Shown: in pieces, positions 1 through 64,000 of the stretch | Layout: every line of letters begins with the position of its first letter | Position numbering within the stretch: the first letter of the stretch is position 1 | Source of the DNA: a virus | Lineage: Duplodnaviria; Caudoviricetes | IMG/VR virus record: IMGVR_UViG_3300020308_000002 | Location: 10,576 to 74,575 of that record | Length of the DNA stretch: 64,000 nucleotides | Strand: one strand, 5' to 3' | Notes under the pieces: generated by a model | The model's input: only the letters and a program-made list of their open reading frames with translations | The model's database searches: none | What the model was told of the DNA's origin: nothing | Program-made: the position numbers and the translations under genes

Positions 1-341
1 ATCATGGAAGGAGTTGCTAATTGACGACTACCTCTCAAGTTTGAGAAAGCGGTAAGCTTGTCAGCAAGAGTAGATTTCTGTCTAAGTTCTGCTTCTTTAA
101 GAGAATTTTTGCTTGCTATTTCTTGACGTTCTATAGCACCTGCTTCCATTAATGCTCTAATTGCTAACTCATTCGAATATTTCTGATTATTTTTCTCGAC
201 ATCTAACATTGCCTCTACAGCCGTATCCCCAGAAGCAATAGTGCTTAAAGCCCTGGTAGACGGATTTGCAGTTCGAGCCCCAACACTAGCTAAGTATTGT
301 TGAGACGCACTAGGGGTAAAGTCCAGTCCTCTAAAAGCCAT
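1..341 (-). CDS. Hypothetical protein, 3'-truncated by the window edge (MAFRGLDFTPSASQQ...)
   Basis: ATG at 341, open frame to base 1; follows the stop of the 347-1207 ORF. Confidence 0.7.
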   Translation of the reverse strand, partial: MAFRGLDFTPSASQQYLASVGARTANPSTRALSTIASGDTAVEAMLDVEKNNQKYSNELAIRALMEAGAIERQEIASKNSLKEAELRQKSTLADKLTAFSNLRGSRQLATPSM

Positions 342-346
342 TTAGG

Positions 347-1207
347 TTATCTCCTAGCTAAAGAACTTTCAATCAATGCATTAGCCACGCTAGCAGCCGT
401 TTGATTAGCATTCAGTGCTGCTTGCAATTCGTTTTGTCTTGATATTTCATCTAACATTCTACCTTGACGATAATCACGAACATATCCATCAGGAAGTAGA
501 ACTTCAGCTAATCCTCTAGCGGCATTTTGTCCTAAGCCTGAACCTATGAAAGCACCTCCAAGACCACCTGCAAGTGTTCCGAAAGGACCAAACGCTGATC
601 CTGCAGCACCACCACCTAAAATAGCTCCTAGCAATCCTCCTCCAGCTCTACCAGTTCCTTCTGCTAAATTGACAACCATAGGATCGTTTTTATCAGCTAA
701 CTCGGCTAACGCATCGGCAACTAATAATACTCCTCCTAGTTTTCCTACACCTCCAATCCTTGGAATTTTTAATTGATTCATCCCCTTAGGCATGACCAAT
801 TTCCCAGTAGCAGGATTAAATCCCATTCCAGCTTTCTGTGCTGCGGCTACATCTACATTGCCCAGTATTAAGCTATTTCCTTTTAAGGCGTTTTGGAACT
901 GATTACTAAAGGCTAATCGATTCATAGGTCCTGCTTGACCTCCTTTCATTCCGAATACACCCTTTGATGCATAAGGTTGATTTGCTTGGATTGCCTTGTT
1001 AACTGCTTTATTGGCAGCATCATCAAGACCACTGGATGTAACGGTAACGTTTCTATTTCTATTTACATTAAATGGCTGACTTCTATTTGTACGACCAACA
1101 GGCTCAATAATAGTTCCTGAATCGTAAGACTGAGTAATCGGAATTGTAGGTGACTGACCGCCGATATTAACCGCCGCCAATAATTTCTGCAATAAATTCT
1201 CTTCCAA
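347..1207 (-). CDS. Probable virion/ejection protein with a glycine-zipper hydrophobic hairpin
   Basis: 286-aa ORF with GGGLLGAILGGGAAGSAFGPFGTLAGGLGGAFIGSGLG; TTG start uncertain. Confidence 0.65.
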   Translation of the reverse strand: MEENLLQKLLAAVNIGGQSPTIPITQSYDSGTIIEPVGRTNRSQPFNVNRNRNVTVTSSGLDDAANKAVNKAIQANQPYASKGVFGMKGGQAGPMNRLAFSNQFQNALKGNSLILGNVDVAAAQKAGMGFNPATGKLVMPKGMNQLKIPRIGGVGKLGGVLLVADALAELADKNDPMVVNLAEGTGRAGGGLLGAILGGGAAGSAFGPFGTLAGGLGGAFIGSGLGQNAARGLAEVLLPDGYVRDYRQGRMLDEISRQNELQAALNANQTAASVANALIESSLARR

Positions 1208-1262
1208 AATTAGTCACACGAATCCTATAACTAGATTCTAATGACTATCAGGAATTGACGTT

Positions 1263-2069
1263 TCAATCTTGCATATAACTCAATTTCTCTGGTTCAACCC
1301 ATGGAACCATATGAGCCATATTTTCCGTGTCCATGTTCAGTTTTTTGCATCGGAAAAAATTAGGGGCATTTTCTCGATTATCTACGCATTCAATCGATGC
1401 ATGAACGTAGTCTGCATTATGTCTCTTCTCAGGTCTTTCTCTCCATTTGCCGTTTACCTTTTCATACCGCTTCTCGTCAAAAGGAACATCATACTTTTCT
1501 ATGTACTGCCAAACATCGTCATGAGTCCAATCACGTAATGGATATAAGAAAGCAGGTCCTTCAGGTAATGTCCTTGCTTCCACCCTTGTACCAGCATCCC
1601 CTCCAAGGATCGGATCTGAATCACAGCGTTTATGTCCAATCCATATTGCATTAAATATTGGTACTTCTATCTTCTCTTGCGTTGGTCTATTCAAAATATC
1701 TAAAGCCGTTACGAAAGGTAAATCATCTACAGGTTCTGTGATACCTGTCGGACACGTTAAAACAGTATTGTTTATCTTGTAATAATTTTGCACTTCAAAT
1801 TCATCCCCACTACGTTGCATCGCCGTGGCGAAAGGGTGCCAAGTGTGAATTAATAACCCCCAGTCTCGAATGATTTGATCATGAAATTCATATTTAAAAG
1901 GTTGCCATAATTCTCTAAAAAATATGACAGGTACACGAATACCATGACGTCTAAGTAAATGTAATAACACCATGCTGTCTTTTCCTCCAGACCATGCAAC
2001 CATGGTTGAAAAGAAATGATTTACTGATGTATCGATAATCTGATCTGTACGTTCTAACTTCGTAAGCAA
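1263..2069 (-). CDS. Phosphoadenosine phosphosulfate (PAPS) reductase family protein
   Basis: PP-loop AWSGGKDS, WIGHKRCDS, and YPLRDWTHDDVWQYI match the family motifs. Confidence 0.85.
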   Translation of the reverse strand: MLTKLERTDQIIDTSVNHFFSTMVAWSGGKDSMVLLHLLRRHGIRVPVIFFRELWQPFKYEFHDQIIRDWGLLIHTWHPFATAMQRSGDEFEVQNYYKINNTVLTCPTGITEPVDDLPFVTALDILNRPTQEKIEVPIFNAIWIGHKRCDSDPILGGDAGTRVEARTLPEGPAFLYPLRDWTHDDVWQYIEKYDVPFDEKRYEKVNGKWRERPEKRHNADYVHASIECVDNRENAPNFFRCKKLNMDTENMAHMVPWVEPEKLSYMQD

Positions 2070-2101
2070 ATGCGTATCCCCAATACGCTTCTCAATATAC
2101 C

Positions 2102-2512
2102 TTAAATTAACGCAGCGCCAATAGTTACCCCAGCTCCAATGATTGCAGAATTTCTTGCTGCTTTAGCTTGCTTAGAGGCAGCTTCTCTAATAGCGTCAGC
2201 TTGAATCTGGGCTGCTTCCTCTGCTGCTTTAATTCCAAGTAGATCTCCTGCGAAAGCCATATTCTTCTGAGCATCCGATGTTATAGGACCTAGTCCTACT
2301 TCTAATCCTTCTTCTCCTCCGCTCATATCAAATCCTTTTCCTACTGAATAAGCAAATGGATCATCTTTTTTGGACTTGAAGAAACCTTTAGAATTTTCAA
2401 AATCCATTGAAAACTGATCAGGATTCGGTCCAGAAAAATCACCACCATCCTTTCCGTAGTTGCCGAAATCTTTAATAGTCCAAATTGAATTAGGGTCTGT
2501 TTTAATTTCCAT
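2102..2512 (-). CDS. Hypothetical protein (probable virion protein)
   Basis: 136-aa ORF, Ala-rich coiled segment and C-terminal hydrophobic tail, in a tightly packed operon. Confidence 0.65.
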   Translation of the reverse strand: MEIKTDPNSIWTIKDFGNYGKDGGDFSGPNPDQFSMDFENSKGFFKSKKDDPFAYSVGKGFDMSGGEEGLEVGLGPITSDAQKNMAFAGDLLGIKAAEEAAQIQADAIREAASKQAKAARNSAIIGAGVTIGAALI

Positions 2513-2515
2513 TAT

Positions 2516-2977
2516 TTAAAACCAGCTTGTGTTTAAACGACCGCCCAAGATTGAGTCGACTGTTGGTTGACTTTGTACTTGACGATAGATAGGGGATTCG
2601 TTTACACCCATATCAGTATCCCAATAGCTCCAAGTCTCATTACCTCCAGTAATTGCAGGATCTTCATACATTGGGTAGTCATAGTCACTATTAGCATAGA
2701 TGTTGCTGGCTTGATTAGCGTTATATGATTTGATACCTGCCCCTGCTAATGCTCCAACACCTCCAATAAGTGAATTAAAAAATGCACCGCTAGCTAATTT
2801 ATCTGCTGCGTCCGTTCTCGCTTCACCAGTTATCTCAGCTAAGTTTGTATTAGCTTTGGCAGCCAACATTTGCCTTGCAAGTTGTGTTCCCATATTTTCG
2901 TCGTAAGCACCAGACATAAGCTTCATAGCTTCGTCATCACTTCTTATTGAGGCAAAGGGTTTAATTCTGTTAAGCAT
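2516..2977 (-). CDS. Hypothetical protein (probable virion protein)
   Basis: 153-aa ORF with a small-residue hydrophobic segment; overlaps the neighbouring gene end. Confidence 0.65.
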   Translation of the reverse strand: MLNRIKPFASIRSDDEAMKLMSGAYDENMGTQLARQMLAAKANTNLAEITGEARTDAADKLASGAFFNSLIGGVGALAGAGIKSYNANQASNIYANSDYDYPMYEDPAITGGNETWSYWDTDMGVNESPIYRQVQSQPTVDSILGGRLNTSWF

Positions 2978-4427
2978 CTACTTCCTCTGGTGTCTTCAAA
3001 GACCTTCTTAAAGATTCTAAAGCCTGTCCAAGAACAGCAGTACTTGCTAATCCTCCAGAACCGTATTGCACTGCAGATAAGAAGGCTTCTCTTTCATTAG
3101 CAGCTTTTCTTGCTTCATTTATTGCTTTCATCTCTGGAATGTTTTCCTGTAAACGAGCCTTTCTTCTTAGCTCTGCTTTTCCTTTAGCTCCTTCGAAATA
3201 TTTATCTTCTGCTTTGTATTGTCCTAATTTATAAGCTAATTTATCAAACTCTTCTTCTTTAGCTGCTAGACGACTTTGAATACCTTGTTGTTTAGAAATA
3301 CCCCCTCTCGGTGCAAGTAATCTCTTTCCTCCTCTTCTTAAGCCATAGCCTGTGCCAACCGCTGCTGCTACCGCTGGCAAGACACCTGTCGCTATAGGGA
3401 TGCTTTTGCCCATGAAGTTAACTTCAGGGCCTTGAATACCATCTACGGTACCTTTCAAAGCACCTAGAAGATTAAAGTCTCCATCGAAAGGATTTAAGTC
3501 TGTTTTTTGGTCAAAGGTATAAGCTTTATATCGTCTATATTCTTCAGGAGAAACGTCTGGTCTTTCCTTAGAAAATTCACTATAGGGAAGGAGTCTGCCT
3601 GAGCGTCCTAGGAAGTATCTACTTAATAATTCAGCAGCAGGAGCATCACTCTTACGAGGATCATCTTCACTTGGAATAATTGCTTTATAGCCTGGTTGAC
3701 GTCCAATATTTCCGACAGCGATAGAAGTTCCTATTACAGCAGGCATGGTTGCAGCCAATCTGTATCCCCTCGTAGGTAATAATCTTGATTTAATTGTTTT
3801 TTCTTTTCCTACTGGGATGTCAGGCATCATGTCTGTTAAAGGCTTCTCACCCATATGCATACCTTGCAAGGAGCCTAAGGTTGCCACAGCCTGAGGTGCA
3901 TTTAAGAACCACCAAATAGTTCTCAATCCGTCCGTCATAACATCGCCAGCCGCTATACCTGAAGCCTGCAACATACGTGCTCGACGTCCTAGCTTTGTAC
4001 GATCACTAGGAACGGCATCTTCTGCGACTTGGGGCAATCCAAATCTAGATGTCTTAGCAACGGTGTAACCAGGATCAACAGTTTCTCTAGCTATTCGAGG
4101 ATCTAAGTCTCTTTGAACCCTGTATTCTTCTTTTTGAACTTCTGACATTCCCCCTAGAGGAACGGAAGAAATAGCATTAGCAATTTTTCTCTGCCAATTA
4201 GGGGCAGTTTCCATGCGACGTTGGAAATCATTACCCCATGCAGTAGCTCCTACATCCGAAGGAAGTGCTCGTCTTAATGCGTCTAGAGCTGAAGAGCTCA
4301 TAAACATATCTTCGATAGGATCTGCCCTGACAATATCTTCAGGATTGAAGAACCTAGGGTTAGATCTAAACCCTTCTTCGAATATCCTCAAGCCATCTTG
4401 AGGTCTACGTCCTAATCCTTCAACCAT
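2970..4427 (-). CDS. Hypothetical protein (probable internal virion/membrane protein)
   Basis: Long ORF with several Gly/Ala hydrophobic segments; start set at MVEGLGRR (ATG 4427), track ORF opens at 4460. Confidence 0.7.
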   Translation of the reverse strand: MVEGLGRRPQDGLRIFEEGFRSNPRFFNPEDIVRADPIEDMFMSSSALDALRRALPSDVGATAWGNDFQRRMETAPNWQRKIANAISSVPLGGMSEVQKEEYRVQRDLDPRIARETVDPGYTVAKTSRFGLPQVAEDAVPSDRTKLGRRARMLQASGIAAGDVMTDGLRTIWWFLNAPQAVATLGSLQGMHMGEKPLTDMMPDIPVGKEKTIKSRLLPTRGYRLAATMPAVIGTSIAVGNIGRQPGYKAIIPSEDDPRKSDAPAAELLSRYFLGRSGRLLPYSEFSKERPDVSPEEYRRYKAYTFDQKTDLNPFDGDFNLLGALKGTVDGIQGPEVNFMGKSIPIATGVLPAVAAAVGTGYGLRRGGKRLLAPRGGISKQQGIQSRLAAKEEEFDKLAYKLGQYKAEDKYFEGAKGKAELRRKARLQENIPEMKAINEARKAANEREAFLSAVQYGSGGLASTAVLGQALESLRRSLKTPEEVDA

Positions 4428-4977
4428 AATTATCCATAAGGTTAGGAGACAGTCCCGCACCTTCTAAAACAATCTTCAGCAAAGCATCGCTGCGCTCTCG
4501 TTCTTCTTGTCTTATCTGTGCTCTTAGAAGTTCTTCTCCTTCTAGCTGTGCTGTCTCATAAGCCTTATTAGTTAATGGTCTTGGAGCAAGCATTCTGGCA
4601 GGAGCACCAACAGTGAAGTCACCTGCAGTTTGGAGCAAGCCGAGTGCCTGTCCACCCGAAGGCAATTTTAGTAATTTTTTACCAAGTCCTATACCTGCAG
4701 ACTGACCAACCAAAGAAGCAAGAGTACCAATAGTGGCCTCTTCTCCTGCTATCCCTAGTCTGTCCATTGCACTTGTTCCTTCTGGAGCCGTAGCAGCCAT
4801 TAATGCAGGGAAGACCAATACATCAGGTCCCCACCAAACAGCAGTCATCAAGGCTCTCTCCATTGGAGTACCTTTTGGAATCAACTCTTTTCCAAGCTTG
4901 CCAGCATTTCTAGCCAACATACCAGCCCCTTGTTTAATAAAGGGCAGCATTTTTGCTCCTGCTAAAGGTATGCTCAT
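4420..4977 (-). CDS. Hypothetical membrane-associated protein
   Basis: MSIPLAGAK start overlaps the upstream TGA (ATGA coupling); hydrophobic helices. Confidence 0.65.
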   Translation of the reverse strand: MSIPLAGAKMLPFIKQGAGMLARNAGKLGKELIPKGTPMERALMTAVWWGPDVLVFPALMAATAPEGTSAMDRLGIAGEEATIGTLASLVGQSAGIGLGKKLLKLPSGGQALGLLQTAGDFTVGAPARMLAPRPLTNKAYETAQLEGEELLRAQIRQEERERSDALLKIVLEGAGLSPNLMDNYG

Positions 4978-5237
4978 GCGTATGGCCCCATAGGTCCGTA
5001 CTGACCTCTTTGATATTGCTCCATCCACCTTGCTAAGAATTCCTTAGCGGCTGGGTCAGAGGCAGGATTATTAGCTAAATTATCAAATTCTCTTTTATTA
5101 GGTCCTGCAAACTGTTGAAACGCACCTTCTTCATAACCACCTTTTACGGATGTCTCGTCTCTAGCCTTCTTTTGTGCGATAGCACGGTCAATCGCATTAT
5201 TAGTCGTACCTAAGTGATCAGTAAGATTATGCGCCAC
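4974..5237 (-). CDS. Hypothetical protein
   Basis: 87-aa ORF, GTG start, coupled to the downstream gene. Confidence 0.6.
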   Translation of the reverse strand: MAHNLTDHLGTTNNAIDRAIAQKKARDETSVKGGYEEGAFQQFAGPNKREFDNLANNPASDPAAKEFLARWMEQYQRGQYGPMGPYA

Positions 5238-5272
5238 GCTAAGAAGATACCCTTTATTACATATAATAACTG

Positions 5273-6019
5273 CTATTGAACAGTGATAGATCCTTTCATG
5301 CTGGAGTGGTTTTGACAGATGTAATAGTAATCACCAGTTTCCTTGAAAGAAACCATCAACTTATCGGTGTCAACTGCTGTATTGTTATTGTCTATGCGTG
5401 CCCAACCAGGATTAGTTAGACCTGCACCTGTTGTTGCTCCACTGATATTTCCTTTTTTGATGACAAAAGGATGAGTAGAACCAGATTGGTTTTCGATAAT
5501 TAAAAGCTGTCCAGCAGATAACGTTAAATTCGGGTTAGCTTGATCCGTGAGGCCACTACCATTAAATACAAACTGACCACTATCTGCGGTTACAACGTAA
5601 GAGTCTAAAGCGTCAGCAGTGATATCTCCTACTATTACCCACTTGTCGGTCGATATGTTGAATAAATTAACTTTTGAATAAGCAAATGTATTTCTGTAGG
5701 TACCAGTCGAAGACGTGTTAGATGAAGAAGAGAACAGGTTGACTCCACTAGCTACTAAAGTTATTTGATTAGAAGCACCTGATACAAGAGTTATTTGACT
5801 TCCCTGCCTAAATGATCCTGAAGACAAAGTAAATGTGGTATCAACAGTATCAGCAATTAAATAACTTTCTTCGTCATCAGGAGTCAGACTATAAGCTGCA
5901 TCGCTGATTGTCTTAAATTCAGGAGTAGGTAGTACTTTGGTAATACCTTCTATCTTGCGTGCTGCATATAACTTGAATTGAGCAGGATCATACTCTACTT
6001 CTAAAAATCTATTAGGCAT
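5273..6019 (-). CDS. Beta-rich virion protein with a C-terminal cupredoxin/plastocyanin-like domain
   Basis: HPF followed by GDYYYICQNHSSMKGSITV (His/Cys/His/Met type-1 Cu ligand pattern); Ser/Thr-rich N-terminus. Confidence 0.6.
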   Translation of the reverse strand: MPNRFLEVEYDPAQFKLYAARKIEGITKVLPTPEFKTISDAAYSLTPDDEESYLIADTVDTTFTLSSGSFRQGSQITLVSGASNQITLVASGVNLFSSSSNTSSTGTYRNTFAYSKVNLFNISTDKWVIVGDITADALDSYVVTADSGQFVFNGSGLTDQANPNLTLSAGQLLIIENQSGSTHPFVIKKGNISGATTGAGLTNPGWARIDNNNTAVDTDKLMVSFKETGDYYYICQNHSSMKGSITVQ

Positions 6020-6045
6020 GTCTACAAAGAATTGTTAATTTTAGT

Positions 6046-6282
6046 TTACTTAGAAATAACGTTCTTATAAAAATTAGCCTTTCTCACCATCTTGTCAGAA
6101 TATTCGTCTTTATTTTTTAAAATCTTATTAGCAAATTCCAAGCGAGCTTCAGGAGTATCGTCATATCCAGCCTTAGTTGCAGCAGCAGTAAAGGTTCCTC
6201 CTGTACCGCCTTTGCTCATAGGCTTATCCATTTTTTTAAAAGCTTTTTTCAGCTCTTCTCCAGCTTTTCTACTTTTTGTCAT
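6046..6282 (-). CDS. Small basic hypothetical protein
   Basis: 78-aa Lys-rich ORF, ATGA-coupled. Confidence 0.65.
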   Translation of the reverse strand: MTKSRKAGEELKKAFKKMDKPMSKGGTGGTFTAAATKAGYDDTPEARLEFANKILKNKDEYSDKMVRKANFYKNVISK

Positions 6283-6980
6283 GCTTTAAATCTAGCCATA
6301 TCAGCTAAAACTTGATTTCTCATTCTGATACCGAAATCAGAATCTGTAGTAATACTAGTTTTTTCTCCGTCACGACCATAGGTAGCACCTCTATTCAATC
6401 CTCTATTAGGATCAGGGCCACCAGCTATGTTAAAAGATCCTGAATATAAGGATTGCAAGTTAGATGGAACAGAGAATGACATTGCGAATTTCCTTGAGCG
6501 AGGGGAGGAGCTAGAGCTAACGGGTCCTCGAGATCCATCGCTTCTTTCACCTACTCCATGAGTGTTGTAACTATTTTTTCTACTGTGATTGCTATAACCA
6601 AAACCTTCTGCACTAGTAGGGTGTTGTCCTTGAGTAGGGCTAAATCTTGCTGTAATGCCCCTTGCCATTTGACCAAGATGGAAACCTAATCCGGGACCAC
6701 GACTAGCGGCATTTGCTTCTGCTCTAGCTTTTCTTGCAGCATTAACTGCTGCTCCGCCTGAACCCATTTTGTTACCACCTCCCCACTTCTTCCAACTACC
6801 TAATCCATGATCATAATCTTTGAAAGTTTCTTTGAAATCCGAAAAATCTTTGTCGGTAGCAACGCGACTCAGTCTTATAGCGTTGGCAATAATCTTTTCG
6901 GTGTCGTAATTGCCTTTACTATTAGCCTCTGCTATTTGATTAGCGTATCTATTTTCGTAATCAGCTATCGAATACGTCAT
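6279..6980 (-). CDS. Hypothetical protein
   Basis: 233-aa ORF, Gly/Ser/Arg-rich. Confidence 0.65.
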   Translation of the reverse strand: MTYSIADYENRYANQIAEANSKGNYDTEKIIANAIRLSRVATDKDFSDFKETFKDYDHGLGSWKKWGGGNKMGSGGAAVNAARKARAEANAASRGPGLGFHLGQMARGITARFSPTQGQHPTSAEGFGYSNHSRKNSYNTHGVGERSDGSRGPVSSSSSPRSRKFAMSFSVPSNLQSLYSGSFNIAGGPDPNRGLNRGATYGRDGEKTSITTDSDFGIRMRNQVLADMARFKA

Positions 6981-7046
6981 TTCTTCTGCCTTTGGTAAGC
7001 TTGTGCCAACTCTTTAGCGTGCTTGCACTTAGGACAATCAGTTTTG

Positions 7047-7556
7047 TTAGCCATTTTGTTCTTTTAGAATTCCGACAAGGAGCTCTTTAAGCATTTCTTT
7101 GTCTATAGGAGCACCAGGTTGATCTTCTTCGTAGAAGTCTTGCTGCCTACCTGACATGTTAGGAACACCTACGGCATTTAAATTATTAGCCAAGAAAGGA
7201 GCAAGATTAGCACCAGCAATTCCTCCTCCAGCCCCAGCTAAAGCGAGTGAGACAACGTTTGGAGCTACTGCGGTAACTGGGGTTTGAAGATTTGTTGGTA
7301 TCTTTCTTTTTAGATTGGTTCTTAATTGCCTATATTGTGGAGCTCTAATTCTTCTGTTGATATTTGCCGCACCTAATACACCAGCTCCTGCTCCTAACGC
7401 AGCCATGATGGACTCAAGAATCATTCGACCATCAGATTTTTGTAGCTGATTCTCTTGTAAAACATTACCGTAAGCGGATGCACCACCATGCAATGCCATA
7501 CTCGCAGGTACAGCAATAGCAGGTTGAGATATCTGTCGTAGAAGTAATCTATTCAT
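7047..7556 (-). CDS. Hypothetical membrane-associated protein
   Basis: 169 aa with three Gly/Ala hydrophobic segments. Confidence 0.65.
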   Translation of the reverse strand: MNRLLLRQISQPAIAVPASMALHGGASAYGNVLQENQLQKSDGRMILESIMAALGAGAGVLGAANINRRIRAPQYRQLRTNLKRKIPTNLQTPVTAVAPNVVSLALAGAGGGIAGANLAPFLANNLNAVGVPNMSGRQQDFYEEDQPGAPIDKEMLKELLVGILKEQNG

Positions 7557-7770
7557 CTACTAATTCTATAGCCTGAAATTTATTAGTTTTATAAACATAC
7601 TCATGGATCAGCCATGTATGCGTGTTAAAAATTAAAGTTGATAAAATTACGACTCCAACAGGGTCGAAACCTCTCTTATCAGTGATAGCACCAAGAACAG
7701 CATATCCTTGAGCTGTATGCTCCCTCATCTTTTCAGGAGTAATTTCAATTAAATGTTTTTTTCTTGCCAT
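7549..7770 (-). CDS. Small membrane protein
   Basis: 73 aa, TAATG-coupled to the upstream gene, one TM-like segment. Confidence 0.6.
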   Translation of the reverse strand: MARKKHLIEITPEKMREHTAQGYAVLGAITDKRGFDPVGVVILSTLIFNTHTWLIHEYVYKTNKFQAIELVDE

Positions 7771-9923
7771 TAACGACCTCTGATACGACGTAGTTTTTGA
7801 ACAAAGTCCATATCTGAATATTTGTTCAGTAATTCATCAACTTTTGCTTGCCTAACCAAATCAACGTATTCATTGGTTGTAGGTCTCATTCCTGCTGGGA
7901 CGTTGGCCTGACTTACCGAAGGTTTCCTATTTATATTTGCGTCCGGGCTGGGGTTTACAGGAGCGTTCTGGGCTTCAGGAGTGTACAGATTAGGGGCTCC
8001 TGCGGCTCTAGCGTCTCTGACTATTTGAAGCATGCGTTCTTTGAGTCCCATCTTGTCTCTGAACGCATCTCGTTCTAGAGGAAAACGATCTGTCGCTAAA
8101 GGAGAGAAGTTCACTCTTTCTGCACTTCCAAGCATTCGATCTATATCTCTTCCTTCTTGTAACTGATCAAGTAAGTCTTGTAAAGGATTGCCAGTAATAG
8201 TAACCATTGGTTTTCCTTTTTGGTATTGCTTAGCTGGCTTTGTAACTTGCATCAAGCGTTTTTGCATGTCACCCAAGATTGGATCTTGCAATTTGAAGTT
8301 TGAAACTAATTGCATACCAGTTATATCTTCTAATAAGTTATTAATTGTGAGATATCCTTGATTAGTTATGCGACTAGTTCCAAGTCTTACTGTTGTTTCT
8401 CCATCTGACTGACCACGTCCCAAAGGAATTACTCTTTCGTCGTTTAAAAAGAATTGATTAGGAGAATTTTCATATTTACCGGCTCTCACATCCAAATTTG
8501 AGCTTGGAATAGATACTACAGGAGCTAAATTTCCACGAATTATCGCATTAATTGCTTCTCCTAATGTTTGTGCTTGACTTTGAGGTCTACCACTAGTCCT
8601 GTCTGGGACAAAATAAGACAAACCATATTTCTCAGCAATATCAATCGGTAGTCTTGCACTTGGATCAAGCAATTCCAACCTGACTGCTGTTGGGTTAAAG
8701 CGTCTTGTTCCTTTTTGACCAACAGTATATGTAGAAGGCTGCCTGACACCAGTACCCTCGGCAACCATCATTTTTTGTCTGCGTGTTTCTTCAGGCGTTG
8801 ACCCGAGCGGTTCGATTGTCTGAGTTTGCAGATCGTAGAATTCGCCAGCCGGAGCCATCAAAGCAGGTACAACATAAGGACCAACCGCAGTCCGTGACTG
8901 TTTTAGCTTGTCATTAGGGGCTACTCCTATTTTTGCAAGTTGATCATAGTCTTGAACCATCTGAACAGTGGGAACTTCCTTGAATTTCTCGGAATCAGCT
9001 CTTAAATATTTCCCTTCAGGGTCGTCATAAGAAGTCGCCACTCCTGACTCAGGACCAATCTCTCCAGATCTACCTAATCTTGCTAAGACACCTTCGGGGC
9101 GCGTTGATGGATCTTGTATAACTCTTTGATTATCTAATAAATAGTTAACTCCTTCTCCACTTAATTCGGGCATTGCAGACTTTAACTGCTGTGAACGAGT
9201 TTCTGCAGGTCCTACTTGTCTTCCTTCTGCAGCAGATGGACCGTAATCCCAGTTTGCATACCTTTTTATTAGTTCTTCTTGTGGTTTTAAGTCTGTTTTT
9301 TGTTGCAAAGTCTCTTTACGCACGTCTCTCAGAGCTTTTTCCATTCTTGGATCCCTCTGAGTAGGGTATTTTGCTTGTGTTTCTGAGAAAAAGTCTTTAG
9401 TAGGTACAGGTTCCTTGTCAGGTCTGTAAACACCAACCATTTTGTAAGGCATTTGCTTGCCTGTTCTGCCAGAGTATTCGCCTGTGTCTGGAAAATTTCC
9501 CCTTGGAGGGACAGATGGAGAAATTTCGTCAGTTTTTCTAGCAGGGATTGGTGTTAAAACGCCGCCTGCCGTGTTGTTTTCTTTATTAGGTTGAATAATA
9601 CGACCACCCGCACCCCTGTTTGGAGTAAATGCAAAATCTCCAGAAGGTGTTGCACGAGTTTTCTCAGGCATTACATAAGTGCCTGTGTCTGGATTTATAG
9701 TTCTACGAGTATTTTCGGGTTGCTGTTGTTGTGGAGAACCAAATATTAAGCCTTGCCTACCTCTTTTTTCTACTTCGGCTAAATTCTCTGCTGCAGTTTG
9801 TCCTCTATACGGCGCGGCGCTTTCTTCTACTAGCTTTTGCAGGCGTTTGAGTTGATCTCCTTCGGGGCGACGTCTGTCGTCTTTGTCATCCCAGAACCTA
9901 AAGTTGCCGATACCGCCAAGCAT
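7770..9923 (-). CDS. Large Pro/Gln-rich hypothetical protein, first gene of the minus-strand block
   Basis: 717-aa ORF; no recognised domain. Confidence 0.8.
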   Translation of the reverse strand: MLGGIGNFRFWDDKDDRRRPEGDQLKRLQKLVEESAAPYRGQTAAENLAEVEKRGRQGLIFGSPQQQQPENTRRTINPDTGTYVMPEKTRATPSGDFAFTPNRGAGGRIIQPNKENNTAGGVLTPIPARKTDEISPSVPPRGNFPDTGEYSGRTGKQMPYKMVGVYRPDKEPVPTKDFFSETQAKYPTQRDPRMEKALRDVRKETLQQKTDLKPQEELIKRYANWDYGPSAAEGRQVGPAETRSQQLKSAMPELSGEGVNYLLDNQRVIQDPSTRPEGVLARLGRSGEIGPESGVATSYDDPEGKYLRADSEKFKEVPTVQMVQDYDQLAKIGVAPNDKLKQSRTAVGPYVVPALMAPAGEFYDLQTQTIEPLGSTPEETRRQKMMVAEGTGVRQPSTYTVGQKGTRRFNPTAVRLELLDPSARLPIDIAEKYGLSYFVPDRTSGRPQSQAQTLGEAINAIIRGNLAPVVSIPSSNLDVRAGKYENSPNQFFLNDERVIPLGRGQSDGETTVRLGTSRITNQGYLTINNLLEDITGMQLVSNFKLQDPILGDMQKRLMQVTKPAKQYQKGKPMVTITGNPLQDLLDQLQEGRDIDRMLGSAERVNFSPLATDRFPLERDAFRDKMGLKERMLQIVRDARAAGAPNLYTPEAQNAPVNPSPDANINRKPSVSQANVPAGMRPTTNEYVDLVRQAKVDELLNKYSDMDFVQKLRRIRGR

Positions 9924-10716
9924 CCTATTTATACGAGTTATATCTGTATTACAAGTCTACCGAGTCGTTAAAGGCGTTAGCCCTGGTTTTCTGATGTTAA
10001 GCGGCGGATAAGCGCTTCGTAGCTCTTTATCGCGTTTTCTCCTCATGAAGCGTTTTAACTCCCCTTAAGAGGGCCTCGCGGGAAAATCTCGAAAAATGTT
10101 GCTCAGCGAGATATACATCAAACACCCTCGCCTAGTTGAAGCACCGCTCAAACAAAAAAAAGAAGGGCATATGTAATGAAGCGACGCAGCAAATGTTAAA
10201 CAGCAGAAGACTTATGTTAGTTAATTGTTTAACAACAGAAGAACTATCTGACTACGTTTAATGTTTAGCTGCGGAAGTTTGCGTTGCGACGTGTTACGCG
10301 ACCGCGTTCAAGGGTGCAATCCATAGTTATCTTTTGCATAATCTATTGTTTCCCTTACGAGCCTGAGTTAGCAACAGTTATCCCACGCATCCCCGCATAC
10401 ATAGCGCATTTATCGCACTGCCCCTTCTTCGCTCTCTCGAGGGCGTCAAACCCTGTGACACTAGGCTAACACGTACCCAGTTGCTAACCGCTGCGCTCGT
10501 TTCACTCGCTTGCTTATAATGATTCACTCCAAATTGCTACGCAATTGAGTTCACTTTTCCCATGGCTCCCCATGCGCTCGCTAATGCTCGCTTTGTGTTC
10601 GCATTTTGAGTTACCTGTTTACATTGTGACGATCACGCCTACTGTTTAGTAGATTAGTTGACAAATATAGCTACTTTGTGGAGATAATGCAAGTTTTGAT
10701 GTTAGTGCGATGTTAA
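9924..10716. other. Non-coding divergence region between the late block (leftward) and early block (rightward); candidate genome terminus/control region
   Basis: About 790 bp with no convincing ORF; short GCTCG(C/T)T repeats at 10493-10510 and 10574-10602. Confidence 0.5.
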
Positions 10717-10738
10717 TGCAGTAATTCAACAATGCATT
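10717..10738 (+). promoter_or_regulatory. 22-bp early motif, copy 1
   Basis: TGCAGTAATTCAACAATGCATT directly before ATG 10739. Confidence 0.8.
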
Positions 10739-10987
10739 ATGTCTATCCAAGTTAAGAGTATTACAACTAGCACCGCTAAGTATGTATACAGCTTGAACAA
10801 GGAATTTAAGACTTGCGTGATCACTTACCTGCCTAAGGCTAAGAATCCACGCAATAAGGTGTATGCTCAGTGCTCGCTGTTGATGTCCCTTGAAACAGCC
10901 AAAGAGCACTGGAAGAAGACCCAGACCTTGGCTGGTCATCCCAGATACACCACTAAGAAGGTCAAGAAACTCCCTGCCGCTAGGTAG
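10739..10987 (+). CDS. Early hypothetical protein
   Basis: 82 aa, flanked by motif copy 1 and a terminator. Confidence 0.75.
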   Translation: MSIQVKSITTSTAKYVYSLNKEFKTCVITYLPKAKNPRNKVYAQCSLLMSLETAKEHWKKTQTLAGHPRYTTKKVKKLPAAR

Positions 10988-10995
10988 GGTTTTTT
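10972..10995 (+). terminator. Intrinsic terminator
   Basis: CCCTGCC-GCTA-GGTAGGG then TTTTTT. Confidence 0.8.
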
Positions 10996-10997
10996 AT

Positions 10998-11019
10998 TGG
11001 ACTAATTCAACAATGCATT
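10998..11019 (+). promoter_or_regulatory. 22-bp early motif, copy 2
   Basis: TGGACTAATTCAACAATGCATT directly before ATG 11020. Confidence 0.8.
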
Positions 11020-11244
11020 ATGAAATCATCTTCGATTCTCTATCCTATTTGTGTTTTTTGTTTCTCTTGGGGAACAATCATGTTAGTAAACCAGCTTGTG
11101 ACTGGCTTGTCTGCCTCTACTCAAATGCAATGCGCTGGAGCGGAGTATTTGAGAGGCGATCAACGCGCTCAAAAGCTGGCTTTAGTTGAGTTTTGCCGCG
11201 ATAATGGTTACTACGTTGGTAAGCATTTGCAGCAAGAGCAATAA
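11020..11244 (+). CDS. Early small membrane protein
   Basis: 74 aa, N-terminal hydrophobic helix, C-x20-C. Confidence 0.7.
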   Translation: MKSSSILYPICVFCFSWGTIMLVNQLVTGLSASTQMQCAGAEYLRGDQRAQKLALVEFCRDNGYYVGKHLQQEQ

Positions 11245-11250
11245 CCCAAA

Positions 11251-11285
11251 GCCCCTGTCTAGGTCGTCCTGGATGGGGGTTTTTT
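11251..11285 (+). terminator. Intrinsic terminator
   Basis: CCCCTGTCTAGG-TCGT-CCTGGATGGGGG then T-tract. Confidence 0.8.
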
Positions 11286-11287
11286 AA

Positions 11288-11309
11288 TGTAGTAACTCAA
11301 CAATGCATT
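11288..11309 (+). promoter_or_regulatory. 22-bp early motif, copy 3
   Basis: TGTAGTAACTCAACAATGCATT directly before ATG 11310. Confidence 0.8.
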
Positions 11310-11465
11310 ATGAATGAGTTGTGGGCAGTCATCCTAGATAGGAAGTTTTCTAGCTTCCATCGATCTAGAGAGGATGCAGAGTCTGAAGCATTCTTGCTTG
11401 AGGTCGTCCTGTGCGAACCTAATAAACCTAGTCATATCGTTGACTACGTTCAGTTATCTGCTTAA
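11310..11465 (+). CDS. Early small protein (MNELWAVILDWKFSSFHRSREDAESEAF..., 51 aa)
   Basis: Translated by hand; below the ORF-track cutoff; flanked by motif and terminator. Confidence 0.7.
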   Translation: MNELWAVILDRKFSSFHRSREDAESEAFLLEVVLCEPNKPSHIVDYVQLSA

Positions 11466-11495
11466 GTACATCAGTACTACCCCTTATCCACTACG

Positions 11496-11540
11496 TTCCC
11501 CTCGGTCGGTCTGGTCTTCAGGTCGGTCGGGGGAATTTTT
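11496..11540 (+). terminator. Intrinsic terminator with a G-U-rich stem
   Basis: TTCCCCTCGGTCGGTCTG / CAGGTCGGTCGGGGGAA then TTTTT. Confidence 0.7.
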
Positions 11541-11542
11541 AG

Positions 11543-11564
11543 TGCAGTAACTCAACACTGCATT
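11543..11564 (+). promoter_or_regulatory. 22-bp early motif, copy 4
   Basis: TGCAGTAACTCAACACTGCATT, 19 nt before ATG 11584. Confidence 0.8.
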
Positions 11565-11583
11565 ATTCTCTCTATCCACCACC

Positions 11584-11763
11584 ATGGTTAACGATTTAAT
11601 TACTGAGTATCTTGCTCAAGAGGATCACGCTTTGTTTTCCCTTCTTAGAGCCACTAGTAATTATGCGGCAAGTCTTGGTACCACTGACGAGTTTAACTAC
11701 AGGTCGACTGTAGCCCTCCGAGCTCGTTCCTTCGGTATCGACCCAGCCGCCTTCCTCGATTAG
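11584..11763 (+). CDS. Early small protein (MVNDLITEYLAQEDHALF..., 59 aa)
   Basis: Translated by hand; flanked by motif and terminator. Confidence 0.7.
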   Translation: MVNDLITEYLAQEDHALFSLLRATSNYAASLGTTDEFNYRSTVALRARSFGIDPAAFLD

Positions 11764-11782
11764 GTCAGCCTATCCCATGTAT

Positions 11783-11815
11783 CCCCTGCCAGTTCTAGCT
11801 GGTGGGGGTCTTTTT
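11783..11815 (+). terminator. Intrinsic terminator
   Basis: CCCCTGCCAGT-TCTA-GCTGGTGGGG then TCTTTTT. Confidence 0.8.
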
Positions 11816-11817
11816 AT

Positions 11818-11839
11818 TGCAGTAATTCAACACTGCATT
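11818..11839 (+). promoter_or_regulatory. 22-bp early motif, copy 5
   Basis: TGCAGTAATTCAACACTGCATT, 21 nt before ATG 11861. Confidence 0.8.
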
Positions 11840-11860
11840 GTTCTCTATCTCCACCTAAAA

Positions 11861-12307
11861 ATGGTTGCAACTCCAACTAAAACTCCTGCAAAAGCATCCG
11901 CCAAGGCTGCTACTCCAGAGCGTATCGATGATGACGTCGTTATTGTCGGTCTGCTCAAGAACACACAGGAGTTTATTGGGCAAGGTGAAAACGCTAAGCG
12001 TCAAGCCAAAGGCTTCCTTAGCTGCAGTTCTACTGACACCTTCAATGATCAGAAGATCAACATCGACTTACCTGTCGACAACTTTATTGCTAGTGACAAC
12101 GGTGTTCCATTAGCCCAAGAGTTGCTTGATTTACAAGCCAAGCACTCAGAAAAAGGCCAGTGGGTCAAAGTTGCCTTAAAAGGCTTCTGGGTTCCTTCTT
12201 CTAGCCCACAGTTAATGGGAGGCTACATGAAGGCTCAGTACAAGGCTCTTAGAGTTAAGAGTTACAAGATCATCAGATCTAGTCTTGACAAGCCTGTCAC
12301 TAAGTAA
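11861..12307 (+). CDS. Early hypothetical protein (MVATPTKTPAK...)
   Basis: Start moved to ATG 11861 because the track start lies inside the terminator. Confidence 0.75.
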   Translation: MVATPTKTPAKASAKAATPERIDDDVVIVGLLKNTQEFIGQGENAKRQAKGFLSCSSTDTFNDQKINIDLPVDNFIASDNGVPLAQELLDLQAKHSEKGQWVKVALKGFWVPSSSPQLMGGYMKAQYKALRVKSYKIIRSSLDKPVTK

Positions 12308-12314
12308 CTTACTT

Positions 12315-12344
12315 GCCACCTAGCTTCGGCTGGGTGGCTTTTTT
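12315..12344 (+). terminator. Intrinsic terminator
   Basis: GCCACCTAGC-TTCG-GCTGGGTGGC then TTTTTT. Confidence 0.9.
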
Positions 12345-12346
12345 AT

Positions 12347-12368
12347 TGCTCCAACTCAACATTGGTCA
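12347..12368 (+). promoter_or_regulatory. 22-bp early motif, copy 6 (variant flanks)
   Basis: TGCTCC-AACTCAAC-ATTGGTCA; the last A is the A of ATG 12368. Confidence 0.65.
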
Positions 12369-12637
12369 TGAGGTACAACGACATAACTGGTCAGCCACAG
12401 CCTGGTCAGTCCACTGAAACTTTTATTCCTTTTGGTTGCATATCAGCCAAAGAAGCTTTATTACTCATAGATGCTATGCAACGATCTAATGCGAGAGGAT
12501 TAGAACGTGTACATGCTGAGATGATTAGAGCTGTTGAATGTTATTTCGATCATACGGATAATAAGGTTCGTGAACTTGACAACTGTGAAACCAAGCTCAA
12601 GCAGTACGCTAAGCAACAACAGAAGGTGAAATCATGA
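12368..12637 (+). CDS. Early hypothetical protein
   Basis: MRYNDITGQ..., 89 aa. Confidence 0.7.
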   Translation: MRYNDITGQPQPGQSTETFIPFGCISAKEALLLIDAMQRSNARGLERVHAEMIRAVECYFDHTDNKVRELDNCETKLKQYAKQQQKVKS

Positions 12638-12810
12638 GTGACCGACGTGGTCTCGAAGGTCTTCCTAAGAAGATCAACCCTGCTAAGACTGAATGGATAG
12701 GCACTCACCTAACTACCAGTCTTTACGAGGAAGAAGAGATTCCAGACAGAGAAGGCTATGCCGCAAGCTGTCTAATGGAAGACGATACTCTTGATGAATC
12801 CCACATATAG
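12634..12810 (+). CDS. Early small acidic protein (MSDRRGLEGLPKK..., 58 aa)
   Basis: ATGA overlap with the previous gene; ends just before a terminator. Confidence 0.65.
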   Translation: MSDRRGLEGLPKKINPAKTEWIGTHLTTSLYEEEEIPDREGYAASCLMEDDTLDESHI

Positions 12811-12816
12811 ATACAC

Positions 12817-12843
12817 AGCTCCACCTTCGGGTGGGGCTTTTTT
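12817..12843 (+). terminator. Intrinsic terminator
   Basis: AGCTCCACC-TTCG-GGTGGGGCT then T-tract. Confidence 0.9.
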
Positions 12844-12845
12844 AT

Positions 12846-12867
12846 TGCACTAACTCAACAGTGCGTC
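12846..12867 (+). promoter_or_regulatory. 22-bp early motif, copy 7
   Basis: TGCACT-AACTCAAC-AGTGCGTC, compensatory change in the flanking inverted repeat. Confidence 0.75.
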
Positions 12868-12885
12868 CTCCTACTTACTATTCAA

Positions 12886-13278
12886 ATGACACCACCTAAC
12901 TCAAAGTGGGACATTGCACCTGTTCAGCCCGGTGAACTGGTTGACTATGACCCAACTAACCACGACACTAGTAATAAGTACGAAAATTTCAAAGAATCCT
13001 TCTTAAATTTCTCTACTCAATTCCTTTTTGTCTGTTATTTCATGGCTCGCTTCACTCAAGAACTTTGCCATAAGCTTTTACCTCCTATTGTTCGCTTCCT
13101 CTGGCAGATCAAGAAGCTAGCAGCTAGGTATGAATCTTGGGCAAAGAAGAACAAGCCATTTATGCAAATTATTGAATATCTATACAGTTTTAGAAGAGAA
13201 GACTATTGGGTCGGAAAGACCAAGACTGGACGATTACAGAAGCCTGATGGCACCTTCCTCAAGAAGACTAAACCCTAA
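12886..13278 (+). CDS. Early hypothetical protein
   Basis: 130-aa ORF after motif copy 7. Confidence 0.7.
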   Translation: MTPPNSKWDIAPVQPGELVDYDPTNHDTSNKYENFKESFLNFSTQFLFVCYFMARFTQELCHKLLPPIVRFLWQIKKLAARYESWAKKNKPFMQIIEYLYSFRREDYWVGKTKTGRLQKPDGTFLKKTKP

Positions 13279-13487
13279 GCCCCGTATGCCACTTCAGGTT
13301 GATAACTGCCTGACATTGTATATTCAGGTTCACTATTCTCAGGAGACATAGCATTGAAAGTCTTCTGTAAAGACGGTATCAACTTGTCACTCCTAAAGCT
13401 TCGACGCAGGCTATCCAAGTTACCATCCTTCAAACCTTTTTTCAGGTCAAGATCAAATAATTCTCCTGCAAATCTTAGGTCGTCCAT
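13275..13487 (-). CDS. Hypothetical protein
   Basis: 70 aa, converges on the 12886 gene. Confidence 0.5.
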   Translation of the reverse strand: MDDLRFAGELFDLDLKKGLKDGNLDSLRRSFRSDKLIPSLQKTFNAMSPENSEPEYTMSGSYQPEVAYGA

Positions 13488-13511
13488 TCTTTATCCTCTC
13501 TTACTTGACAA

Positions 13512-13620
13512 ATCCGAACAGTCTCCTGCTGAGATATATAGGCAGAAGAGTGAGTATTCCCATGAGCCTCCATGGAATACAAGATCTTTCTTGCCATGTC
13601 ACATTCAGCAGGAGTTGGAT
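13512..13620 (+). ncRNA. Candidate rod-like structured RNA
   Basis: Nested stems ATCCGA/TTGGAT, CTCCTGCTGA/TCAGCAGGAG, GATAT/ATGTC, GGCA..GAG/CTT..TGCC and GTATTCCCATG/CATGGAATAC. Confidence 0.45.
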
Positions 13621-13626
13621 TTTTAA

Positions 13627-14232
13627 TCATACTAAAGTGTTTGCTCTGTCAACAATTTGCTGCTCTGTGCTTTCTACGTAAGCCATAAGATCAAGTAGTC
13701 CTGAGCCTGCTGCAGTCAAAGCGGAACCTCCCGCTACACCAGCTACACCTGCTCTTGCTACTTGTGCTTGTCTAAATGATGCTGTCCTCTGATCTGGAGA
13801 TCCTCCCATAAATGTCAAGGCGTCACCCACTGCTCCTGCTATATCTGCTCTTGTATTAGGCATTCCACCTAAAGCCGCTTGTATAGCAGTTCTGTCTCCT
13901 GGCTGTACTTGAGATAATACTGCCTTGGCATCTGCTGAGAAAGCGTCTGGATTAGTAATCATCCGAACAGGATTCCTACTCTGTCTTGCAACAATCGCTT
14001 CTGCAAGGCGTTGTTTATCCTGTTCTCCTATTAACTCATCTGTAGCAGCCTGAATCCGAGCATTCGTTCTGTTGGCACCAAAGTTGCTAACGTTTGCACC
14101 TGCTTCACGCAAAGCTTGAGCTATTGAAGCATCAGCCTGACCAACAGAAGGCACAGCATTCTGAGCAGCTAAATACCTTTTATTAATAGCTTGCTGTAAT
14201 TGGTTAAGTCGAGTCTGTGGATTGATGTTCAC
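13627..14232 (-). CDS. Hypothetical Ala/Gln-rich protein with a C-terminal Gly/Ala hydrophobic segment (late-type gene inside the early block)
   Basis: 201 aa, GTG start; composition resembles 48495-49415 and 7047-7556. Confidence 0.7.
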   Translation of the reverse strand: MNINPQTRLNQLQQAINKRYLAAQNAVPSVGQADASIAQALREAGANVSNFGANRTNARIQAATDELIGEQDKQRLAEAIVARQSRNPVRMITNPDAFSADAKAVLSQVQPGDRTAIQAALGGMPNTRADIAGAVGDALTFMGGSPDQRTASFRQAQVARAGVAGVAGGSALTAAGSGLLDLMAYVESTEQQIVDRANTLV

Positions 14233-14249
14233 GCCTTAAAAATTCTATC

Positions 14250-14277
14250 AATACATCTATATTAGGTGTATTTTTTT
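14250..14277 (+). terminator. Terminator-like hairpin
   Basis: AATACATCTA-TAT-TAGGTGTATT then T-tract. Confidence 0.6.
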
Positions 14278-14279
14278 GG

Positions 14280-14301
14280 TGATCTAATTCAACAATGCAT
14301 T
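14280..14301 (+). promoter_or_regulatory. 22-bp early motif, copy 8
   Basis: TGATCTAATTCAACAATGCATT. Confidence 0.75.
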
Positions 14302-14347
14302 TTATGTATTATTGCGTAGATCTTCTGTTCACAACTACCAAACACCT

Positions 14348-14770
14348 ATGACCCTACACTTGGGTACTAAATCGTTCTCGTTCTTCATCAGACCAGACGT
14401 ATTTAATAAGACTGGTTTAATATCAGTCGGTTTCTGCCGTAACAGGCACACCAAAGCCTGCATGGAAGATCACATCACTCTTGGTGCAAGATCTGACACG
14501 CTTGCTGAATTCGTTGCCAACGAAGATCCAACAAACACTTGTTCTGTTGACGGCAAGACATACTCAGCCAAGTCAATTGGTTGGGGTCGTGATGAACATG
14601 GTAATCCACAGAAGATTACATACTCAGCCGAGGAGATTGCAGCGAGAGCCAAGCTACGTGCTATCAACAAAGCCGAGGAAGAACTCAGGCGTCAGAAATT
14701 AGATCTCGAGATCAACAATGTTGACGCTGACTCCGAGATTGTAGTTGACACCTTTTCTACACCCGCGTAA
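14348..14770 (+). CDS. Early hypothetical protein (MTLHLGTKSFSFF...)
   Basis: ATG 14348 chosen; track ORF opens at TTG 14312. Confidence 0.7.
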   Translation: MTLHLGTKSFSFFIRPDVFNKTGLISVGFCRNRHTKACMEDHITLGARSDTLAEFVANEDPTNTCSVDGKTYSAKSIGWGRDEHGNPQKITYSAEEIAARAKLRAINKAEEELRRQKLDLEINNVDADSEIVVDTFSTPA

Positions 14771-14947
14771 CTAACCGCGTAACTAGATGATGCTGGCGTT
14801 GTCGTTCTGCTGACATGACAGCGCCAGCTCTACCCAATCCTTGATTTCTGCGGCATCATTCGCAAGCAGCATATTTAATTATGAATATAAATGAATTTAG
14901 TCCTGTTGCGGATAGTCCACGCAGTCAACACCTGCTTGAACTTATTG

Positions 14948-15304
14948 ATGCCATCAAACAATCTCAAGCAACTTTACGATCTTCGGGAGACTCAAAGAAT
15001 CAAGGAAAGATTGACACACTCATTAACACAATCAACAGGAAACTTTATGCATCCTGAAGATCGGTATAGAATCAACCCCTTTCGTGGCGACTTCAAACGC
15101 CTATTTATTCATGACCTCAAAACAGACCTCGCCTGGGTCGAAGACTTCGACTGTGAAATCGACGCAGGAAACCACTGCCTCAACATCTATTCCAGTGAGT
15201 ACTTCGAAGGTACTCTCGAAAGATCTAAGGCACCGAATCAGCTCATTCGACTTAGCTCTTCAACATCAGAGCTCACTCAAAGACCTAGACCAAGCAATAG
15301 TTGA
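14948..15304 (+). CDS. Hypothetical protein
   Basis: Start uncertain (14891/14948/15047); tail overlaps the next gene. Confidence 0.5.
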   Translation: MPSNNLKQLYDLRETQRIKERLTHSLTQSTGNFMHPEDRYRINPFRGDFKRLFIHDLKTDLAWVEDFDCEIDAGNHCLNIYSSEYFEGTLERSKAPNQLIRLSSSTSELTQRPRPSNS

Positions 15305-15797
15305 TCTAGAGAGTGAAGATCCTGTTAAGAACCAAGAAGCTGTCAGCAAGATTGAGGTGTACTTAGCTGATAAAGAGAACTTCGAGAACAAGGCTACAGA
15401 CCTTCTCAACTTCTCGTTTGCTTTGATAGCTATGGCTAATGCAAAGAAAGCAGAAGCAGACAGGCTGAAGAAACTAGCTATCCCAGAGCTAGCTAAAGCT
15501 TATCGATTACAGCAGCTAGTAATCAGATTATTCAGGACAATCATTAACGATGACAACAAACTGACTAATTACAGATTGCCTATGCATACAATCAAATCCA
15601 TGATTACTTCGTCAGTACATGTGGATGAGTACCTTTGCGATCCCGATAGTTTGCCAGATGAATTCAAAAGAACCAAAACAACGGTAAACAAACAATCACT
15701 CAAAGAGGCTTTCAAAGCATCTATCAAGAACAAGACAAAATCTCCATCATATGAAGGAGTTGAATTCATCCAAGAGCGCCAATGGAGAGTTGAATGA
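15195..15797 (+). CDS. Siphovirus Gp157-family (Gam-like) protein
   Basis: AKKAEADRLKKL coiled coil, LPDEFKRTKTTVNKQSLKEAFK, and C-terminal YEGVEFIQERQWRVE; GTG start tentative. Confidence 0.7.
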   Translation: MSTSKVLSKDLRHRISSFDLALQHQSSLKDLDQAIVDLESEDPVKNQEAVSKIEVYLADKENFENKATDLLNFSFALIAMANAKKAEADRLKKLAIPELAKAYRLQQLVIRLFRTIINDDNKLTNYRLPMHTIKSMITSSVHVDEYLCDPDSLPDEFKRTKTTVNKQSLKEAFKASIKNKTKSPSYEGVEFIQERQWRVE

Positions 15798-16390
15798 GTG
15801 ACAAGTATGACTTCTTTGCCTCTACAAGCAAAGGAGCCAGTGAAGTAACTCTTACTCCAGTCTCCCCAGAGGCTATGAAGTTCATCCCTGAACTATTCCC
15901 TGATTTGAAACTCGGTCAGTCTGTGGTTTACAGCCTACGTGACCTGTATCAAATCGTTGACCTGTTTATTCCACCGCATTTTTCTATCAAATGGTTACCA
16001 CCACTCCGACCTCCGTCTTCATCTTCACCTCGAACCCCCAGCTCAGCGCCAAGCCAGCTCAGAGGCAAGACGGCATCCACTATGCCTATTACAACGCCCC
16101 AGCAAAAAACGGAGGAGGGGGAGAATGCTCCGTCAGCTTCCCCGAAAGCGTCAAAGACCATGTCAAGGTTGGGCAACCCTTCAGTGTTGACGGCACACCC
16201 ATCGCAGGACTTGGATACACCACTCGCATCCAATACGATGAGAGATACAAGTGTTCCATGCTCATATTTGACTACATCAAACAAGAAAGCCACCAAGAGG
16301 TGGAAGAAAGTGCTCCGTTCATATCAACACCTTTCCCTACCGAGGGATGGGGAGATGCAGACGGTATCACTGCAACTGCCCAGCCAGTAA
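15794..16390 (+). CDS. Hypothetical protein with a long Ser/Pro/Thr tail overprinting the next gene
   Basis: ATGA-coupled start; about 66 globular-looking aa followed by a low-complexity tail. Confidence 0.55.
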   Translation: MSDKYDFFASTSKGASEVTLTPVSPEAMKFIPELFPDLKLGQSVVYSLRDLYQIVDLFIPPHFSIKWLPPLRPPSSSSPRTPSSAPSQLRGKTASTMPITTPQQKTEEGENAPSASPKASKTMSRLGNPSVLTAHPSQDLDTPLASNTMRDTSVPCSYLTTSNKKATKRWKKVLRSYQHLSLPRDGEMQTVSLQLPSQ

Positions 16391-16680
16391 GGAACGGTAT
16401 TCCTAGAGCTGGAGTCAGAGCACCGCAAGCCAGAAGAAATGCAGCTCGCAGTGAAACAGAACACGCTAAACGTGTACGTGAAGCTGGTGATCGTTTAAAC
16501 CCACGATTCAAAGAGCTTCTTGACGAGTACATCAACGGTCAAGTCTATGCCGCAGGCAAACTTGGATGCAGAGAACCTATCCGTCAAGACACAATTCAGA
16601 AACATGTTACTTCAGTAGGTATTGCTTACGTTGACTATCTCAAGTCACAAGTGCAAACTGAAAACATCATTGAAGATTAA
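15991..16680 (+). CDS. Hypothetical protein
   Basis: 229 aa with normal composition. Confidence 0.7.
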   Translation: MVTTTPTSVFIFTSNPQLSAKPAQRQDGIHYAYYNAPAKNGGGGECSVSFPESVKDHVKVGQPFSVDGTPIAGLGYTTRIQYDERYKCSMLIFDYIKQESHQEVEESAPFISTPFPTEGWGDADGITATAQPVRNGIPRAGVRAPQARRNAARSETEHAKRVREAGDRLNPRFKELLDEYINGQVYAAGKLGCREPIRQDTIQKHVTSVGIAYVDYLKSQVQTENIIED

Positions 16681-16683
16681 CTG

Positions 16684-16926
16684 ATGACAAGTCACAAAGT
16701 TTTTGAATTTTCCTTGCTTTTTAGTAAAAAATGGCCTTTTATTCGAACTTCTACCAAAACATTGGTGGAATATGACAATACTTGGCCTATCAAAAGTGAC
16801 TATCCACCCCCATTCACCCTCGATTCCTACAACATCCAGTGTCAAGATGAAACATTTAACACAACCACGGTACACAACGTCATTTGTGAAGACTCTGAAC
16901 CCCAAAGTACAGTTTTTGTTGACTGA
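16684..16926 (+). CDS. Hypothetical protein
   Basis: 80 aa, begins 3 nt after the previous stop. Confidence 0.5.
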   Translation: MTSHKVFEFSLLFSKKWPFIRTSTKTLVEYDNTWPIKSDYPPPFTLDSYNIQCQDETFNTTTVHNVICEDSEPQSTVFVD

Positions 16927-17065
16927 GATTGCCAAAGACAGTCAATACGACGAAGCACAAGTGCTTGAGAAACTGGTGGGCAAGATGGAAAAATACGTTG
17001 CCAACGGAGGCAGCATTAAAGATTCAGTTAAAGATATCTTCGCTGGCATAGGTGCTGAATTATGA
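16847..17065 (+). CDS. Small helical protein (MKHLTQPRYTTSF...)
   Basis: 72 aa, ATGA-coupled to the next gene. Confidence 0.55.
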   Translation: MKHLTQPRYTTSFVKTLNPKVQFLLTEIAKDSQYDEAQVLEKLVGKMEKYVANGGSIKDSVKDIFAGIGAEL

Positions 17066-17331
17066 CTCGTGCCAAACACACTACATCCCTCCTTCGGGAG
17101 GGGCTTGGGGTCAAAGTCGCTATCGATGACACCGAGTTTCATGCTTGGATTCCTTGCAAGAATCCTTCCGAACAATGGTCAATGGATCCTAGGATTCGTT
17201 CCTATCTTTTCATTAAAGGAAAAGGAGGAAACATGAAAATATTAAAACTATCAGAAGCTTGTACAGAGATCCAATGTATCCAAGCTATGAGTACAGATAA
17301 GTCAGTTGTCGTTCAATCTTTAGTTCCATGA
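17062..17331 (+). CDS. Hypothetical protein
   Basis: 89 aa, ATGA overlaps at both ends. Confidence 0.65.
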   Translation: MTRAKHTTSLLREGLGVKVAIDDTEFHAWIPCKNPSEQWSMDPRIRSYLFIKGKGGNMKILKLSEACTEIQCIQAMSTDKSVVVQSLVP

Positions 17332-17540
17332 AACAACAACAAATCAAATTTCTCATCAAGCCAGATGGCACAGTTGACGAGGAAGTTATTGGTGTTACTT
17401 GCAATGAATGCACAGCAATTACCAAGCATGTAGAAGCTAACCTAGGCACCATAACTAAGGTGACTTATAAGCCTGATTACTATGCACCTTGTGAGATTCG
17501 AACCGTCACTCAACACGAGTCAGAGTCTCTCGTCGACTGA
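17328..17540 (+). CDS. DUF2997-family protein
   Basis: IKFLIKPDGTVDEEVIGVTCNECTAITKHVEANLG matches the cyanobacterial family pattern. Confidence 0.75.
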   Translation: MKQQQIKFLIKPDGTVDEEVIGVTCNECTAITKHVEANLGTITKVTYKPDYYAPCEIRTVTQHESESLVD

Positions 17541-17587
17541 GCTATTGATCATAGCTGGTACATAAAAACTCAACATTTCTTTATCTT

Positions 17588-17704
17588 ATGAGCTTCATAG
17601 ACTACATAGGATTCTTTTCTTTATTCATTATTCTTTATGGCATCCAGAGAAAAGCAATCCATCGACGTAACAACAGGAGAACATCAAATGCCAGTCATTG
17701 CTGA
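17588..17704 (+). CDS. Small membrane peptide (MSFIDYIGFFSLFIILYGIQRK..., 38 aa)
   Basis: Translated by hand; TM segment plus basic tail. Confidence 0.4.
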   Translation: MSFIDYIGFFSLFIILYGIQRKAIHRRNNRRTSNASHC

Positions 17705-17855
17705 CCAGCTACTACCTAGAGATGCTACTCAGTTAGATGAAGTAGATCAGTATCTAGAGTGTGCTACGGATTGTGCTATCAACGACAAGGATTGCAAAGA
17801 TGCCTGCTTAGAAGAAATGAAAGACGCCGCCCACTTAGACGTTCCTTCTTACTAA
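17688..17855 (+). CDS. Small Cys-rich acidic protein (C-x3-C-x6-C-x3-C)
   Basis: AGGAG Shine-Dalgarno before ATG 17688; DQYLECATDCAINDKDCKDACLEEMK. Confidence 0.65.
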   Translation: MPVIADQLLPRDATQLDEVDQYLECATDCAINDKDCKDACLEEMKDAAHLDVPSY

Positions 17856-18379
17856 TACTGATCTCTAATAACTGATCGAATCATCCAACAAGCTTTGGAT
17901 GTTTGAGCTAAGAGTTCAGCTAAATAGTTAGCAACATCATATAGGTCAGATGCTTCAACTGCTGGTTGAATCAATTTGATCATATTTTCTAGCGTCCCTA
18001 AGTTGTCGTAGTACACCTTAAGTTGAGCCGTGCCATCGTATGACTCAACATTTTTAAAACAAGAACCTAACGCATCCTTCAAACCACAGGCACACATCGG
18101 CATCCAATAATTCAAGATTCTTACAAATTCTCCTAATTGATCGAACTGTTCTAAATGCAGGTCATATTGATCTTTTAGGAAATTATGAATATCTAAGAAG
18201 TTTGAACCTTCGTAATTGAAGTGAATGAGATGTGATTGTGTCTGTAATTCCTTAACAAAAGAAGCTAATAAAACCAATTTCTGAGAAATATCACTGGATT
18301 GACAAGACTCTGGCTTGCTATTCATCATTAGCACTAGATTGTGCTGCTCAGGATTGTTTGAGGTCTCTGCTGTTTCCAT
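17852..18379 (-). CDS. dps: Dps/ferritin-like protein
   Basis: HLIHFNYEGSNFLDIHNFLKDQY...FDQLGEFVR matches the Dps HWNxxG..F..LH...E.Y...D..AER pattern; KACWMIRS C-terminus. Confidence 0.85.
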   Translation of the reverse strand: METAETSNNPEQHNLVLMMNSKPESCQSSDISQKLVLLASFVKELQTQSHLIHFNYEGSNFLDIHNFLKDQYDLHLEQFDQLGEFVRILNYWMPMCACGLKDALGSCFKNVESYDGTAQLKVYYDNLGTLENMIKLIQPAVEASDLYDVANYLAELLAQTSKACWMIRSVIRDQY

Positions 18380-18418
18380 AGGTTGACTGCTGTTGACCTT
18401 AGTTTAGGTTCTTAAGTT

Positions 18419-18440
18419 TGCAAACTTTCAACTATGCATT
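18419..18440 (+). promoter_or_regulatory. Degenerate 22-bp early motif, overlapped by the perfect palindrome AAGTTTGCAAACTT (18414-18427)
   Basis: TGCAAACTTTCAACTATGCATT, 15 nt before ATG 18456. Confidence 0.5.
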
Positions 18441-18455
18441 ATTTCTGCTTCGTTT

Positions 18456-19094
18456 ATGAACTCTGCAATTATTCAATCTCCAACAGGTATTCATCCTACG
18501 AGACCCAACCAAAAGATCCAAACTTATGGATTAGATCTTAATGCCCAATGGTTTGGCTGGGGTGCTAAAGCTGGTAGTCCAGAGTTTACTCTTGCTCCAG
18601 ATGAAGGCATTAGCTTCGTAGGTAAACCCATCGTTGGAATTGATTGGCATACAAGCCAAGGCGTCTCATGTCCTTACTTCAGGTTTGCTTTCCTTGAGCC
18701 AACTGAAGATCGTCAGACAAGACTGTCAGTAATCAAACTTAAATGCAATGGCAGTTCAACAAGTAACGGTAAGATCCTCGTGCAAAATCATGCTGCCTGT
18801 CTCGTTGGTGCTCTTCATGAGCTAGTACAACGAACCATCTTGTCCGACCTTGACTTGGAAGATATTTCAGGCACATTGTATGCAAGGAAAGGAGAAGGAC
18901 GTGAAGTTGTAAACCCAAGTACTGGCTTCAAAACCACGTTCAAAGGTACCTTCATCGATTGTTTCCTTGGCAACGATCAATTGCGATTCAAGCAAGCAGA
19001 TAGAGAACTCATGGCTTTCCAATCTCAAGTCAATGATCTCGCTGCCTCATTACACCAACCAGCTCCTTTTTTACAATCAGTTTCTGATGAATAG
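18456..19094 (+). CDS. Hypothetical protein
   Basis: 212-aa ORF. Confidence 0.75.
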   Translation: MNSAIIQSPTGIHPTRPNQKIQTYGLDLNAQWFGWGAKAGSPEFTLAPDEGISFVGKPIVGIDWHTSQGVSCPYFRFAFLEPTEDRQTRLSVIKLKCNGSSTSNGKILVQNHAACLVGALHELVQRTILSDLDLEDISGTLYARKGEGREVVNPSTGFKTTFKGTFIDCFLGNDQLRFKQADRELMAFQSQVNDLAASLHQPAPFLQSVSDE

Positions 19095-19353
19095 CCACAT
19101 ACACACCTCTAACGGAGAAGTTTTGGAAATCCCTGATTCAATTCCTCCAGCAAGCCTATCTCAGTACAGGCAAAAACATTTCCTCAAAGAAATAACTAAA
19201 CAGGAACTTCCCCCTGGAGGTGTCCTACCTAACTTGGAGTACATCCAATCTCATGTTCAAAGCATGAAACAAGAAGTTCCCACAATTCATCGACCTAAGG
19301 TCACTCGAATAGAGTTACTCATCGATGAAATGATTAATACATTAAACTCTTAA
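19087..19353 (+). CDS. Hypothetical protein (MNSHIHTSNGEVLEIP...)
   Basis: 8-nt overlap with the upstream stop. Confidence 0.6.
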   Translation: MNSHIHTSNGEVLEIPDSIPPASLSQYRQKHFLKEITKQELPPGGVLPNLEYIQSHVQSMKQEVPTIHRPKVTRIELLIDEMINTLNS

Positions 19354-19366
19354 TTGCATTCCCACC

Positions 19367-20458
19367 ATGAATCAATCACCAGCTACCGTCATGCCTTACA
19401 CCACCTCAGGGCTATGTACAAAAGATGTAGAAGATCCCGGCTCTGAAACTTTCAGGCCTGGCAAAGTCACTCGAGCAGACGCTAAGTTCTTCCAAGGACT
19501 TAAATCCGAATGTCGAGAATGGCAATCAACAGAAGAGCAATTGAAATCTATTGGTTGCAATTGGTTGGTCACTCCTGAACCTTTATATTCAAAAAGATAC
19601 GACAGAACATACCCCGAGATTGTTAATTGGTATACCAGTGATGGAGATCGACTAGGTCAATTCTCTAATTGCAGGCACATTATCCATCCTCAAGATGGTT
19701 TGAATTGGTACAAAGAGTTCATCCGTAAAACCAAAGCTGCTTTCTTGCAAGAACTCACGCTTGATGTCATAGGATATCTACCTGATCAAAGGGTTTTATA
19801 TTTTGCATCCAAGCTGACTGACATGAATCCTGAAAGGTTGAAAGAAGTTGGTGATACAACTGATTTCTTCCTCATGTTTAGTATCAATTACATGGAACCT
19901 AGAGCTATGAAAGCTCAGATCTGGGCTAACGAATTAGTCTGTGACAATGGCATGACACGTCGAATCAGAGATGGTCAGGCAACTATTAATCACAGAAAAG
20001 CTCGTGGAGAAGTTGATGTCTACCAAGCACTAGAAGCTGCTGTACTAGAAGCTAAGCGACATGTGTACATCAAGGAGAGTTTCATAGATACTCCTTGTGA
20101 TCTTTACGACGGAAAGAAATTAATTCGTACTTTCTTCAAAGATTTCATTCCAGAAGAAAATCGTAAATCTCAAATAGAGAATGTTTGGGAACCTGTGGAT
20201 TCCAGATATATTCAACAACTAGAGCATACTTACGTGCATGGCTTGATAGGTGGAGAATTAGAAACAAGAAAAGACAATCTCTTTCGTGTTCATTCAGCCA
20301 TAACCCAATTTACGAGCCACCATAAGCGAGTTAGAAACGGTGATGATTCTAGATTTGCCAAACAATTGGATGGCAACCTGTCAAGAATCAACACTCAGTT
20401 CACCAAGTTCCTACAGGAACAAACAACAGGTCACAATTACGATGCCATTTCGACGTAA
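19367..20458 (+). CDS. DUF932 / LGT_TIGR03299-family protein
   Basis: FLMFSINY...AQIWANELVCDNGM and ATINHR, family size and layout. Confidence 0.7.
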   Translation: MNQSPATVMPYTTSGLCTKDVEDPGSETFRPGKVTRADAKFFQGLKSECREWQSTEEQLKSIGCNWLVTPEPLYSKRYDRTYPEIVNWYTSDGDRLGQFSNCRHIIHPQDGLNWYKEFIRKTKAAFLQELTLDVIGYLPDQRVLYFASKLTDMNPERLKEVGDTTDFFLMFSINYMEPRAMKAQIWANELVCDNGMTRRIRDGQATINHRKARGEVDVYQALEAAVLEAKRHVYIKESFIDTPCDLYDGKKLIRTFFKDFIPEENRKSQIENVWEPVDSRYIQQLEHTYVHGLIGGELETRKDNLFRVHSAITQFTSHHKRVRNGDDSRFAKQLDGNLSRINTQFTKFLQEQTTGHNYDAIST

Positions 20459-20708
20459 ATCAGGAAAGACTGAAGGTCCCCGCTTTCAAGCAGGGGATCG
20501 AGTCTATAAAGCTAAGAATGGTAACACTGGACGGAAAGATGGAATCATCGTTTCACGAGAGGACATCAATTACAAAAATGGAGCCACTCATAAAGCTTAT
20601 TGGATTCGATTTGACAACAACCCTCGTTTACACCATCTTGAACAAAGACTCCTTAAACCAGTAGAAAATGGGCAAACACAAAAGGAAAACATACAGCCAA
20701 AAATATAG
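20442..20708 (+). CDS. SH3/KOW-like small protein
   Basis: FQAGDRVYKAK...GIIV...YWIRFDN. Confidence 0.6.
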   Translation: MPFRRKSGKTEGPRFQAGDRVYKAKNGNTGRKDGIIVSREDINYKNGATHKAYWIRFDNNPRLHHLEQRLLKPVENGQTQKENIQPKI

Positions 20709-20779
20709 ACTAAGAGAAGGTAGCTATAAGCGTTCCCTTCGCCACCAACTGAACACTGACGGTACCCACTTATTCCAAA

Positions 20780-20977
20780 ATGGACACATTGATGCTTCCG
20801 ACGTTAACGCCTCGAGAAAGATTCCTAATGCAAATAGAACAAGCAGCTAAAGCAGTTCTATCTAAGCAACCTAATGCCTTCTGTAACCTCTACCCCTTCT
20901 CATCCCAATGCCAGATCCCAACCACTTCTTTGAAGGTCGCAACCTTGAAGCCGACACAAAAGCAATACAAGAGTTAG
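20780..20977 (+). CDS. Hypothetical protein
   Basis: 65 aa; overlaps the next ORF. Confidence 0.4.
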   Translation: MDTLMLPTLTPRERFLMQIEQAAKAVLSKQPNAFCNLYPFSSQCQIPTTSLKVATLKPTQKQYKS

Positions 20978-21180
20978 TCGATAGACCACAAGATGTCGAG
21001 TACTCCATCTCTGAACTTTTGTTTATAAGGACAGCAATAGATCATGTACCAGCTACTAACAACGAAGAAAAGAAAGTTAAAGATACGATGATTTCTAAAA
21101 CTAATGCATTTGTAAAAGAGATCATGTATAGCAAGAACAAGACAAGAAACTCCCACTCCAGACTTGACCGACTAGATTAA
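20908..21180 (+). CDS. Hypothetical protein
   Basis: 90-aa helical ORF. Confidence 0.65.
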   Translation: MPDPNHFFEGRNLEADTKAIQELVDRPQDVEYSISELLFIRTAIDHVPATNNEEKKVKDTMISKTNAFVKEIMYSKNKTRNSHSRLDRLD

Positions 21181-21335
21181 GTTTATTGGCGTGGGAGTAC
21201 TAGGAGAATAAGGGAGTACTCCTTGTAAGCCCAAGCTAGATCCTCTGGGTTTGGTGGAGCTCAGAGGATTCCAGTCTTTACTTTACAAATCCACAAAGAT
21301 AAGTTACTCTCCTCTTGGGAAGTGAACAGCCTATT

Positions 21336-21370
21336 ACCCTCTCCGTCTTGCATAGCGGAGGGGGTTTTTT
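21336..21370 (+). terminator. Intrinsic terminator
   Basis: ACCCTCTCCGT-CTTGCATA-GCGGAGGGGGT then T-tract. Confidence 0.8.
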
Positions 21371-21372
21371 CA

Positions 21373-21394
21373 TGCAGTAATTCAACGATGCATT
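21373..21394 (+). promoter_or_regulatory. 22-bp early motif, copy 9
   Basis: TGCAGTAATTCAACGATGCATT directly before ATG 21395. Confidence 0.8.
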
Positions 21395-22087
21395 ATGCCT
21401 TTACTGGGGCCTGCATATTTTAAATTCAGCCCTCCAAACATGAAGTTCAAAAAGACTCTGCAACAGCAAGGTCTTTATATTATTAATTTCAGTCTTCCTG
21501 CTGGTCGTGCCTGCCCTGGTGCCGACAAATGCTGGGCAATGGCTACCGTTGATCCTGACGGTAAAGTCACATTAAAAAAGGGCGTGGACAACGAGTACAT
21601 CTGCTATGCCGCTAAAGGCGAAGTGGTGTATGCGAATGTCCGTAGAGCTCGTGCTCACAACAAAGCACTTATCGACGGTCTATCTACCCATGAGATAGTC
21701 GACCTGATGCTTCTCTCTCTTGAGTTCAATTACAAAAGTCTCATCAAAAAAGCCAACTTATTTAGATGGCATGTCTCGGGAGATTTCTATCTACCTAAAT
21801 ACAGGGATGCGATTTTTATTCTTACTCAAGAGTTACCCAACCTCATTCATTACGCCTATACGAAAAATCTTCCTTTATTCAAAGATGTCAAAAAACCTGA
21901 CAACTTCAGACTCAACGCTAGTTGGGGTGGTCGCTTCGACCATATGATTAACTCCAAAGACTTTCCACGCTCTGCTCGAGTCGTCAAAGACCAAGCAGAA
22001 GCAGACAAACTCGGTCTACCAGTCGATGTCAATGACTCCTTGGCATTCGGTGAGATCGACCAAAACTTTGCCCTTATTGATCATTAA
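21395..22087 (+). CDS. GP88-family (radical-SAM-like) protein
   Basis: FSLPAGRACPGADKC...CYAAKG, FRWHVSGDFY, and YAYTK motifs. Confidence 0.75.
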   Translation: MPLLGPAYFKFSPPNMKFKKTLQQQGLYIINFSLPAGRACPGADKCWAMATVDPDGKVTLKKGVDNEYICYAAKGEVVYANVRRARAHNKALIDGLSTHEIVDLMLLSLEFNYKSLIKKANLFRWHVSGDFYLPKYRDAIFILTQELPNLIHYAYTKNLPLFKDVKKPDNFRLNASWGGRFDHMINSKDFPRSARVVKDQAEADKLGLPVDVNDSLAFGEIDQNFALIDH

Positions 22088-22089
22088 TT

Positions 22090-22548
22090 ATGTCAAACTT
22101 CACCAAAGACAAACAAGTCACATGGAATCCATTAGTCCTTGCCTACGAAAATGTAGAACAAGGTTACATGGAATTCAAATCAGAAGAAGAATTAAATATT
22201 TACAAGAAACAAATCAAGAACAGAGAGATCGTTGACTTAGCTACCGTTGAAGATGACAAAGATATAAAAGTTGAAATACAACAAACCACTTTATATGTGG
22301 CTTACCCTCGTAAAGATATTACGTTTAACTGCGATTTACCTGAGGATGAATACTACCCATTCGATAAGACCGAAGTAACTAGTCCAGAAGGTGACTCTTT
22401 CTCTAGTAAAACAGAGAACGAACAATTCGTTGGTGATGTGGTTACTAAATGGGCGGGAGTTCCAAAAGATACACCATTCAGTTCAGATCAAGAGAACACT
22501 TTCATGAAAATGATTAACAGCATTTTCGATAGCAAGGAGGAATCATGA
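22090..22548 (+). CDS. Acidic hypothetical protein
   Basis: 152-aa ORF in operon. Confidence 0.7.
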   Translation: MSNFTKDKQVTWNPLVLAYENVEQGYMEFKSEEELNIYKKQIKNREIVDLATVEDDKDIKVEIQQTTLYVAYPRKDITFNCDLPEDEYYPFDKTEVTSPEGDSFSSKTENEQFVGDVVTKWAGVPKDTPFSSDQENTFMKMINSIFDSKEES

Positions 22549-22730
22549 AGATAGAAGATGCTATGAAGACCAAAAACTTCCTCCCTTGGATGCGTCTCGA
22601 AATTCTGGAAGCCAAATCAGAGAGAGAAGCTTTAGAGTTTCTGCTCGACGAGTGGTTATTCCCTTGGCAGCAAGACGCATATGATGAATGGTTCCAAGCT
22701 AATCGTGGTTGGCTTAAGGAGGAATCATGA
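22545..22730 (+). CDS. Hypothetical protein
   Basis: AGGAGG SD and ATGA coupling. Confidence 0.7.
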   Translation: MKIEDAMKTKNFLPWMRLEILEAKSEREALEFLLDEWLFPWQQDAYDEWFQANRGWLKEES

Positions 22731-22921
22731 TGGATCAAAAAACTAGAGACAAAATTATTCATCGATGTGAAATTTTACAGTACATGGGCGATGCCTCTAT
22801 CTGTTCTGATTACGATCAAATTCCTCCCGATGAATTGATGAAAGATTATGGATGGGTTTTAGAAAAAGCCCATGACGATTTAGACAGGTACAAGATCCAA
22901 TGCACTATTACAGATGACTAA
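22727..22921 (+). CDS. Hypothetical protein
   Basis: AGGAGG SD and ATGA coupling. Confidence 0.7.
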   Translation: MMDQKTRDKIIHRCEILQYMGDASICSDYDQIPPDELMKDYGWVLEKAHDDLDRYKIQCTITDD

Positions 22922-23138
22922 ATTCACCAAGAAATTTAATCATGCCTTTTGGTTGGGATTCTCAGTCGACACAGACAATGAAGACTTCCCTACAGAACAA
23001 GAAATCCTACATGCTTTAGCAGGTAGGCTTACAGGCATTCTTGATCCGACTCCACACCCTTCTAACGGGAACCTGCTCAGTGAGCTGAAGCAGGAATTGG
23101 ATGGACCTCACGACACTTACACAAACGAGGAAAACTAA
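22914..23138 (+). CDS. Hypothetical protein
   Basis: 74 aa, overlapping operon arrangement. Confidence 0.65.
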   Translation: MTKFTKKFNHAFWLGFSVDTDNEDFPTEQEILHALAGRLTGILDPTPHPSNGNLLSELKQELDGPHDTYTNEEN

Positions 23139-23296
23139 TGCCAAAAGCACTAGAAGAACAATTTCGTGAGTGGTTAAAAACGTGTCCTGTCGAGGTCACA
23201 TTTGTTCAAGACAATAGTTCAGAGGGGTATGTCGGATATGCGGTTGACTTTGAACTTAACCCTAACCCTCACAAGGAGAACAATGAAAGAACTTAA
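23138..23296 (+). CDS. Small protein with F-x-x-WL-x-x-CPVE motif (52 aa)
   Basis: TAATG coupling; MPKALEEQFREWLKTCPVEV, translated by hand. Confidence 0.65.
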   Translation: MPKALEEQFREWLKTCPVEVTFVQDNSSEGYVGYAVDFELNPNPHKENNERT

Positions 23297-23483
23297 AACG
23301 TGGAGATTGACTGCTTCCAAGACAATCACTTACACCACAACAGTCGATGCCTTTGACCGCATCGAAGCTGAATCCATGTCTAGATCAGCAGGTCTGGATT
23401 GGCAAATGATTCAAGACGATGAGCTGGAGATGGAAGAGAACACTGGCTACAACGTTCACACTATCGAGGAGGTCGAAGGATGA
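23283..23483 (+). CDS. Hypothetical protein (MKELKTWRLTASK...)
   Basis: AGGAG SD before ATG 23283. Confidence 0.65.
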   Translation: MKELKTWRLTASKTITYTTTVDAFDRIEAESMSRSAGLDWQMIQDDELEMEENTGYNVHTIEEVEG

Positions 23484-23626
23484 ATAAAAACATCGTCGCC
23501 AAACAAACATTCATTGATTGGTTAGCTGAATGCCCTGTGGAGGCTATCCGTAACGATGATCTCAACTTCGGAGACCATGAGGACTCTGAAGAAATTAACT
23601 ACTCTTTTTACATTCCTTATGAGTGA
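23480..23626 (+). CDS. Small protein with F-x-x-WL-x-x-CPVE motif (48 aa)
   Basis: ATGA coupling; MNKNIVAKQTFIDWLAECPVEA, translated by hand. Confidence 0.65.
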   Translation: MNKNIVAKQTFIDWLAECPVEAIRNDDLNFGDHEDSEEINYSFYIPYE

Positions 23627-23789
23627 CGAAACTAACACCAACAGTCTTCAAAGACATTATCAAGATGTCTTAGACGAATGCCCTGAGTACTCTGATCCGT
23701 CCAGTGCTCATTACGATCTTGCACATTGTGCAGACCTAGCCCAAATTCGTTTCGACAGAGAAGCAGATGGCTTCTACAACGACAACTAA
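23619..23789 (+). CDS. Small acidic protein
   Basis: MSDETNTNSLQRHY..., overlaps the previous stop. Confidence 0.55.
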   Translation: MSDETNTNSLQRHYQDVLDECPEYSDPSSAHYDLAHCADLAQIRFDREADGFYNDN

Positions 23790-23806
23790 CTCCAACCCTT
23801 ATCCCC

Positions 23807-24181
23807 ATGTCTAAATTCGTCATGATGAAAACACCCTCAAGAGAAGAATTCGATGACTTCATTAACCAGTCTCCTGTAGAAATTCTTACCAAAGAAGAAA
23901 CAGAACAGGTGTATAACACTGGTGGAAAAATGTATGTCAAAGTTAATTATTCTTTCAAAGTTCCATTTTCTAAAATTCAATATGAAGAATACTGCTTTCA
24001 AAAATGCTTGATGGATCTATTGAGAAACTACTGCGAGAACCAAAGAATTCAATTTGGTGCAGTAGATGACATCCTTGCAAAGCCTCAAGACAACTTTGAT
24101 CAAGAAAAAGTACTAACTGGCGCACAGAAGTCAGTTCTATTAAATTACAGCAAGATCTGGGACAAGCTGCTTGACTCTTAA
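23807..24181 (+). CDS. Hypothetical protein with a related N-terminal motif (FDDFINQSPVEI)
   Basis: ATG 23807; overlaps the MTase start. Confidence 0.65.
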   Translation: MSKFVMMKTPSREEFDDFINQSPVEILTKEETEQVYNTGGKMYVKVNYSFKVPFSKIQYEEYCFQKCLMDLLRNYCENQRIQFGAVDDILAKPQDNFDQEKVLTGAQKSVLLNYSKIWDKLLDS

Positions 24182-25337
24182 AATACTCGATGCCTTCGCT
24201 GGTATAGGAGGATTCTCATACGCAGCCGAGAGGTTGGTCGGTGGCTTTGAAACTAAACAATTCATTGAAATCGACCCTTACTGTCAGTCAGTTTTAAAGA
24301 AGAATTTCCCCAACGTTCCTATACACAATGACATTACCACATTCCAGTCATACCAAGGAGAGTACGACTTACTCACAGCCGGATTTCCTTGCCAAGATTT
24401 GTCCGTGGCTGGATCGCAGAAGGGTATTGGAGAGGGAACTCGCAGCGGTCTTTTCTACGAAGTCATGCGAGTGGTTAGGATCGTTCGACCTCGATTCGTC
24501 TTACTTGAAAACGTTAGAAATCTTATCTCGCACAAGCAAGGGGAAACCTTCCAAGAAATTCTCTTTCAAATTGCCCAAGCAGGGTACGATGCTGAATGGT
24601 CGATTGTTTCAGCTAGAGATTTGGGAGCCTGTCACAAGCGCGAGCGAATCTGGATCATTGCCTACCCCAAACACGATGGATTCCCTCCCTCTGAGGAGCA
24701 AAGAATCCATGATCAAGCAAGTGACAGAGACAAGGCCAGGAAGGACGAAGCTATCCAATCTCAGGGAAGCAGTGAATCCAGAAGCGATTCAAATGTTCGA
24801 GGAACTTCGCAGTCCACTACTGCCAACTCCGAGAGCACAGGAACCGGGGAACACCAACCACGGTTACGGAGACAACCTGAAGGAGGGAGTTTGCAAGGAG
24901 CTGGGGATACCAACCAAGAAGTATCCGACCCTACCAACTCCGACAGCACGAGACCACAAGGACTCGGGTCCGAATCTCAATTACGAGAAGGCTCACCAGA
25001 AAAGAAGGCTAGCTGGTTCGGCGGTCGTCTTGACGAACAACCTACCAACCCCATGTGCTCGGGATTGGAAGGGCAGATCAGGCCAAGGTTTCCAGGATCG
25101 ATCAGGTGGCAGACCACGCCAACTTCCGGACGCCTTAACCCACGCTGGAGGGAGTACTTATCTCAACCCACACTTTGTAGAGGAGATGATGGGTTATCCA
25201 ATAGGATATCTCGTCTAAAGGCACTCGGAAATACTATCGTTCCGGCTTGTGCTGCAGTTCCTCTACAAAGAATCAAACACTTATCCACTTACCCCCACTA
25301 TGAAAGTGACAACTTCAAAAACAAAAACTCCTCTTGA
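24171..25337 (+). CDS. C5-cytosine DNA methyltransferase, alpha polypeptide (motifs I-VIII and X)
   Basis: LDAFAGIGG (I), AGFPCQDLS (IV), LLENV (VI), HKRERIWIIA (VIII), LKALGNTIVP (X); no motif IX in this frame. Confidence 0.92.
   Translation: MTLKILDAFAGIGGFSYAAERLVGGFETKQFIEIDPYCQSVLKKNFPNVPIHNDITTFQSYQGEYDLLTAGFPCQDLSVAGSQKGIGEGTRSGLFYEVMRVVRIVRPRFVLLENVRNLISHKQGETFQEILFQIAQAGYDAEWSIVSARDLGACHKRERIWIIAYPKHDGFPPSEEQRIHDQASDRDKARKDEAIQSQGSSESRSDSNVRGTSQSTTANSESTGTGEHQPRLRRQPEGGSLQGAGDTNQEVSDPTNSDSTRPQGLGSESQLREGSPEKKASWFGGRLDEQPTNPMCSGLEGQIRPRFPGSIRWQTTPTSGRLNPRWREYLSQPTLCRGDDGLSNRISRLKALGNTIVPACAAVPLQRIKHLSTYPHYESDNFKNKNSS
24328..25218 (+). CDS. Nested +1-frame ORF: putative MTase beta polypeptide carrying motif IX and four LPTP repeats
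   Basis: 296 stop-free codons inside the MTase; C-terminal LNPHFVEEMMGYPIGYL; LPTPNTMD, LPTPRAQE, LPTPTARD, LPTPCARD. Confidence 0.8.
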   Translation: MTLPHSSHTKESTTYSQPDFLAKICPWLDRRRVLERELAAVFSTKSCEWLGSFDLDSSYLKTLEILSRTSKGKPSKKFSFKLPKQGTMLNGRLFQLEIWEPVTSASESGSLPTPNTMDSLPLRSKESMIKQVTETRPGRTKLSNLREAVNPEAIQMFEELRSPLLPTPRAQEPGNTNHGYGDNLKEGVCKELGIPTKKYPTLPTPTARDHKDSGPNLNYEKAHQKRRLAGSAVVLTNNLPTPCARDWKGRSGQGFQDRSGGRPRQLPDALTHAGGSTYLNPHFVEEMMGYPIGYLV

Positions 25338-25872
25338 AAATCAAAAAGAAGTCGACGAGTTTCTCGACCGTCAACGTGAACGCCAAGCATCTGATGGTAA
25401 CTTTGCTACAGCTAAAAGAACCTTGGCACAAAGGAAAAAGAACAAGTTTGTTATATGTAAAATAGATTCCAGATTATCTAGGAAAGGTTGGGTCTCTTAC
25501 AACCTTGAGATACGTAAAGGTAGTACCAGAGGTCACACAGTCGCTTGGGTAGACCAAGCTGGTGAAGGCGGTGCTGAGCATGTGTATGGTCACGCCAATA
25601 AAGAAGTACTGACAGAGATAGAAAATTTTATCTGGGACAATTGCATCCTTGATTACGTCAGATACAGAGCAGAAAATCATACAGGATTAGATATCCATAG
25701 TATTGATCCGACAGACAAAGACTTACTTCGATACCTTGCTCCTTACAAAAGAGCTTGGCTAGATAGAGATACAGATAAGTGCGAAATATACGACGGTCTT
25801 ATTGGTTGGTGGGCAACATGGGTAGCAGAAAACCAATACTACGCAAAGAAAAATAGATACGTTAAGAAATAA
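25300..25872 (+). CDS. Hypothetical protein
   Basis: MKVTTSKTK... ATG 25300; contains VAWVDQAGEGG. Confidence 0.7.
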   Translation: MKVTTSKTKTPLENQKEVDEFLDRQRERQASDGNFATAKRTLAQRKKNKFVICKIDSRLSRKGWVSYNLEIRKGSTRGHTVAWVDQAGEGGAEHVYGHANKEVLTEIENFIWDNCILDYVRYRAENHTGLDIHSIDPTDKDLLRYLAPYKRAWLDRDTDKCEIYDGLIGWWATWVAENQYYAKKNRYVKK

Positions 25873-26178
25873 ATGTGGAACAATTACTTGGTCTTTCGCA
25901 CGAAAAATCTTTCTTTTTTACAAAAAATGACTATCCCTTTTGAATACCTCCTCGAGGCTTACGTGAAACATCAGATTCGTCGGATGGGTTCAGGTGAGAT
26001 AAAAGCTCTCCTCACTTCTTACATGATTGAAGACAACAAAGGTGGCTTAGATAAGGTTGCAACAGAATCCAATCTAAAAGATGAAATTATTGAAAGATAT
26101 GACATCGAAACTTTAGATAAGATCCTTGCGGAATCAGAATCTTTGATGAACGAAGACAAAATGTTTGCTACTGATTAA
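25873..26178 (+). CDS. Hypothetical protein
   Basis: 101 aa; start may be the internal MTIPFEY. Confidence 0.6.
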   Translation: MWNNYLVFRTKNLSFLQKMTIPFEYLLEAYVKHQIRRMGSGEIKALLTSYMIEDNKGGLDKVATESNLKDEIIERYDIETLDKILAESESLMNEDKMFATD

Positions 26179-26429
26179 TGCAGTTACTCCACGCCTTGTT
26201 CAAAGCAACAACGAACGACAATCTTCCACTACCTACAGCACTCTCTTTGACTAGAGGAGAGTGTTACAGGTATTGGTCAAAACTAAAAAATACGACCGAT
26301 CCCAAACAAGTTGCAGCAACTGTGGCTGAACTTAATAAAAGGACTGGTCGTATTGGAAAAGATCCGTGGAACCTTAGACAATGGACTCAAATTCTAGAGT
26401 CCCACTTGTATAGGAAAGGATTAATTTAA
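26178..26429 (+). CDS. Hypothetical protein
   Basis: TAATG coupling. Confidence 0.6.
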   Translation: MQLLHALFKATTNDNLPLPTALSLTRGECYRYWSKLKNTTDPKQVAATVAELNKRTGRIGKDPWNLRQWTQILESHLYRKGLI

Positions 26430-26433
26430 ACGC

Positions 26434-26529
26434 TTATACGTAAGCGATCTTTCTAACTGGCTTAACGTAACTCTTACCTCTGTAAGTAAGAACAACACTT
26501 TTTGTCTTGTTAGATGTAGCTGTAGCCAT
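26434..26529 (-). CDS. 31-aa YRG peptide (DUF4278 / glutamine synthetase inactivating factor-like): MATATSNKTKSVVLTYRGKSYVKPVRKIAYV
   Basis: Translated by hand; LTYRGKSY signature; GGAG SD; directly downstream of the riboswitch. Confidence 0.85.
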   Translation of the reverse strand: MATATSNKTKSVVLTYRGKSYVKPVRKIAYV

Positions 26530-26544
26530 GGTTTTTCTCCATAA

Positions 26545-26593
26545 CAACACCCCCGTCATATGGTGCTGGTGATTGCGACCAAATGGTCTGACG
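26545..26593 (-). ncRNA. Glutamine-II (Downstream-peptide) riboswitch
   Basis: Minus strand CGUCA-GACC-AUUU-GGUC-GCAA-UCAC-CAGCACC-AUA-UGACG-GG-GGUGUUG: P1 CGUCA/UGACG, P2 GACC/GGUC, pseudoknot CAGCACC/GGUGUUG. Confidence 0.85.
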
Positions 26594-26616
26594 ATTTGAT
26601 TTCATCATAACATTCG

Positions 26617-26630
26617 GTATAAACAGATAC
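26617..26630 (-). promoter_or_regulatory. NtcA-binding site (GTA-N8-TAC), 7 nt upstream of a TATGAT -10 box (26604-26609)
   Basis: GTATAAACAGATAC; a second GTATCA-CCT-TGATAC palindrome at 26632-26646. Confidence 0.7.
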
Positions 26631-26677
26631 TGTATCACCTTGATACGGTTTTCATGATCTTAATATTTTGATGTGAA

Positions 26678-27028
26678 TTGAAGAGTATAGCCACGCCTTT
26701 CGGGAAAAAGATGACACCTTTTAGGTTCCGTATTAAACTGAAAAGCCAGGAGAAAATAATGATTAGTGGAGTAAAAGATCAGTGGGGTCAGCTAAGAAAA
26801 AGAGCAGTCTTGGTTGACCGATTAAACAAGAAATGTTTAGACGCAAATTGGAGACCACTCTTATCTGAATCAGAACTAGAGGATGCAAATCATCGTTTAG
26901 ATGAGGCATATAGCATTTGGCAGTGGCGTTGGACTGGTAATTCAGTTAACCTTGCGGGTACTATTAATCTCGCAGAAGAATCGAAAAATGCTCAGTTGCA
27001 ATTCAGCACTGGTTGCTATAGCGTCTGA
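26678..27028 (+). CDS. Hypothetical protein
   Basis: Start uncertain; tail overlaps the next gene. Confidence 0.5.
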   Translation: MKSIATPFGKKMTPFRFRIKLKSQEKIMISGVKDQWGQLRKRAVLVDRLNKKCLDANWRPLLSESELEDANHRLDEAYSIWQWRWTGNSVNLAGTINLAEESKNAQLQFSTGCYSV

Positions 27029-27611
27029 ATTTGTAGGCACGTTCGCACCATACCAATCAATACAATTACATCCAGATAAAGAAGGTGGAGTATGGATAGC
27101 TTCTACCGATAAAGGTAACTGTGCTTGTATAGCTTATGACAGGGGTGGTCATGGCGACAGACCATATTATTTGTTGCCTAACTCAGAATTAATTAAATCA
27201 TGTAGAGGTATCAAAACAGCGACCAGAACATTAGTTGTAGACGGCTCATTAGGCAAGATAACTACTTACAGGAAAAACAGTTCAGAAACAAAAGAATTAC
27301 CTATTAATGAAAGTTCTAGTGACTTTCCTAATTTACCAGGTGCTATTAAAGAGTGTTTGGAATACTGGGAATCTAAGAAAGACCAGACTGCATCAGCAGG
27401 GAGATACAGTTCTTCTTATCTTCAACGAGCCATTAAAGGTCTGACTTCCCTCAATTCATCGGTAACCTTACACTCCTATACAGGAGGTCCTTTAAGAATA
27501 CAAGAAGCATCTGGAGATATAACAATCCTATGTATGCCTCAAACAGCGGAGCCCATACCTGAAGTTCCCGAGTGGCTTAAAAAATATTCACAATTAAAAC
27601 CACATATATAG
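26988..27611 (+). CDS. DNA polymerase III beta-clamp-like protein (two domains)
   Basis: IASTDKG ~ vATDGhR, SDFPNL ~ FPdy, RYSSSYL ~ fN..YL, and PLRIQ...ITILCMP ~ P..i...limP. Confidence 0.55.
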   Translation: MLSCNSALVAIASEFVGTFAPYQSIQLHPDKEGGVWIASTDKGNCACIAYDRGGHGDRPYYLLPNSELIKSCRGIKTATRTLVVDGSLGKITTYRKNSSETKELPINESSSDFPNLPGAIKECLEYWESKKDQTASAGRYSSSYLQRAIKGLTSLNSSVTLHSYTGGPLRIQEASGDITILCMPQTAEPIPEVPEWLKKYSQLKPHI

Positions 27612-27674
27612 TGTTAAAAATACTTGCACACACCATATAGAGAGTTATTCTAGATTGCCCCTCGCATATTAGTT

Positions 27675-28382
27675 TTGACTACTGCAGTTTTTACTGCACG
27701 TTTAGATACAACACCTCATCAAGTTGTGGTCAATGGAAAAGAGCAGCTTCAAGCACATGCTTCTATAAATATTGCCACCCAAGAGTCACTGCCCATTGTT
27801 GTACGAGCGTGGATATCAAGCAAAGGAACAGGACCAGCTCCTCGACTGCAAGCTAAAAATAAAGAAGATTTAGTCTTAATTTCAGGAAATCTTCAACTAG
27901 GAGACAAAGGTACTGATGAGGATGGTTGCCTCATTATGAATCTTGCCACCATATGTGACGCAACCCAAGATCAATTTATAAATGATGCCACTATTGTTGG
28001 CAGACTTGGTAATGATCCGAAGGCAAGCGACTCAGGCAAGAGTGTCAGTAATTCTATTGCTGTTAATCGTTGGCTCGGTAAGGACAATAAACTCACTGAT
28101 TGGTTCAAGATCAGAGGATGGGGTTACAACGGAGAAAAATTGCAAGAGAAATTTCCAAAAGGTAGCTTAGTAGCCGTCAATGGAATGATCGAAGCAAGAC
28201 GTACACGTCAAGACAAGTTGTATCCAGAATTAAAGATACGCAACTTAACTATCCATGCCAGTGGTAAAGGAGGTAGTGCTCCTGATCCATCTAAGGAAAG
28301 TTCAGCAAGTGGTTACGACCACGATCAATTCACTGGTCAAAGTCCAGTCGGCGACATGCCTCAATCATCTTCTTGGAGTTAA
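27675..28382 (+). CDS. ssb: Single-stranded DNA-binding protein with tandem OB folds
   Basis: ATIVGRLGNDP, SIAVNR, TDWFKIRGWG, and KGSLVAVNG; degenerate first OB fold. Confidence 0.8.
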   Translation: MTTAVFTARLDTTPHQVVVNGKEQLQAHASINIATQESLPIVVRAWISSKGTGPAPRLQAKNKEDLVLISGNLQLGDKGTDEDGCLIMNLATICDATQDQFINDATIVGRLGNDPKASDSGKSVSNSIAVNRWLGKDNKLTDWFKIRGWGYNGEKLQEKFPKGSLVAVNGMIEARRTRQDKLYPELKIRNLTIHASGKGGSAPDPSKESSASGYDHDQFTGQSPVGDMPQSSSWS

Positions 28383-28385
28383 CTC

Positions 28386-29141
28386 ATGGGATTTTTTCCT
28401 CCTGATCACAAATTTGCTGCTGATTCTCCTACGAATTCAAGTAGCGAAAACAACGATAAATTTTATTCACCTGGCAAAGAGTTAGGTGATGGCGACTCTA
28501 ATCACATTATTGTTTGTGGTGGTTATGACACTGGACATGTAATCAGTGGTTATAAATATTTCAAACATGATGGTCAGCCACATACCACTCCTTTTTCTGA
28601 AGGCTATCCCAAGAATTACAAGGATGATATTGGATTGAAATATGACGCTAAATTTATTCGCAAAATTGAATATGGCGAACATAAAGAAGACGACTTGGAT
28701 AAGCCAAAGCAAATTCTTACATTCGTTGGTTACATCAAAGAAAGAAAAGACTTTGTCATCGTTGAATTTAGTACCAGAGGACTACGTACTTCATTAGAAG
28801 AAATTCTTGCAATGGATTCTTACGAAGTAAATGATGAAGGCGTTTACAACTTCATGATGAAGATTGCTCGTAAAGGTGTAGGTACTGACACTGTTTATAC
28901 TTTGACACCAGCTCCATTGAAAGCAGCAGCAAGAACTGCTGTTACTAAGAAGTGGAACGAGATCAAAGACAAATGGTACATACCAGCTTTATATGACAAC
29001 GCTGACCCATTTGCTGGTAAGCCTGCAGAGGCATCTACTCGTGGATTACCTCCAACTCATCGAGATGAACTAGGAGCAGATCACGAAATACCTGCGTTAG
29101 CCACTGCCTCTTCTACTGAGATTGGGAGTGATTGGGTCTAA
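28386..29141 (+). CDS. Putative gp32-like ssDNA-binding/annealing protein
   Basis: KIARKGVGTDTVYTLTP motif, position next to ssb, acidic tail. Confidence 0.4.
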   Translation: MGFFPPDHKFAADSPTNSSSENNDKFYSPGKELGDGDSNHIIVCGGYDTGHVISGYKYFKHDGQPHTTPFSEGYPKNYKDDIGLKYDAKFIRKIEYGEHKEDDLDKPKQILTFVGYIKERKDFVIVEFSTRGLRTSLEEILAMDSYEVNDEGVYNFMMKIARKGVGTDTVYTLTPAPLKAAARTAVTKKWNEIKDKWYIPALYDNADPFAGKPAEASTRGLPPTHRDELGADHEIPALATASSTEIGSDWV

Positions 29142-29218
29142 TGCAAGGATTTATTGTTCTCTTTTGTGTGATCATTTTGATCTACATATTGTTGCGTAAC
29201 ATTCATTGGAATTACTAG
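29141..29218 (+). CDS. Small hydrophobic peptide (25 aa)
   Basis: TAATG coupling; MQGFIVLFCVIILIYILLRNIHWNY. Confidence 0.45.
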   Translation: MQGFIVLFCVIILIYILLRNIHWNY

Positions 29219-29475
29219 TGAATGATTCAGTAGCTCTTGACTCCCTTCGCGCAGCTTCATGCGGGAGGGATGTCAAGCACATCATCGATACTTACGGTGA
29301 ATCCGAATGTAACAAAGCTTGGAAGCAATTAAGCTCTATAGATAGAGCGGCATTGCAATTTGCCAATGCTTTGCAAGGTACAATTATTCACAATTACGAT
29401 CATGACATCCAAGCAGGAGAAGAACGACCACGGATTATTAATCGACCTAGTCAAGGAGACGAAGATAAATGGTGA
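29218..29475 (+). CDS. Hypothetical protein
   Basis: GTG overlapping the previous TAG. Confidence 0.55.
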   Translation: MNDSVALDSLRAASCGRDVKHIIDTYGESECNKAWKQLSSIDRAALQFANALQGTIIHNYDHDIQAGEERPRIINRPSQGDEDKW

Positions 29476-29779
29476 ACATTTAAAAACTATTTCTAAACAA
29501 TTAGCAGATATTTCTTATCTCGTTAATGGTTTCACATCTGGAGGTTCTAGTCTTAACGGCTACCTTCCAGATGCTTCTCTTTTGGCATACCTAAGTGTGA
29601 TAGGTCCAGCTATTGCTCGCCATTTAGATAAGACAACAGGATTAGAAGAGCTACTTAAAGGTGGCGTTGAACTTTCTAAACGATTTACTGAAGAATATGC
29701 AGCTTATCAATCAGAACAGCAACCTAAAGATTTATTAAGTTCATTAGAGTTTCTGACCTCTGAAGGAACTGAAGATTAA
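29402..29779 (+). CDS. Hypothetical protein (MTSKQEKNDHG...)
   Basis: 125 aa. Confidence 0.65.
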   Translation: MTSKQEKNDHGLLIDLVKETKINGEHLKTISKQLADISYLVNGFTSGGSSLNGYLPDASLLAYLSVIGPAIARHLDKTTGLEELLKGGVELSKRFTEEYAAYQSEQQPKDLLSSLEFLTSEGTED

Positions 29780-29783
29780 AACA

Positions 29784-29996
29784 GGGCGGTCATCAGGATT
29801 TAGTCAATCCTAAAATATGCTCTGCCAGTGAGAATACTTCTACTACTCGGTTTTAGTGGTAGGTGGGGTCAAGGAGTAAGACCCTAAGTAGATGAACACA
29901 GCATTATTTGGTTCCCATCGAGGACAGTTGGTATGACCAGGGGGTGAGAGCTCCTGCATTGAGGCCAACTGTAAGAGCATAGATGATGTAAGTCCC
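29784..29996 (+). ncRNA. Multi-stem structured RNA of about 210 nt, probably a manA-motif RNA
   Basis: Outer GGGC..GTCATC/GATGAT..GTCC; TATGCTCT/AGAGCATA; hairpins AGGATT/AATCCT, CTACTACT/AGTGGTAG, GGGTC/GACCC; ACAGTTGG/CCAACTGT enclosing CAGGGG/CTCCTG. Family identity from recollection only. Confidence 0.6.
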
Positions 29997-30045
29997 AGAC
30001 AATTTGTCAGAATTCGTTACATTAAAGGTAGTAATGTAACAATTA

Positions 30046-30888
30046 ATGACGAAACCTACTCGATTTGAGGTGAATGGTGAACGTCATTATGCAACAGATA
30101 GAGCAGATAAATCTTATCCTTCAGTAACAACAATATTAGGTGCGACGTCTTCTGATCGAAGTAAAAAAGCTTTGCTTAATTGGCAGTTAAAGAATCCCAA
30201 TGGCGCGATGCTCGCAGCACAAAGAGGTTCAGCGGTACACCAAGCCTGCGAGGATTATATTCGAGGGAAAGTGATAGAAATAAAAGAAGAATACCTACCA
30301 TTTTGGAATGGGATGTCGGAACATTTAGATAAATATGATGAATTTATTTGGTCAGAAATGCCTCTACGTCCTGAATGGAAATTCTGTACTGGAGAGGATG
30401 GTATTAGCAGAGTTTGGAGTCACAAATATATGTATTGTGGCTGTCCTGATTTACTAGGTGTACGTAATGACACCATCATTATCGGAGACTTTAAAACTTC
30501 TAATCAACCTTACTGTCGCTATTACCCAACTAAAGAAGCAAGTAAAGCAAATAGAGCTTTATTTACAGGTTGGAATAAATTCAACAAGTGTGCAATGCAA
30601 CTAGCAGCTTATGCTCAAGCATGCCAAGAAACACTTGGTGTCACTGTGGGATGTGCAGAGATCATTGTCTCTACTCCAGAGATTAACCAGAGTTTTATTC
30701 TTAACTCAAACGAACTTGCTAAATTCCATACTAAATGGCTGCAAAAGGTTCGCCGTTACCAAGAAATAAAAGAAGAAGAGAGGATAGCGAAACAAATTTT
30801 AAAAGATTCCAGGGATGACTTGGCCTGTAGTGAGATAAGCACCGATAAGAGCAACAAAGCCGATCATTGCCCAGCGACCGTTAGCTAA
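30046..30888 (+). CDS. PD-(D/E)XK exonuclease (Cas4/MGME1-like phage exonuclease)
   Basis: YPSVTTIL, RGSAVH, GCPDLL, IGDFKTS, and QLAAYA. Confidence 0.88.
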   Translation: MTKPTRFEVNGERHYATDRADKSYPSVTTILGATSSDRSKKALLNWQLKNPNGAMLAAQRGSAVHQACEDYIRGKVIEIKEEYLPFWNGMSEHLDKYDEFIWSEMPLRPEWKFCTGEDGISRVWSHKYMYCGCPDLLGVRNDTIIIGDFKTSNQPYCRYYPTKEASKANRALFTGWNKFNKCAMQLAAYAQACQETLGVTVGCAEIIVSTPEINQSFILNSNELAKFHTKWLQKVRRYQEIKEEERIAKQILKDSRDDLACSEISTDKSNKADHCPATVS

Positions 30889-31017
30889 TTCAGCTTCCTG
30901 AACATAGCCTTTATACTCTTCAACCAATTGTGGTTGAGTCTCTCTACCGAAAATATTTTGCTTACCGTATTCAGTAATAGTTGTACTAGCTGCTACGGCT
31001 TGAGTAGAAGAAGTCAT
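30799..31017 (-). CDS. hli: High-light inducible protein (72 aa)
   Basis: AELANGRWAMIGFVALIGAYLTTGQVIPGIF. Confidence 0.95.
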   Translation of the reverse strand: MTSSTQAVAASTTITEYGKQNIFGRETQPQLVEEYKGYVQEAELANGRWAMIGFVALIGAYLTTGQVIPGIF

Positions 31018-31184
31018 TAAACGAAACCTGGAATAATTTGACCTGTTGTTGCGTAAGCTCCAACTAATGCAATACAACCAACTAAAGCTGCATAGCCATT
31101 TAATCTTTCAGCAAAAGCTTTAGTTTCTGTGTCGTAACTAAAACCTTCTTCTAAGATCTCTTCACTTAAAGATTTTTTAGACAT
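31017..31184 (-). CDS. hli: High-light inducible protein (55 aa)
   Basis: AERLNGYAALVG...TGQIIPGFV; TAATG coupling. Confidence 0.93.
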   Translation of the reverse strand: MSKKSLSEEILEEGFSYDTETKAFAERLNGYAALVGCIALVGAYATTGQIIPGFV

Positions 31185-31303
31185 TAAACGATACCTGGGA
31201 TGATGTGACCTGTTGTCAAGTAAGCTCCGCAAAGAAAGACGAAAGCCATCATTGCTGGCCTTCCGATACTTCTTTCGAAAATTGTTTTATTAGATGTTTT
31301 CAT
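31184..31303 (-). CDS. hli: High-light inducible protein, divergent type (39 aa)
   Basis: FERSIGRPAMMAFVFLCGAYLTTGHIIPGIV. Confidence 0.88.
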   Translation of the reverse strand: MKTSNKTIFERSIGRPAMMAFVFLCGAYLTTGHIIPGIV

Positions 31304-31307
31304 TGAT

Positions 31308-31415
31308 TTAAAAGATGCCAGGGATGAGCTGACCTGTAGTTGCGTATGCACCAATGCCTGCAACAACGCCAAGCATTGCTAACCAGCCATTAAACTTCTC
31401 TGCCTCAGGTGTCAT
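31308..31415 (-). CDS. hli: High-light inducible protein (35 aa)
   Basis: MTPEAEKFNGWLAMLGVVAGIGAYATTGQLIPGIF, translated by hand. Confidence 0.95.
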   Translation of the reverse strand: MTPEAEKFNGWLAMLGVVAGIGAYATTGQLIPGIF

Positions 31416-31417
31416 GC

Positions 31418-31435
31418 TTTGTAAAGAATTGTAAC
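31418..31435 (-). promoter_or_regulatory. HLR1 element (RpaB-binding direct repeat)
   Basis: Minus strand GTTACAAT-TC-TTTACAAA is a full match to (G/T)TTACA(T/A)(T/A)-N2 repeated, 2 nt before the first hli ATG. Confidence 0.8.
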
Positions 31436-31535
31436 TTTATTAAGTCTATCGTCACATTTTTCATTTTTTCTTTATATATGGGGTATTAACACCCATTCCT
31501 AATACATTATTTCTTATGTGACTAGTAAGAAATAC

Positions 31536-32129
31536 TTATTGGTTTGAAGAACCACCCATCATTGCTTCAAATTTTGCAATCTCTTCTGTTATAGCTCTGC
31601 TATATTCTTTTTCCTGCTCTGGAGAAAGCCTTGTGAGATGAAATTGCTCGTACTTTATACTTTCTTTCAGAGACTGTGGAGCCCCTTCGATCTTCAGGAT
31701 AAAACCTAAGAAATCATGCGAAATCTGATTCTTAAACATCACTTCATCTAAAGCGTAAAACAACCAAAACAAAGGAATTTTATCTTCATCTTCTATTAAT
31801 CGAGATTGAGATAAAGAATAAACACCTTGAAGATCCAATGCGAATAATCGGAATATTTCTAAATCATCTACTAAATCTTCGCCAAGAAAATCATTTATGT
31901 TTGATACATCGATTTTTTCGGGTTGAATCAATTTCTGATAGTAACACAAGCAAAACAATCCTTTTAACTGTTCATCATCAGGTCTACCATATTTCTTCAA
32001 GCTATTAGCAATGGCAATACACGTCTCCTCTAATGGCACAGTTACTCCTTCTAAAAATTCGAAAGTCAAATCTTTATCAATTAATAAATTGTTCAGAAAA
32101 ATTATGCTTTCGTCTAATTTATTTGTCAT
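31536..32129 (-). CDS. Acidic, AT-rich hypothetical protein
   Basis: 197-aa ORF. Confidence 0.7.
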   Translation of the reverse strand: MTNKLDESIIFLNNLLIDKDLTFEFLEGVTVPLEETCIAIANSLKKYGRPDDEQLKGLFCLCYYQKLIQPEKIDVSNINDFLGEDLVDDLEIFRLFALDLQGVYSLSQSRLIEDEDKIPLFWLFYALDEVMFKNQISHDFLGFILKIEGAPQSLKESIKYEQFHLTRLSPEQEKEYSRAITEEIAKFEAMMGGSSNQ

Positions 32130-32169
32130 AACAACTATAAGGAATAGAAAGAAAGTAATTCACCAGACA

Positions 32170-32769
32170 TCAACAGTCGTGATACCACTCCGCTAGATTT
32201 TCTCCTACTTCACCACCTTTTTTAGCTCCGAAAGCAGTAGCAAAGCCAGATGCAACCCAACCGATAATAGGTATGGAACTAACGGCAGGAGAGATATACT
32301 GAGTAGTTGCTGCAGCGCCAATCGCAGCCCCTGTTCCTTGACCTGCTCCAGATTTTTTGATGCAGGCGATTTGTTCTGCAGTAAGTTTTCCGTCTCCTGT
32401 TCCTTTGGTTTGAAAGATACCTGGTCCCATCATGTGCTGATGACCCTCCATTGTGTATTGCTCAAACTTGTAGATTTTCTTATCCTTGCTGGTACCACCA
32501 AACAAGCCAGTTTTGCCAGGGATAATAACATCCTCCCTCATCTCCATGACTTTCGGATCATTCATTCGATGCGTGATACTGTAACCATCTTTACTAGCAT
32601 CGATCGTGTACTGACTGTATTGTCCGACAGGTAGATCAAATTTAGGAAGTCCTGCTTCTTTGTTAGCAATTAAACTAATCATCCAAAGGTGAGACAGTCC
32701 AAAGGTTCCTGCAACTGCAATGACTGCGGTTTTTTGTAACCAATTATTATTTGTCAACGACATAATCAA
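32170..32769 (-). CDS. Cyanophage-type membrane protein
   Basis: N-terminal TM, GYSI..NDPKV, and a C-terminal Gly-zipper (SIPIIGWVASGF). Confidence 0.7.
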   Translation of the reverse strand: MIMSLTNNNWLQKTAVIAVAGTFGLSHLWMISLIANKEAGLPKFDLPVGQYSQYTIDASKDGYSITHRMNDPKVMEMREDVIIPGKTGLFGGTSKDKKIYKFEQYTMEGHQHMMGPGIFQTKGTGDGKLTAEQIACIKKSGAGQGTGAAIGAAATTQYISPAVSSIPIIGWVASGFATAFGAKKGGEVGENLAEWYHDC

Positions 32770-32838
32770 AAGTACTTTAAATAGATTTTAGAATAAGAAA
32801 GTTAATTTGCAATTCCCGAAATAAACGGCATACTCTTT

Positions 32839-33054
32839 ATGCATGGTTTTAGACGAGAAACAGAAGTGCCTACTATCCCTGAACTGATCTTAACGACACC
32901 ACTCGGCGGAACAGTCCATACCTATCCAATTACTGGAGGTAAGACAACTTTTGTTCGCCACCTTGCATGTTACTTAGGATCCTGTCGATTCTGTAACGAC
33001 TTAGAAGAAGCAACTAATCATTTAAAACAGGTAGAACCAATTGAAGAAAATTGA
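32839..33054 (+). CDS. Hypothetical protein
   Basis: 71 aa; overlaps the primase start. Confidence 0.55.
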   Translation: MHGFRRETEVPTIPELILTTPLGGTVHTYPITGGKTTFVRHLACYLGSCRFCNDLEEATNHLKQVEPIEEN

Positions 33055-35419
33055 ATTCAGCGTCCACCCAACGCTCAAAGATAAGCCAAGCCATTGGGCT
33101 GCGGCTTATGGAAAAAATTGGCGTCGTCAATCTGGCACGTTAAATGAATTAAAAGACCACGTCAGTCATGGCGGAGCATTCATTGCTTCTGCGATGATCT
33201 CTGGTCACAGGAATAGTGCCGCCTTTGATCATTCCGACTTAGCTGTTGTAGATATAGACAACGGTTTAACGTTAGAAGATTTCTTCAAGCATCCACTATC
33301 TAAATCTGCAGCTTGGGTTTACACCTCTGCCAGTCATAAGCCAGAACAAGGTAAAGATCGATTTCGTATTGTTTTTCAACTACCAGAAAGAGTTTCCGAT
33401 GGGGAACTTTATAAATCCATTACAGGATTGCTGATCAGATCTTTAGGTGGTGATGCTAATTGCTCTGACTTATGTCGTGTATTCTATGGCAACAGTCGAT
33501 CTTCTCATCCTCTTTGGCAACCTAAAGCAGAACTAACTCCAGAAATCATTAGTGATGCACAGAAAGCATCTGATTTACATAAATCGACTTATAATTCTCA
33601 ATCAGCAAATGTAGATGAACACTCAATTAACCTTGCTGCTTATTGTCTCGAGCACGTGTTGGATCCTACTTCCGATGGTGATAGAGACCAATTCTGTAAT
33701 ATCACCAGAGCAGCCAGCACTGGAGGAGACGCCTTGTTTTCCTACTGGTCAGACTGGGCATCTAGAGGACATCATGGAAAAGGAAAAAACTCATCCCAAA
33801 CTTCAGAAAGATTTTTCAGAGGTTGGAGAGGACGTTCATTAGCTACCATCTTTTGGGTTGCCGATACTCAATCACCTGACTGGAGAAAATCTTTACCACC
33901 TGAGCTAAAAATAGCGACTGGAGATTTTAAACTAGGAGTACATGGCAATGCCTTCGGTGGTTATGACCACGAAGATTTTTGCGGGGAAAGCGAAGCAAAC
34001 CGATGGGATGATGAAACGGAAGAAAAAATACAAGGATTATTTGGCTCAGACAAGCCATGGTCACAAGTAGCAGTATTAACTAAGCCAAATGAGGAAAGTG
34101 AACCGGCTGAATCAGTTCTTCCAGAAGTAGCAGCTCCATTCGATCACGACGAACCAGATGAACCAGCTCCACCTAGGAGAAGAGGAGGAGGCAACGATGA
34201 AGATTTAGTTGAAAGAATTAAGGATTTACTGAATGCTCATTACAACGGTCTAAGACTGAATTGCATGAGTCAACAGCTTGTCTACGGACCGCAAAATAAT
34301 CCTCAAGAGATTCACGATGTTTCTCAATCTTATGTTTATATATCTAGAGGCCAAGGACAAATCTTCCCTAAAACTCTTGTCTTTGATTTAGCAGGAGTTA
34401 TAGGTTATGAGAATCGTTACCATCCTGTAAAGTCATACCTTGAGCATTGTGCTGCTACCTCGGATATCTGTCCTTACTTCGACAAGATTGCTACTGAGCT
34501 ATTAGGAGTACCAAAAGATAGTATTCAAAATCCAATCATGCCGTGTGGAAATCACTTGGCTGATGTCGTTATGAAGCGATTCTTGATTGGTGCGGTTGCT
34601 CGTGTACTAAATCCTGGATGTAGACATGACTGGATGCCAATCCTAATAGGTAGTCAAAACTGTGGTAAGACAACATTCTTCCAATACTTAACTCCTCCTG
34701 CTGTTAATGACCCCGGTAATTACCCTTGGGTCGTAACAATGCAGCAAGGAATTGAATATTTAAAAGAAAAACCTCATGCTTTACATGCTGGATGGTTTGT
34801 CATCATGGATGAATTTGAACGTTACTGCAAAAGAAAATATTCAGAAGAATTAAAGAACCTTGTTTCTGTTTCAGTTGATAGATCTGCGAGGAAGTATGAG
34901 AATGAAAAATCTTATCCTCGTGCTTTTGTTTTAGGAGCAGCTACTAATAACTCTGATTTCCTCTGCGATCCAACAGGTAATCGTAGATTCATGCCAATCA
35001 TTGTTGAAGGTAAGGTTCCCTCGAAAGACAACCCTGCTGTAAAGATTATTGATCTAGATCGCTTAAAGAAAGATCGTAACTCAATCTGGGCAGCAGCATA
35101 TAAGGCATATCTTGATAACCCTGTGCATGTCTTCTCTAGTTATGAATTAAGTTTCATCTCCGATTATCAAGACTCTTTCACAAGGGATACTCCGATTGAT
35201 TCGGTTGTTACTCGTGCATTAGAAACTAATTCCAGTGGCTATCACGGCGACAAGTCTTACGTTGTATTGGCTGATTTGTTCGGATGGATAGATGTTAACG
35301 TTGCTCAACAAGGGCAAATGAACACTCCTGTAACAGATTGTTTAAAAAGATTAGGTTATAAACCGAAAAGAATCAAAAGAAATAATAAAAGTCAGAGGGT
35401 TTGGATGAAAGATTCCTGA
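33041..35419 (+). CDS. Primase-helicase: N-terminal primase-like domain, PriCT-like domain, C-terminal VapE (virulence-associated E) P-loop domain
   Basis: AVVDID and DRFRIVF; WSDWAS; RFLIGAVAR..PGC, LIGSQNCGKTT, DEFE, and TGNRRF. Confidence 0.88.
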   Translation: MKKIEFSVHPTLKDKPSHWAAAYGKNWRRQSGTLNELKDHVSHGGAFIASAMISGHRNSAAFDHSDLAVVDIDNGLTLEDFFKHPLSKSAAWVYTSASHKPEQGKDRFRIVFQLPERVSDGELYKSITGLLIRSLGGDANCSDLCRVFYGNSRSSHPLWQPKAELTPEIISDAQKASDLHKSTYNSQSANVDEHSINLAAYCLEHVLDPTSDGDRDQFCNITRAASTGGDALFSYWSDWASRGHHGKGKNSSQTSERFFRGWRGRSLATIFWVADTQSPDWRKSLPPELKIATGDFKLGVHGNAFGGYDHEDFCGESEANRWDDETEEKIQGLFGSDKPWSQVAVLTKPNEESEPAESVLPEVAAPFDHDEPDEPAPPRRRGGGNDEDLVERIKDLLNAHYNGLRLNCMSQQLVYGPQNNPQEIHDVSQSYVYISRGQGQIFPKTLVFDLAGVIGYENRYHPVKSYLEHCAATSDICPYFDKIATELLGVPKDSIQNPIMPCGNHLADVVMKRFLIGAVARVLNPGCRHDWMPILIGSQNCGKTTFFQYLTPPAVNDPGNYPWVVTMQQGIEYLKEKPHALHAGWFVIMDEFERYCKRKYSEELKNLVSVSVDRSARKYENEKSYPRAFVLGAATNNSDFLCDPTGNRRFMPIIVEGKVPSKDNPAVKIIDLDRLKKDRNSIWAAAYKAYLDNPVHVFSSYELSFISDYQDSFTRDTPIDSVVTRALETNSSGYHGDKSYVVLADLFGWIDVNVAQQGQMNTPVTDCLKRLGYKPKRIKRNNKSQRVWMKDS

Positions 35420-35453
35420 GATTCTCAAGACAAGACTAAGACAATCCAACTTC

Positions 35454-35489
35454 AAGACTGCTGATATAACTTAATCAGTGGTCTTTTTT
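35454..35489 (+). terminator. Intrinsic terminator after the primase gene
   Basis: AAGACTGCTGAT-N8-ATCAGTGGTCTT then TTTT. Confidence 0.75.
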
Positions 35490-35509
35490 ATTGAGCATTC
35501 ACCAGCTTA

Positions 35510-35731
35510 GGTGCCAGGGTCTCTCCTTGTTCTTCCTTGTGCGGGAATAAGTCTTATTAAGAAGTACCAGGGGTGCCACCTTTCTACAAAACCTCTCTCG
35601 ATTAAAAATAAAATTATTCACTTTTTTCTTCTCTTATTATTTACATATGTGAAGAAGTTAGTTATAAATAACAAGAAAGGAGAATATCTCTAAAAAAGTT
35701 TATAGACACCCTGTCACCCCCGGCACCCTGG
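35510..35731. other. Origin-like region: GC-rich inverted repeats flanking an AT-rich core
   Basis: GGTGCCAGGGT (35510) vs ACCCTGTCACC (35708); CCAGGGGTGCC (35567) vs GGCACCCTGG (35722); core approx 35590-35705 is visibly A/T-rich. Confidence 0.5.
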
Positions 35732-35740
35732 TTACATCCT

Positions 35741-36043
35741 ATGACTCATCCAATGTACAATACCGACCGCGCAATCGTGGATCGGCTATCATCAAAACCA
35801 TTAGACGAGCTATCCGATGCAGACATTGTCAATGCAGCACGACTTCTTATTCGTTATAACGGCATATCTGACGGTAAAGATATTCGAGGTGATATTGTCT
35901 TGGCGCTTCATAAGTGGAACAAGACTCCCAATCAGCTTCACATTAAAGCAAGAGAAATCTGGCAAGGAGGCTGGAGACCAAGCGATCTCCTTAAAGACGA
36001 AGTAGGGTCAGGTGCTGACGTTATCTCAGGTTGCGGCTCTTAG
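35741..36043 (+). CDS. DUF3288-family protein
   Basis: HPMYNTDRAIVDRL...ARLLIRYNG...DI...W..T...L..K.REI. Confidence 0.75.
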   Translation: MTHPMYNTDRAIVDRLSSKPLDELSDADIVNAARLLIRYNGISDGKDIRGDIVLALHKWNKTPNQLHIKAREIWQGGWRPSDLLKDEVGSGADVISGCGS

Positions 36044-36233
36044 TAAATAAAGTCTGAGTATCTACAGCATCCGCATCTGGCGGACCCATGGATTTGTATT
36101 CCAATTGTTGTTCTAAAAATTTAATCTTGGCAGACTTTTCCTTTAATTCTTGTTGTAATTCTTCGATGTGATCTTGATAAACAGTAATCATACTTTTCAG
36201 TTGAGTAACTTCATTTTCTAGATCCCAGTCCAC
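36021..36233 (-). CDS. Coiled-coil hypothetical protein
   Basis: 70 aa, GTG start. Confidence 0.55.
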   Translation of the reverse strand: MDWDLENEVTQLKSMITVYQDHIEELQQELKEKSAKIKFLEQQLEYKSMGPPDADAVDTQTLFTKSRNLR

Positions 36234-36455
36234 TCATCTACGCCCCTTAGATGAACTTTCCAGTTGTCTTAACCTCATTTCATGATCTTTGACATCTTCC
36301 TTTAAGATTATTATATCTTTGCCAAGTTCATTTCTTAATAATTGAACTTCATGGAGTATGGCTTCCATACCTCTTTTCATGCTTCCTTGAGTGAATGCCA
36401 TGCGCCACAAAGCACTCGCAGTTGCAATTCCAATAACAGCGGTGACTTCTAGCAA
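36234..36455 (-). CDS. Small TM plus coiled-coil protein
   Basis: 73 aa. Confidence 0.6.
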   Translation of the reverse strand: MLEVTAVIGIATASALWRMAFTQGSMKRGMEAILHEVQLLRNELGKDIIILKEDVKDHEMRLRQLESSSKGRR

Positions 36456-36482
36456 GATAAAACCTCCTTACATCTTTATTCT

Positions 36483-36989
36483 ATGTCATCTTTAAGACCA
36501 CCTCGATCTCCAAAAAGTTGGGATCAACGTTTTTTATACGCAGCAAGAATGTTTGCTAGTTGGTCAAAAGATCCTAGTACTAAAGTTGGTGCCGTAGCAG
36601 TACGTGATAGACGAATTCTAGTCGAAGGTTACAACGGTTTACCGAAAGGTATAACAGATTCTGACATAAGACTCAAGAATCGAGACACTCGCTTAAGTAT
36701 GACAGTGCATGCTGAGATGAATTGTGTAGCTTTTGCGGCTCGTAATGGAGTGTGTTTAGCGGGAGCAACAATGTATGTTTGGCCTTTAATGACTTGTAGT
36801 CAGTGTGCATCGGTTCTAATTCAAGCAGACATCGCCTCTATTGTTGTCCCTGATTTTGTAGAACCTTTCAGATGGCAAGAATCATTCGACAAGGCAAGAG
36901 AAATGTGCGTAGAAGCAGGGATCGCAGTTCACCGCATCCCTATGGAAGGATCTGTAGATGGTATAGAAGAAGAACTTCCAACCGAGTAA
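36483..36989 (+). CDS. dCMP deaminase
   Basis: SKDPSTKVGA, GYNGLP, HAEMN, and TCSQCA Zn ligands. Confidence 0.92.
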   Translation: MSSLRPPRSPKSWDQRFLYAARMFASWSKDPSTKVGAVAVRDRRILVEGYNGLPKGITDSDIRLKNRDTRLSMTVHAEMNCVAFAARNGVCLAGATMYVWPLMTCSQCASVLIQADIASIVVPDFVEPFRWQESFDKAREMCVEAGIAVHRIPMEGSVDGIEEELPTE

Positions 36990-37060
36990 AGGGTTGATAA
37001 AAATTTATCACTAGTTAGATTGACTACCGTAGCTGGTAAGTGAATGACTACACGTTCTGA

Positions 37061-37285
37061 ATGGAAAAACTACAAATTGGACACAGAGTGAAACATAAGA
37101 ATGACAACAGAGATGGTTTTGTAATAGGTAACCCAACGAATGAATTGGTTCCTATAGCAATAGAAGGCAGTACTCGTAAGGAGCAATGGCCTATCTCTCT
37201 GATTCAAAAGAAACCTAAAAGACAACAACTACCTTTGTTTGGTGGAACATTTAAACCACCCACTGGTTTTCCTCTGAATATTTAA
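37061..37285 (+). CDS. SH3-like small protein
   Basis: LQIGHRVKHKNDNRDGFVI. Confidence 0.6.
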   Translation: MEKLQIGHRVKHKNDNRDGFVIGNPTNELVPIAIEGSTRKEQWPISLIQKKPKRQQLPLFGGTFKPPTGFPLNI

Positions 37286-37287
37286 CC

Positions 37288-37968
37288 ATGGCTCAATGGC
37301 CTTTACCGCCAAACCTACACAGTGAAATAGCAGGTGGACCTGTGTGTTTTCATGCGGATCATTCCATAGGATCGAAAGATGGATTGGTGCCTAGATATAC
37401 AGATAGTCATGCTTGTGTCAAATGTATTAGTGCTTTAACTGAAGGTCGCTTATCTTTAGATGTTCATAAAATAGAAAGAAAATATCGTCGACGTTTTTTA
37501 GAATTTTGGTCATTTGTTGAAATAAAAGATCCTGACGAATGCTGGCCTTGGAGGGGTAAGTATCATTCAAGATCTAACTCTAGTTATTTTCCTATCCCAA
37601 GGCATTGGGGATCAGGTAGACAATATTCTGCTCAACGTGTTGCTGCTTGGTTTACTTGGGGAGACATCGGACGCCTGCCTATTAAAGCTGTGTGTGGAAA
37701 TAATAATTGCTGTAACCCTTTACATCTAAGAGTCAAAGGAGTTCCACACTTCTTTCACAATCGTCATATGCAATTAATTGACTTAGAGTTTAATTCCAAT
37801 AAGTTGACTCATGAGACACAGCTATTTTTAGAAACCACTTGCGATAAAGATCCTCGTCGTTTTGAAAAGATACAAAAAGCCAACCGATTATGGATTGATT
37901 TCAGACTTCAAGCCAGTGGTCCTCTAAGTCCTTTCACAATGGGAGAGAAGACTTTCTCGGACGATTAA
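37288..37968 (+). CDS. HNH/His-Cys-box-like Zn-binding protein, catalytic His apparently lost
   Basis: ECWPWRG, SAQRVAAW, and KAVCGNNNCCNPLHL in place of H-x-C-x-N-x-x-C-x-NP-x-HL. Confidence 0.7.
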   Translation: MAQWPLPPNLHSEIAGGPVCFHADHSIGSKDGLVPRYTDSHACVKCISALTEGRLSLDVHKIERKYRRRFLEFWSFVEIKDPDECWPWRGKYHSRSNSSYFPIPRHWGSGRQYSAQRVAAWFTWGDIGRLPIKAVCGNNNCCNPLHLRVKGVPHFFHNRHMQLIDLEFNSNKLTHETQLFLETTCDKDPRRFEKIQKANRLWIDFRLQASGPLSPFTMGEKTFSDD

Positions 37969-38001
37969 TATATAAGTATTGGTAATTAATCAACTACGAT
38001 A

Positions 38002-38910
38002 ATGGCACCTAGATGGGATTGGTCAACGCACTCTCCAAGTAAAGGAGGTATATCTGGCAATTATGGAGGTTATAGAGACAGCATTGGAGCCGACATATTA
38101 GCAGGCTATGGCGACGATGATACTTTTGATAGAAGCGAATTAAACACAATTACTAGTCGTTTATACGACATCAAAGGAGATGGCAGAGCTCCACATCGTG
38201 GTAATTATTTTGATGATGGAGCCGCCACTCAAGATGCAATCGCTCGCTTGATAACCACCAAAGGTATTAAGACTAGTGATGATATTCTCAAACAATATGG
38301 CTTAAGACAAGATCAAGCAACTGGAGATATTATTTCTAGTGCAGGATTTTCTAGTCATGCTTTTGGTGCTAGCCCAGGAAGTAATGCCACTTTTGCAGGC
38401 TACGGTTCTAAGGGTGACTTCGCAGGTTCACAATACAGTTACGACGATTTTGCTGAAGGAGAAGTACCTACATGGAGATACACGTATCAAGGAGACTGGA
38501 CTCCCGCTACATCAGACCCTAAATTACCAGATCCCATATTATCTGACGACCCTAAAGGAGATCCAACAGCTACTCAGCAACATTCAGATAATCAACAGGA
38601 ATATCTTAAGTTCACTTATGGCGATGATGATACTTCTATGAAGATCAAGCAAGGCTTTGATGATCCTGATATAAAAGCTGCATTACTAGGCGAATTCATG
38701 AAGCCTGAGAATTTAAATGCAGATGGTTCTTATAAATATGTCACACCTGGGCGTCGACTTGGAGTCGACTTAACCCCATCAGAACAAAGAGGATCAATAC
38801 CTTATGTAAGTCCTGCTCAATACATGAGCAATTTTATTAAAGCTCCACAACTAGGCAGTGCTTCCGACTTGGCATCTAGTTTAAAAAGCCTATCTGACTT
38901 GAAAGCTTAA
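38002..38910 (+). CDS. Hypothetical Gly/Asp-rich protein
   Basis: 302-aa ORF. Confidence 0.75.
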   Translation: MAPRWDWSTHSPSKGGISGNYGGYRDSIGADILAGYGDDDTFDRSELNTITSRLYDIKGDGRAPHRGNYFDDGAATQDAIARLITTKGIKTSDDILKQYGLRQDQATGDIISSAGFSSHAFGASPGSNATFAGYGSKGDFAGSQYSYDDFAEGEVPTWRYTYQGDWTPATSDPKLPDPILSDDPKGDPTATQQHSDNQQEYLKFTYGDDDTSMKIKQGFDDPDIKAALLGEFMKPENLNADGSYKYVTPGRRLGVDLTPSEQRGSIPYVSPAQYMSNFIKAPQLGSASDLASSLKSLSDLKA

Positions 38911-38951
38911 TAAATTGAATTAAACTAAAAGATATAAATATATAAGACAAC

Positions 38952-39731
38952 ATGTCTTCATCTCTAGACGCATTAAAGAAAACACAATCTTGGACTAAAG
39001 ATCCTGAATTTTCATCTTGGTTACAAGGTGTTTACAAAGAAGATCTTGGCAGAGATTTAGGAACAGAAGGTTTGGAATATTGGGGCGGAGATTACCGTGG
39101 TGAAGATAGTGGATACCATAAGGGATCTGGCCTCACTACTGGAGGAACCAAAGCAACTAAACAGCAAATAAGGGATAATATTCGTCGTTCCGATGAATAT
39201 GCAACTTACCAAGCAGGTAAAGGAAGTGATGACGATGACGATGACGATAATGGTGGCGGTGGAAATGGCGGTGGTGGAAATGGCGGTGGTGGAGATGATA
39301 GTGGCGGAGGAAGTAATGCCAATGTCAATGTAGGGGGATTCTCTGACACTCTTCCTGAGTATGAAATCAATAATGCGATGGATGCTGCAACTTCCTACGG
39401 CAACAGACTGGTTGACCACTACACCATGAGATTTCTTCCTGAATGGAAAAAATCCACCAATCTAGCTATTGACGAAGGCACTGCTGGGCTTGGTTTTCAT
39501 GCTAATAGAGCGTTTACTTTAGATGCAGATGGTAATCCTAAAGCAAGATTTGCTATACCAGAGGCAGAAGATCCTAAGGATATGTTTGACTATTACTATG
39601 ACAAGCTTTACGGAGATAATAAAACTGGCAACTCAGGTGTTACTATTGATGATTTAAATAAAAAAATTGATAGTTTAACCAAACAATTAAACGATGCAAA
39701 ATTAATTTCTAACGCAAAGACTATCGTCTAA
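38952..39731 (+). CDS. DUF4214-like domain protein with an Asp/Gly low-complexity linker
   Basis: VYKEDLGRDLGTEGLEYW...IRRSDEY. Confidence 0.7.
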   Translation: MSSSLDALKKTQSWTKDPEFSSWLQGVYKEDLGRDLGTEGLEYWGGDYRGEDSGYHKGSGLTTGGTKATKQQIRDNIRRSDEYATYQAGKGSDDDDDDDNGGGGNGGGGNGGGGDDSGGGSNANVNVGGFSDTLPEYEINNAMDAATSYGNRLVDHYTMRFLPEWKKSTNLAIDEGTAGLGFHANRAFTLDADGNPKARFAIPEAEDPKDMFDYYYDKLYGDNKTGNSGVTIDDLNKKIDSLTKQLNDAKLISNAKTIV

Positions 39732-39808
39732 GTGATAAAACTTAACTGATCAGCACTTGTGTTTTAGTTGCTAGGTATTAATATCGACGCGAATGTACTT
39801 AATAACCT

Positions 39809-40567
39809 GTGTTCAAAGTTTGCACAATTGCGGCTACAGAAATGCCGCAAAAACTAGTTTGTAAAGCATTACTTACCTCTAAAGGAGATCATTTAGACGG
39901 TCTTACTTCGCCCTTTGAATTTGCAGATCAACCATTTGAATACTGGAATGACACAGATTGCGGTCAAGCCGTTACACAATATTATTCCATTCTCGGTCAA
40001 AAAGATCCTAACTATGGCTTATATACTCCTTTTGATCACCCTTCGTTAACTCTTGACATAGAAGCAGATCATTACTCTTTGTTTCAGTTGATTGTGAAAT
40101 CATCCGACATCACATTCAACTTAGAACCATTGAAAAGCATTGCTAATGATATGAAGGAAGAAATAGTTGATTTTCCTCATAGCGAAAATAAAATTGAAGA
40201 TTGGTTTTACGTAAGGCAACCAGGAAATTATCCAGACTTTTACCGCCATAGAAATCCATTCACTCCTGAACATCGAGAAGAACTGTTAGCAGCTTGTTCT
40301 TCTGCTGTGCATGAATATTCCCAAAGAAAAGACGCTCAAATAGATTGCGCTGAAAGACTTTTTCCTATGAATATATTGCAGAAGGCTACTGCTTCAGGTA
40401 GTCTGCGAACATGGCTACGTCTTTTAGACATTAATTCTAGGCCACACAACTCTTATGAGATGCAAAGTTTGATACAACTCATTGCTGACGAAGTATCTAA
40501 ATGGACGCCACAAATCTATAGTTGGTGGTCTAACAACTATCGTTCTCAGCAATTCATATCTTTCTAG
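39809..40567 (+). CDS. thyX: ThyX (FAD-dependent thymidylate synthase) homologue with a degenerate active site
   Basis: Colinear with cyanobacterial ThyX (IAATEMPQ, YTPFDHP, WFYVRQPGNY, SLRTWL..LD, WTPQIYSWW), but the RxHR..S..SxRY signature reads LIVKSSDITFNLEPLK. Confidence 0.75.
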   Translation: MFKVCTIAATEMPQKLVCKALLTSKGDHLDGLTSPFEFADQPFEYWNDTDCGQAVTQYYSILGQKDPNYGLYTPFDHPSLTLDIEADHYSLFQLIVKSSDITFNLEPLKSIANDMKEEIVDFPHSENKIEDWFYVRQPGNYPDFYRHRNPFTPEHREELLAACSSAVHEYSQRKDAQIDCAERLFPMNILQKATASGSLRTWLRLLDINSRPHNSYEMQSLIQLIADEVSKWTPQIYSWWSNNYRSQQFISF

Positions 40568-40569
40568 CT

Positions 40570-40782
40570 ATGAAAATTTTAGTAACAGCAGCTCAAATCC
40601 ATGAAGCTTCGAGCGATGTATTAGATGTATGTAATTGCACTGGTAAAATTTTGCCAGATTCTAAATATGCACAGATTCTTCCCTTAGTAAAAGAGTTAGA
40701 AGAATCATGCGATCAATTACTTGTAGACCTTCAGTTAGATTTTTTTCATGGCACGACCAAAGCCCATAGAGCTATTAGTTAA
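40570..40782 (+). CDS. Hypothetical protein
   Basis: 70 aa. Confidence 0.55.
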   Translation: MKILVTAAQIHEASSDVLDVCNCTGKILPDSKYAQILPLVKELEESCDQLLVDLQLDFFHGTTKAHRAIS

Positions 40783-41203
40783 ATTCTTCCCAGAATTAAC
40801 TGATAAGACATTAGCTTCTTCTAATAAGGAAGCATCCAAAGAATTAAACGTTCGCATCTGCGAGGCGATTATTTCTGATCTAATAAATAAATATGACTCC
40901 TTACACAGCTATATGGGTGACGGAGCATTAATAGTTAAACTAGCCTCGCTGCATGGAAAACCAACAGTTCAAACACAGAATTTTATAAACAAGTTTTCAT
41001 TAGAACAAGACTTAGCAGAAGCTAAGAAAAATGGAGACTCTACTGTAGAAGAATTTTTAAAAGACATACTTCAAAAAGTAAGCAAGATGAACCTCGCGGA
41101 AGAAATCTGTATTTTATTAATCGATAATTCTGGAGGCTCTGCCGCAATATTACCTCGAGAAAATCCTGCAAAAAGAATTCAAGCGATGATGAATGATTTA
41201 TAA
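40748..41203 (+). CDS. Hypothetical protein
   Basis: 151 aa. Confidence 0.7.
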   Translation: MARPKPIELLVKFFPELTDKTLASSNKEASKELNVRICEAIISDLINKYDSLHSYMGDGALIVKLASLHGKPTVQTQNFINKFSLEQDLAEAKKNGDSTVEEFLKDILQKVSKMNLAEEICILLIDNSGGSAAILPRENPAKRIQAMMNDL

Positions 41204-41208
41204 ATTTT

Positions 41209-41844
41209 ATGATTACAAGATTACCTGAGCGACCTAATAAATGTGATCTTGCACCGCCTAAAGATGTTGTGCTTGGAGCTAAATCAGTTCTAGGTGCTAT
41301 TGATTTCGATCCTTATTCGACTAAAGATATTAATAGATTAGTTAACGCTGCTCGTTTTATAGATAGAGATGAAGTTAGTTTAGAACAAATCATTTATCAA
41401 GATTGGGAATCCCCTGGCGATAAAAGAGTCTTTGTAGGAGCACCTACTGGAGCCGCTTTAACAAGACGTTTAATTAATAAAACACTAAAAGAATACAGAG
41501 CTGGTCGGATAGAACATGCTGTCCTTTGGTTAGCACATAACGAAGCAATTATCAGAGCCCCTTGGCTGTGGGACTTCCCTTTATGTATTCCTTTTACACG
41601 TTTAAGACCGACTTGGTGGGATGACGAGTTAGAAGTGTTTAGACCTGTTGCCCCTTCTGATTGGTCAGCAGTTGTATATCTTCCGCCTCCACATCCAAGC
41701 AGTAGATTTCAAACAATGATTTCAAAATTTCATACTGCTTTTAGTCCTTTAGGACGCATTGTTTTTAATGAATACAGTGGTGAAACAGACTGGGAAAATT
41801 CATATAAAAGTACGAAAAAACATGCATATAATTACAGGGAATAA
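41209..41844 (+). CDS. Phage Dam-like N6-adenine methyltransferase homologue with a degenerate catalytic motif
   Basis: SVLGAIDFDPYS..N..V.A.RF (motif I region) intact; NPPY position reads VFVGAPTG. Confidence 0.7.
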   Translation: MITRLPERPNKCDLAPPKDVVLGAKSVLGAIDFDPYSTKDINRLVNAARFIDRDEVSLEQIIYQDWESPGDKRVFVGAPTGAALTRRLINKTLKEYRAGRIEHAVLWLAHNEAIIRAPWLWDFPLCIPFTRLRPTWWDDELEVFRPVAPSDWSAVVYLPPPHPSSRFQTMISKFHTAFSPLGRIVFNEYSGETDWENSYKSTKKHAYNYRE

Positions 41845-42278
41845 TGATAGAAGAAAGTTTATTTGATAAATTTCCTGATTCGTTTATTGCTCCTGATGGT
41901 AATAAATACTTGAGCATTCGTTCTATTGTTTATGATTCATGGATTACTTGGCAAGATGCCATACCGTTTTCTAAAGATCAGCATCAAGCTTTGACTCCAG
42001 AAATACATACAAACATTATTGAATTAGCAACAAAAATACATAAGTTACATCAATCTTTTCCTAACTATAAAACGTTAACAGAACCTCCTTTTGAATTTGT
42101 TTTATGGTGGGATCCATTAGATAAAGACCCTGCATGGAACCAAGGTAAAACATGTCGATTTATGATTGATGAATTCACTGCTGCAGATATTGAATATTAC
42201 AATTCCAATAAGAAAAATAGCAGACTATCTGTTAAGCCTTTAACAAGAAGATTAGTAGAAGTAACTCTAAGTACCTAA
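41844..42278 (+). CDS. Peptidase M15A-like protein lacking Zn ligands
   Basis: WITWQDA ~ hFTw.Ea, NIIELATKI ~ NivrLA, PFEFVLWWDP ~ Pi.itSwYRp, WNQGKTCRF ~ S.HL.G.A.Df. Confidence 0.5.
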   Translation: MIEESLFDKFPDSFIAPDGNKYLSIRSIVYDSWITWQDAIPFSKDQHQALTPEIHTNIIELATKIHKLHQSFPNYKTLTEPPFEFVLWWDPLDKDPAWNQGKTCRFMIDEFTAADIEYYNSNKKNSRLSVKPLTRRLVEVTLST

Positions 42279-42542
42279 ATCCCTACGAGCTTCCCATGAG
42301 GCAGCTCTTCCGCCATATTCACCGCTACCAAGCTTCTCGAATACTTTCTTTTTCTCTGCAGCTTCAGCAGATCTTCTATTCAGAACGCTTAAGCCAGAGC
42401 CTGTATCAATACTTTTTCTTCCTCCTGTACTTCCACCATAAGATTGAGCATTAGCATTAGCAGTTCTTGCTGCCGCTAAATATTTTCTGACCAAACCATC
42501 GGTCTTACGATTTCTATACGGAGCTCCTGAATTGCCTCTCAA
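42267..42542 (-). CDS. Small basic hypothetical protein
   Basis: 91 aa, TTG start. Confidence 0.55.
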   Translation of the reverse strand: MRGNSGAPYRNRKTDGLVRKYLAAARTANANAQSYGGSTGGRKSIDTGSGLSVLNRRSAEAAEKKKVFEKLGSGEYGGRAASWEARRDLGT

Positions 42543-42581
42543 AACTTGTTATGACTTGATTCCTTTTCTATCCTAGGCAAA

Positions 42582-42914
42582 ATGGAATCATTAATGGAGA
42601 AGACACGTTTTGATCTCGTCCCTTGGCAAGCTGTTGGAGACATCGCTGACGTTCTCGGCTACGGCGCTCGAAAGTATAGCTCTAATAATTGGTGTAGGGG
42701 AACTGAGTGGGGGCGTTACTTTGCCGCGCTATGTAGACACCTCTTTGCTTGGTGGAGAGGAGAGAACAATGACCCCGAGACAGGATACTCTCACCTTGCC
42801 CACGCAGGCTGCTGCCTCCTCTTCCTTATGGAATACCAACGAAATGGATGGGGAACCGATGATCGATTCACAGGACCCGATTCAGAAACCTTTACAAAAG
42901 GAGACGGCAGATAA
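42582..42914 (+). CDS. dATP/dGTP diphosphohydrolase domain protein (DUF5664)
   Basis: KTRFDLVP, GARKYSSNNW, RHLFAW, and DPETGYSHLAHA. Confidence 0.85.
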   Translation: MESLMEKTRFDLVPWQAVGDIADVLGYGARKYSSNNWCRGTEWGRYFAALCRHLFAWWRGENNDPETGYSHLAHAGCCLLFLMEYQRNGWGTDDRFTGPDSETFTKGDGR

Positions 42915-43100
42915 TTAATCGTCAGAATCTAACGATTTCACTAAATCAGAGACATCAATCAATGCATCTATCCTTAAAGACATGTCGGCAATATGTTTAG
43001 CAACTATAGGCTCTTCAGTTCTCGCAGCAAAGGCCAAAGTCTCACGTAATCTAGCTTGAGCAGATCTCAGTCCTTCTTCTACTGTTTTAGTTAATTTCAT
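42915..43100 (-). CDS. Small cyanophage-type protein
   Basis: LRETLAFAARTEEP motif. Confidence 0.65.
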   Translation of the reverse strand: MKLTKTVEEGLRSAQARLRETLAFAARTEEPIVAKHIADMSLRIDALIDVSDLVKSLDSDD

Positions 43101-43531
43101 TGTTTTTGTTGCAGTTGTTCAAAATTTTTGAGCATTGCATCTAACTCTTTCATTTTTTCTAAGTTAGCTTGTGCTGCTTTCAATGTAGACGTAGATGGAA
43201 CCCTTGCTTGATCTGGTTGTTTAGAGGGAACCGTAAAAGGGTTGACAGGATCTTTTTGAACAAAACTACCAGCGACTTTTCCATTCATTTCGCTTTGAAC
43301 AGCTTGCATGACTAAAGGAGGAACCTGATTGATTGCAGACTGAACTTCATTACGAGAAATCAAAGTAGGTATGATTCTTTCGACAATATCAACTCTGGTT
43401 ACCAACTCGCTGTATTCGCTGTGTTCATGATAAGCAAGGTCTTCTTTCTTCCCCTTAAGCTTTGAGGTAATTGCACTGCCCGAAAAAATTCCTACTAAAA
43501 CTGCGGCTGCTCCTGCTATTAAAGCTTCCAT
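43097..43531 (-). CDS. N-terminally anchored hypothetical protein
   Basis: 144 aa with an N-terminal TM segment. Confidence 0.7.
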   Translation of the reverse strand: MEALIAGAAAVLVGIFSGSAITSKLKGKKEDLAYHEHSEYSELVTRVDIVERIIPTLISRNEVQSAINQVPPLVMQAVQSEMNGKVAGSFVQKDPVNPFTVPSKQPDQARVPSTSTLKAAQANLEKMKELDAMLKNFEQLQQKQ

Positions 43532-43566
43532 CTAATTAATACTTGTATCAGTAATAGTGTATCGAG

Positions 43567-43908
43567 TTATTCTTCAGATTCAAGGACTATGGCATCCATG
43601 TCTAATTCCATGTTGGCTTCGTCAAAAAGATTTTGCATGATCTCTTCTGCCTCTTCGACGGAAGGAGCATAGCCATTTTCTGCTTCGAACTCGTCACAAG
43701 CAGTGTTTGAAATGATTGCTGTACCTTCGTTTAATTTGAAATTAAATCCAGCTTCTCTTGCACTATCCAGAAAAGCTGCCTTCTGCCTGAACCTCGCCTC
43801 CCAAGAGTCTAGTAATGCCACAATAAGCTCCTCCCTGCTGAAGTTCTGTATCTCTATTGAAATTTTGTTGAGAGTGAACTGTTGTTCGAGGCTCAAATCT
43901 ATCGGCAT
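43567..43908 (-). CDS. nblA: NblA (phycobilisome degradation adaptor) with an acidic C-terminal extension
   Basis: PIDLSLEQQF signature; AGGAGG SD. Confidence 0.8.
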   Translation of the reverse strand: MPIDLSLEQQFTLNKISIEIQNFSREELIVALLDSWEARFRQKAAFLDSAREAGFNFKLNEGTAIISNTACDEFEAENGYAPSVEEAEEIMQNLFDEANMELDMDAIVLESEE

Positions 43909-44275
43909 GTCTTCCTCCTTTTGCTATTAACCATAAGTCTAAATCCTCCGTAAGTCGTGGCTTGATCCATGATTCTATTCGTGAGGCTCTTTGAACACAA
44001 AAGAAACTTTGACTTTTGTACCAAGACTGCCAATCACGATGAGAACCTTTGTTTGCATTGCATGTTCTGCAAGCGGGAACCAAGTTATTTCTCATACTAT
44101 CGCCTCCGTGAACTCGAGGCTTAACATGGTCAATCGTTAGATAAGTAGGCTTGTCACCACAGTAGGCGCAACATCCCCATTCATCTTTGATTGACTGGCG
44201 AAATCTTTTACGCGCTGCTTTCCTTGTCAGTTCGACAAGGCCAAAGACGTAATTTCCCCAGTGCTCTGGTGTCAA
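43763..44275 (-). CDS. HNH endonuclease
   Basis: CAYCG, TIDHVKPRVHGG, and NLVPACRTCNANKG intact. Confidence 0.88.
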   Translation of the reverse strand: MTPEHWGNYVFGLVELTRKAARKRFRQSIKDEWGCCAYCGDKPTYLTIDHVKPRVHGGDSMRNNLVPACRTCNANKGSHRDWQSWYKSQSFFCVQRASRIESWIKPRLTEDLDLWLIAKGGRHADRFEPRTTVHSQQNFNRDTELQQGGAYCGITRLLGGEVQAEGSFSG

Positions 44276-44376
44276 TAGGAATATTCAGTTACATTTAGAT
44301 TAAGAAAAATTCAAGTTGATTTTTTTGTATTCACTACTGAAAATCATCTAAGATTAGAAATGGCACCTATTTTCCC

Positions 44377-44643
44377 ATGAAAAATCCTTTTCACATCCTT
44401 GGCGTATTAGGCTTTCTTATGTCAGGTGGCATGCTTCTTTCTGCTGGAATAGTCAGTTTCTATCTAAGCACTCCAAAAGGAAAAGAAGCAGCACAACAAA
44501 GATTAATTAAACAAGTTGGACCGATTATCCAATCTCAAATCAAGAATGCACTACCTGGTATCGGTGGTAGTCCTTCTAATGGCACTAGCAGTCTTTTATC
44601 TATTCCTAGTACCACTGGGCCAGTTATGCCAGTTAACAAGTAA
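44377..44643 (+). CDS. Cyanophage-type small membrane protein
   Basis: N-terminal TM segment, Pro/Ser tail. Confidence 0.7.
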   Translation: MKNPFHILGVLGFLMSGGMLLSAGIVSFYLSTPKGKEAAQQRLIKQVGPIIQSQIKNALPGIGGSPSNGTSSLLSIPSTTGPVMPVNK

Positions 44644-44648
44644 GATCA

Positions 44649-45443
44649 GTGGGTTCCATCCCTCGGATAGGAGTACGGGAGATATACGTCCCGCAAATTC
44701 CGACATGGGCAATTGACTTACCTCTTAGTATTCCTCAAGCTCCTCCTGTCACGCTACAGATAGGATTCCCAACCGTTGAGATGCCAGGTTGTGTTGAAGC
44801 AAGAGAGACTCAAGGTAATAATAAGCTGGCAGAAGAAGACCCTCAAGGCAATCTAACGCTTTGTACTGGGCCAGGGATGCCCTATTTCAATCCTCCTGAA
44901 TTCGACCCTAGTAAAGAGTTAGTCGTTATTCCAATGGAGAGTCAGGTCAATCTTGGAGCAGTGAGTGGACTAGGAAATAATTCTAAAACTAATGAACAAT
45001 CTTCAGAGGGAACGCCTCAAGACACTAATATTCCTGATCTTAACCTTGACGGTGTTTCACCTACTCTCCCTAATTTGCCATGTCCTAGACCAGGAAGTCC
45101 ACCCCCCGGAGCTTATGGAAAATACGGCACGAAGCGAGTTACTGGATATGAAAAAACTTCTAATGGCGAATGTATCACGTTATATGAAGATATAGCTCTA
45201 TTGAATGTAATAAATAACTACACTCCTCCTCCTGCGACTGTTTTAAATACTACTTCGATAGCTGTAGGCGCAACTCTAGGGGTGGCCCTAGTGGGCCAAC
45301 CTCTCCAGCAGTACTTAATGAAGATTGTGAAGCCTCTGACGAAGAAAGTGACGAAGTTGATCCTGAAGAAGATTCTGAAGAAGCCTGAGAAGATTCTGTC
45401 GGTTCGAGAACGGATGATTGATCAGAGGAAGAATCGAAAGTAA
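44649..45443 (+). CDS. Cyanophage-type Pro-rich membrane-anchored protein
   Basis: IPRIGVREIYVPQIP..PPVTLQIGFPTVEMPGC; C-terminal TM plus basic tail; GTG start. Confidence 0.7.
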   Translation: MGSIPRIGVREIYVPQIPTWAIDLPLSIPQAPPVTLQIGFPTVEMPGCVEARETQGNNKLAEEDPQGNLTLCTGPGMPYFNPPEFDPSKELVVIPMESQVNLGAVSGLGNNSKTNEQSSEGTPQDTNIPDLNLDGVSPTLPNLPCPRPGSPPPGAYGKYGTKRVTGYEKTSNGECITLYEDIALLNVINNYTPPPATVLNTTSIAVGATLGVALVGQPLQQYLMKIVKPLTKKVTKLILKKILKKPEKILSVRERMIDQRKNRK

Positions 45444-46095
45444 TAGGTGGTATTGAATGACTGTGATTTAATAACACCCCAGGAGGCGAAGTTAATAAAA
45501 CGTCCTCACATATAACTTTGTATTTGCTGGTTGGATCCCACACTATGCCCTCCTTCGCTAAGGTTCCACAATGCTTCAATCTTGAAATCTCATAGTCAAG
45601 CACCCTTAAGTTTAACTGTGCCTTCCTGAGAGCTATTTCAGTGGCAGCAGCATCCTTACAAAGAGCCATCATCTGCTTATCCAGTGGTCGACTCCATTGA
45701 GCCGTTACACCGAGATTGAGGGAGTAGTTATCCTTCTGCAAGGTTTGTACTGTCTTGTACCAAAGAATATCGCCAGGGTTGTCTGGAGCTCCGTCACCAT
45801 CAATATCTCGAACGTCGTATACTGGATCCTCGTATGTTTCAAAAAATGGTTTTTTAATATTTGCCGAACGCCCAACATAAGGAGATATTGTTAACGTTTC
45901 TGATTGACAAACCACACCATTAGTAAATGCTGACTGCATAAAATTTCCTGTCAGGACTTGGTATGCATTCACATTTGCTTGACCGGAAGAGTTAGCCACC
46001 GGATTAGACGTAGCCGATATCCCTCCTACATCACTCGCCTTGACGACAGGACAAAAAGGGATTAGCATTAATATGCTAAGAACCCTTGGTATCAC
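45250..46095 (-). CDS. Cyanophage-type secreted/outer-membrane-like protein
   Basis: GTG 46095 overlaps the upstream TGA; signal-like N-terminus; tail overlaps the convergent gene. Confidence 0.65.
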   Translation of the reverse strand: MIPRVLSILMLIPFCPVVKASDVGGISATSNPVANSSGQANVNAYQVLTGNFMQSAFTNGVVCQSETLTISPYVGRSANIKKPFFETYEDPVYDVRDIDGDGAPDNPGDILWYKTVQTLQKDNYSLNLGVTAQWSRPLDKQMMALCKDAAATEIALRKAQLNLRVLDYEISRLKHCGTLAKEGIVWDPTSKYKVICEDVLLTSPPGVLLNHSHSIPPITFDSSSDQSSVLEPTESSQASSESSSGSTSSLSSSEASQSSLSTAGEVGPLGPPLELRLQLSK

Positions 46096-46580
46096 TGAGA
46101 AAACACGGAAACCGATTCTATCGTTGTGTCCGTCTCTATGGTTCTCGTTATGGTTGTGCGATTCTGGAGTCCGGGTCCGGAATAACTGGATTGAAATTGG
46201 AATGCGGCTCCCGGTTGAGTCAGCGTCCAGTTCGGTTTGTTTTGAACGTCCAGACCTGTCCATTTAGTCGTAATGCCTGACGCAGCAGTTGTATTTGTAT
46301 TGATTATGGCAGATGGCTCAATAGATGCACCATTTAAAGAAATACCTGTGCCACTTACCGTATACTGCCAACCGGTGGCGAAATCCTCTGACACTATCGC
46401 CTCAGATATCACAGATCGCGACGTTGTCGTTTGGGTGAGCTGACCGGACGAAAAATTTGGTACTACCGGAACCGCACCTGCAGGTATGGCAAAGACACCC
46501 GCCGCAATTACGACATACTTTAATTTCGATATGGCGCCAACAATCGGGGCAGCCAGTCTCTCGGATGCATGAGTAGACAT
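46092..46580 (-). CDS. Cyanophage-type secreted beta-rich protein
   Basis: Signal-like segment then VPVVPNFSSG. Confidence 0.7.
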   Translation of the reverse strand: MSTHASERLAAPIVGAISKLKYVVIAAGVFAIPAGAVPVVPNFSSGQLTQTTTSRSVISEAIVSEDFATGWQYTVSGTGISLNGASIEPSAIINTNTTAASGITTKWTGLDVQNKPNWTLTQPGAAFQFQSSYSGPGLQNRTTITRTIETDTTIESVSVFSQ

Positions 46581-46587
46581 ATGACAT

Positions 46588-47118
46588 CTACTTCACGTTA
46601 AGAGTAGATATAAATTGTCCAATCGCCGTAGTACCCGCGCCGCCGGCAGTTAACGACGTAATTGTTCCACCAGCTAAACTCGATACTCCACCAGCCAAGG
46701 TGCCTTTAGTACCTCCGGCAAACGTGGTGGTGCTTCCGAAAGCCGGAATGGACTGTACCTGACCGGTGGTTGTCGACACAGTTGAACCGGCGTTTATTGC
46801 AGGTATGGCGTCTCCCTGGAGCCAACTTTCAGAAAAACTGAACTGATTTCCGGTGGTATTAATATCGTACGTACCAGCCTTCATTGTCGATGCCGCAGTA
46901 GCTGAGCCGGCTGTTAAGCCTCCAAATACATCGCTATTACCAGCTCCAACTTTAATATTTGTACCGCTTACTGCGTAAGTTGAACCCAACCTAGTTGCAA
47001 CTGAGCTAGCACCATCCACGGTGAGCTGCACCGAAGAACTCAGGCTATGAGTGATATCTGCCATCGCAGGTGCTGCAACCGATGCAAGTAACAGCGCTGG
47101 TAAAACTATGCGCTTCAT
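46588..47118 (-). CDS. Cyanophage-type secreted beta-rich protein
   Basis: Signal peptide ...APAMA/DITH; GGAG upstream. Confidence 0.75.
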   Translation of the reverse strand: MKRIVLPALLLASVAAPAMADITHSLSSSVQLTVDGASSVATRLGSTYAVSGTNIKVGAGNSDVFGGLTAGSATAASTMKAGTYDINTTGNQFSFSESWLQGDAIPAINAGSTVSTTTGQVQSIPAFGSTTTFAGGTKGTLAGGVSSLAGGTITSLTAGGAGTTAIGQFISTLNVK

Positions 47119-47154
47119 GGAAGGGATTCGAATGTCTCCTTCTATAGTAGGTAA

Positions 47155-47292
47155 TTATTTTTGCTTACAGATTTGCTTCGCCTGCCAATGTTGCAGACGA
47201 TACTGTTGTCTAAGAATCTCTTGGCAATGCTCGCAAGAGCACTCATTTTGATGCTGATAATTACTTCCTACTCTTTGGTCCTGTGTGTCCAT
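47155..47292 (-). CDS. Small CxCxxC peptide (MDTQDQRVGSNYQHQNECSCEHC..., 45 aa)
   Basis: Translated by hand; fills the gap between genes. Confidence 0.4.
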   Translation of the reverse strand: MDTQDQRVGSNYQHQNECSCEHCQEILRQQYRLQHWQAKQICKQK

Positions 47293-47524
47293 GAGCAATA
47301 CCTAGTTCGTGCATCTTGGAATGTTCATCAATAGTATCTCTTAACTCTTTCTTTCCTGCTCCCAATGTGAAGTAAAGCCCATATGCGACCAAAGATAAAA
47401 CTATTAATCCGAAAAATAATATAAAACCTTGGTCAGGAGTTAAATGAAAATGAGGAATCATAGGCTGTTTTTCCCATGTTCCAGGCAAGGAATAAACAGA
47501 AGGTATAGAGAGTAAAAGCGTCAT
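47261..47524 (-). CDS. psbN: PsbN-like protein
   Basis: TM helix then YGLYFTLGAGKKELRDTIDEH ~ PsbN Y..FGppsk.LrDPfeEH; alternative start at 47461. Confidence 0.6.
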   Translation of the reverse strand: MTLLLSIPSVYSLPGTWEKQPMIPHFHLTPDQGFILFFGLIVLSLVAYGLYFTLGAGKKELRDTIDEHSKMHELGIAHGHTGPKSRK

Positions 47525-47733
47525 AAATAAGCCTTAGAGATGTTAGTTGCAAACCCTATAAGAGTAACGCCAGCGGCTAATACTGCTGCGGCACCTATGA
47601 CCCATTTTTCTACAGCCTTAAGCCGTTCACGTAACTCATCCTGCTTCTCTTCCAGTCTTTCGATCTTTAGAGCTTGTACTGTCAGACGAGTCTCTTGAGA
47701 CGCATCAACATGTGAATGGTTTTCGCAGGTCAT
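47521..47733 (-). CDS. Coiled-coil plus C-terminal TM protein (hemolysin XhlA-like layout)
   Basis: IERLEEKQDELRERLKAVEKWVIGAAAVL. Confidence 0.65.
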   Translation of the reverse strand: MTCENHSHVDASQETRLTVQALKIERLEEKQDELRERLKAVEKWVIGAAAVLAAGVTLIGFATNISKAYL

Positions 47734-48170
47734 GATTTTTTAGAAGAATTAACAACATCTGCACCTAAGATTTTAATCGGAGTTTCTACACGAATTGTCT
47801 GGAAACCACCCCCTGTATTCATTAAGGCCAACATCTCCTTTTTACTTAGAGGCTTATCATCGCCACTAGCGTCATAAGTTCCATCACCTTTCTTCTTAGC
47901 ACTCTTATCCAGGCCAAAACTTGCAAGCGAAGAAGCCAGGAGCGACGCCGGAAAAGTTATATCCTGCTTTTCCCCTGACGTCAACCCAGGAATCTCTGGC
48001 AAATAATTTAAGGTCACTAGTGCCCCGGACCAAGCAACTACTACCAGTCTCACTAGGACTGAGATGTACTCAAACTGTTCGTCTTTATCGTCTACCTTCT
48101 CCTTGATCTTTTGAAAAATGCTCTTCTTCTCTTCCGCTTTTGGAGCTTCCTTATCTGCCGTAGTAGCCAT
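47730..48170 (-). CDS. Two-TM membrane protein (holin-like layout)
   Basis: LVRLVVVAWSGALVTLNY and FPASLLASSLASFG. Confidence 0.65.
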   Translation of the reverse strand: MATTADKEAPKAEEKKSIFQKIKEKVDDKDEQFEYISVLVRLVVVAWSGALVTLNYLPEIPGLTSGEKQDITFPASLLASSLASFGLDKSAKKKGDGTYDASGDDKPLSKKEMLALMNTGGGFQTIRVETPIKILGADVVNSSKKS

Positions 48171-48204
48171 TTCATTTTTCTAATCTACATTAATAGTAGA
48201 CGTT

Positions 48205-48378
48205 TTAAGTTGGGTAGTACGCAGGGACTAATGTACCTCTATCGTCATCGTCGTCATCGTCGTCCTTGAAAGGTAATTCACCCAGCATAAGAATGCTAAC
48301 GATGAATACAGATATAACAGGTAGAAATGGAAATAGAAAAGCTAATTGAAGTGTTGACGGGTCAGCTAGTTCGTTCAT
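48205..48378 (-). CDS. Small TM protein with a poly-Asp tail
   Basis: 57 aa from MNELADPS. Confidence 0.6.
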   Translation of the reverse strand: MNELADPSTLQLAFLFPFLPVISVFIVSILMLGELPFKDDDDDDDDRGTLVPAYYPT

Positions 48379-48526
48379 GAAGTTTGTTTTGTGCTTTGAG
48401 AGCTTTTTTAAGGATCTTGCGTGCTTGGTCACGAGTCACGCACTTCTCCGCCTTTTTATTAAGACGTAAAAGTTTTTGATGTTGTTTCTTAATGTTAGGC
48501 TTTTCTGTTTTCGTACTGATTCGCAT
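48362..48526 (-). CDS. Small basic protein
   Basis: MRISTKTEKP...; Lys-rich. Confidence 0.5.
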   Translation of the reverse strand: MRISTKTEKPNIKKQHQKLLRLNKKAEKCVTRDQARKILKKALKAQNKLHERTS

Positions 48527-49415
48527 TAACCAAACCTCCTGCACCATAAAGTCCTAATAAGGCTCCTAACGTACCACCTCCATATAAAGCAGCTTTTCTA
48601 TAACGACCCATTACTGGAGGTCTCATTTGCTTAGCCTTATCTAGAGCCTGAGCTATATCATCAGCTTTAGCCATTGTTACAGATGGATCCGCAACTCCAG
48701 GAGCATTAGCAATGCTTCTCTTCATTAATTCAGCTTCCTGTTCAGGAGTCATTGCTCTTCGCTGAGCATAAATTTGAGCCTCTTCAGCTTGTGAAGCCTG
48801 CTGAACTTCTGCTAAAGCTGCAAGTTGTTCAGGGCTTAACTTGTAAACACTATCTGGTGCTGCTCCAAGATCTCCTTGTAACTCTTTAATAACCGAATTG
48901 TAGACTTCACCTTGCAAAGTTTGTGGACTTATGTTTCTTTCTTTTAATCTTTCTTTTCTAAGACCTTCTTGCATTCGATATGATTCACTTCTATCTCTTG
49001 TCCTACCTGGATTCACATAATCTTCGTCAGGAGGAGTAGCAGTAGGAGTTACGTTTGTTGACTCAGGAGCATTCAAAGTAGAAGCTGGTGGCTTATTGAC
49101 TAAAGCGTCAGCATCATATCCTTGCTGAGTTAACCTTTGTCTGATTTCTCCTTCTCCTACGTTGTCAATAGCTGCTTGAACAAAGGCTTCTTCTCCTTGA
49201 GTAGAGAGCAACACATTTCGAACAACACTTTTAGCCGCTCCATCACCTGCTTTAGCGAGGATAACAATATCATTAAAAGCTCTTTTAGCAGCTTCGTCTC
49301 CTGCTATTAATCCAACTTTCAGCAAGCCTAAAGAACCAGCTAGCCCTTTACGACCAGACATTGCCCAGTCGTCGGCAGCTTTTAATACTCGATCAATACC
49401 GCTGTTCGGATCCAT
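48495..49415 (-). CDS. Hypothetical protein with a C-terminal Gly-rich TM segment (probable virion protein)
   Basis: 306 aa, TAATG coupling. Confidence 0.75.
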   Translation of the reverse strand: MDPNSGIDRVLKAADDWAMSGRKGLAGSLGLLKVGLIAGDEAAKRAFNDIVILAKAGDGAAKSVVRNVLLSTQGEEAFVQAAIDNVGEGEIRQRLTQQGYDADALVNKPPASTLNAPESTNVTPTATPPDEDYVNPGRTRDRSESYRMQEGLRKERLKERNISPQTLQGEVYNSVIKELQGDLGAAPDSVYKLSPEQLAALAEVQQASQAEEAQIYAQRRAMTPEQEAELMKRSIANAPGVADPSVTMAKADDIAQALDKAKQMRPPVMGRYRKAALYGGGTLGALLGLYGAGGLVNANQYENRKA

Positions 49416-49906
49416 TAGTAGTTATTGTATTGATATCCTGGAGCCACATTAGGGAGCATGATCTCAGGCAAGGGTGTTCTAGGAGCCATTCCTCGTGCCT
49501 CTCCCATTTGAGCACCTAATTGAGCTTCGTAAGGTATTACTGGGATTCTTTGTATTGCTGGATTCAATATTCCGTCTACTGCCTCTGCTGCGTCTAATTC
49601 GTCCTGAATAGCTTTTAATTCTGATCCTGAAGGACCGCCAAAGCCAACACCAAAGGGCTCACCACTTGCTTCTCTTGCATTCGTTAATCCTTCGGTCGTA
49701 ACATTACCTTCTGGCGTTAAATTTGGATTATTATGATGAGCTAAAAGCTGAATACCTTGATCATCCTCCAAGGCTGTACCTCCCAATATACCTTCTACAT
49801 CCTCTGCAAAAGCATTAGGATCACCAGTAAGTTTGCTTGACAACCAAGCCGCTAAAGCCCGTTGATCTTCCTCCGTATTACCGAAGCCTCCTGCAGCTAA
49901 TCTCAA
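49415..49906 (-). CDS. Hypothetical protein
   Basis: 163 aa, TTG start. Confidence 0.65.
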   Translation of the reverse strand: MRLAAGGFGNTEEDQRALAAWLSSKLTGDPNAFAEDVEGILGGTALEDDQGIQLLAHHNNPNLTPEGNVTTEGLTNAREASGEPFGVGFGGPSGSELKAIQDELDAAEAVDGILNPAIQRIPVIPYEAQLGAQMGEARGMAPRTPLPEIMLPNVAPGYQYNNY

Positions 49907-49965
49907 GGGTCTAACAGATTACGTTCATTCCCTATTGTAGTAGGTATTATGACATCACTCGTCTA

Positions 49966-50682
49966 CTATCGAGGTACAAACAGATTATCAGTAAAGTAAT
50001 ATCCTTTCTTATCTTTCAGGCTATCTGGTGTTTGATACACAGTATCCAAAGGTAAATAATTAAACCAACCAGTTGCAATATATTTTGTTTCAGTAGGACT
50101 AACGATTCCACGATGTGTATAAGTCCAATCCACAGGCCATATAACAGTCAAACCTTTTTGTGCTTTCAGTTTTAATTTTTGATGATCCCATTCCGTTCCT
50201 CCTCCGTCGTGAACATCATTTAAATAGGTCATCCATGTTAAGTGACGAGCTATAGTTGTTGCATTCATCGAAGATCTTTCTGTATGCCACCTAAAAAATG
50301 CTTCGTTAGGTTTGTACTTTTGAATATTAAATACTTCATATAACGCATTTCCCCATGCCTGATGAGCTAATTCGCAATTAGGAAATTTTTTACAATAATC
50401 GTCTAAAACTTTATTTAATTCTGTATTAAACTTTTTAATTCTTTCATCCTTCATTAAATATGGCACTCCTAAATCAGTAGATTTTTTACCTTTTTCATCT
50501 AGTTGATTGTTATTAGAACCAGCCAATCTCCCTTCTCTTTTTAAACAAATCCAATATCTTCCATCCTCGTGAGGAATATTGTGCGTACCCATAGGGGTTT
50601 CTTCAAAATATTCAATCAATCCATCGCAAATATCTGGATCTATTTTTCTCCCATACAAAAATTCATGGTGAGTAAATTCCAT
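49966..50682 (-). CDS. 2OG-Fe(II) oxygenase
   Basis: IQKY..., WHTE, MTYLNDVHDGGGTEW, and THRG; start MEFTHH. Confidence 0.9.
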   Translation of the reverse strand: MEFTHHEFLYGRKIDPDICDGLIEYFEETPMGTHNIPHEDGRYWICLKREGRLAGSNNNQLDEKGKKSTDLGVPYLMKDERIKKFNTELNKVLDDYCKKFPNCELAHQAWGNALYEVFNIQKYKPNEAFFRWHTERSSMNATTIARHLTWMTYLNDVHDGGGTEWDHQKLKLKAQKGLTVIWPVDWTYTHRGIVSPTETKYIATGWFNYLPLDTVYQTPDSLKDKKGYYFTDNLFVPR

Positions 50683-50686
50683 ATAA

Positions 50687-50721
50687 AAACCGCCCATACT
50701 TAGTACAGTATGAACGGTTTT
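50687..50721. terminator. Bidirectional terminator-like hairpin
   Basis: AAAACCG..CATACT-TAGTAC-AGTATG..CGGTTTT. Confidence 0.5.
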
Positions 50722-50742
50722 CAGTGAAAATCTATTAACTAA

Positions 50743-50931
50743 TTAACAGTTACATAGATTAGGATGTTCTCCAGTAGCACAATAATCCTCATGGAAAGAC
50801 GTATTTTCACAAGTACGTTCTTCAGGTACACCTGGTCCCATGGTAAATCCTTTCGGTAAGGAGATGCCACCATGATTAGTACATCCCACTAGCAATACCG
50901 CAAGCAGTAGTTTAGAAGCTGTACTTAACAC
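50743..50931 (-). CDS. Small lipoprotein-like protein
   Basis: LLLAVLLVGC lipobox; Cys-rich tail. Confidence 0.55.
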   Translation of the reverse strand: MLSTASKLLLAVLLVGCTNHGGISLPKGFTMGPGVPEERTCENTSFHEDYCATGEHPNLCNC

Positions 50932-51283
50932 CTAGCTTTCCACCAGAACCAAAGTTTTCTTCTTCTTCGCCTGTGAGGAAAGATACTTCACCGTAGATAT
51001 CTGTAGAGTCAGATACTGCAATACTTCCACCAGCTTTTCCTGAAAGACGAGTTTCAGTGTCTGCATCTTTAACAGCTACGAATGCTGGACCACCTTGTAC
51101 GTAGTAAGAAACCTTACCAGTATCATTAGCACCTGCATAACCTATATGAAGGTCTGTTGTAGCGTTTGTATATTTTTTATCTGTCCAACTTGCGTTAGTT
51201 TCAGCGTTAATATAAGGACCAGCAAGGGTAGCAGGAGCAGCAATTAAAGTTAAAGCAGCAGCGCTATAAAAAGTCTTTAGCAC
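50912..51283 (-). CDS. Small outer-membrane beta-barrel-like protein of the picocyanobacterial/cyanophage type
   Basis: Signal peptide, AGPYINAE, TDLHIGY, YVQGGP, SGKAG, YGEVSF, and C-terminal KLGVKYSF. Confidence 0.8.
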   Translation of the reverse strand: MLKTFYSAAALTLIAAPATLAGPYINAETNASWTDKKYTNATTDLHIGYAGANDTGKVSYYVQGGPAFVAVKDADTETRLSGKAGGSIAVSDSTDIYGEVSFLTGEEEENFGSGGKLGVKYSF

Positions 51284-51363
51284 GAAATAAGTTTTTGTAA
51301 TAACATTTCTTATTTTATATATAAAATGTAATGTTTTAAGACCCTTGTGCCAGTACGTTAGCC

Positions 51364-51603
51364 TTATGTCGTCTTTTCCTTGTCATAAAAATCCTTCATT
51401 ACTGATTTCATTTCTGCAGGTAAAGGGTAGTGTCTTAGTAAAGTTCTTGCTTCTCTCCTAACCTCTAAAGGAATTCTTGGTGTTTCTTTAGTGGAGGTCA
51501 ACCTTAAAAGATAATCTCTTGTAGAAACAACAGCATTAATTTTTTGATCTTTACTGCTAATAGGATTCCTTTCTGGAACGGGAGGATATTTCCTAAGCTT
51601 CAT
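51364..51603 (-). CDS. BPSL0761-like protein
   Basis: TRDYLLRL...TPRIPLEVRREARTLLRHYP. Confidence 0.65.
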   Translation of the reverse strand: MKLRKYPPVPERNPISSKDQKINAVVSTRDYLLRLTSTKETPRIPLEVRREARTLLRHYPLPAEMKSVMKDFYDKEKTT

Positions 51604-51862
51604 CGTATTCAAGACTAACAGGTCTAGCAATGTTAGATGCTTTTATTTGCTCTCTTGTTTTTTCGTCATGCCATAAATCTACTTGACGTTCTATCTCTTG
51701 CATCCCTACATGCTTCGCGTAAGTCTCGGCTAATCCTGTATACGTATTTCTTTTAGGAATAGGAGCATCATTTCTTTTATATAAATCATATAAATAACTC
51801 ATAAAATCAGATCTATTCTGATTATTCCTTACCCTACGTCGAGGGTTCATGCTGTCAGCCAT
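51593..51862 (-). CDS. Hypothetical protein
   Basis: 89 aa. Confidence 0.65.
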   Translation of the reverse strand: MADSMNPRRRVRNNQNRSDFMSYLYDLYKRNDAPIPKRNTYTGLAETYAKHVGMQEIERQVDLWHDEKTREQIKASNIARPVSLEYDEA

Positions 51863-51908
51863 CTTAAGAGATCGTGTCTTTAAAGATTAGCTGAGAATTC
51901 GAAAGAAG

Positions 51909-52700
51909 CTAGCCTCTTCCTGCTAGAAGTCTTCCTATCAAAGCTGCAGATCTCATTTGACCTTCTTTCTCTTCATCACTCCTGCCTCTATTGTCACGGT
52001 CTATTGCTGCTTTAACTGCTGTAATTCCAGTAGGTGACTCCATTTTTGGCTTAGGTGTCTCTCCTCTCATTCCTTCATCTGTATCTTTAGTAAAAGGAAC
52101 AACAGGCAGAGGTCTAACCATGTCGTCTTCTGGTGGCCTTGTCTTTCTGTATTCTTCAGCTTCTTTAGATCCTTTGATAGCACTATAAACTTGATCTCGA
52201 TCCATCTTTCCTGACTTCAACTCATTAGCCCAGTAGTCAAAGCCTTCAGTATCAGCGTCTCTTCCTAAGTTATTTCTGTAAGCATCAGTTAAGAAATTTT
52301 CCACAACGCCGCTATACTCGTCTGACCTACGAAGATTACCTATGACATCGTCTTTAGTAGCTCTACCACTACGAAGTTCCTCTCCCCAATATTGTTTACC
52401 TTCATCATCTACCTGCCTATCTAAATTTCTTAGGTATGCATTGTTCAGAAAAGTGTCAACTTCGTCCATAGCTGGAGGTTTTTGTCCGGGAAAACCTGGT
52501 CGACCGGGATCCTTGGGACGAGGCAAACCAGGCTCATAGTCAGGCATTGGATCTCCAGGGCCGTATTGATCTTTTCCCCTACGTCTACCTGGCAGTCTTT
52601 CATCAGGTCTACCTGGCATTCTCTCCTCTTTTGGAACCCCGTCAGGGAAATAAGGTAATCCGTATATCGGGCCGTCTATTTTTGTACCAATTACTGACAT
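51909..52700 (-). CDS. Protein with two DUF4214-like repeats
   Basis: FLNNAYLRNLDRQVDDEGKQYW..RSDEY and FLTDAYRNNLGRDADTEGFDYW..GSKE. Confidence 0.75.
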   Translation of the reverse strand: MSVIGTKIDGPIYGLPYFPDGVPKEERMPGRPDERLPGRRRGKDQYGPGDPMPDYEPGLPRPKDPGRPGFPGQKPPAMDEVDTFLNNAYLRNLDRQVDDEGKQYWGEELRSGRATKDDVIGNLRRSDEYSGVVENFLTDAYRNNLGRDADTEGFDYWANELKSGKMDRDQVYSAIKGSKEAEEYRKTRPPEDDMVRPLPVVPFTKDTDEGMRGETPKPKMESPTGITAVKAAIDRDNRGRSDEEKEGQMRSAALIGRLLAGRG

Positions 52701-52725
52701 CTTTAGTTATAAGGTCTATTAATCT

Positions 52726-53421
52726 TTAATTTAGCATGAATTCTTTTCCTAGAAATTCATGAAAAGGACACTTCAACCTAGGGACATAGTTAATGTTTAC
52801 AACATATCTCGCTTTCTCATTACTAGTCGTTGTCCCTGCATGTTTCACTGAATTAGGAAAATAAACTAACCGATTAGCAACGCTTTCAACTTTATCTCCT
52901 GGTTTTCCATCCTTGTCTAAAAATCGTGTATAGCCATCGCAAGTATTAAGGTAAAAACAAGCATTCATCATATGATCAAATTCACCTGTTTCACTGACTC
53001 TATCTTGGTGGTAACCTAATTCAACAACTTCAGAACTATTGAAAGTTACGTTAACTTTTAATCGAATTAAAGATAAAGGATTAAGGTATTGAACTAAGGC
53101 ATTCATAAAAGGCTGATACAACTGCGTGCGAGCTATAAATATGTCATTTGGATTTCCAAAATAAATAGTCTGCAAGGAGTCAGCTAATAATATGACGTTT
53201 CCTTGTATATTGTTTAAATCTCTTGCAGGTTGGTAATGTTTGAATCCTTTAGCTGTTTTATTAACATATAAGTCAGGACTAGCAGTCTTCGTTCCTATCG
53301 TCCACTCAGGAACGTTTGACATCATAAATTCTTGAAATTCTACAAAAGTATTGTGTGGAACTGCGTTGTCGATGACGGCATATTTTTGATCCTTGTTATA
53401 GAAAACCTGTTGTTCTGACAT
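52726..53421 (-). CDS. 2OG-Fe(II) oxygenase
   Basis: GYHQD, FYLNTCDGYTRF, ANRLVYF, HAGTT, and RYVVNINY. Confidence 0.88.
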   Translation of the reverse strand: MSEQQVFYNKDQKYAVIDNAVPHNTFVEFQEFMMSNVPEWTIGTKTASPDLYVNKTAKGFKHYQPARDLNNIQGNVILLADSLQTIYFGNPNDIFIARTQLYQPFMNALVQYLNPLSLIRLKVNVTFNSSEVVELGYHQDRVSETGEFDHMMNACFYLNTCDGYTRFLDKDGKPGDKVESVANRLVYFPNSVKHAGTTTSNEKARYVVNINYVPRLKCPFHEFLGKEFMLN

Positions 53422-53456
53422 GAGTTTTCTACAAACTTAGCAAACGAATTGCTAAT

Positions 53457-53945
53457 TTACCCGTAATTTGGGTTATCTAAAAAATATTTATCCTTGAGTT
53501 TCTTGATAGTTGCGTCACCAATTAGACCCTTTGTTTTTAGGTCTGCAATAGTATCCTTGAATTCATTATCTGCAATGTTGGTTGCAAGCCAAATATCACC
53601 AAGAGTCCACTCTTCTTCGAGAGTATCCACCAAATCATCATTGCCTATTTTTGTTCTCCATACCTTTCTTTCATCCTTAGTCATTGCAAGCATGAACTCT
53701 GTTTTGCAGACTCTTTGATCTGCTGGGGATATTTTGCCACCTGTACTTCCAGGTACTGTAGGCGGAGTATATTCTCTAGCAGGAGGTGCTTCGAACGTGT
53801 TATCGCCTGTCTTCTTCCAAGAGGTTTCTACCTCATCGGGAACGGTAACGAAATGCTTCGCTACGTCAGGATGATACAACTTCGTTGGATCTGAGTGGCA
53901 TACGTCTGTAACGACGTCGTTATCAACAATTGCGTAAGTAGCCAT
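53457..53945 (-). CDS. Tail-fibre-associated protein, paralogue A
   Basis: Similar to 55264-55698 (HPD, FM..T..ERK..R). Confidence 0.6.
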   Translation of the reverse strand: MATYAIVDNDVVTDVCHSDPTKLYHPDVAKHFVTVPDEVETSWKKTGDNTFEAPPAREYTPPTVPGSTGGKISPADQRVCKTEFMLAMTKDERKVWRTKIGNDDLVDTLEEEWTLGDIWLATNIADNEFKDTIADLKTKGLIGDATIKKLKDKYFLDNPNYG

Positions 53946-53983
53946 TTTAAATCATTAATTATTTGTATTTTAATTTATATTAT

Positions 53984-55267
53984 CTACGTGACAGCATAGG
54001 TCACGACAACCATGCCAGATCCTCCGATTCCTATTCCAGATCGCATGTTAATTTCACCATCCCATCCAGTAGAACCAGAGCCACCTCCTGCTCCACCACT
54101 TCCGGGTATGTTGTATTGGTTTGCACCGCCTCCACCACCTAAGACGCCACCAAAGCCTGCACATCCTTCTCCATTGTTATTAGATTGGTAGGAAGCAGTA
54201 GCACCACCACCTGCTCCTGGTCCTCCATTCCCCGCTGCACAATGTGATCTTGCACTACTCCATGTTGTCTGAGTACCGCCGCCTCCGCCTCCACCGCCGA
54301 GAATGATTCCGTTAGGATCCCAGATAGCACCTCCTTTTCCATTTTCTCCGGGCATGTGATTAGGTCTAGCATTGTCATTACTGGTGTAACCACGAATAGT
54401 ACCACCTCTTCCCCCTGCTCCGAATATTCCTGCTCCGCCGTGTCCTCCAGATCTTCTTTGCTCGTCTCCCCACCTATCCGCACTTCCCCATCCTGCAGTT
54501 CCAGCTCCGCCTGGTCCTCCAGACCAGTTATCCGTGCATACAGCTCCTGGGAAATAAATAGAACCACCACTACCTGATTGATAGCTGGAATATCCACTGC
54601 CTCCCTGTCCACCATCTCCATGACCTAGTGAGGTTTGAGGTGCAGGGGCACCACCACCGCCACCACCTGATCCACTACCAGGGTTGCATGAGTGAGAGTA
54701 ACCACCTTGACCGCCTCTTCTGTTTATGTCTCCACCTACTCCTATACCACCTTGTCCATACCCACTGTATTGGGCTTGCTGTGGGTTACTGTTTTCTCCT
54801 GTTGAATTTGGGTTTCCTGATGGGTTGTTAGGATTTGCTCCGTCGTTGCCGCCGTTAGCAGAACAATGGCTACCAAAAGAAGATGCAGAACCTCTACTAC
54901 TACTGGTTGCTGCTCCAGGCATTCCAACAGTAATTGTCTCTGTAGACCCAACTGAAGATACAGCTATTTCTTTGTAGGAATAACCACCACCACCGCCACC
55001 ATAGCTTTGGCTATTGCATCCAGAATTACCACCAGGACCCCAGACATAAACTCTAATTGGTACGTCAGCATTTATGTTGGTAGGTTTTGTCCAAGTGTGT
55101 TGTGCATTGTTGCCTGTGGAGCTGTTCCAACTACTCCAACTTGGTTGAGCTACATTGCCTTGTGGATCTGGACCTACATAAATATCAATCTTATTACGTG
55201 GTCCTGTAATAGTTCCAGTTGTACTACCACCACCAGAGGTTAAGAGAATAGAGGAGGTCTGTGTCAT
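53984..55267 (-). CDS. Glycine-rich tail-fibre-like protein, paralogue A
   Basis: VYVWGPGG, GGGGG runs, C-terminal GGSGMVVVTY. Confidence 0.75.
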   Translation of the reverse strand: MTQTSSILLTSGGGSTTGTITGPRNKIDIYVGPDPQGNVAQPSWSSWNSSTGNNAQHTWTKPTNINADVPIRVYVWGPGGNSGCNSQSYGGGGGGYSYKEIAVSSVGSTETITVGMPGAATSSSRGSASSFGSHCSANGGNDGANPNNPSGNPNSTGENSNPQQAQYSGYGQGGIGVGGDINRRGGQGGYSHSCNPGSGSGGGGGGAPAPQTSLGHGDGGQGGSGYSSYQSGSGGSIYFPGAVCTDNWSGGPGGAGTAGWGSADRWGDEQRRSGGHGGAGIFGAGGRGGTIRGYTSNDNARPNHMPGENGKGGAIWDPNGIILGGGGGGGGTQTTWSSARSHCAAGNGGPGAGGGATASYQSNNNGEGCAGFGGVLGGGGGANQYNIPGSGGAGGGSGSTGWDGEINMRSGIGIGGSGMVVVTYAVT

Positions 55268-55698
55268 GATGGTAACTTATGAAGGTTGTCAATTTTTGTT
55301 TTAGAAGCAGTACTAATAATTGATTTGGTCACCAACAAATCAAGATCTGCTTGTACTTCAGTATCGGCTATTTTTTGAGGTCCATAGTTAAACATATCGT
55401 CAAAATCTTCAAGATCATCATCTGTTTTGATAATCTCTCTATATTTTTTCCTTTCGGCTGCTGTTAAACAACTCATGAAGTTCTGTTTAGTCATTTGCCT
55501 GATGTCAGGCTGTACCGACGGATCTGGTTTAACAGGAGCCGCGTAGGTATTATCTGAAGGATTTTTAACGTCTCCAACCTTCACAGTTGCCGGTACTGAG
55601 ACGCATAGTTTTAAAATGTCAGGATGAACTTTACCTGTAGGCTTTGAGTCCCACACATTAAGAACATTATTCTCTGCCATTAATGCCCATTTAGCCAT
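55264..55698 (-). CDS. Tail-fibre-associated protein, paralogue B
   Basis: Similar to 53457-53945. Confidence 0.6.
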   Translation of the reverse strand: MAKWALMAENNVLNVWDSKPTGKVHPDILKLCVSVPATVKVGDVKNPSDNTYAAPVKPDPSVQPDIRQMTKQNFMSCLTAAERKKYREIIKTDDDLEDFDDMFNYGPQKIADTEVQADLDLLVTKSIISTASKTKIDNLHKLPS

Positions 55699-55711
55699 TA
55701 GTCATACCTCC

Positions 55712-56938
55712 TTAAGTGACTTTGTATTGAATAAAGATGAGACCATCGCCACCTCGCTGAGATCCCCACCAATTGTTGTAACTTTGCGAAGCTTGGTTGT
55801 ACCCAGTCCTACCGTCGTAACCATTAGAACCAGCACCTCCAGCATTTCCTCCTGATCCGCCAGTGCAATATTGACCGCCGCCACCGCCGCCGCCTAGAAC
55901 TCCTCCATGTCCTCCTATCCACCAAGCCACGTCGTTGGAGCTTTCATAAGAATGGCAACCACCACCACCTGCTCCTGGGCCTCCATTTCCTCCATGGCTT
56001 CCTGCTCTTTCAGAGGATTGTTTAGTACAACAACCGCCTCCGCCGCCTCCTCCACCTAAGAAGATGTGATTAGCTCCCCATATAGCTGTTCCATGACCAT
56101 CAGTAGCAGGACAACAGAATGTCCAAGCGTTACTGTAAGTATTTGCAGTAGCACCACGACCTCCTGCACCATTTAGCCCCGCACCTCCCTGTCCTGCATT
56201 AGACCTGTAGGTAGTAGCTCCCCATCTATTAGAAGAGCCTTGGCTAGCTGTTCCAGCTCCGCCGCATCCCGTATAGCTACTATTTGGTCTTGTTCCTGGG
56301 AAGTTAATAGAAGCTCCACTACCTCCTGAGTAGCTATCGTAATTTCCTCCTCTATATCCATCTTTATGTCCTTGTGGATGTGGTGCTGATCCACCTCCAC
56401 CTCCACCACCTGATCCTGGGCTATTACCTCCTACTCCACCTTGACCTCCTCGTCTATTAATATCTCCACCTACTCCTATACCACCTTGTCCATATCCACT
56501 ATTTATACTTTGTTGAGGATTACTATTTTCTCCTGTTGAATTTGGGTTCCCAGAAGGGGTGCTAGCATAGTGTCCATCGTTACCTGCATTGGCGGAACAA
56601 TGACCACCGAAGGAAGTAACTCCTCCTCTGGAATCATGAGCACCGTTAGAAGCTTCTCCTATAGTTACTGCGACTGTATCGCCAGCAGATAAACTAGTGA
56701 CTTCCTTGATTGATAGTCCACCACCACCTCCTCCGTAGGAGTTCCCTTGAGAATCGTCTATACCAGAATTACCACCAGCTCCCCAACAGTAAATCTTTAA
56801 TGCAATACTGCTATCAAAGTTGGTTGGAACCGTCCACGTATAGCTACCATATGAGTTCCACATTTCAGTAGTGTTTCTCGCACCGTCAGTGAAACCACCT
56901 CCACTACCACCGCCTACTAAGCTCGATAAAGTTGCCAT
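55712..56938 (-). CDS. Glycine-rich tail-fibre-like protein, paralogue B
   Basis: IYCWGAGG, C-terminal GGDGLIFIQY; shares NPNSTGENSNPQQ..GYGQGGIGVGGDINRRGGQGG with paralogue A. Confidence 0.75.
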   Translation of the reverse strand: MATLSSLVGGGSGGGFTDGARNTTEMWNSYGSYTWTVPTNFDSSIALKIYCWGAGGNSGIDDSQGNSYGGGGGGLSIKEVTSLSAGDTVAVTIGEASNGAHDSRGGVTSFGGHCSANAGNDGHYASTPSGNPNSTGENSNPQQSINSGYGQGGIGVGGDINRRGGQGGVGGNSPGSGGGGGGGSAPHPQGHKDGYRGGNYDSYSGGSGASINFPGTRPNSSYTGCGGAGTASQGSSNRWGATTYRSNAGQGGAGLNGAGGRGATANTYSNAWTFCCPATDGHGTAIWGANHIFLGGGGGGGGCCTKQSSERAGSHGGNGGPGAGGGGCHSYESSNDVAWWIGGHGGVLGGGGGGGQYCTGGSGGNAGGAGSNGYDGRTGYNQASQSYNNWWGSQRGGDGLIFIQYKVT

Positions 56939-57265
56939 TTAAGTTACCCTCCAGCCTTGAGCAGCGTTGTAATAAGTAAGTCTAAATCCAATGTTTTTAG
57001 TATCAACAACTAAGTCTTCCGCAGCACCCATAATGTTGAGTCCGTTTCTTGCAAGAGTTACATTGTTGTCTTTTAGATGGCCTGTTGCATCTGCAAAATC
57101 AATGTAATCATCCTCGACCGCAGATCCCGGAAGAGTGATAGTGAATGCACCTCCAGATGCATCTAGTAGTAATGCATCACCAGCAACGGCATTGTAAGCA
57201 GAAGTTTTAGCAGTCCAATCTGCTTCAGCTCCTGCTATGCCGTCAAAAGAAAGTTTTCTACCCAT
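56939..57265 (-). CDS. Tail-associated beta protein
   Basis: DASGGAFTITLP...IDFAD...NNVTLARNG...GWR pattern typical of phage tail proteins. Confidence 0.65.
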   Translation of the reverse strand: MGRKLSFDGIAGAEADWTAKTSAYNAVAGDALLLDASGGAFTITLPGSAVEDDYIDFADATGHLKDNNVTLARNGLNIMGAAEDLVVDTKNIGFRLTYYNAAQGWRVT

Positions 57266-57294
57266 GGTTATACCTCCTGTAGTGCATCTTCTAT

Positions 57295-57633
57295 TTAAGT
57301 CTCGATGCCGTAAGCAGAGAAGGAAACATTTCCTGCACCACTTCCAACCATGATTCGAGCAGTATTTTCTAAGGTAATACCAGTTCTTTCCATTGCGGAA
57401 TTGCCTGACAATGAATAGTCATACTCAACGTAATGCTTGGCATCTATTGCCCCAGAAGTTGCTGACGTCGCTGAATCAACAACTGCAATACGAATTGTGT
57501 CTGGTGTAGCAGCTTGATTACACGCCGATAAAATTACGGTTGTAGTTGCTGTGGCACCAAATAATTTGTAGGTATTAGTCAGATCCGGTGCACCACCAGC
57601 CGGTTTTAGACTCCCCTTAATTCCCGAGGCCAT
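57295..57633 (-). CDS. Small virion beta protein
   Basis: 112 aa ending VSFSAYGIE. Confidence 0.65.
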   Translation of the reverse strand: MASGIKGSLKPAGGAPDLTNTYKLFGATATTTVILSACNQAATPDTIRIAVVDSATSATSGAIDAKHYVEYDYSLSGNSAMERTGITLENTARIMVGSGAGNVSFSAYGIET

Positions 57634-57723
57634 ACGATCTCTATAAAAACAGGTGGGCAGGTTAACTGCCTCGTCACTTTAGTATAGAGGCTATTTGATC
57701 TTAATGTCTCTTGATATGAGACG

Positions 57724-57888
57724 TTATGGTCCTATACCGAAGTCTCCGTTCAACTCCACTCTTTTTCGTAAGTTACTCATAGTCGTTCTTGCTTTCTTCA
57801 TCGCACGAGTATTAGCCTTGTCTGTTCTCATATCTGTTATTTCTAACTTCTTCTTTTCTGCTTGTTTTGCTTTTTTGAATAAAGGCAT
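57724..57888 (-). CDS. Small basic protein (MPLFKKAKQAEKKK..., 54 aa)
   Basis: TAATG coupling to the upstream gene. Confidence 0.55.
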   Translation of the reverse strand: MPLFKKAKQAEKKKLEITDMRTDKANTRAMKKARTTMSNLRKRVELNGDFGIGP

Positions 57889-59351
57889 TAATTCATTGCA
57901 CCGTAGAAGAATGATTGAGCCAAGAAAGTTGAACTTGTCGTGAACTGTCCTGAAATAATCAACTGCCAATTTGCTACTTCAGTACCTGCTGTAGGTGTAG
58001 CACCGTTAGATAAATGATCATTAATATTCATGTATAAATTCAAGTTTGGTGCAGAACCTGTTGTCACCAAATCGTTTTTAAAGTATTGAGTTGCATCAGC
58101 ATACCCACCACGATAATACTGACCACTAGCAAATCTAACCCAGTAGTTATTACCAGTGAAGTCTGTTAAGAAACTAGCTCCTGCTGTGTGATTAGTTTGA
58201 CATCTATAAGTTTGTCCAAGATGAATAACAACATCATCTGCTTTATAGACAGTCGTAGTAGCCCAATTACCTCTTTGATTTAAGGCTTGGATATATAGAT
58301 CCCAGTAAGTAGCATTAGGAGGCTCGTTACCAGTTGAAGCAGCCGTACAACGATAAACATTTCCACCTAGTGTTACTAGATCGTTAATTTTATAAGCAGT
58401 AGCAGCGTTATATGCGCCTCTTTCTTTGAATCCTTCAACAAATATTTCCCAATAAGTACTATCAGGGGGCTCGTTACCAGTGCTTCTAGTTTTGCAACGA
58501 TAAGTGTTTCCACTTAGGTTTACCAGATCGTTGAATTCATATTGTGTTCCTGCCGCGTAAGCTCCTTTTTCCTTAAAACCTTCAACAAATATTGTCCAAT
58601 AAGAAGCATTAGGAGGAATATTTCCTGTTGAGTCTGCAGTACAAACATATAAACATCCACTAAGAGTAACGACGTCGTTAACTTCGTAAGCTGTTGCGTT
58701 ATTGTAAGCACCTACAAGATTGAAACCAGCAGCAAATACATTCCAGTAAGTTGCATTAGGAGGGTTCTGACCTGTATGAGCTTGTACACAGATATAGTTA
58801 ACACCGTTTTGTAGTGCTATATCGTTGAGTTTATAAGCAGTTGAGTTACTCCAGTTACCTGTGTAATTAAAACCTGGGGTAAATGTTGTCCAGTAAGAAG
58901 CGTTGGGAGGTTCTTGGTTGGTATTGTTCGCTGTAGCTATATAGTTAATACCATTAAGCATCGCGACGTCATTGACTTTATATGCCGTCGAGTTATCCCA
59001 AGCCCCTTTATATTTGAATCCTTCTAAGAATAAAGCCCAATACGTTGCGTTAGGAGGAGTATTGCCAACTGTTGTTTGTTTAGCACGATATATCAGTCCA
59101 CTAACTCGAACTAAATCATTTTTTTGATAGGTAACCGCATTGTCATAATCGCCAAGGTCTGATAGACCATCGACCATATTTGACCAATAAGTTGTATTAG
59201 AAGGTGCATTACCTGCTCCAGCAATTCTGCTGATATAAACGTAAGAGTTACCACCGTAGGAAACTACGTCATTTATCTCATAATTAGTGGCTGGATTGTA
59301 GACTCCTCTATACAAAAAGCGGAGTTTACCAAGATCAATAATGGTGCTCAT
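57888..59351 (-). CDS. Tail/adhesin-like protein with nine approx 49-aa CBM5/12-like repeats
   Basis: Repeat G.(W/Y)...T.Y..ND.V...G..Y.C....G..PPN.TYW. Confidence 0.8.
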   Translation of the reverse strand: MSTIIDLGKLRFLYRGVYNPATNYEINDVVSYGGNSYVYISRIAGAGNAPSNTTYWSNMVDGLSDLGDYDNAVTYQKNDLVRVSGLIYRAKQTTVGNTPPNATYWALFLEGFKYKGAWDNSTAYKVNDVAMLNGINYIATANNTNQEPPNASYWTTFTPGFNYTGNWSNSTAYKLNDIALQNGVNYICVQAHTGQNPPNATYWNVFAAGFNLVGAYNNATAYEVNDVVTLSGCLYVCTADSTGNIPPNASYWTIFVEGFKEKGAYAAGTQYEFNDLVNLSGNTYRCKTRSTGNEPPDSTYWEIFVEGFKERGAYNAATAYKINDLVTLGGNVYRCTAASTGNEPPNATYWDLYIQALNQRGNWATTTVYKADDVVIHLGQTYRCQTNHTAGASFLTDFTGNNYWVRFASGQYYRGGYADATQYFKNDLVTTGSAPNLNLYMNINDHLSNGATPTAGTEVANWQLIISGQFTTSSTFLAQSFFYGAMN

Positions 59352-59635
59352 ACGATTTCAACTTGTAAATGTCCTGGGTAAACGCCAGCGGTTGTAGGCC
59401 AACTAAAATTCAGAAGCTTGTTTGACCAAACAACTTGGGTATAGTCGTCATTACTTATTATATTATCGTCTGGAAGCTTAACGAAGTCTGAGTCGCCGTC
59501 ATGACGAACGACATCAAAAGCTCCAGTTGCTGGATCAAATTTGAACCCATAGGCAATTTTGCCTGTCGGTTCTGGAAATTCAATAATTCCCGGTGTTTCG
59601 ACTTCTTTTAGAAGCTCAATAGAATCAAGGCTCAT
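59348..59635 (-). CDS. Small virion protein
   Basis: 95 aa, coupled starts/stops. Confidence 0.65.
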   Translation of the reverse strand: MSLDSIELLKEVETPGIIEFPEPTGKIAYGFKFDPATGAFDVVRHDGDSDFVKLPDDNIISNDDYTQVVWSNKLLNFSWPTTAGVYPGHLQVEIV

Positions 59636-60009
59636 TAGTTCACATCCTCATAAACAGATAACCAACAACTAAAGGTTGTAGTAGCTCCGTCATCTACTGT
59701 TGGAGCATTTGCTTTGACAGTGTCATAGCTTGAGGCTTCGCCAACTAAAACAATCTTCTGACCGCTATCCATCAATTGTACAGTTTCACCTGCAGGTACT
59801 CTTTGGGACTTAGCTAAATAATGCTTAGTCGTTCCTCCTGCTTTTTGAATCCATATGTCACAAGGCAGATCAAATTTACTGTTATTAGAAACAGATACTC
59901 CTGTTACTACACTTGTTTTGTTAGCAGGAGCTGGATAAATACTTACCTCGTCACTAGTTGGGTAGTTGGCATGCCCAAAAGGTAAGCTAAATTTTTTAAA
60001 ATCTGCCAT
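59635..60009 (-). CDS. Small virion beta protein
   Basis: 124 aa; layout similar to 57295-57633. Confidence 0.65.
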   Translation of the reverse strand: MADFKKFSLPFGHANYPTSDEVSIYPAPANKTSVVTGVSVSNNSKFDLPCDIWIQKAGGTTKHYLAKSQRVPAGETVQLMDSGQKIVLVGEASSYDTVKANAPTVDDGATTTFSCWLSVYEDVN

Positions 60010-60641
60010 TAACCGTAAGCGAGGATATCGTTAACAGAGCCGCCTCCTCCTCCTCCTCCACCGCCACTGCTGACGGTGACCCACGAATTAAGAGAGCCTG
60101 CTATATACATACTAAAGCTTCCTGCGGTTGAGTTATACCACCAATCACCTTGTATCATCCCAGACGTTGGAGCAACAGCAGCATTGAATGTTTTCTGTCC
60201 TACTTCTGCCCATGCACTGCCTGTGTACATTTTCAATCTGGTGACTGTTGTGTCCCACCAAAATTCACCTGCTAAGGCAGAGCTAGGAGCACTAGCTGAA
60301 ATGTAAGTTTGAGATTCTGCTAATTCCCACGTAGAAGATGATCCAACGTAAATTTTTAGCTGATCTGTCGTTGTGTCAAACCAAAGTAATCCGTTAGTAG
60401 GACTCGATGGTGCTGACCCCGAAACTACAGCAGTAGATAAATCTTCTGTTGGTTCAGTCCATGCCCCACCTTTGTAAATTTTTAAAATATCTCCGTTTGT
60501 ATCTAACCAAATGTCGCCACTTTCTGGATTAGAAGGAGCAGTCGATGAGACTGTACTTTTACCTACACCGTTTAGTCGATCAGAACTAGTTAACTCTTGA
60601 GGATAACCATCTACATAGACAATAGGATTCCGAATTGCCAT
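60009..60641 (-). CDS. Tail-associated repeat protein
   Basis: Four AP.sp..G..W.DT....LK.Y....W repeats. Confidence 0.75.
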   Translation of the reverse strand: MAIRNPIVYVDGYPQELTSSDRLNGVGKSTVSSTAPSNPESGDIWLDTNGDILKIYKGGAWTEPTEDLSTAVVSGSAPSSPTNGLLWFDTTTDQLKIYVGSSSTWELAESQTYISASAPSSALAGEFWWDTTVTRLKMYTGSAWAEVGQKTFNAAVAPTSGMIQGDWWYNSTAGSFSMYIAGSLNSWVTVSSGGGGGGGGGSVNDILAYG

Positions 60642-61162
60642 CAGCTCAATAACACAGGTGTACTAATCTTGATGTCTATTTTATCGTTGCTAACTCCCTC
60701 TCCTACTGCAACACTAAAAGATCCTGCAGTGGTGGCTGGTGTTGCAGAAATAACTCCTGGTGAACCAGTCAAAAAATACTGAGTCGTTGCAGCGTAACCA
60801 CCTGTATTTTCTAGCATCCCTCTAGTGACCACATCTACTAAAGCCTCTGCTACTGCATCTTCTTTAGCAAAACCAAGGACAGTCGCTTTTTCTCTAGTGT
60901 CGTCAGCGTCTGCCTTGTAAACCTTTCCGTCACTTTGGATATACAACGCATCTCCTTTCGATACGTCTTCACCTACCGTGAGTTCTACGGAAAGAGAAGA
61001 TCCACTACCTCCACTTCCTATAGCTGTTTGCAGTGTTACTAAAGCGGCAATGATTCCGCCTGTATTCTTTGGATACTCTTGCGTCAATGTTCCTCCCGCT
61101 GCGACGATGCAGGCTTGTATGGCAGAAATAATTCCACCAGTGTTTTCAGGATAAGCTGCCAT
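60641..61162 (-). CDS. Capsid-cement/tail-like protein
   Basis: GEDVSKGDALYI..DGKVYKADA..VLGFA..G pattern. Confidence 0.65.
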   Translation of the reverse strand: MAAYPENTGGIISAIQACIVAAGGTLTQEYPKNTGGIIAALVTLQTAIGSGGSGSSLSVELTVGEDVSKGDALYIQSDGKVYKADADDTREKATVLGFAKEDAVAEALVDVVTRGMLENTGGYAATTQYFLTGSPGVISATPATTAGSFSVAVGEGVSNDKIDIKISTPVLLS

Positions 61163-61171
61163 GTTTTAATT

Positions 61172-62575
61172 TTACTTGATAATGACAGGAGCATCGGCAG
61201 ACCCTCCGACAACGGATTGCACCATAGGGTATTCAATCCCTCCTTGATTAACTACTGATTCAAAAGCTTGTGTTGCACTATTGAAAATACGTAAGCTTTG
61301 AGAACCTCTTTTTAACCACCAATCGTTTTGTCTACACCAAGATACCAAAGGTTGTTCAGCATCATTCCATAGCATAGGTAAAGATGAAGGACGAATATTA
61401 TCTCTCACGTCTCCACCTGGGAAAAGTTCTAATCCTACTACTTCCGCTAAAGATAAAATATAGCGGTCATAATTAATTCGATTGCGAGCATTGTATTCTC
61501 TGTATACTTCATTATCAAAATCTCTTTCTAGTTGATCTGAAAAAACTTTATTTTCATCATCATTGATGGGATAATCATTGGGTTCATACCAAGGAATACC
61601 ACACTCCCACCTCATGGCATGCATATGCTTGCATTCTCGACGTTGGTCAATACGTCTAGGTAAACTTCTCCATTGCCTGTAATAACCTGCTCCTTCTTTC
61701 TCCCAAGCAGAAAAAACACTTCTACTAGCGTTAGGCAATGGAAAACTATCTAGCCCTCCATTTTCTTTAGGAAACTCTAAGTTTGCTAATGCTCCTCCTA
61801 GGTGATCAGGGCAGCAACAAAATAACTTATGGGCAGAACATAAATGCTTGCCACTACTTGTATCCCATACATTGGGATTAGCAGGGTCATAATCTAATTT
61901 TTTCCAATACGTTGTATTATTAACCCTAACTCTTCCTTGAGCTTTCGATAAATCAAAAGTTAACGTCATTGCACTGCTACTTGCAGCCGTTAAAGTCAAG
62001 GCAACGCTACCTACTGGGTTTTCTATAACGTCAGCAGGGTAATTAGGACCGCTTGCTGTATCTTCAAATTGATCTCCAATAAAAACATTAAAAATACCAA
62101 CTTGAGCTGCAGTCAGGACACCACTAACGTCATAGACCAATGTGTGGTTTGCTGGATCAGGATCAGAAGTAAAGGTAGATATTGCAGAAGCACTTAACGG
62201 TTGAGGAAGGATAACACTTCCACGAGTTCTGAGTCCAACATACCAAGTTCTTTCTGGACTTGATTTGCTCGGAAACATGGTAACTATATCTTTAGAAACT
62301 CCACTAACTGCTCCTGTGGAAAAGCGAGTATTACTATATAAGGCTTTATCATCCCAAGATCTACCTGTTCCAAAGAAATATGCCTGTCCTAATTGCCAAC
62401 GTTTGTAATCTGTTGTTCTGTTGTAATTTTCTAAAACAGTAGGAAAAGTAATACTTCCATATTGACCTGCACCAGTTTGTTTGTTGGGATATAAACCTCT
62501 CGCTCTAGGTGCTAATCCTCGGGTAATAGGCTGCAAGCCAAAACCTTTACTGATAGATCCTAGTCCGTTAGCCAT
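61172..62575 (-). CDS. Protein with a SWIM-type zinc finger
   Basis: LFCCCPDH ... RECKHMHA (CxC-xn-CxH). Confidence 0.65.
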   Translation of the reverse strand: MANGLGSISKGFGLQPITRGLAPRARGLYPNKQTGAGQYGSITFPTVLENYNRTTDYKRWQLGQAYFFGTGRSWDDKALYSNTRFSTGAVSGVSKDIVTMFPSKSSPERTWYVGLRTRGSVILPQPLSASAISTFTSDPDPANHTLVYDVSGVLTAAQVGIFNVFIGDQFEDTASGPNYPADVIENPVGSVALTLTAASSSAMTLTFDLSKAQGRVRVNNTTYWKKLDYDPANPNVWDTSSGKHLCSAHKLFCCCPDHLGGALANLEFPKENGGLDSFPLPNASRSVFSAWEKEGAGYYRQWRSLPRRIDQRRECKHMHAMRWECGIPWYEPNDYPINDDENKVFSDQLERDFDNEVYREYNARNRINYDRYILSLAEVVGLELFPGGDVRDNIRPSSLPMLWNDAEQPLVSWCRQNDWWLKRGSQSLRIFNSATQAFESVVNQGGIEYPMVQSVVGGSADAPVIIK

Positions 62576-62581
62576 CTATCT

Positions 62582-64000
62582 TTAGTAATACGTTGCGTTA
62601 TCTCCTCTATTAAATCGATTTCTGTTATCAAAATATGTAGATCCAGATGAAGCACCTTTCTTCATTCCACGACGAGCAAAAGGTCGATCATCAATCGTAA
62701 TAGGACCTTCTGTGACTTGTCCATAATCTCTATTGTTGCCGTATGCTCCTGCTCCAGACTTGAGATCCCTTGAACCAATACTTGCTTGGTTTCCAGAAAC
62801 AGTGCTACCTCTTCTTAATTGACCAGTTTCATCTGCTCTTTGTGCATCTATATAAGAATCAGCTTCACGACGTGCATCTTCATAGTCTGCTTTTAGTTGA
62901 CCATATCTACTAGTTAATTCTCCAAAACGAACCCTATCTTCTTCTAAATCATCATTTAATTTTGCTTGATCGTTTAAAGAAGTTTGATACAGATCCTCGT
63001 ATTCTTTAGTTTTTTGGTTTAAATAAGAAGTTTGAGTGTTAGCACTGTCACTGTCTCCCATCCATGTTCCTTCATCACCGTCATCTTTGAATGTCGTGTC
63101 ACTGACATATCCAGAATCAAGAGTGCAATTAGGTGGAGTACCTGAATAACCCGCTGGACAAGTATCATCTACGGTCGTATCGTCATCTACTGTTGTATCG
63201 TCATCATCAGTTGTATCGTCATCATCATCCACTACTACAGTAGTGTCATCATCATCATCATCATCATCCACTACTACAGGTTGACAGTTCGGTGGTGTAC
63301 CAACTTCTCCGTCAGGGCATTCAGTCGCAGTGGGTGTCTCACAGCTTGAGCCCGTCCATGTTTTGTCAGGATCCTGATTGCATGCATACTCTTGAGAGAG
63401 TTTGATATTAGCTAAAACTTCTCCACGACTAGCCTTAACTCCTCCTCTTCCTTCTGTAGTACCAGCTAAATCACCTAGCCAATAATCTAAACCTTCTTGA
63501 CCAATCTCTCTGTCTAAAATATCTGGGTTGCTATAAAGACTTCTTAGCCACGCTTCATCTGCGGAAACCGTGCTTGTCGTTCCGTCAGCTAATGTAATTG
63601 TTTTATCACCAGTTTTTTCATCTGAACGATTAAAGTGATCGACAATATCATCTCTAGAAGTTTTACCGTCTAAAATTTCTTGTTTCCAATAATCAAATCC
63701 TGCTTGATCATATACATCATTGCCACTATCAGCAGCATTTCTAGCAAAAACCTGTTCGTAAGAATCTGATAAAAAAGTGTCTAAATCTGTATCTACCCCG
63801 AAGTTAGATTGAGCTTTAGCTGTGCCTTCTATTATCTTCTTAGTCTCTTCTATACCCTTGGTTGCCGCTTCTCCTTCCCAGTAGGTTTTAGCATCATTGT
63901 CAAGTAATCCAGCATTTATATTGTTTGCTGTGTAAAAATCTTGGAGCCAATCTGAATTAGAGCTTCCTCCTCCTGAAGAGCTTCCTCCTCCTGAAGAGCT
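62582..64000 (-). CDS. Large DUF4214-repeat protein with an Asp/Thr low-complexity linker; 5'-truncated by the window edge
   Basis: Frame open to base 64000 (SSSGGGSSSGGG...); FLSDSYEQVFAR..AGFDYW..RSDE and WLRSLY..REIGQEGLDYW..LSQEY; the track start at 63271 is internal. Confidence 0.8.
   Translation of the reverse strand, partial: SSSGGGSSSGGGSSNSDWLQDFYTANNINAGLLDNDAKTYWEGEAATKGIEETKKIIEGTAKAQSNFGVDTDLDTFLSDSYEQVFARNAADSGNDVYDQAGFDYWKQEILDGKTSRDDIVDHFNRSDEKTGDKTITLADGTTSTVSADEAWLRSLYSNPDILDREIGQEGLDYWLGDLAGTTEGRGGVKASRGEVLANIKLSQEYACNQDPDKTWTGSSCETPTATECPDGEVGTPPNCQPVVVDDDDDDDDTTVVVDDDDDTTDDDDTTVDDDTTVDDTCPAGYSGTPPNCTLDSGYVSDTTFKDDGDEGTWMGDSDSANTQTSYLNQKTKEYEDLYQTSLNDQAKLNDDLEEDRVRFGELTSRYGQLKADYEDARREADSYIDAQRADETGQLRRGSTVSGNQASIGSRDLKSGAGAYGNNRDYGQVTEGPITIDDRPFARRGMKKGASSGSTYFDNRNRFNRGDNATYY

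Follow-up and report, generated by a model that had tools for sequence, protein, structure and literature searches.

The closest described counterparts of the array reported here are the PeSL (promoter-early stem-loop) elements, which are composites known from T4-type phages (Arbiol 2010, PMC2839356; Comeau 2014, PMC4122927). In both cases, a terminator stem-loop is followed by a promoter-sized conserved element and one small ORFan gene, the unit is repeated and early, the consensus varies by phage lineage, and the elements bound gene replacements between relatives. However, PeSL promoters are of the sigma-70 type (TTGACA-N17-TATAAT or close variants; PMC4122927), whereas no -35/-10 pair was found here. 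Moreover, the present motif is an imperfect inverted repeat that abuts the ATG in half of its copies, and it comes from a phage that is not T4-like.

The hairpin early promoters of phage N4 are read by an injected virion RNA polymerase, start transcription a few nucleotides past the stem and tolerate changes of stem bases if pairing is kept (PMC4496689). The likeness lies in a promoter-sized inverted repeat around a conserved centre, serving early genes and apparently independent of host sigma-70. N4 hairpins have a 3-nt loop in a GC-rich heptamer, stems of 5-7 bp and three copies, whereas the loop here is 8-10 nt and AT-rich and half of the copies are unpaired; N4 also needs a polymerase of ~3,500 aa with a T7-like domain, and no such gene is present in this record. 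The stoperators of Cluster A mycobacteriophages (L5, Bxb1; PMC6550527) are likewise many short, co-oriented sites in short intergenic gaps, with a lineage-specific consensus that co-varies with the phage. They are 13-bp, asymmetric sites, 20-30 in number, spread genome-wide and untied to terminators or start codons, and their repressor gene is known. In contrast, the sites described here are confined to the early 11 kb, and the search for a repressor gave none.

Phage lambda has a single nut site in each operon; a small basic protein is the product of its first early gene, and terminators control access to the genes downstream. The lambda nut site and the T4 translational operators are small hairpins with a specific loop near the start of early messages, a form that the present motif resembles. 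Unlike nut, it occurs once per terminator and many copies are unable to fold into the hairpin; proteins homologous to N, RegA or the like were not detected in this phage.

Motif copies, terminators and start codons

The window, a 64,000-nt stretch of DNA, belongs to a 74.6-kb contig (74,575-bp record, 88% complete) of an uncultured marine cyanophage whose lineage is related to S-EIV1. The motif consensus is TG-CAGT-AAYTCAAC-AMTG-CATT, with nine good copies and one to three degenerate ones (Table 1). A scan with TAAYTCAACA (at most one mismatch, in context) placed the good copies at 10717, 10998, 11288, 11543, 11818, 12347, 12846, 14280 and 21373, which are the nine listed in the initial annotation. 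The degenerate copy at 18419 is also real and is conserved, every relative having a motif at the orthologous site. Further weak copies lie near ~19343 and ~17566. The exact 22-mer pattern occurs three times (0.00 expected), and the 17-mer TAAYTCAACANTGCATT, with at most one mismatch, matches seven times forward and never in reverse across the whole record. The motif, first described as 22 bp long, does exist as a repeat, but its true extent is ~24-26 nt, with AAYTCAAC flanked by an imperfect inverted repeat (AATGCAGT / ACTGCATT) that had been missed.

All copies are intergenic, on the plus (early) strand and confined to the opening 11 kb of the early module. Neither minus-strand nor intragenic copies occur in the 74,575-bp record, and the motif is absent beyond the early region both in the 74.6 kb here and in the 63.9-kb relative G8.

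Table 1. Coordinates of motif copies, terminators and neighbouring elements in the window
Feature	Position	Strand	Remarks
Sigma-70-like TTGACA-N19-GATAAT upstream of copy 1	10658..10688	+	Read by eye
Tandem ATGTTAGT / ATGTTAAT, 11-nt period	10699..10717	+	Abuts copy 1; alignment
Motif copy 1 (AATGCAGT-AATTCAAC-AATGCATT)	10715..10738	+	No upstream terminator; ATG 10739, 82-aa gene
Intrinsic terminator after cassette 1	10972..10995	+	-16.5 kcal/mol, T6
Motif copy 2	10996..11019	+	Arms pair poorly; ATG 11020, 74-aa gene
Intrinsic terminator after cassette 2	11252..11285	+	-25.0 kcal/mol
Motif copy 3	11286..11309	+	ATG 11310, 51-aa gene
Intrinsic terminator after cassette 3	11499..11540	+	16-bp stem, -22.4 kcal/mol
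Motif copy 4	11541..11564	+	Perfect 8-bp arm pairing; 19-nt G-poor leader; ATG 11584, 59-aa gene
Intrinsic terminator after cassette 4	11783..11815	+	-19.5 kcal/mol
Motif copy 5	11816..11839	+	Perfect 6-bp stem; 21-nt leader; ATG 11861, 148-aa gene
Intrinsic terminator after cassette 5	12315..12344	+	-21.3 kcal/mol
Motif copy 6	12345..12368	+	3' half degenerate (CAACTCAACATTGGTCA); ATG 12368 overlaps last base; 89-aa gene and SD-coupled 58-aa gene
Intrinsic terminator after cassette 6	12817..12843	+	-16.4 kcal/mol
Motif copy 7	12844..12867	+	18-nt leader; ATG 12886, 130-aa gene
Weak hairpin and T7 before copy 8	14250..14277	+	Divergent gap; -8.1 kcal/mol
Motif copy 8	14278..14301	+	Divergent junction; arms pair poorly; 46-nt leader with 15-codon mini-ORF; ATG 14348, 140-aa gene
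Degenerate copy 10 (TTTGCAAA-CTTTCAAC-TATGCATT)	18417..18440	+	76-nt divergent gap between Dps-like gene (minus strand) and 212-aa gene (ATG 18456)
Weak motif-like TAAACTCTTAATTGCATT	19343..19360	+	6 nt 5' of ATG 19367 (DUF932 gene); membership of motif family doubtful
Intrinsic terminator before copy 9	21336..21370	+	-19.8 kcal/mol
Motif copy 9	21371..21394	+	ATG 21395, long operon headed by GP88-family gene

Copies 2-7 and 9 begin 2-3 nt past the T-tract of a hairpin whose folding energy lies between -16.4 and -25.0 kcal/mol, and no hairpin lies upstream of copies 1 and 10. The terminator initially assigned to eight of the nine good copies is therefore strong at seven, the hairpin before copy 8 being weak; in the relative L038, a T-to-C change in its stem improves pairing. 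Conversely, the six strongest plus-strand terminators within 8-24 kb all have the motif next (6/6). At copy 1, the place of the T-tract is taken by the tandem ATGTTAGT / ATGTTAAT, which is invariant in an alignment of four lineages. The sigma-70-like element further upstream has a doubtful role because relatives do not conserve it. Read by eye, the sequence accommodates a sigma-70 -35/-10 pair in no register. The reported absence of TANNNT holds except at copy 3, which contains TAATGT.

In copies 1, 2, 3 and 9 the ATG comes straight after the motif, and in copy 6 the two share one base, as originally noted, so the motif abuts the ATG in five copies; protein conservation with relatives starts at these same ATGs. 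The absence of a Shine-Dalgarno sequence was also correctly reported, but it is uninformative because 74 of the 91 other genes in the window lack one too.

Conservation among relatives and the case for a proposed restart promoter

Syntenic relatives carry other motif versions at the same positions, namely AATTCAAT, TGTACC-TTTCATC-GGTACATT and two further types: type A occurs here, AATTCAAT in G6, and types B, C and D in G8/G7, L053 and L055. Within each lineage, one version is common to every copy. This concerted change points to a reader specified by the virus rather than to an ordinary host sigma-70 promoter. Meanwhile, architecture, strand and motif-to-ATG distance are retained across motif types. 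The distance is two-peaked and conserved among orthologous cassettes (cassette 1, 0/+2/0/-1; cassette 6, -1/-3/+3/+4; GP88 gene, 0/+4/+3; cassette 7, 18/16/16). At the three divergent junctions that bear the motif (copies 1, 8 and 10), with no same-strand gene upstream, it is the sole element conserved in all lineages. In addition, the distant phage S-EIV1 has a 25-nt repeated motif of its own, which lies before its orthologue of the GP88-family gene.

The gene turnover suggested in the initial annotation is supported by the relatives, where genes inside cassettes are swapped and the framework is unchanged; for example, G6 has an unrelated 180-aa gene at the position of cassette 4.

Based on these comparisons, we tentatively prefer to read the motif as a lineage-specific restart promoter that would give leaderless or short-leader mRNAs. 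In this reading, the cassettes form a PeSL/moron-like array that lacks sigma-70 boxes. The reading is favoured by the seven copies just past terminators of -16 to -25 kcal/mol, by conservation at divergent junctions, by the early-strand-only distribution, by the retained ATG distances, by gene replacement inside a constant framework, by the lack of a fitting sigma-70 pair, by S-EIV1's own motif before the orthologous GP88-family gene, and by a separate motif version per lineage, which is the pattern of phage-specific promoters; the PeSL composites (PMC4122927) and N4 hairpin promoters (PMC4496689) are precedents. Without restart, as many as seven terminators would stand before genes 2-8, and copies 1, 8 and 10 need a promoter because their upstream neighbours are on the other strand.

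Several observations stand against it. Pfam and PHROGs searches of 113 ORFs in this 88%-complete record found no polymerase, sigma factor, activator, repressor or integrase, PF00940 and PF04542 had no match, and the 63.9-kb relative contains no polymerase, sigma or activator gene by size and homology. The phage RNA polymerase or activator initially proposed thus lacks support; the promoter reading itself is partly supported, by the motif's position, ATG distance and concerted change. The published description of the lineage names no RNA polymerase, sigma factor or activator but reports an integrase. For the 717-aa first late protein, the candidate favoured by position, the predicted model was unusable (pLDDT 39). 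Moreover, mostly pyrimidines follow the motif in leadered copies, which would be poor starts unless the A of CATT is used, and the terminal CATT is lost from C-type copies. A plain promoter also leaves the compensatory inverted repeat unexplained.

The inverted repeat and alternative readings

The two arms make up an imperfect inverted repeat that compensatory changes maintain, although only about half of the copies pair well. In all four genomes tested, the inner four arm positions are paired at 57-70% versus 37.5% expected (p = 3e-5 to 0.03). Between types A and B, three of six arm pairs changed on both sides, in type D the repeat re-formed in a shifted register, and in copy 7 both arms were altered together (TGCACT/AGTGCG). 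Because the repeat was kept by compensatory change, RNA-level and operator readings stay alive.

At the RNA level, the motif might be a weak, conserved-loop hairpin to which a small phage protein binds on read-through transcripts that a single host-type promoter upstream of cassette 1 feeds past the terminators. It could then act in short-range nut/N-like antitermination past the next terminator, or in translation or processing control beside the AUG, like T4 RegA/gp43 operators or T7 RNase III sites. Such a role would suit the pairing statistics and two-sided changes, the arm mismatches that are G-T and able to pair in RNA, the sigma-70-like element before copy 1, and the first cassette protein, which is small, basic and fast-evolving; needing only a small RNA-binding protein and no new polymerase, it fits the empty gene search. 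We nevertheless consider it unlikely: the left arm is poorly conserved, copies 2, 6 and 8 and several per relative do not fold (about 0 kcal/mol), C-type stems have only 4 bp, and the sigma-70-like element is not conserved. Known antitermination uses one site per operon rather than per terminator and does not demand ATG clustering at the motif end, and copies 8 and 10 could be reached only via antisense read-through of minus-strand genes.

Quite improbable is a DNA operator for the repressor of a possibly temperate lineage, overlapping early starts or blocking elongation like mycobacteriophage stoperators, the lineage-specific arms then equalling differing immunity specificities. Like many operators, the motif is an imperfect palindrome in which one half-site is strong and the other variable, lineage-specific variants at syntenic sites recall Cluster A stoperators (PMC6550527), and an integrase is reported for the lineage. 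However, Pfam found no HTH or repressor-like protein in the 113 ORFs, no integrase was found in the available parts, and the asymmetric centre is conserved best, not the half-sites. An operator would still need a promoter and leaves unexplained the restriction to the early 11 kb and the placement between terminator and start codon.

A site-specific recombination core moving single-gene cassettes is highly improbable: its lox/FRT/att-like form (6-8-bp inverted arms, an asymmetric 8-bp centre identical among copies of one genome), the variable cassette contents and the reported integrase are outweighed by the lack of a tyrosine recombinase or integrase in this record's available parts or in three relatives, cassette-4 replacement breakpoints at the motif 3' end and next ATG, outside the cores, one cassette order in all close relatives, and the unexplained constant tie of the motif to terminators and start codons.

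Under the preferred restart-promoter reading, each motif would begin an independent early transcription unit, in the order preceding gene's terminator, T-rich tract, 24-nt lineage-specific promoter and gene. Transcription would restart at, or within ~3 nt of, the motif 3' end, at the conserved CA-TT; because of this placement, about half of the genes (ATG at -3 to +5) would be expressed from leaderless or nearly leaderless mRNAs, and the remainder from messages whose G-poor leaders measure 14-24 nt. The signal would be of a non-sigma-70 kind, and its reader may be a specificity factor co-evolving with the virus lineage, either a small factor redirecting the host's RNA polymerase or a polymerase of unrecognised type, possibly one that enters with the DNA. 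What is kept of the inverted repeat might take part in recognition, as in the hairpin promoters of N4, or represent an overlapping operator. Such a self-contained cassette design lets genes be swapped, as with the PeSL elements of T4 and the morons of lambdoid phages.

The motif array in the early module

The array is real and conserved, and it is clearly functional. The exact 22-mer occurs three times (0.00 expected), and the 17-mer with at most one mismatch was found seven times forward and never in reverse over the whole record. Core matches read in context recovered the nine good copies and the degenerate tenth that the initial annotation had described. All of them are intergenic and co-oriented with the early genes, and none lies outside a stretch of about 11 kb in the early module; of the two patterns that had been set against a promoter, matches on the opposite strand and copies inside genes, neither was seen.

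The 22-bp sequence is present, but it is part of a longer element: a T-rich tract is followed by WWTG and four variable bases, then by the core AAYTCAAC, and lastly by four further bases and CATT. Its flanks make up an inverted repeat that is imperfect (AATGCAGT / ACTGCATT). Whereas the core, the right arm and TT (16-17 nt) are retained in all copies of the genome, the left arm is only partly retained. Where pairing is perfect, the arms reach -6 to -9 kcal/mol. At the inner four arm positions, 57-70% were paired compared with 37.5% expected (p = 3e-5 to 0.03; four genomes tested). An Rfam search of 9.8-22 kb gave no match.

Motif copies and other features (window coordinates, except for phage S-EIV1)
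Feature	Position	Strand	Upstream hairpin	Arm pairing	Remark
Copy 1	10717	plus	none	partial	ATG directly abuts
Copy 2	10998	plus	strong	none	ATG directly abuts
Copy 3	11288	plus	strong	partial	ATG directly abuts
Copy 4	11543	plus	strong	perfect	
Copy 5	11818	plus	strong	perfect	
Copy 6	12347	plus	strong	none	ATG overlaps by one base
Copy 7	12846	plus	strong	perfect	
Copy 8	14280	plus	weak	none	
Copy 9	21373	plus	strong	partial	ATG directly abuts
Copy 10	18419	plus	none		degenerate
First late gene	7770-9923	minus			717 aa
TATAAATA	9926-9933	minus			2 nt 5' of the first late gene's ATG
Gap without genes	9924-10738				815 nt
Tandem ATGTTAGT / ATGTTAAT	10699-10717				directly 5' of copy 1
201-aa protein gene	13627-14232	minus			counter to the array
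15-codon ORF	14304-14351				begins 2 nt past copy 8
GGAGG sites	22530-22545, 22712-22727, 23465-23480				genes within the operon behind copy 9
S-EIV1 element (KJ410740)	43007, 38804, 33597, 30508, 29164, 25914	minus			20-45 nt before genes

Specifically, the seven copies with strong hairpins start 2-3 nt past the T-tract, and the hairpins range from -16.4 to -25.0 kcal/mol. The initial annotation had placed a terminator before eight of the nine copies; this stands for seven, but the hairpin before copy 8 reaches only -8.1 kcal/mol. Ranked by strength, the top six terminators of the plus strand in the 8-24 kb region are each followed by the motif.

The contact between motif and start codon was also seen as described, and similarity to orthologues begins at these ATGs (e.g. 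MNELWAVI vs MESLWVVI), indicating that the assigned ATGs are the true starts. Leaders of the remaining copies are 15-46 nt long. The missing Shine-Dalgarno sequences that had been pointed out are indeed missing but uninformative; because 74 of 91 other genes in the window also lack one, this argument was dropped. Within the operon behind copy 9, genes carry strong GGAGG Shine-Dalgarno sites, which most genes of the phage do not have.

Two further observations concern the surroundings of the copies. The TGA of the 15-codon ORF behind copy 8 overlaps the ATG of the 140-aa gene (ATGA); this ORF is not kept in the relative G6. The tandem repeat before copy 1 has an 11-nt period and is invariant across four lineages with differing motifs. 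It could be a putative regulator site, and its periodicity recalls cyanobacterial Pho boxes.

Motif types and cassette exchange among relatives

An exact 17-mer search across IMG/VR gave 27 single matches, about the chance level, and five of those records have no array. The 717-aa protein recovered no relatives in IMG/VR as an anchor and no match in the ESM Atlas, and a metagenome scan with it found only near-identical relatives with the same cassettes. Three of these sequences (L038-L040; 90-99% identity on the 717-aa protein), together with L057, share cassettes and cassette order with this record, and their motifs are nearly identical. L057 (PAZU01000034.1) is a 48-kb contig with a near-identical early array filed under a 'Methanobacteriota archaeon' MAG, and its assignment there is probably a binning error.

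The informative relatives are the syntenic, more distant ones. In G6/L041, whose early proteins are 30-90% identical, nine copies occupy the same places with the core AATTCAAT or AATCCAAT. Two other relatives, G8/L043 and G7/L042, carry a different motif at orthologous positions, TG-TACC-(A/C)TYTCATC-RGTA-CATT (B type, as against the A type of this record), in ten and eleven copies; in G8 (63.9 kb), every copy is on the early strand, in a stretch of about 10 kb. L053 shows a third type, TGTACC-TTTTCATC-AGTAC, where the T-tract passes straight into GTACC. A fourth type, ACTGT-N9-ACAGT-GCAA-ATG, was found in L055, where the inverted repeat is re-formed with a shifted register. About 10 of 16 positions are common across types (pattern YTCAWCr-T-CATT). 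Moreover, the place after the terminator, the strand, the inverted repeat and the start-codon distance are all kept. From the motif to the ATG, orthologous genes of cassette 1 show distances of 0, +2, 0 and -1; cassette 6, -1, -3, +3 and +4; the GP88-family gene behind copy 9, 0, +4 and +3; cassette 7, 18, 16 and 16; and cassette 8, 46, 47, 39 and 37. Over all genomes, the ATG lies at -3 to +5 nt in about half of the copies and at 14-24 nt in most others.

Synechococcus phage S-EIV1 has a 25-nt element of its own, GTCCyrrGCATGACryTAAACTGC, present six times. The copies precede early and middle genes, among them the orthologue of the GP88-family gene. This element also contains an inverted repeat, with arms that vary while complementarity is kept, and a TAnnnT-like box is present at each copy. 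We know of no previous description of it. The S-EIV1 leader word ACTCAAC is common throughout that genome and was dropped as evidence.

Between the A and B types, three of six arm pairs are changed on both sides (TGCAGT/ACTGCA vs TGTACC/GGTACA). In a lineage-level test, the mean over all copies differed little (4.45 vs 4.39 pairs), the left arms matching the other lineage's right arm nearly as well as their own; only the well-paired copies thus carry the covariation. A compensatory change in copy 5 of G6 was rejected, being better explained if a complete unit of the copy-7 type was swapped in. In both arms and leader, the G6 unit before cassette 5 is like the copy-7 unit, pointing to exchange of entire regulatory units.

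Exchange of single-gene modules, proposed in the initial annotation, was borne out. In cassette 4, the 59-aa gene of this record is replaced in G6/L041 by an unrelated one of 180 aa, with homologous terminator and motif upstream; the latter gene has a DprA-like match that is weak and below threshold. Unrelated genes also fill the first four or five cassettes when A-type and B-type genomes are compared, and the cassette order is identical among close relatives. All cassette proteins are ORFans.

The virus and the search for a reader of the motif

The window takes in positions 10,576-74,575 of the IMG/VR record (74,575 bp, estimated to be 88% complete, with about 12% of the genome missing). Genes for the large terminase subunit and for a virion protein of 745 aa mark the virus as a tailed phage. 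Megablast against cultured phages gave no match; the sole cultured relative is S-EIV1 (50% identity on the virion protein). Gene set and size agree with the uncultured marine cyanophage lineage described by Flores-Uribe et al., which has genomes of about 86 kb with nblA, a split DNA polymerase and an integrase, has S-EIV1 as its nearest relative and is set apart from known cyanophage families (bioRxiv 10.1101/325100). That paper reports the integrase in three of four complete genomes and mentions neither an RNA polymerase nor a promoter motif.

A long minus-strand structural/late module ends with the 717-aa gene, and the early/replication module on the plus strand spans about 10,700 to 45,200. 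In the gap between them, G6, G7 and G8 have two additional genes (about 180-230 aa), one encoding a 2OG-Fe(II) oxygenase. The word TATAAATA, the T4-type late promoter word, also stands ahead of two further genes. The first late gene, adjacent to the array, encodes a hypervariable protein (36% identity in G6); dissimilar proteins of 863 and 807 aa take its place in G8 and G7, where the adjoining structural genes are 80-95% identical. The 717-aa protein is predicted to be largely disordered, and its AlphaFold model was unusable (pLDDT 39). The 201-aa protein is present in all four lineages and has a fast-evolving body and a conserved Gly/Ala-rich, hydrophobic tail (...AGVAGGSALTAAGSGLLDLMAY...). 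Considered as a reader, it does not look sigma-like.

The initial annotation had proposed a phage RNA polymerase or an activator as the reader; for the polymerase, no candidate emerged. Pfam and PHROGs found no RNA polymerase, sigma factor, HTH repressor, antiterminator or integrase family in the 113 ORFs of the 88%-complete record; for HTH/repressor families, this holds small ORFans aside. Pfam searches of all window ORFs of at least 337 aa and of the 113 ORFs overall gave no PF00940-type polymerase. A six-frame PF00940 search was also negative but is weak on its own, its control likewise giving no match. Sigma70_r2 profiles had no match, and the largest ORFs (792, 745 and 717 aa) had no RNA_pol match that would indicate a giant RNA polymerase in the 88%-complete record. 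PF00589 (Phage_integrase) was absent from the record and three relatives (controls 14/14); the lineage's integrase may lie in the missing 12%.

Explanations of the array

We tentatively favour the motif as a promoter that restarts transcription after the terminators, a reading that may be just short of probable but explains more of the features than any of its rivals. A restart would be needed after strong terminators, and the motif would supply it. Copies at three divergent junctions would serve as promoters there, and the clustering of ATGs at the motif end would give leaderless messages. Strict strand and region specificity and the lineage-wide sequence changes would also be covered. The promoter model is weakened because no reader gene was found and the bases directly after the motif are pyrimidine-rich.

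Such a promoter would not be of a familiar kind. In a consensus scan, a promoter-like site turned up only in the weak hairpin region before copy 8 and at none of the other copies. Reading by eye, we found no motif register in which TTGACA/TAnnnT has a usable spacing to the ATG, in agreement with the lack of a sigma-70 -35/-10 pair noted earlier. NtcA site, sigma-54 promoter, MotA box, ECF-type promoter and antisense promoter were all rejected, as none fits in register.

T7-type single-subunit RNA polymerases use promoters with a contiguous conserved block of 17-23 bp ending at the start site. The block conserved in all copies here is 16-17 nt, but, unlike in T7-type phages, no PF00940 polymerase gene was found (weak six-frame search and Pfam on ORFs). 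Precedents for the promoter model are morons and the terminator-promoter composites of T4-type phages known as PeSL (promoter-early stem-loop) elements (PMC4122927). As in PeSL elements, the terminator stem-loop is directly upstream (seven copies, -16 to -25 kcal/mol), and the elements bound gene replacement between related phages. However, the PeSL promoter is a sigma-70-type -35/N17/-10 pair, absent here, and PeSL phages are T4-type myoviruses with hyperplastic regions, whereas the nearest cultured relative here is S-EIV1. For an inverted repeat within a promoter, phage N4 provides the precedent, with a 3-nt loop in a GC-rich heptamer centred at -11 (PMC4496689). The loop here is instead 8-10 nt and AT-rich. 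In N4, the bases are free if pairing is kept; here, pairing is above chance with compensatory lineage differences, but about half of the copies pair poorly. Moreover, N4 has a giant virion RNA polymerase with a T7-like domain, and none was found in this 88%-complete record.

It is unlikely that the motif acts as RNA on read-through transcripts. No new enzyme would be required and the inverted repeat would be accounted for, but up to seven strong terminators would have to be read through with one site per terminator, copies 8 and 10 would be reachable only by antisense read-through, and many copies cannot form the required hairpins. A lambda-type nut is one RNA hairpin site per operon with processive action, whereas here the motif stands after every terminator, nine to eleven times per genome.

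An operator or stoperator-like site is quite improbable, although the palindrome and lineage specificity would be accounted for (stoperator comparison, PMC6550527). Cluster A stoperators are likewise co-oriented with transcription, but they are genome-wide rather than confined to about 11 kb of an early module. Their cognate immunity repressor gene was not found here (113 ORFs; small ORFans aside), and the tie to terminators and start codons would be left unexplained. A recombination core site is very hard to credit, since nothing but the form fits and, unlike for tyrosine-recombinase core or integron-like sites, no PF00589 recombinase was found in the record or three relatives. A small remainder of the probability is given to none of these four explanations.

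The array is best filed under the known terminator-promoter cassette design; new is the non-canonical, partly palindromic, lineage-varying signal. A bolder proposal, which we regard as doubtful, is that a widespread marine cyanophage family expresses early genes from hairpin-type, non-sigma-70 promoters as leaderless mRNAs. The reader would be a so far unrecognisable polymerase or polymerase-redirecting factor, entering with the DNA or made first and co-evolving with at least four or five promoter types.

The lineage is abundant but uncultured and, as far as searched, has no known phage polymerase or sigma factor. Its array offers a precise, short, strongly conserved candidate signal, and at least four or five lineages supply natural variants of it. 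If the motif is an RNA or operator site, the array would define the regulon of an early regulator. Should it prove to be a promoter, the PeSL/moron principle, in which gene units are self-contained and swappable, would extend to a phage group with non-canonical recognition and leaderless early messages in cyanobacteria.

What the first reader, a model, noticed from the sequence alone, without database searches (positions are those of the whole stretch)
24171..25337. C5-methyltransferase split across two overlapping reading frames
Seen: the main frame has motifs I-VIII and X, but a low-complexity Ser/Gly/Gln/Glu stretch sits where the target-recognition domain and motif IX belong. A 296-codon +1-frame ORF (24328-25218) lies wholly inside it and ends in LNPHFVEEMMGYPIGYL, which resembles motif IX. 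Established: M.EcoHK31I is a two-polypeptide C5-MTase whose beta chain, carrying motif IX, is encoded in an alternative frame within the alpha gene. Inference: this is a heterodimeric phage MTase in which selection alternates between frames along about 900 bp of dual-coding DNA. Standard annotation would miss the beta chain.
Basis: partly seen in the sequence, partly recalled or inferred. Interest (0 to 1): 0.8.

Follow-up and report, generated by a model that had tools for sequence, protein, structure and literature searches.

The report
Two-frame, two-subunit cyanophage cytosine methyltransferase
One 1.17-kb gene of this marine cyanophage is kept open by selection in two overlapping reading frames, which most likely make the catalytic half and the DNA-recognition half of one DNA cytosine methyltransferase as separate proteins, a layout proven so far for a single E. 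coli enzyme.

Summary
Frame A (24171-25337, 388 aa) carries C5-methyltransferase motifs I-VIII and X. They are joined by a 175-residue stretch that is poorly conserved and predicted to be disordered. Frame B (+1; 24328-25218, 296 aa) carries four LPTP modules and a motif-IX-like end.

This is neither chance nor error. Given the protein encoded in the other frame and the phage's own codon usage, frame A stays open across the recognition region with P = 7e-10. Frame B stays open across motifs IV-VIII with P = 7e-5. About 75 related viral loci, and four cultured phages down to 28% identity, keep the same layout. The third frame is closed.

Conservation switches from frame A to B and back to A along the gene. 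The B start codon is conserved and lies in a G-poor tract.

Best reading (0.75): alpha is the large catalytic domain and beta is the small recognition domain, and they assemble non-covalently. M.EcoHK31I is the closest known case, but there the recognition domain is assigned to alpha.

Translation of beta and assembly of the two chains are inferred, not shown. A double programmed frameshift is not excluded.

This scan has already noted the same layout on other DNA (368 notes, 336 genomes). I found no paper describing it across phages.

The parts
24171..25337 (+). alpha ORF (frame A), 388 aa, TTG start that overlaps the end of the upstream ORF. It holds motifs I-VIII, a tether and motif X.
   Evidence: The TTG aligns with the ATG of the Synechococcus phage S-H1 homologue.
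24171..24668 (+). alpha catalytic core, residues 1-166, with motifs I (24195-24212), IV (24381-24404), VI (24504-24515) and VIII (24633-24665).
   Evidence: PF00145 E 6e-50. M.HhaI E 9e-28. hhalign to E. coli Dcm residues 87-290, probability 99%. AF2 pLDDT is about 80-95 over most of it, and Foldseek's top hits are M.HhaI.
24669..25205 (+). alpha tether, residues 167-345. This is the frame-A reading of the beta recognition region; it is kept open but is poorly conserved and predicted to be disordered.
   Evidence: 0 stops where 14.6 are expected; P 6.6e-10. pLDDT 31-49. Frame-A identity is 0.61 against 0.78 for frame B across 30 independent pairs.
25206..25337 (+). alpha C-terminus with motif X (RLKALGNTIVP, 25212-25244) and the stop codon. 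From 25219 onward it is coded in frame A only.
   Evidence: L352, G353, N354 and P358 are invariant in 30 homologues. pLDDT rises to 92. There is purifying selection in frame A with normal synonymous divergence.
24328..25218 (+). beta ORF (frame B, +1), 296 aa, lying wholly inside alpha.
   Evidence: 307 homologues, nearly all without a Pfam domain. 21,306 representative clusters at E<=1e-3. phrog_1008 at E 5e-24.
24298..24368 (+). beta start region. The ATG at 24328 is formed by alpha codons AAT-GAC of HNDIT and lies in a G-poor tract with no Shine-Dalgarno sequence.
   Evidence: An ATG is at the same place in 56 of 61 loci, and none has a Shine-Dalgarno-like motif. Mean G fraction in the 30 nt upstream is 0.085, against 0.20-0.32 elsewhere in the gene. 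In the window it is 0.14 against 0.24 for the whole gene.
24328..24657 (+). beta N-terminal extension, residues 1-110, overprinted on alpha motifs IV-VIII.
   Evidence: 0 stops where 6.5 are expected; P 7.3e-5. Alpha four-fold-site divergence falls from 0.37 to 0.22 here (Wilcoxon p 2e-4). AF2 places beta-strands at residues 47-96 with pLDDT 56-72.
24658..25161 (+). beta recognition region: four LPTP-headed modules, A (24658-24819), D (24820-24930), C (24931-25041) and B (25042-25161).
   Evidence: Frame B is the conserved frame here. Module families and architectures are. hhalign lines up TPTARDHKD with the TLSARYYKDG element of Dcm's variable region (weak, E 0.048).
25162..25218 (+). beta motif-IX-like end, LNPHFVEEMMGYPIGYLV, plus the stop codon TAA. 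The TAA lies inside alpha codons CTA-AAG of RLKALGN.
   Evidence: F283, E285, E286, M288, G289 and Y290 are invariant. There is a helix at 281-288 with pLDDT 87. The segment aligns to Dcm RRLTPRECARLMGF.

Best explanation
The locus encodes an orphan phage C5 DNA methyltransferase made of two polypeptides read from the same DNA in two frames.

Alpha (frame A) is the complete large catalytic domain. It has motifs I-VIII at the N-terminus and the motif X helix at the C-terminus. These are joined by a long disordered tether, which is simply the frame-A reading of beta's recognition region.

Beta (frame B) starts at a conserved internal ATG in a G-poor, Shine-Dalgarno-less tract. It first reads about 110 codons overprinted on alpha motifs IV-VIII, then four LPTP-headed recognition modules, then motif IX. 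The last two parts make up the small DNA-recognition domain.

The two chains assemble non-covalently around DNA, as in M.EcoHK31I and as in artificial fragment complementation of monomeric C5 methyltransferases. The enzyme then methylates phage DNA, presumably to escape host restriction.

Shown: both frames are open, each is under frame-specific selection, and the layout is conserved. Inferred: beta starts at 24328, the two chains form a complex, and what the enzyme does for the phage.
For: 1. In about 75 related viral loci frame A is open from motif I to X and frame B is open through the recognition region and motif IX, while the third frame is closed. Two distant cultured phages checked in the same run show the same. 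Two more cultured phages were checked by their ORFs.

2. Synonymous resampling expects 5-30 stops in frame A across the recognition region and 4-10 in frame B across motifs IV-VIII in nearly all loci. None is seen. Exact probabilities for the window are 6.6e-10 and 7.3e-5. T at at-risk third positions is 0 of 2676, against 26% at other third positions.

3. The conserved frame switches along the gene. Over motifs IV-VIII, identity is 0.85 in frame A and 0.73 in frame B. Over the recognition region it is 0.78 in frame B and 0.61 in frame A. Frame-B four-fold sites diverge almost as fast as those in non-overlapping alpha sequence, so the tether is only kept open.

4. Alpha synonymous divergence is reduced where beta overlaps it (0.22 against 0.37, p 2e-4, with Val and Leu excluded). 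So the beta N-terminal extension is itself constrained.

5. There is a natural control. In six more distant loci where motif X lies in beta's frame, frame A closes inside the recognition region.

6. The split follows domain boundaries. The large domain is motifs I-VIII plus X, and the small domain is the recognition region plus IX (PMC3404938). AF2 models alpha 1-170 and 346-375 confidently and models the tether as disordered.

7. The beta ATG is conserved in 56 of 61 loci and sits at the G-content minimum of the gene.

8. There is precedent. M.EcoHK31I needs both alpha and a nested beta (PMC2836561).
Against: There is no direct evidence that beta is translated or that it binds alpha.

The beta AF2 model is poor (mean pLDDT 55). 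It finds nothing in the PDB by fold or by sequence.

The motif IX assignment rests on motif-level likeness and one weak hhalign hit to Dcm (E 0.048, probability 1%).

No Shine-Dalgarno sequence precedes the beta ATG.

The published description of M.EcoHK31I puts the recognition domain on alpha, so the analogy is not exact.

A 175-residue disordered tether inside an enzyme is unusual.
Confidence: 0.75

Rival explanations
1. The product is a single-chain enzyme made by two programmed ribosomal frameshifts. Ribosomes would shift +1 just after motif VIII (about 24655-24675) and shift back by -1 near the beta stop (about 25200-25218). This would give a canonical I-VIII / recognition region / IX / X protein.
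For: The motifs lie in canonical order and spacing if read across frames. At the first junction most loci have TAC-CCC-AAx, and a CCC-A site could in principle slip +1 (that CCC codons are shift-prone is from my own knowledge).
Against: This model gives no reason for frame A to stay open for 185 codons past the shift site, or for frame B to stay open for 110 codons before it, yet both are strongly selected. It also does not explain the conserved in-frame ATG. There is no stop or rare codon in frame A at the junction, no conserved slippery heptamer at either junction, and the junction sequences vary. Two efficient shifts in one gene would be unprecedented. No methyltransferase of this kind appears in the recoding review PMC5009743.
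Confidence: 0.1
2. This is the two-subunit enzyme, but beta starts further downstream, at Met88 (MLNG) or Met117 (MDSL). The 110-codon upstream open stretch would then not be translated.
For: ATGs at these positions are widespread, and many database gene calls start there. M.EcoHK31I beta uses several internal starts (PMC2836561). The N-terminal extension has only modest AF2 confidence.
Against: Frame B is kept stop-free from the upstream ATG in nearly all loci (P 7e-5 in the window). That ATG is conserved in 56 of 61 loci and lies in the G-poor tract. Alpha synonymous sites are constrained across the extension. In other subfamilies beta starts 4-7 nt after alpha's start codon and runs its whole length.
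Confidence: 0.12
3. Beta is a real protein with a separate function, for example a DNA-binding regulator or an anti-defence protein. Alpha would then act alone or with a host factor.
For: Beta matches no known domain. Its modular LPTP array is unlike characterised recognition domains.
Against: Alpha lacks exactly the parts that beta carries, in the canonical position between motifs VIII and X. Beta's end aligns with Dcm motif IX and with the T-L-S-A-R element of Dcm's variable region. In some relatives beta also carries motif X, which ties beta to the enzyme.
Confidence: 0.05
4. The feature is a sequencing or assembly artefact, or a pseudogene with two compensating indels.
For: One database protein, P0116, is a frame-crossing fusion that breaks motif VI. 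It looks like a read error.
Against: The layout is the same in about 80 independent assemblies and four cultured phage genomes. Both frames show purifying selection.
Confidence: 0.01

Closest known systems
M.EcoHK31I (E. coli HK31, YGGCCR; Lee, Kam and Shaw 1995, as described in PMC2836561 and PMC3404938)
   Same: It is a C5 methyltransferase made of two polypeptides. Beta is encoded entirely in another frame inside the alpha gene. [quoted passage not shown] Both are needed for activity, and the N-terminal part of beta matters for association with alpha.
   Different: The literature assigns the recognition domain of M.EcoHK31I to alpha and only motif IX to beta. Here the conserved recognition modules are in beta, and the corresponding alpha stretch is an unconserved, disordered tether. 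Beta here (296 aa) also overprints motifs IV-VIII. This enzyme is a phage orphan methyltransferase, not part of a restriction-modification pair. Sequence homology to M.EcoHK31I could not be tested because no sequence is held.
M.AquI (alpha with motifs I-VIII, beta with IX-X; PMC3404938)
   Same: It is a natural two-chain C5 methyltransferase split within the variable region.
   Different: M.AquI is not described as an in-frame overlap of this kind (PMC3404938), and motif X is on its beta chain. Some distant relatives of this locus (L091, L094, L096, L097) do have motif X in beta's frame, that is, an AquI-like topology with overlapping genes.
Fragment complementation of monomeric C5 methyltransferases (M.HhaI, M.SssI, M.BspRI; PMC3404938)
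   Same: [quoted passage not shown] Here the cut between alpha's core and beta's recognition region is at the same place.
   Different: Those splits are artificial and leave motif X on the C-terminal fragment. Here motif X stays on the catalytic chain through a tether.
Multispecific C5 methyltransferases of Bacillus phages (SPR, phi3T, rho11s; from my own knowledge)
   Same: They are phage orphan C5 methyltransferases with several recognition units in tandem between motifs VIII and IX.
   Different: They are single-chain enzymes. Whether each LPTP module here specifies a target is unknown.

Membership tests
C5 DNA cytosine methyltransferase (PF00145 / TIGR00675) | Motifs I-VIII, including AdoMet-binding F-x-G-x-G, catalytic P-C-Q and E-N-V | tested here: met
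   Alpha matches PF00145 at E 6e-50, TIGR00675 at 155.7 bits against a cutoff of 100.65, M.HhaI and Dcm at probability 99%.
C5 DNA cytosine methyltransferase (PF00145 / TIGR00675) | Motif X (G-N-x-V-x-P helix) closing the large domain | tested here: met
   Alpha has RLKALGNTIVP. L352, G353, N354 and P358 are invariant in 30 homologues, and AF2 pLDDT rises to 92 there. Packing of this helix against the core was not inspected.
C5 DNA cytosine methyltransferase (PF00145 / TIGR00675) | Recognition domain and motif IX on the same chain, between motifs VIII and X | tested here: not met
   Alpha residues 171-345 are disordered and poorly conserved. The Pfam match covers only profile positions 2-214 of 324. 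The IX-like segment is in frame B.
M.EcoHK31I-type nested two-polypeptide C5 methyltransferase | Beta ORF lies wholly inside the alpha gene in another frame of the same strand | tested here: met
   24328-25218 lies within 24171-25337 in the +1 frame, and this is conserved.
M.EcoHK31I-type nested two-polypeptide C5 methyltransferase | Alpha has motifs I-VIII and X; beta has motif IX | tested here: met
   The alpha motifs are listed in the rows above. Beta's end aligns to Dcm motif IX, but only weakly (E 0.048). Its residues are invariant.
M.EcoHK31I-type nested two-polypeptide C5 methyltransferase | Recognition domain on alpha (as the literature describes it) | tested here: not met
   The conserved frame over 24658-25161 is B, not A. 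Frame A is merely kept open there.
M.EcoHK31I-type nested two-polypeptide C5 methyltransferase | Both polypeptides are required for methylation | not testable with these tools
   This needs expression and methylation assays.
M.EcoHK31I-type nested two-polypeptide C5 methyltransferase | Sequence homology to M.EcoHK31I alpha and beta | not tested
Programmed ribosomal frameshift gene | A conserved slippery site with a stimulator at the frame junction, and a zero frame that ends soon after it | tested here: not met
   The junction sequences vary. There is no stop in frame A for 185 codons, and no conserved heptamer at either junction.
Multispecific phage C5 methyltransferase | Tandem recognition units, each conferring one target specificity | tested here: inconclusive
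   There are four LPTP modules in the window. At least 14 module families occur in 36 architectures among 61 loci. No specificity data exist.

The most novel reading that the evidence does not exclude
The nested two-frame layout may be the normal design of a very large clade of phage orphan C5 methyltransferases, not a curiosity of one E. coli enzyme. In this design the recognition subunit would be a separate, freely exchangeable chain built from LPTP-headed cassettes, each able to be read in both frames without a stop. Phages would shuffle these cassettes to change or multiply target specificity, much as an S subunit does for Type I systems. The catalytic chain would keep motix X through an evolutionarily free tether. 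The beta N-terminus, overprinted on motifs IV-VIII, would serve as a docking element. If so, the published assignment of the M.EcoHK31I recognition domain to alpha may also need revisiting.
Probability: 0.35. Interest if true: 0.85.

Novelty: new variant of a known kind. Interest (0 to 1): 0.68.

Why it matters
Long same-strand gene overlaps in which both products are conserved are rare in DNA phages and bacteria. Here 891 nt are dual-coding. About 330 nt of that overlap encode conserved catalytic motifs in one frame and a constrained peptide in the other.

The case offers a clean natural system for studying how two proteins share one sequence, because three selection regimes lie side by side:
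- alpha dominant with beta constrained;
- beta dominant with alpha merely kept open;
- alpha alone.

In practice, annotation pipelines record one protein and miss the recognition subunit. Predictions of phage methylation specificity from the annotated alpha chain alone would therefore be wrong. A separable catalytic chain and recognition chain with modular cassettes would also be of interest for targeted-methylation tools, the purpose for which M.EcoHK31I was used in PMC2836561.

Tried and rejected
- The fold of beta was not informative. AF2 gave mean pLDDT 55 and Foldseek against the PDB found nothing. A profile of beta against PDB sequences gave only chance ferritin hits.
- Pfam and NCBIfam have no family for beta. 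The ESM Atlas returns only unnamed viral clusters.
- I looked for single-chain relatives among 307 near hits. The only protein with PF00145, P0116, is a frame-crossing read that destroys motif VI, so it is not a natural fusion.
Related loci were fetched from IMG/VR instead.
- The 1995 M.EcoHK31I paper is not held, so homology to it is untested.
- I did not build a conceptual frame-joined protein for a Pfam scan.
- Six literature searches found no description of this layout across phages.
- Sequencing artefact and pseudogene readings are rejected.
Full report
**What is there.** The ORF listing finds both ORFs exactly as described. Frame A runs 24171-25337 (388 aa, TTG start overlapping the end of the upstream ORF). 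Frame B (+1) runs 24328-25218 (296 aa, ATG start).

Frame A is a C5 DNA methyltransferase by several measures:
- PF00145, E 6e-50, covering only profile positions 2-214 of 324;
- TIGR00675;
- M.HhaI residues 12-171;
- E. coli Dcm residues 87-290, hhalign probability 99%.

Its motifs are I at 24195-24212, IV at 24381-24404, VI at 24504-24515, VIII at 24633-24665 and X at 25212-25244. Between motifs VIII and X lie 175 polar, low-complexity residues.

Frame B matches no Pfam or NCBIfam model. It does match phrog_1008, which is labelled DNA methyltransferase (E 5e-24). After about 110 residues it carries four LPTP-headed modules and ends in LNPHFVEEMMGYPIGYLV.

Within the gene, frame A has only its terminal stop and frame B has none from 24298 to 25215. 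The third frame has 23 stops and the minus-strand frames have 12-23.

**It is not chance.** I held the protein of the dominant frame fixed and drew synonymous codons from the phage's own usage (14,909 codons from the window). An exact calculation then gives a probability of 6.6e-10 that frame A stays open across beta residues 111-296. The probability that frame B stays open across alpha residues 53-162 is 7.3e-5.

In the recognition region there are 53 positions where a T at beta's third codon base would create a frame-A stop. T is used at 0 of these 53, against 26% at other third positions. Pooled over 61 loci the count is 0 of 2676. As a control, canonical E. coli dcm has 14 stops in its +1 frame.

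**The layout is conserved.** A search with beta's recognition part found 307 proteins from marine metagenomes. Identity falls to about 32%, and nearly all lack a Pfam domain. An HMM search of 1.84 billion representatives found 21,306 clusters at E<=1e-3.

I fetched 80 IMG/VR loci. In every locus where the gene is complete (about 75), frame A is open from motif I to X (286-525 codons, depending on the length of the recognition region). Frame B is open through the recognition region and motif IX, and the third frame is closed.

Synonymous resampling per locus expects 5-30 frame-A stops and 4-10 frame-B stops in nearly all loci. None is seen. Most loci have P<1/2000, and most remain significant under a conservative within-region codon permutation.

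The same layout occurs in four cultured phages, where GenBank annotates only alpha:
- Synechococcus phage S-H1;
- phage C75C1, at 28% identity;
- Acinetobacter phage ABMM1;
- the P22-like Salmonella phage S9-5.

In the last three, beta starts 4-7 nt after alpha's start codon and runs nearly its whole length.

**Selection alternates between frames.** Across 30 phylogenetically disjoint pairs:

| Region | Frame A identity | Frame B identity |
|---|---|---|
| Motifs IV-VIII | 0.85 | 0.73 |
| Recognition region | 0.61 | 0.78 |

Frame-B four-fold sites in the recognition region diverge almost as fast as four-fold sites in non-overlapping alpha sequence (for example 0.44 against 0.48). So the alpha tether is kept open but is otherwise nearly free.

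The opposite holds where beta overlaps alpha's catalytic motifs. There, alpha four-fold sites diverge much less (0.22 against 0.47 in one bin). With Val and Leu excluded, the values are 0.218 against 0.374 in 30 disjoint pairs (Wilcoxon p 2e-4). This reduction is larger than stop avoidance alone should produce, by my own codon-position reasoning rather than a simulation. So the beta N-terminal extension itself is constrained. After beta's stop codon, frame A alone is under purifying selection.

**The beta start.** In 56 of 61 loci an ATG lies 56-62 nt before motif IV. It is formed by alpha's (H/N/D)-D codons xAT-GAY. No Shine-Dalgarno-like motif precedes it. However, the 30 nt upstream have the lowest G content of the whole gene (0.085 against 0.20-0.32). 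This fits structure-poor, Shine-Dalgarno-independent initiation, which is common in marine cyanobacteria (from my own knowledge).

**The junctions.** Beta's first LPTP is coded by the same bases as alpha's I-A-Y-P at the end of motif VIII. Beta's stop codon lies inside alpha's R-L-K-A-L-G-N; in most relatives it is TAG within TTA-GGN of L-G-N. Neither junction has a conserved slippery site, and frame A has no stop near the first junction.

**Structure.** AF2 models alpha residues 1-170 and about 346-375 confidently and models 171-345 as disordered (pLDDT 31-49). Foldseek's best hits are M.HhaI and other C5 methyltransferases, over about 170 columns.

The beta model is poor (mean pLDDT 55). It shows strands at residues 47-96 (pLDDT 56-72) and a confident helix at 281-288. 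It finds nothing in the PDB.

hhalign of the beta profile against Dcm returns a single alignment. It places TPTARDHKD on Dcm TLSARYYKDG and LNPHFVEEMMGYP on Dcm RRLTPRECARLMGF. The positions are right, but the score is weak (E 0.048).

[quoted passage not shown] Fragment complementation works best when the cut lies between motif VIII and the recognition region and the small domain is intact (PMC3404938).

Alpha and beta here correspond exactly to those two domains. The tether explains how motif X stays on the catalytic chain.

There is also a natural control. In six more distant loci motif X lies in beta's frame (L091, L092, L094, L096, L097, L100). In all six, frame A closes inside the recognition region, in L094 about ten codons after motif VIII by my estimate from the motif IV position. 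The openness of frame A therefore tracks the need to reach motif X.

I conclude that alpha and beta are separate polypeptides that assemble into one orphan methyltransferase (confidence 0.75). A double programmed frameshift (0.10) would not explain why each frame stays open beyond the supposed shift sites.

**Comparison with what is known.** M.EcoHK31I is the only proven case of a beta chain nested in another frame of alpha. Both chains are needed, and beta's N-terminus matters for association (PMC2836561). The literature places its recognition domain on alpha and only motif IX on beta. Here the conserved recognition modules are on beta.

I could not test sequence homology to M.EcoHK31I. Six literature searches found no description of this layout across phages.

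Earlier notes of this same scan record the same layout in many other genomes (368 notes in 336 genomes). I reached my reading before seeing them, and they agree with it.

**What is specific to this locus.**
- Beta starts at a conserved internal ATG at alpha's H-N-D-I-T (residues 52-56, upstream of motif IV), not at alpha's start.
- The recognition region is a four-module array, A-D-C-B, an architecture unique among the 61 loci sampled.
- At least 14 module families occur in 36 architectures, and close relatives with 6% divergence in the catalytic part can differ by 30-40% in the recognition part. This points to cassette exchange.

**Verdict.** The feature is real and under selection in both frames. 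It is a new variant of the M.EcoHK31I kind. Translation of beta and assembly of the two chains still need experiments.

Noticed in passing
window 24658-25161, and loci L004-L082: The beta recognition region is combinatorial. At least 14 families of LPTP-headed modules occur in 36 different orders among 61 loci. The window has A-D-C-B and its nearest relatives have A-C-B. Pairs with only 6% divergence in the catalytic part can differ by 30-40% in the recognition part, which suggests cassette exchange. Every cassette is also stop-free in frame A.
   Followed up: partly
L091:1383-2607, and L092, L094, L096, L097: In these more distant relatives motif X lies in beta's frame. Alpha then holds motifs I-VIII only, and beta holds the N-terminal overprint, the recognition region, IX and X. 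In these loci frame A closes inside the recognition region. This is an M.AquI-like topology, but with overlapping genes.
   Followed up: partly
L100:2060-2467: A 135-codon ORF with HNH-endonuclease-like Cys and His motifs sits in the third frame, between motif IX and motif X of a two-frame methyltransferase gene. The pre-X segment appears twice, once at the end of alpha and once before motif X. This could be a mobile insertion or an intron-like element.
   Followed up: no
L002:807-2249, L083:1797-2711, L084:1797-2544: In phage C75C1, Acinetobacter phage ABMM1 and the P22-like Salmonella phage S9-5, the beta ATG lies 4-7 nt after alpha's start codon (ATGAATGAGC...). The two frames overlap over nearly the whole gene, and only alpha is annotated in GenBank.
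   Followed up: partly
window 25216-25218, and relatives: Beta's stop codon is built from alpha's motif X codons. In most relatives it is TAG inside TTA-GGN of L-G-N; in the window it is TAA inside CTA-AAG of L-K. Beta therefore ends exactly where alpha's own constraint resumes.
   Followed up: no
protein P0116: This metagenome protein reads alpha up to PQYVVL and then jumps into beta's frame inside motif VI. It is most likely a one-base read or assembly error, not a natural fusion.
   Followed up: no
window 24171-24181: Alpha starts with TTG inside the last codons of the upstream ORF (23726-24181; weak match to phrog_9962, unknown function). This suggests translational coupling. The flanking small ORFs have no PHROG match.
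   Followed up: no
window 24328-24657 (beta residues 47-96): The part of beta overprinted on alpha motifs VI-VIII is predicted to form five short beta-strands at pLDDT 56-72. It may be a real docking element rather than a passive leader.
   Followed up: no

What the first reader, a model, noticed from the sequence alone, without database searches (positions are those of the whole stretch)
26434..26593. Glutamine-II riboswitch controlling a 31-aa YRG peptide (GS-inactivating-factor-like)
Seen: a complete P1/P2/pseudoknot fold on the minus strand, with P1 read as CGUCA/UGACG (a C-G pair where CGUU/AACG is usual). A GGAG SD and the peptide MATATSNKTKSVVLTYRGKSYVKPVRKIAYV follow; the peptide is absent from the ORF track. 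Established: Downstream-peptide RNAs bind glutamine and precede short YRG/DUF4278 ORFs, and DUF4278/IF17-type proteins are linked to inactivation of glutamine synthetase. Inference: the phage senses host nitrogen status and can throttle host GS. The peptide is extremely short and may define the minimal GS-binding element.
Basis: partly seen in the sequence, partly recalled or inferred. Interest (0 to 1): 0.8.

Follow-up and report, generated by a model that had tools for sequence, protein, structure and literature searches.

The report
Variant glutamine riboswitch with YRG peptide
This cyanophage carries a small nitrogen-sensing unit (regulator site, glutamine-type RNA switch, 31-residue peptide gene) of a kind already known in marine cyanobacteria and their phages, but its RNA belongs to a poorly catalogued variant in which three interacting bases have changed together; what the peptide does is still untested.

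Summary
On the minus strand, 26593-26434 contains a 5-bp pseudoknot, two hairpins, a GGAG ribosome site and a 31-codon ORF with the L-x-YRG-x-x-Y motif.

Rfam's Glutamine-II model does not report it, even at E<=10. It is still a true relative:
- It aligns without gaps to bona fide phage Glutamine-II aptamers.
- It keeps every invariant core base.
- Both of its changed pseudoknot pairs are compensated.

It belongs to a variant subclass that I found in four lineages of one cyanophage family. In this subclass the canonical G35>A37:U4 triple reads A/G:C.
- Rfam scores the three sister lineages at 27, 29 and 34 bits (cut-off 33).
- A model built only from those three lineages hits the window at 68 bits, E 9e-23.

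The peptide is the best match in the window to a profile of riboswitch-linked peptides (E 0.004). It has no Pfam DUF4278 hit.

The claim that it is extremely short or minimal is wrong. Phage units usually encode peptides of 14-21 residues, and the published range starts at 17.

Glutamine binding and glutamine synthetase (GS) inhibition remain untested inferences. This scan has already noted phage glutamine-riboswitch/YRG cassettes in at least 61 other genomes, but not this variant.

The parts
26617..26630 (-). NtcA-type box (GTA-N8-TAC), 7 nt upstream of the -10 hexamer
   Evidence: Read. The motif alone is not significant in the window (17 found, 10.4 expected). The same box sits at the homologous place in sister lineages L327, L357 and L381, where its TAC is the start of the -10 hexamer.
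26604..26609 (-). -10-like hexamer TATGAT. The predicted transcript start is about 26597, 3-4 nt before the aptamer.
   Evidence: Sequence. It is positionally equivalent to TACAAT, which lies 11 nt before the aptamer in L327, L357, L380 and L381. The transcript start is inferred, not shown.
26589..26593 (-). 5' strand of the pseudoknot helix PK (CGUCA; canonical is CGUUC)
   Evidence: It pairs with 26554-26558. All 5 pairs are standard. Pairs 4 and 5 are changed on both sides relative to the canonical form.
26577..26588 (-). P1 hairpin (4 bp, 4-nt loop)
   Evidence: -5.2 kcal/mol. The loop base differs in the close relative L001 while the stem is kept.
26569..26576 (-). Linking strand. It carries the G and C equivalent to G18 and C19 of the crystal structure (26576, 26575).
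   Evidence: The CGCA columns are invariant in 51 aligned aptamers, including the window. Their roles are taken from PMC6698751.
26545..26568 (-). P2 hairpin (7 bp, one G-U). Its 10-nt loop holds the 3' PK strand UGACG (26554-26558) and the invariant ACGGGG.
   Evidence: P2 pairs covary across lineages: 6 of 7 pairs change on both sides.
26526..26544 (-). Hairpin pairing the first half of the GGAG site (26537-26540) with the start codon. A longer form borrows the 3' strand of P2.
   Evidence: Folding. The extended form belongs to the -23.6 kcal/mol minimum-energy fold. The aptamer fold plus the short hairpin is -17.1 kcal/mol before adding the pseudoknot (about -4.5).
26434..26529 (-). 31-codon ORF plus stop codon, encoding a peptide with one central L-x-YRG-x-x-Y motif
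   Evidence: Between the window and L001 the motif core carries 4 synonymous and 0 replacement changes. The 41-codon reading from 26559 starts inside the aptamer and has no ribosome site.
26431..26446 (-). Terminator-like hairpin overlapping the stop codon. It is weak and reads on both strands.
   Evidence: It is not conserved in L001. Sister lineages L327 and L380 have clear hairpin-plus-T-run terminators after their peptide genes.

Best explanation
This is a self-contained, host-style nitrogen-status unit of a cyanophage. It is transcribed against the flow of the neighbouring replication genes.

Shown:
- The leader is a homologue of the Glutamine-II (Downstream-peptide, type 2) riboswitch aptamer.
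- It belongs to a variant subclass with three defining changes: pseudoknot pair 4 is C:G instead of U:A, the base that forms a triple with that pair is A instead of G, and pair 5 varies by compensated changes.
- All bases that contact glutamine in the crystal structure are kept.
- The ORF behind it is a member of the short YRG peptides that follow such aptamers.

Inferred, by homology with the Prochlorococcus MED4 Yfr6 unit and Synechocystis gifB:
- NtcA bound inside the core promoter shuts transcription off when nitrogen is scarce.
- Glutamine binding stabilises PK and P2. That pulls the 3' strand of P2 out of a longer hairpin that buries the ribosome site and start codon, so translation rises.
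- Together, the peptide is made only in nitrogen-replete, glutamine-rich infected cells.

Not known: the peptide's target. Glutamine synthetase is the standing hypothesis for this peptide family.
For: Gapless alignment to canonical phage aptamers:
- The invariant columns CGU, CGCA, CA and ACGGGG are all kept.
- PK is fully paired in all 51 sequences. The window changes both sides at pairs 4 and 5.

The family tolerates PK covariation:
- 17 loci carry the compensated pair-5 form with YRG ORFs behind them.
- Rfam still accepts these loci, at 33.9-46 bits.

The variant subclass:
- A scan that left the 5' strand free found G at position 37 only together with C at position 4 and A at position 35.
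- It found this in three further lineages: L327/L357, L380 and L381. Each is followed by a ribosome site and a 34-35 residue YRG peptide.
- Within the subclass, pair 5 is A:U or G:C.
- Rfam RF01704 scores the sisters at 34.1, 29.0 and 27.1 bits.
- Model R3, built from the sisters only, hits the window at 68.4 bits, E 9e-23.

Conservation:
- The sisters are the same phage family at only 35-70% protein identity in flanking replication genes.
- Neutral DNA at that distance would be scrambled, yet the aptamers are about 80% identical.

Peptide.

NtcA box: conserved in 3 of 4 lineages.

Roles of the bases, the response of the MED4 aptamer to ammonium, and the NtcA site at the MED4 unit: PMC6698751 and PMC6212724.

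Fold energies of the two alternative states lie within about 2 kcal/mol of each other.
Against: - Rfam reports nothing for the window itself at E<=10. I cannot fully explain this, because sister L381 differs at only 9 of 55 positions.
- With the canonical-only models the hit is not significant on its own (E 0.41 and 0.83).
- The changed triple lies next to the ligand site, so affinity may differ or be lost.
- No binding or expression data exist.
- In the aptamer fold a 6-bp hairpin still covers the start codon, so the direction of switching cannot be read from the sequence.
- The NtcA motif is frequent by chance. L380 has N6 spacing instead of N8.
- The window's own lineage is too shallow (90-98% identical flanks) to show selection by itself.
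- There is no Pfam DUF4278 hit for the peptide.
Confidence: 0.7

Rival explanations
1. Relic aptamer. The leader descends from a Glutamine-II riboswitch but no longer binds glutamine. The peptide is controlled only by the promoter and its NtcA box, and by a constitutive hairpin over the start codon.
For: - There is no Rfam hit for the window.
- The base triple next to the ligand pocket is altered.
- A hairpin over the ribosome site and start codon forms in every predicted fold.
Against: - Both changed PK pairs are compensated. The third base of the triple changes with them in four lineages.
- Every ligand-contacting base is kept.
- The aptamer stays about 80% identical across phages whose replication proteins are only 35-45% identical.
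- A decaying leader would not behave this way.
Confidence: 0.15
2. Retuned sensor. The A/G:C triple subclass still uses the same fold but has a shifted affinity, or senses a different small molecule, suited to the infected cell.
For: - The three-base change is fixed in the whole subclass.
- In my scans the subclass occurs only in one cyanophage family.
- No cyanobacterial species genome holds the window-type or G35-type form of the core.
Against: - The bases that contact glutamine and the metal ion in the crystal structure are unchanged (PMC6698751).
- The changed triple caps the helix away from the ligand plane.
- The downstream gene is the usual YRG peptide.
Confidence: 0.1
3. The minus-strand transcript acts mainly as an antisense RNA against the converging plus-strand gene 26178-26429, and the small ORF is incidental.
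For: - The unit lies antisense within a plus-strand operon.
- In the window it has only a weak terminator-like hairpin, so read-through into the neighbouring gene is possible.
Against: - The ORF motif is invariant across all lineages, with synonymous-only change in its core.
- In L327 and L380 strong terminators follow the peptide gene.
- In those phages the unit lies 1-5 kb from the homologous neighbours, so no fixed antisense target exists.
Confidence: 0.03
4. A chance ORF and chance hairpins in an intergenic promoter region.
For: - The canonical-only models give E 0.4-0.8.
- There is no Rfam or Pfam hit.
Against: - R3 scores 68.4 bits, E 9e-23.
- The best RNA hit and the best peptide hit of the window are adjacent and correctly ordered.
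- The unit is conserved in four lineages.
Confidence: 0.02

Closest known systems
Glutamine-II riboswitch (Downstream-peptide motif, type 2; Rfam RF01704), in particular the Prochlorococcus MED4 Yfr6 unit (Weinberg 2010, PMC2864571; Klahn 2018, PMC6212724; crystal structure Huang 2019, PMC6698751)
   Same: - The order is the same: 5' PK strand, P1, linking strand with G and C, then P2 with the 3' PK strand in its loop.
- The same invariant bases are kept.
- It lies in the leader of a roughly 30-codon ORF with the YRG motif (33 codons in MED4).
- An NtcA site lies within the core promoter.
   Different: - PK pairs 4 and 5 read C:G and A:U instead of U:A and C:G.
- The triple-forming G35 is A.
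- The conserved GA before P2 reads CA.
- The window copy is not reported by the Rfam model.
- It is phage-borne, and transcribed divergently from a replication module.
Canonical Glutamine-II units of cyanophages (59 distinct examples collected here; phage glutamine riboswitches are mentioned in PMC9964418 and PMC9004378)
   Same: - The same aptamer architecture.
- The same peptide motif.
- The ribosome site lies 5-10 nt after P2.
- A subset has the same small hairpin pairing the site with the start codon.
   Different: - Canonical units score 50-59 bits in Rfam.
- They mostly encode peptides of 14-21 residues.
- They usually sit directly behind another gene's stop codon, without their own promoter.
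- An NtcA box is present in only 5 of 73, at scattered positions.
Synechocystis sp. PCC 6803 gifB: type 1 glutamine riboswitch plus IF17, repressed by NtcA (PMC6212724)
   Same: The logic is the same: NtcA repression combined with glutamine-dependent translation of a small protein that shares the DUF4278/YRG motif.
   Different: - The aptamer is a different class (a three-way junction, RF01739).
- IF17 is about five times longer and has the C-terminal region needed for binding glutamine synthetase, which this peptide cannot contain.

Membership tests
Glutamine-II riboswitch (Rfam RF01704) | Covariance-model score at or above the curated 33 bits | tested here: not met
   - The window has no hit at gathering score or at E<=10.
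- Positive controls score 49.8-58.9 bits.
- Sister lineages with the same variant core: L380 34.1 bits (passes), L381 29.0, L327 27.1.
Glutamine-II riboswitch (Rfam RF01704) | Five-pair pseudoknot between the 5' end and the P2 loop | tested here: met
   All 5 pairs are standard, and pairs 4 and 5 are changed on both sides. The duplex energy is -4.5 kcal/mol against -3.8 for the canonical helix.
Glutamine-II riboswitch (Rfam RF01704) | P1 and P2 hairpins in the canonical order and spacing | tested here: met
   The alignment to 50 other aptamers is gapless. In it, 97.6% of cells are paired against 78.4% in shuffles.
Glutamine-II riboswitch (Rfam RF01704) | Bases that contact glutamine or build its pocket: C1, G2, U3, G18, C19, A33, A38, C39, G40, G41, G42 of PMC6698751 | tested here: met
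   All are identical in the window by alignment. The invariant columns are CGU, CGCA, CA and ACGGGG. The roles of these bases are taken from the paper and were not measured.
Glutamine-II riboswitch (Rfam RF01704) | G35>A37:U4 base triple capping PK | tested here: not met
   - The window has A, G and C at these three positions.
- The same three-way change occurs in all four variant lineages.
- G35 goes with A37:U4 in all 17 loci where these positions were left free.
- This reads as covariation rather than loss, but that is an inference.
Glutamine-II riboswitch (Rfam RF01704) | Selective binding of L-glutamine and ligand-dependent gene control | not testable with these tools
   This needs in-line probing, ITC or reporter assays.
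Downstream peptides / DUF4278 (Pfam PF14105), IF17-like | Pfam score at or above 25.3 bits | tested here: not met
   - The window peptide has no hit at E<=10.
- Seven of eight canonical phage peptides tested are also below the cut-off (13.8-22.9 bits; one reaches 28.3).
- 8 of 10 aligned peptides give weak DUF4278 hits. The per-member list was not returned, but the window's peptide gave none, so at least three of the four sister peptides are among the eight.
Downstream peptides / DUF4278 (Pfam PF14105), IF17-like | L-x-Y-R-G-x-x-Y motif in a short ORF directly behind a glutamine aptamer | tested here: met
   - The motif columns are invariant in 10 peptides.
- The custom profile gives E 0.0038, the best of 2,487 segments.
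- BLASTP against the L055 peptide gives 10 of 13 identical, E 4e-06.
Downstream peptides / DUF4278 (Pfam PF14105), IF17-like | C-terminal IF7/IF17 region that binds glutamine synthetase, and GS inactivation | not tested
   No IF17 sequence was at hand by reference. A 31-residue peptide that ends 10 residues after the last motif residue cannot hold that region. Klahn 2018 states that the short IF17-like proteins lack it.
NtcA-repressed promoter | GTA-N8-TAC within or next to the -10 region rather than centred near -41.5 | tested here: met
   - The box is at 26630-26617, 7 nt from TATGAT.
- In L327, L357 and L381 the box overlaps the -10 hexamer.
- NtcA binding and repression themselves are not testable here.
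- The motif count in the window is not significant.

The most novel reading that the evidence does not exclude
The A35/G37:C4 form is a distinct, phage-restricted subclass of the glutamine-II riboswitch. Its replaced base triple retunes affinity or selectivity for conditions inside an infected cell. It also gives a natural three-way covariation that independently confirms the triple seen in the crystal structure, while most copies escape the Rfam model.
Probability: 0.15. Interest if true: 0.6.

Novelty: new variant of a known kind. Interest (0 to 1): 0.4.

Why it matters
Glutamine riboswitches with YRG peptides are among the most frequent regulatory RNAs of marine picocyanobacteria and their phages, yet the target of the peptides is unknown.

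This locus matters in three ways:
- **Catalogue scans undercount the class.** Compensated changes in a pseudoknot are penalised as plain mismatches. Only one of five variant representatives passes the Rfam cut-off.
- **It offers a natural test of the crystal structure.** The three bases of the G35>A37:U4 triple change together to A/G:C, which could be examined by binding assays and structure work.
- **It shows what a non-T4-like cyanophage family keeps.** This family retains the whole host-style logic (NtcA site, riboswitch, peptide) as an independent unit beside its replication genes. That fits with phages reading host nitrogen status.

It does not show that the phage throttles glutamine synthetase.

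Tried and rejected
**Rfam**
- Searched the whole window at gathering score, then 501-nt and 73-nt stretches at E<=10, then the whole record through the genome search at E<=10. None reported the locus.
- The only weak hits near the locus were a microRNA family and a repBA pseudoknot at E 4-7. I treat these as chance.

**Peptide searches**
- Pfam on the 31- and 41-residue readings: nothing.
- Protein Atlas on the peptide: no usable hit.
- Word-based protein search: only two near-identical proteins.

**Sequence searches in public collections**
- blastn of the region against cultured phages: no match.
- Exact-pattern scan for the window's core in viral contigs and metagenomes: only the window's own shallow lineage, plus chance hits.
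- In 185,579 species genomes all 36 matches were non-cyanobacterial chance hits. No host source for the variant was found.

**Ideas rejected**
- That conservation between the window and L001 shows selection on the leader. The flanks are 98% identical, so the comparison has no power.
- That homology ends at the stop codon. The break is a roughly 100-nt indel.
- The 41-codon reading that starts at 26559. It starts inside the aptamer and has no ribosome site.

- The genome search draws no relatives for a virus record.
- Ames and Breaker 2011 is not held in the paper library.

Full report
**What is there**

The features below lie on the minus strand.
- A GTA-N8-TAC box lies at 26630-26617.
- A TATGAT hexamer lies at 26609-26604.
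- The RNA elements follow in this order:
  - CGUCA at 26593-26589;
  - a 4-bp hairpin at 26588-26577;
  - CGCA at 26577-26574;
  - a 7-bp hairpin at 26568-26545, whose loop contains UGACG at 26558-26554;
  - GGAG at 26540-26537;
  - ATG at 26529;
  - a stop codon at 26436-26434.
- The ORF has 31 codons. The 41-codon ORF in the mechanical list starts inside the hairpin loop and has no ribosome site.
- The unit lies alone on the minus strand in a 250-nt gap between plus-strand genes.
- The phage is a cyanophage. Four tandem high-light-inducible genes lie at 30799-31415.
- Its primase-polymerase is most like that of Synechococcus siphovirus S-LBS1, at 27% identity.

- Rfam reports no Glutamine-II or other relevant family, at gathering score or at E<=10. 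This holds on 501-nt and 73-nt stretches and on the whole record.
- The tool itself works: five canonical phage aptamers score 49.8-58.9 bits.
- Pfam finds no DUF4278 in the peptide.

**Why I still call it a Glutamine-II relative**

I collected genuine phage units with a pattern scan of viral contigs.
- Seventy-five distinct riboswitches have a YRG ORF behind them.
- Fifty-nine of these are the Glutamine-II type.

MAFFT aligns the window to them without a single gap. L098 even has the same ACC/GGU P1.
- The invariant columns of the 51-sequence alignment, window included, are CGU, CGCA, CA and ACGGGG.
- According to the crystal structure (PMC6698751), these include C1, G2, U3, G18, C19, A33 and A38-G42. 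They are the bases that build the glutamine pocket.
- The window differs at pseudoknot pairs 4 and 5 (U:A to C:G, and C:G to A:U), both compensated. It also differs at G35, which is A.
- The paper states that these two pairs are the only PK pairs not more than 97% conserved.
- With the pseudoknot written in, 97.6% of pair cells are standard pairs, against 78.4% in shuffles. PK is paired in every sequence.

**Statistics with canonical-only models are weak but point to the right place**

- Model R1 (P1 plus P2) gives its best hit of the window here: 9.6 bits, E 0.41.
- Model R2 (PK plus P1) gives 9.9 bits, with all PK pairs standard.
- Independently, a profile of 52 riboswitch-linked peptides gives its best hit of 2,487 stop-to-stop segments on the adjoining ORF: 14.1 bits, E 0.0038, next best 5.7 bits.
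- The peptide shares 10 of 13 residues around the motif with the peptide behind a 53-bit aptamer in L055.

**The pseudoknot does covary in the family, and this costs Rfam score**

- A scan that left the loop positions free found 17 loci with pair 5 changed to U:A. All have the matching change in the unconstrained 5' strand and a YRG ORF behind them.
- Rfam scores these at only 33.9-46 bits.
- One compensated pair therefore costs about 10-15 bits, because the model treats pseudoknot bases as unpaired sequence.

**A variant subclass**

A scan requiring only G at position 37, the invariant tail and the linker, with the 5' strand free, returned three more lineages besides the window's. A further scan added L381.
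- The lineages are L327/L357, L380 and L381.
- In all of them position 4 is C and position 35 is A.
- In canonical-type loci where these positions were free, G35 always goes with A37:U4.
- The three bases of the crystal-structure triple G35>A37:U4 therefore change together to A/G:C.
- Within the subclass, pair 5 is A:U in the window and G:C in the others. P2 also changes on both sides.
- Each copy is followed by a ribosome site and a 34-35 residue peptide with one central YRG motif.
- In the Pfam run on ten aligned peptides, eight gave weak DUF4278 hits. The tool did not list which members matched, but the window's own peptide gave none, so at least three of the four sister peptides are among the eight.

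These contigs belong to the same phage family as the window.
- The flanking 236-residue protein, SSB, the exonuclease and the primase-polymerase are 35-70% identical.
- Neutral DNA at that distance would be scrambled, yet the aptamers are about 80% identical.

Links to the Rfam family:
- Rfam scores the sisters at 34.1 bits (L380, above the cut-off), 29.0 (L381) and 27.1 (L327).
- Model R3, built only from these three, hits window 26542-26596 at 68.4 bits, E 9e-23. The next best hit is 6.9 bits.
- Homology of the window's leader to Rfam-recognisable Glutamine-II aptamers is therefore secure.

One point stays unexplained. The window copy differs from L381 at 9 of 55 positions and scores like the sisters with R1, yet cmscan lists nothing for it. 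Either the filters dropped it, or losing the conserved GA before P2 costs many bits.

**Promoter**

- GTA-N8-TAC is frequent by chance in the window: 17 found against 10.4 expected.
- Even so, the same box, preceded by a conserved GTGATACAGTA, sits at the homologous place in L327, L357 and L381. There its TAC is the start of the TACAAT -10 hexamer, 11 nt before the aptamer.
- L380 has N6 spacing.
- Canonical phage units rarely have such a box (5 of 73, at scattered positions) and mostly follow another gene directly.
- Klahn et al. describe a perfect NtcA site overlapping the transcript start of the MED4 unit, and they read it as repression (PMC6212724).
- The position in the window, between the -35 and -10 regions, fits repression too. 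This is inference.

**How it most likely works**

- Shown: the architecture, conservation and covariation.
- Inferred: glutamine binding stabilises PK and P2.
- In the minimum-energy fold (-23.6 kcal/mol) the 3' strand of P2 joins a 12-pair imperfect hairpin with the ribosome site, the start codon and codons 2-5.
- With P1 and P2 enforced and the PK strands reserved, only a 6-bp hairpin remains (-17.1 kcal/mol, plus about -4.5 for PK).
- The two states are close in energy, as expected for a switch.
- I favour an ON switch, by homology with the MED4 aptamer, which raised reporter output after ammonium addition (PMC6212724). The sequence alone cannot decide the direction.
- Combined with NtcA repression, the peptide would be made only in nitrogen-replete cells.

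**What is not supported**

- The peptide is not unusually short. In 52 distinct phage units the peptides are 14-60 residues, and 16 of them have 17.
- Weinberg 2010 gives 17-100 residues (PMC2864571). MED4 Yfr6 has 33 codons.
- GS inhibition is established for IF17, not for these short peptides, which lack the C-terminal region that IF17 uses (PMC6212724).
- I found no later paper that tests them.

**Novelty**

- Phage-borne glutamine riboswitches are published (PMC9964418, PMC9004378).
- This scan has noted riboswitch/YRG cassettes in at least 61 other genomes.
- None of those notes shares this sequence.
- New here are the subclass with the triple changed in concert, its poor detection by Rfam, and its fixed place as an independent NtcA-box unit in one cyanophage family.
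- I could not read Ames and Breaker 2011, so I cannot exclude that such variants were in their alignment.

Noticed in passing
window 26678-27028 (+) and 26901-27611 (+): Two ORFs overlap in different frames. Both have tblastn homologues lying in the same overlapping two-frame layout in L380, L381 and L327. This could be a conserved gene overlap or a programmed frameshift in one gene.
   Followed up: partly
L237 about 3130-3231; L381 about 2850-2912; missing at window 26429-26433: A roughly 100-nt segment with a short hairpin follows the peptide stop codon in the close relatives and in L381. It is absent from the window, which instead has a small hairpin overlapping the stop codon.
   Followed up: partly
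loci L003, L019, L054, L081, L086, L112 and others, just upstream of their aptamers: Many canonical phage Glutamine-II units begin a few bases after a gene end that reads like the C-terminus of the D1 protein, or like that of a high-light-inducible protein. They therefore appear to be co-transcribed with photosynthesis genes and to have no promoter of their own. The gene identities were not verified.
   Followed up: no
window 30799-31415 (-): Four tandem high-light-inducible protein genes, each ending in the TTGQxIPGI motif.
   Followed up: partly
window 26631-26641 (-) and the homologous sites in L327, L357 and L381: A conserved GTGATACAGTA overlaps the 5' half of the NtcA-type box. In the window it forms a GATAC-A-GTATC palindrome. 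It could be a second regulator site.
   Followed up: no
protein P0002 (metagenome contig, not retrievable): A 57-residue gene call fuses the leader's reading frame to the peptide, because that contig has one fewer A between the ribosome site and the ATG. The spacing therefore varies by 1 nt in nature, and gene callers mis-start this ORF.
   Followed up: no
L117 about 2070-2190; also L018, L020, L091: These are tandem type 1 (glnA-type) aptamers with their own promoter, in front of two-motif YRG proteins. They were picked up by the same pattern as the Glutamine-II units.
   Followed up: no
window 26383-26402 (-): A second 6-bp hairpin lies downstream of the peptide gene, inside the converging 83-codon gene. 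It has no T run, so it is unlikely to be a terminator.
   Followed up: no
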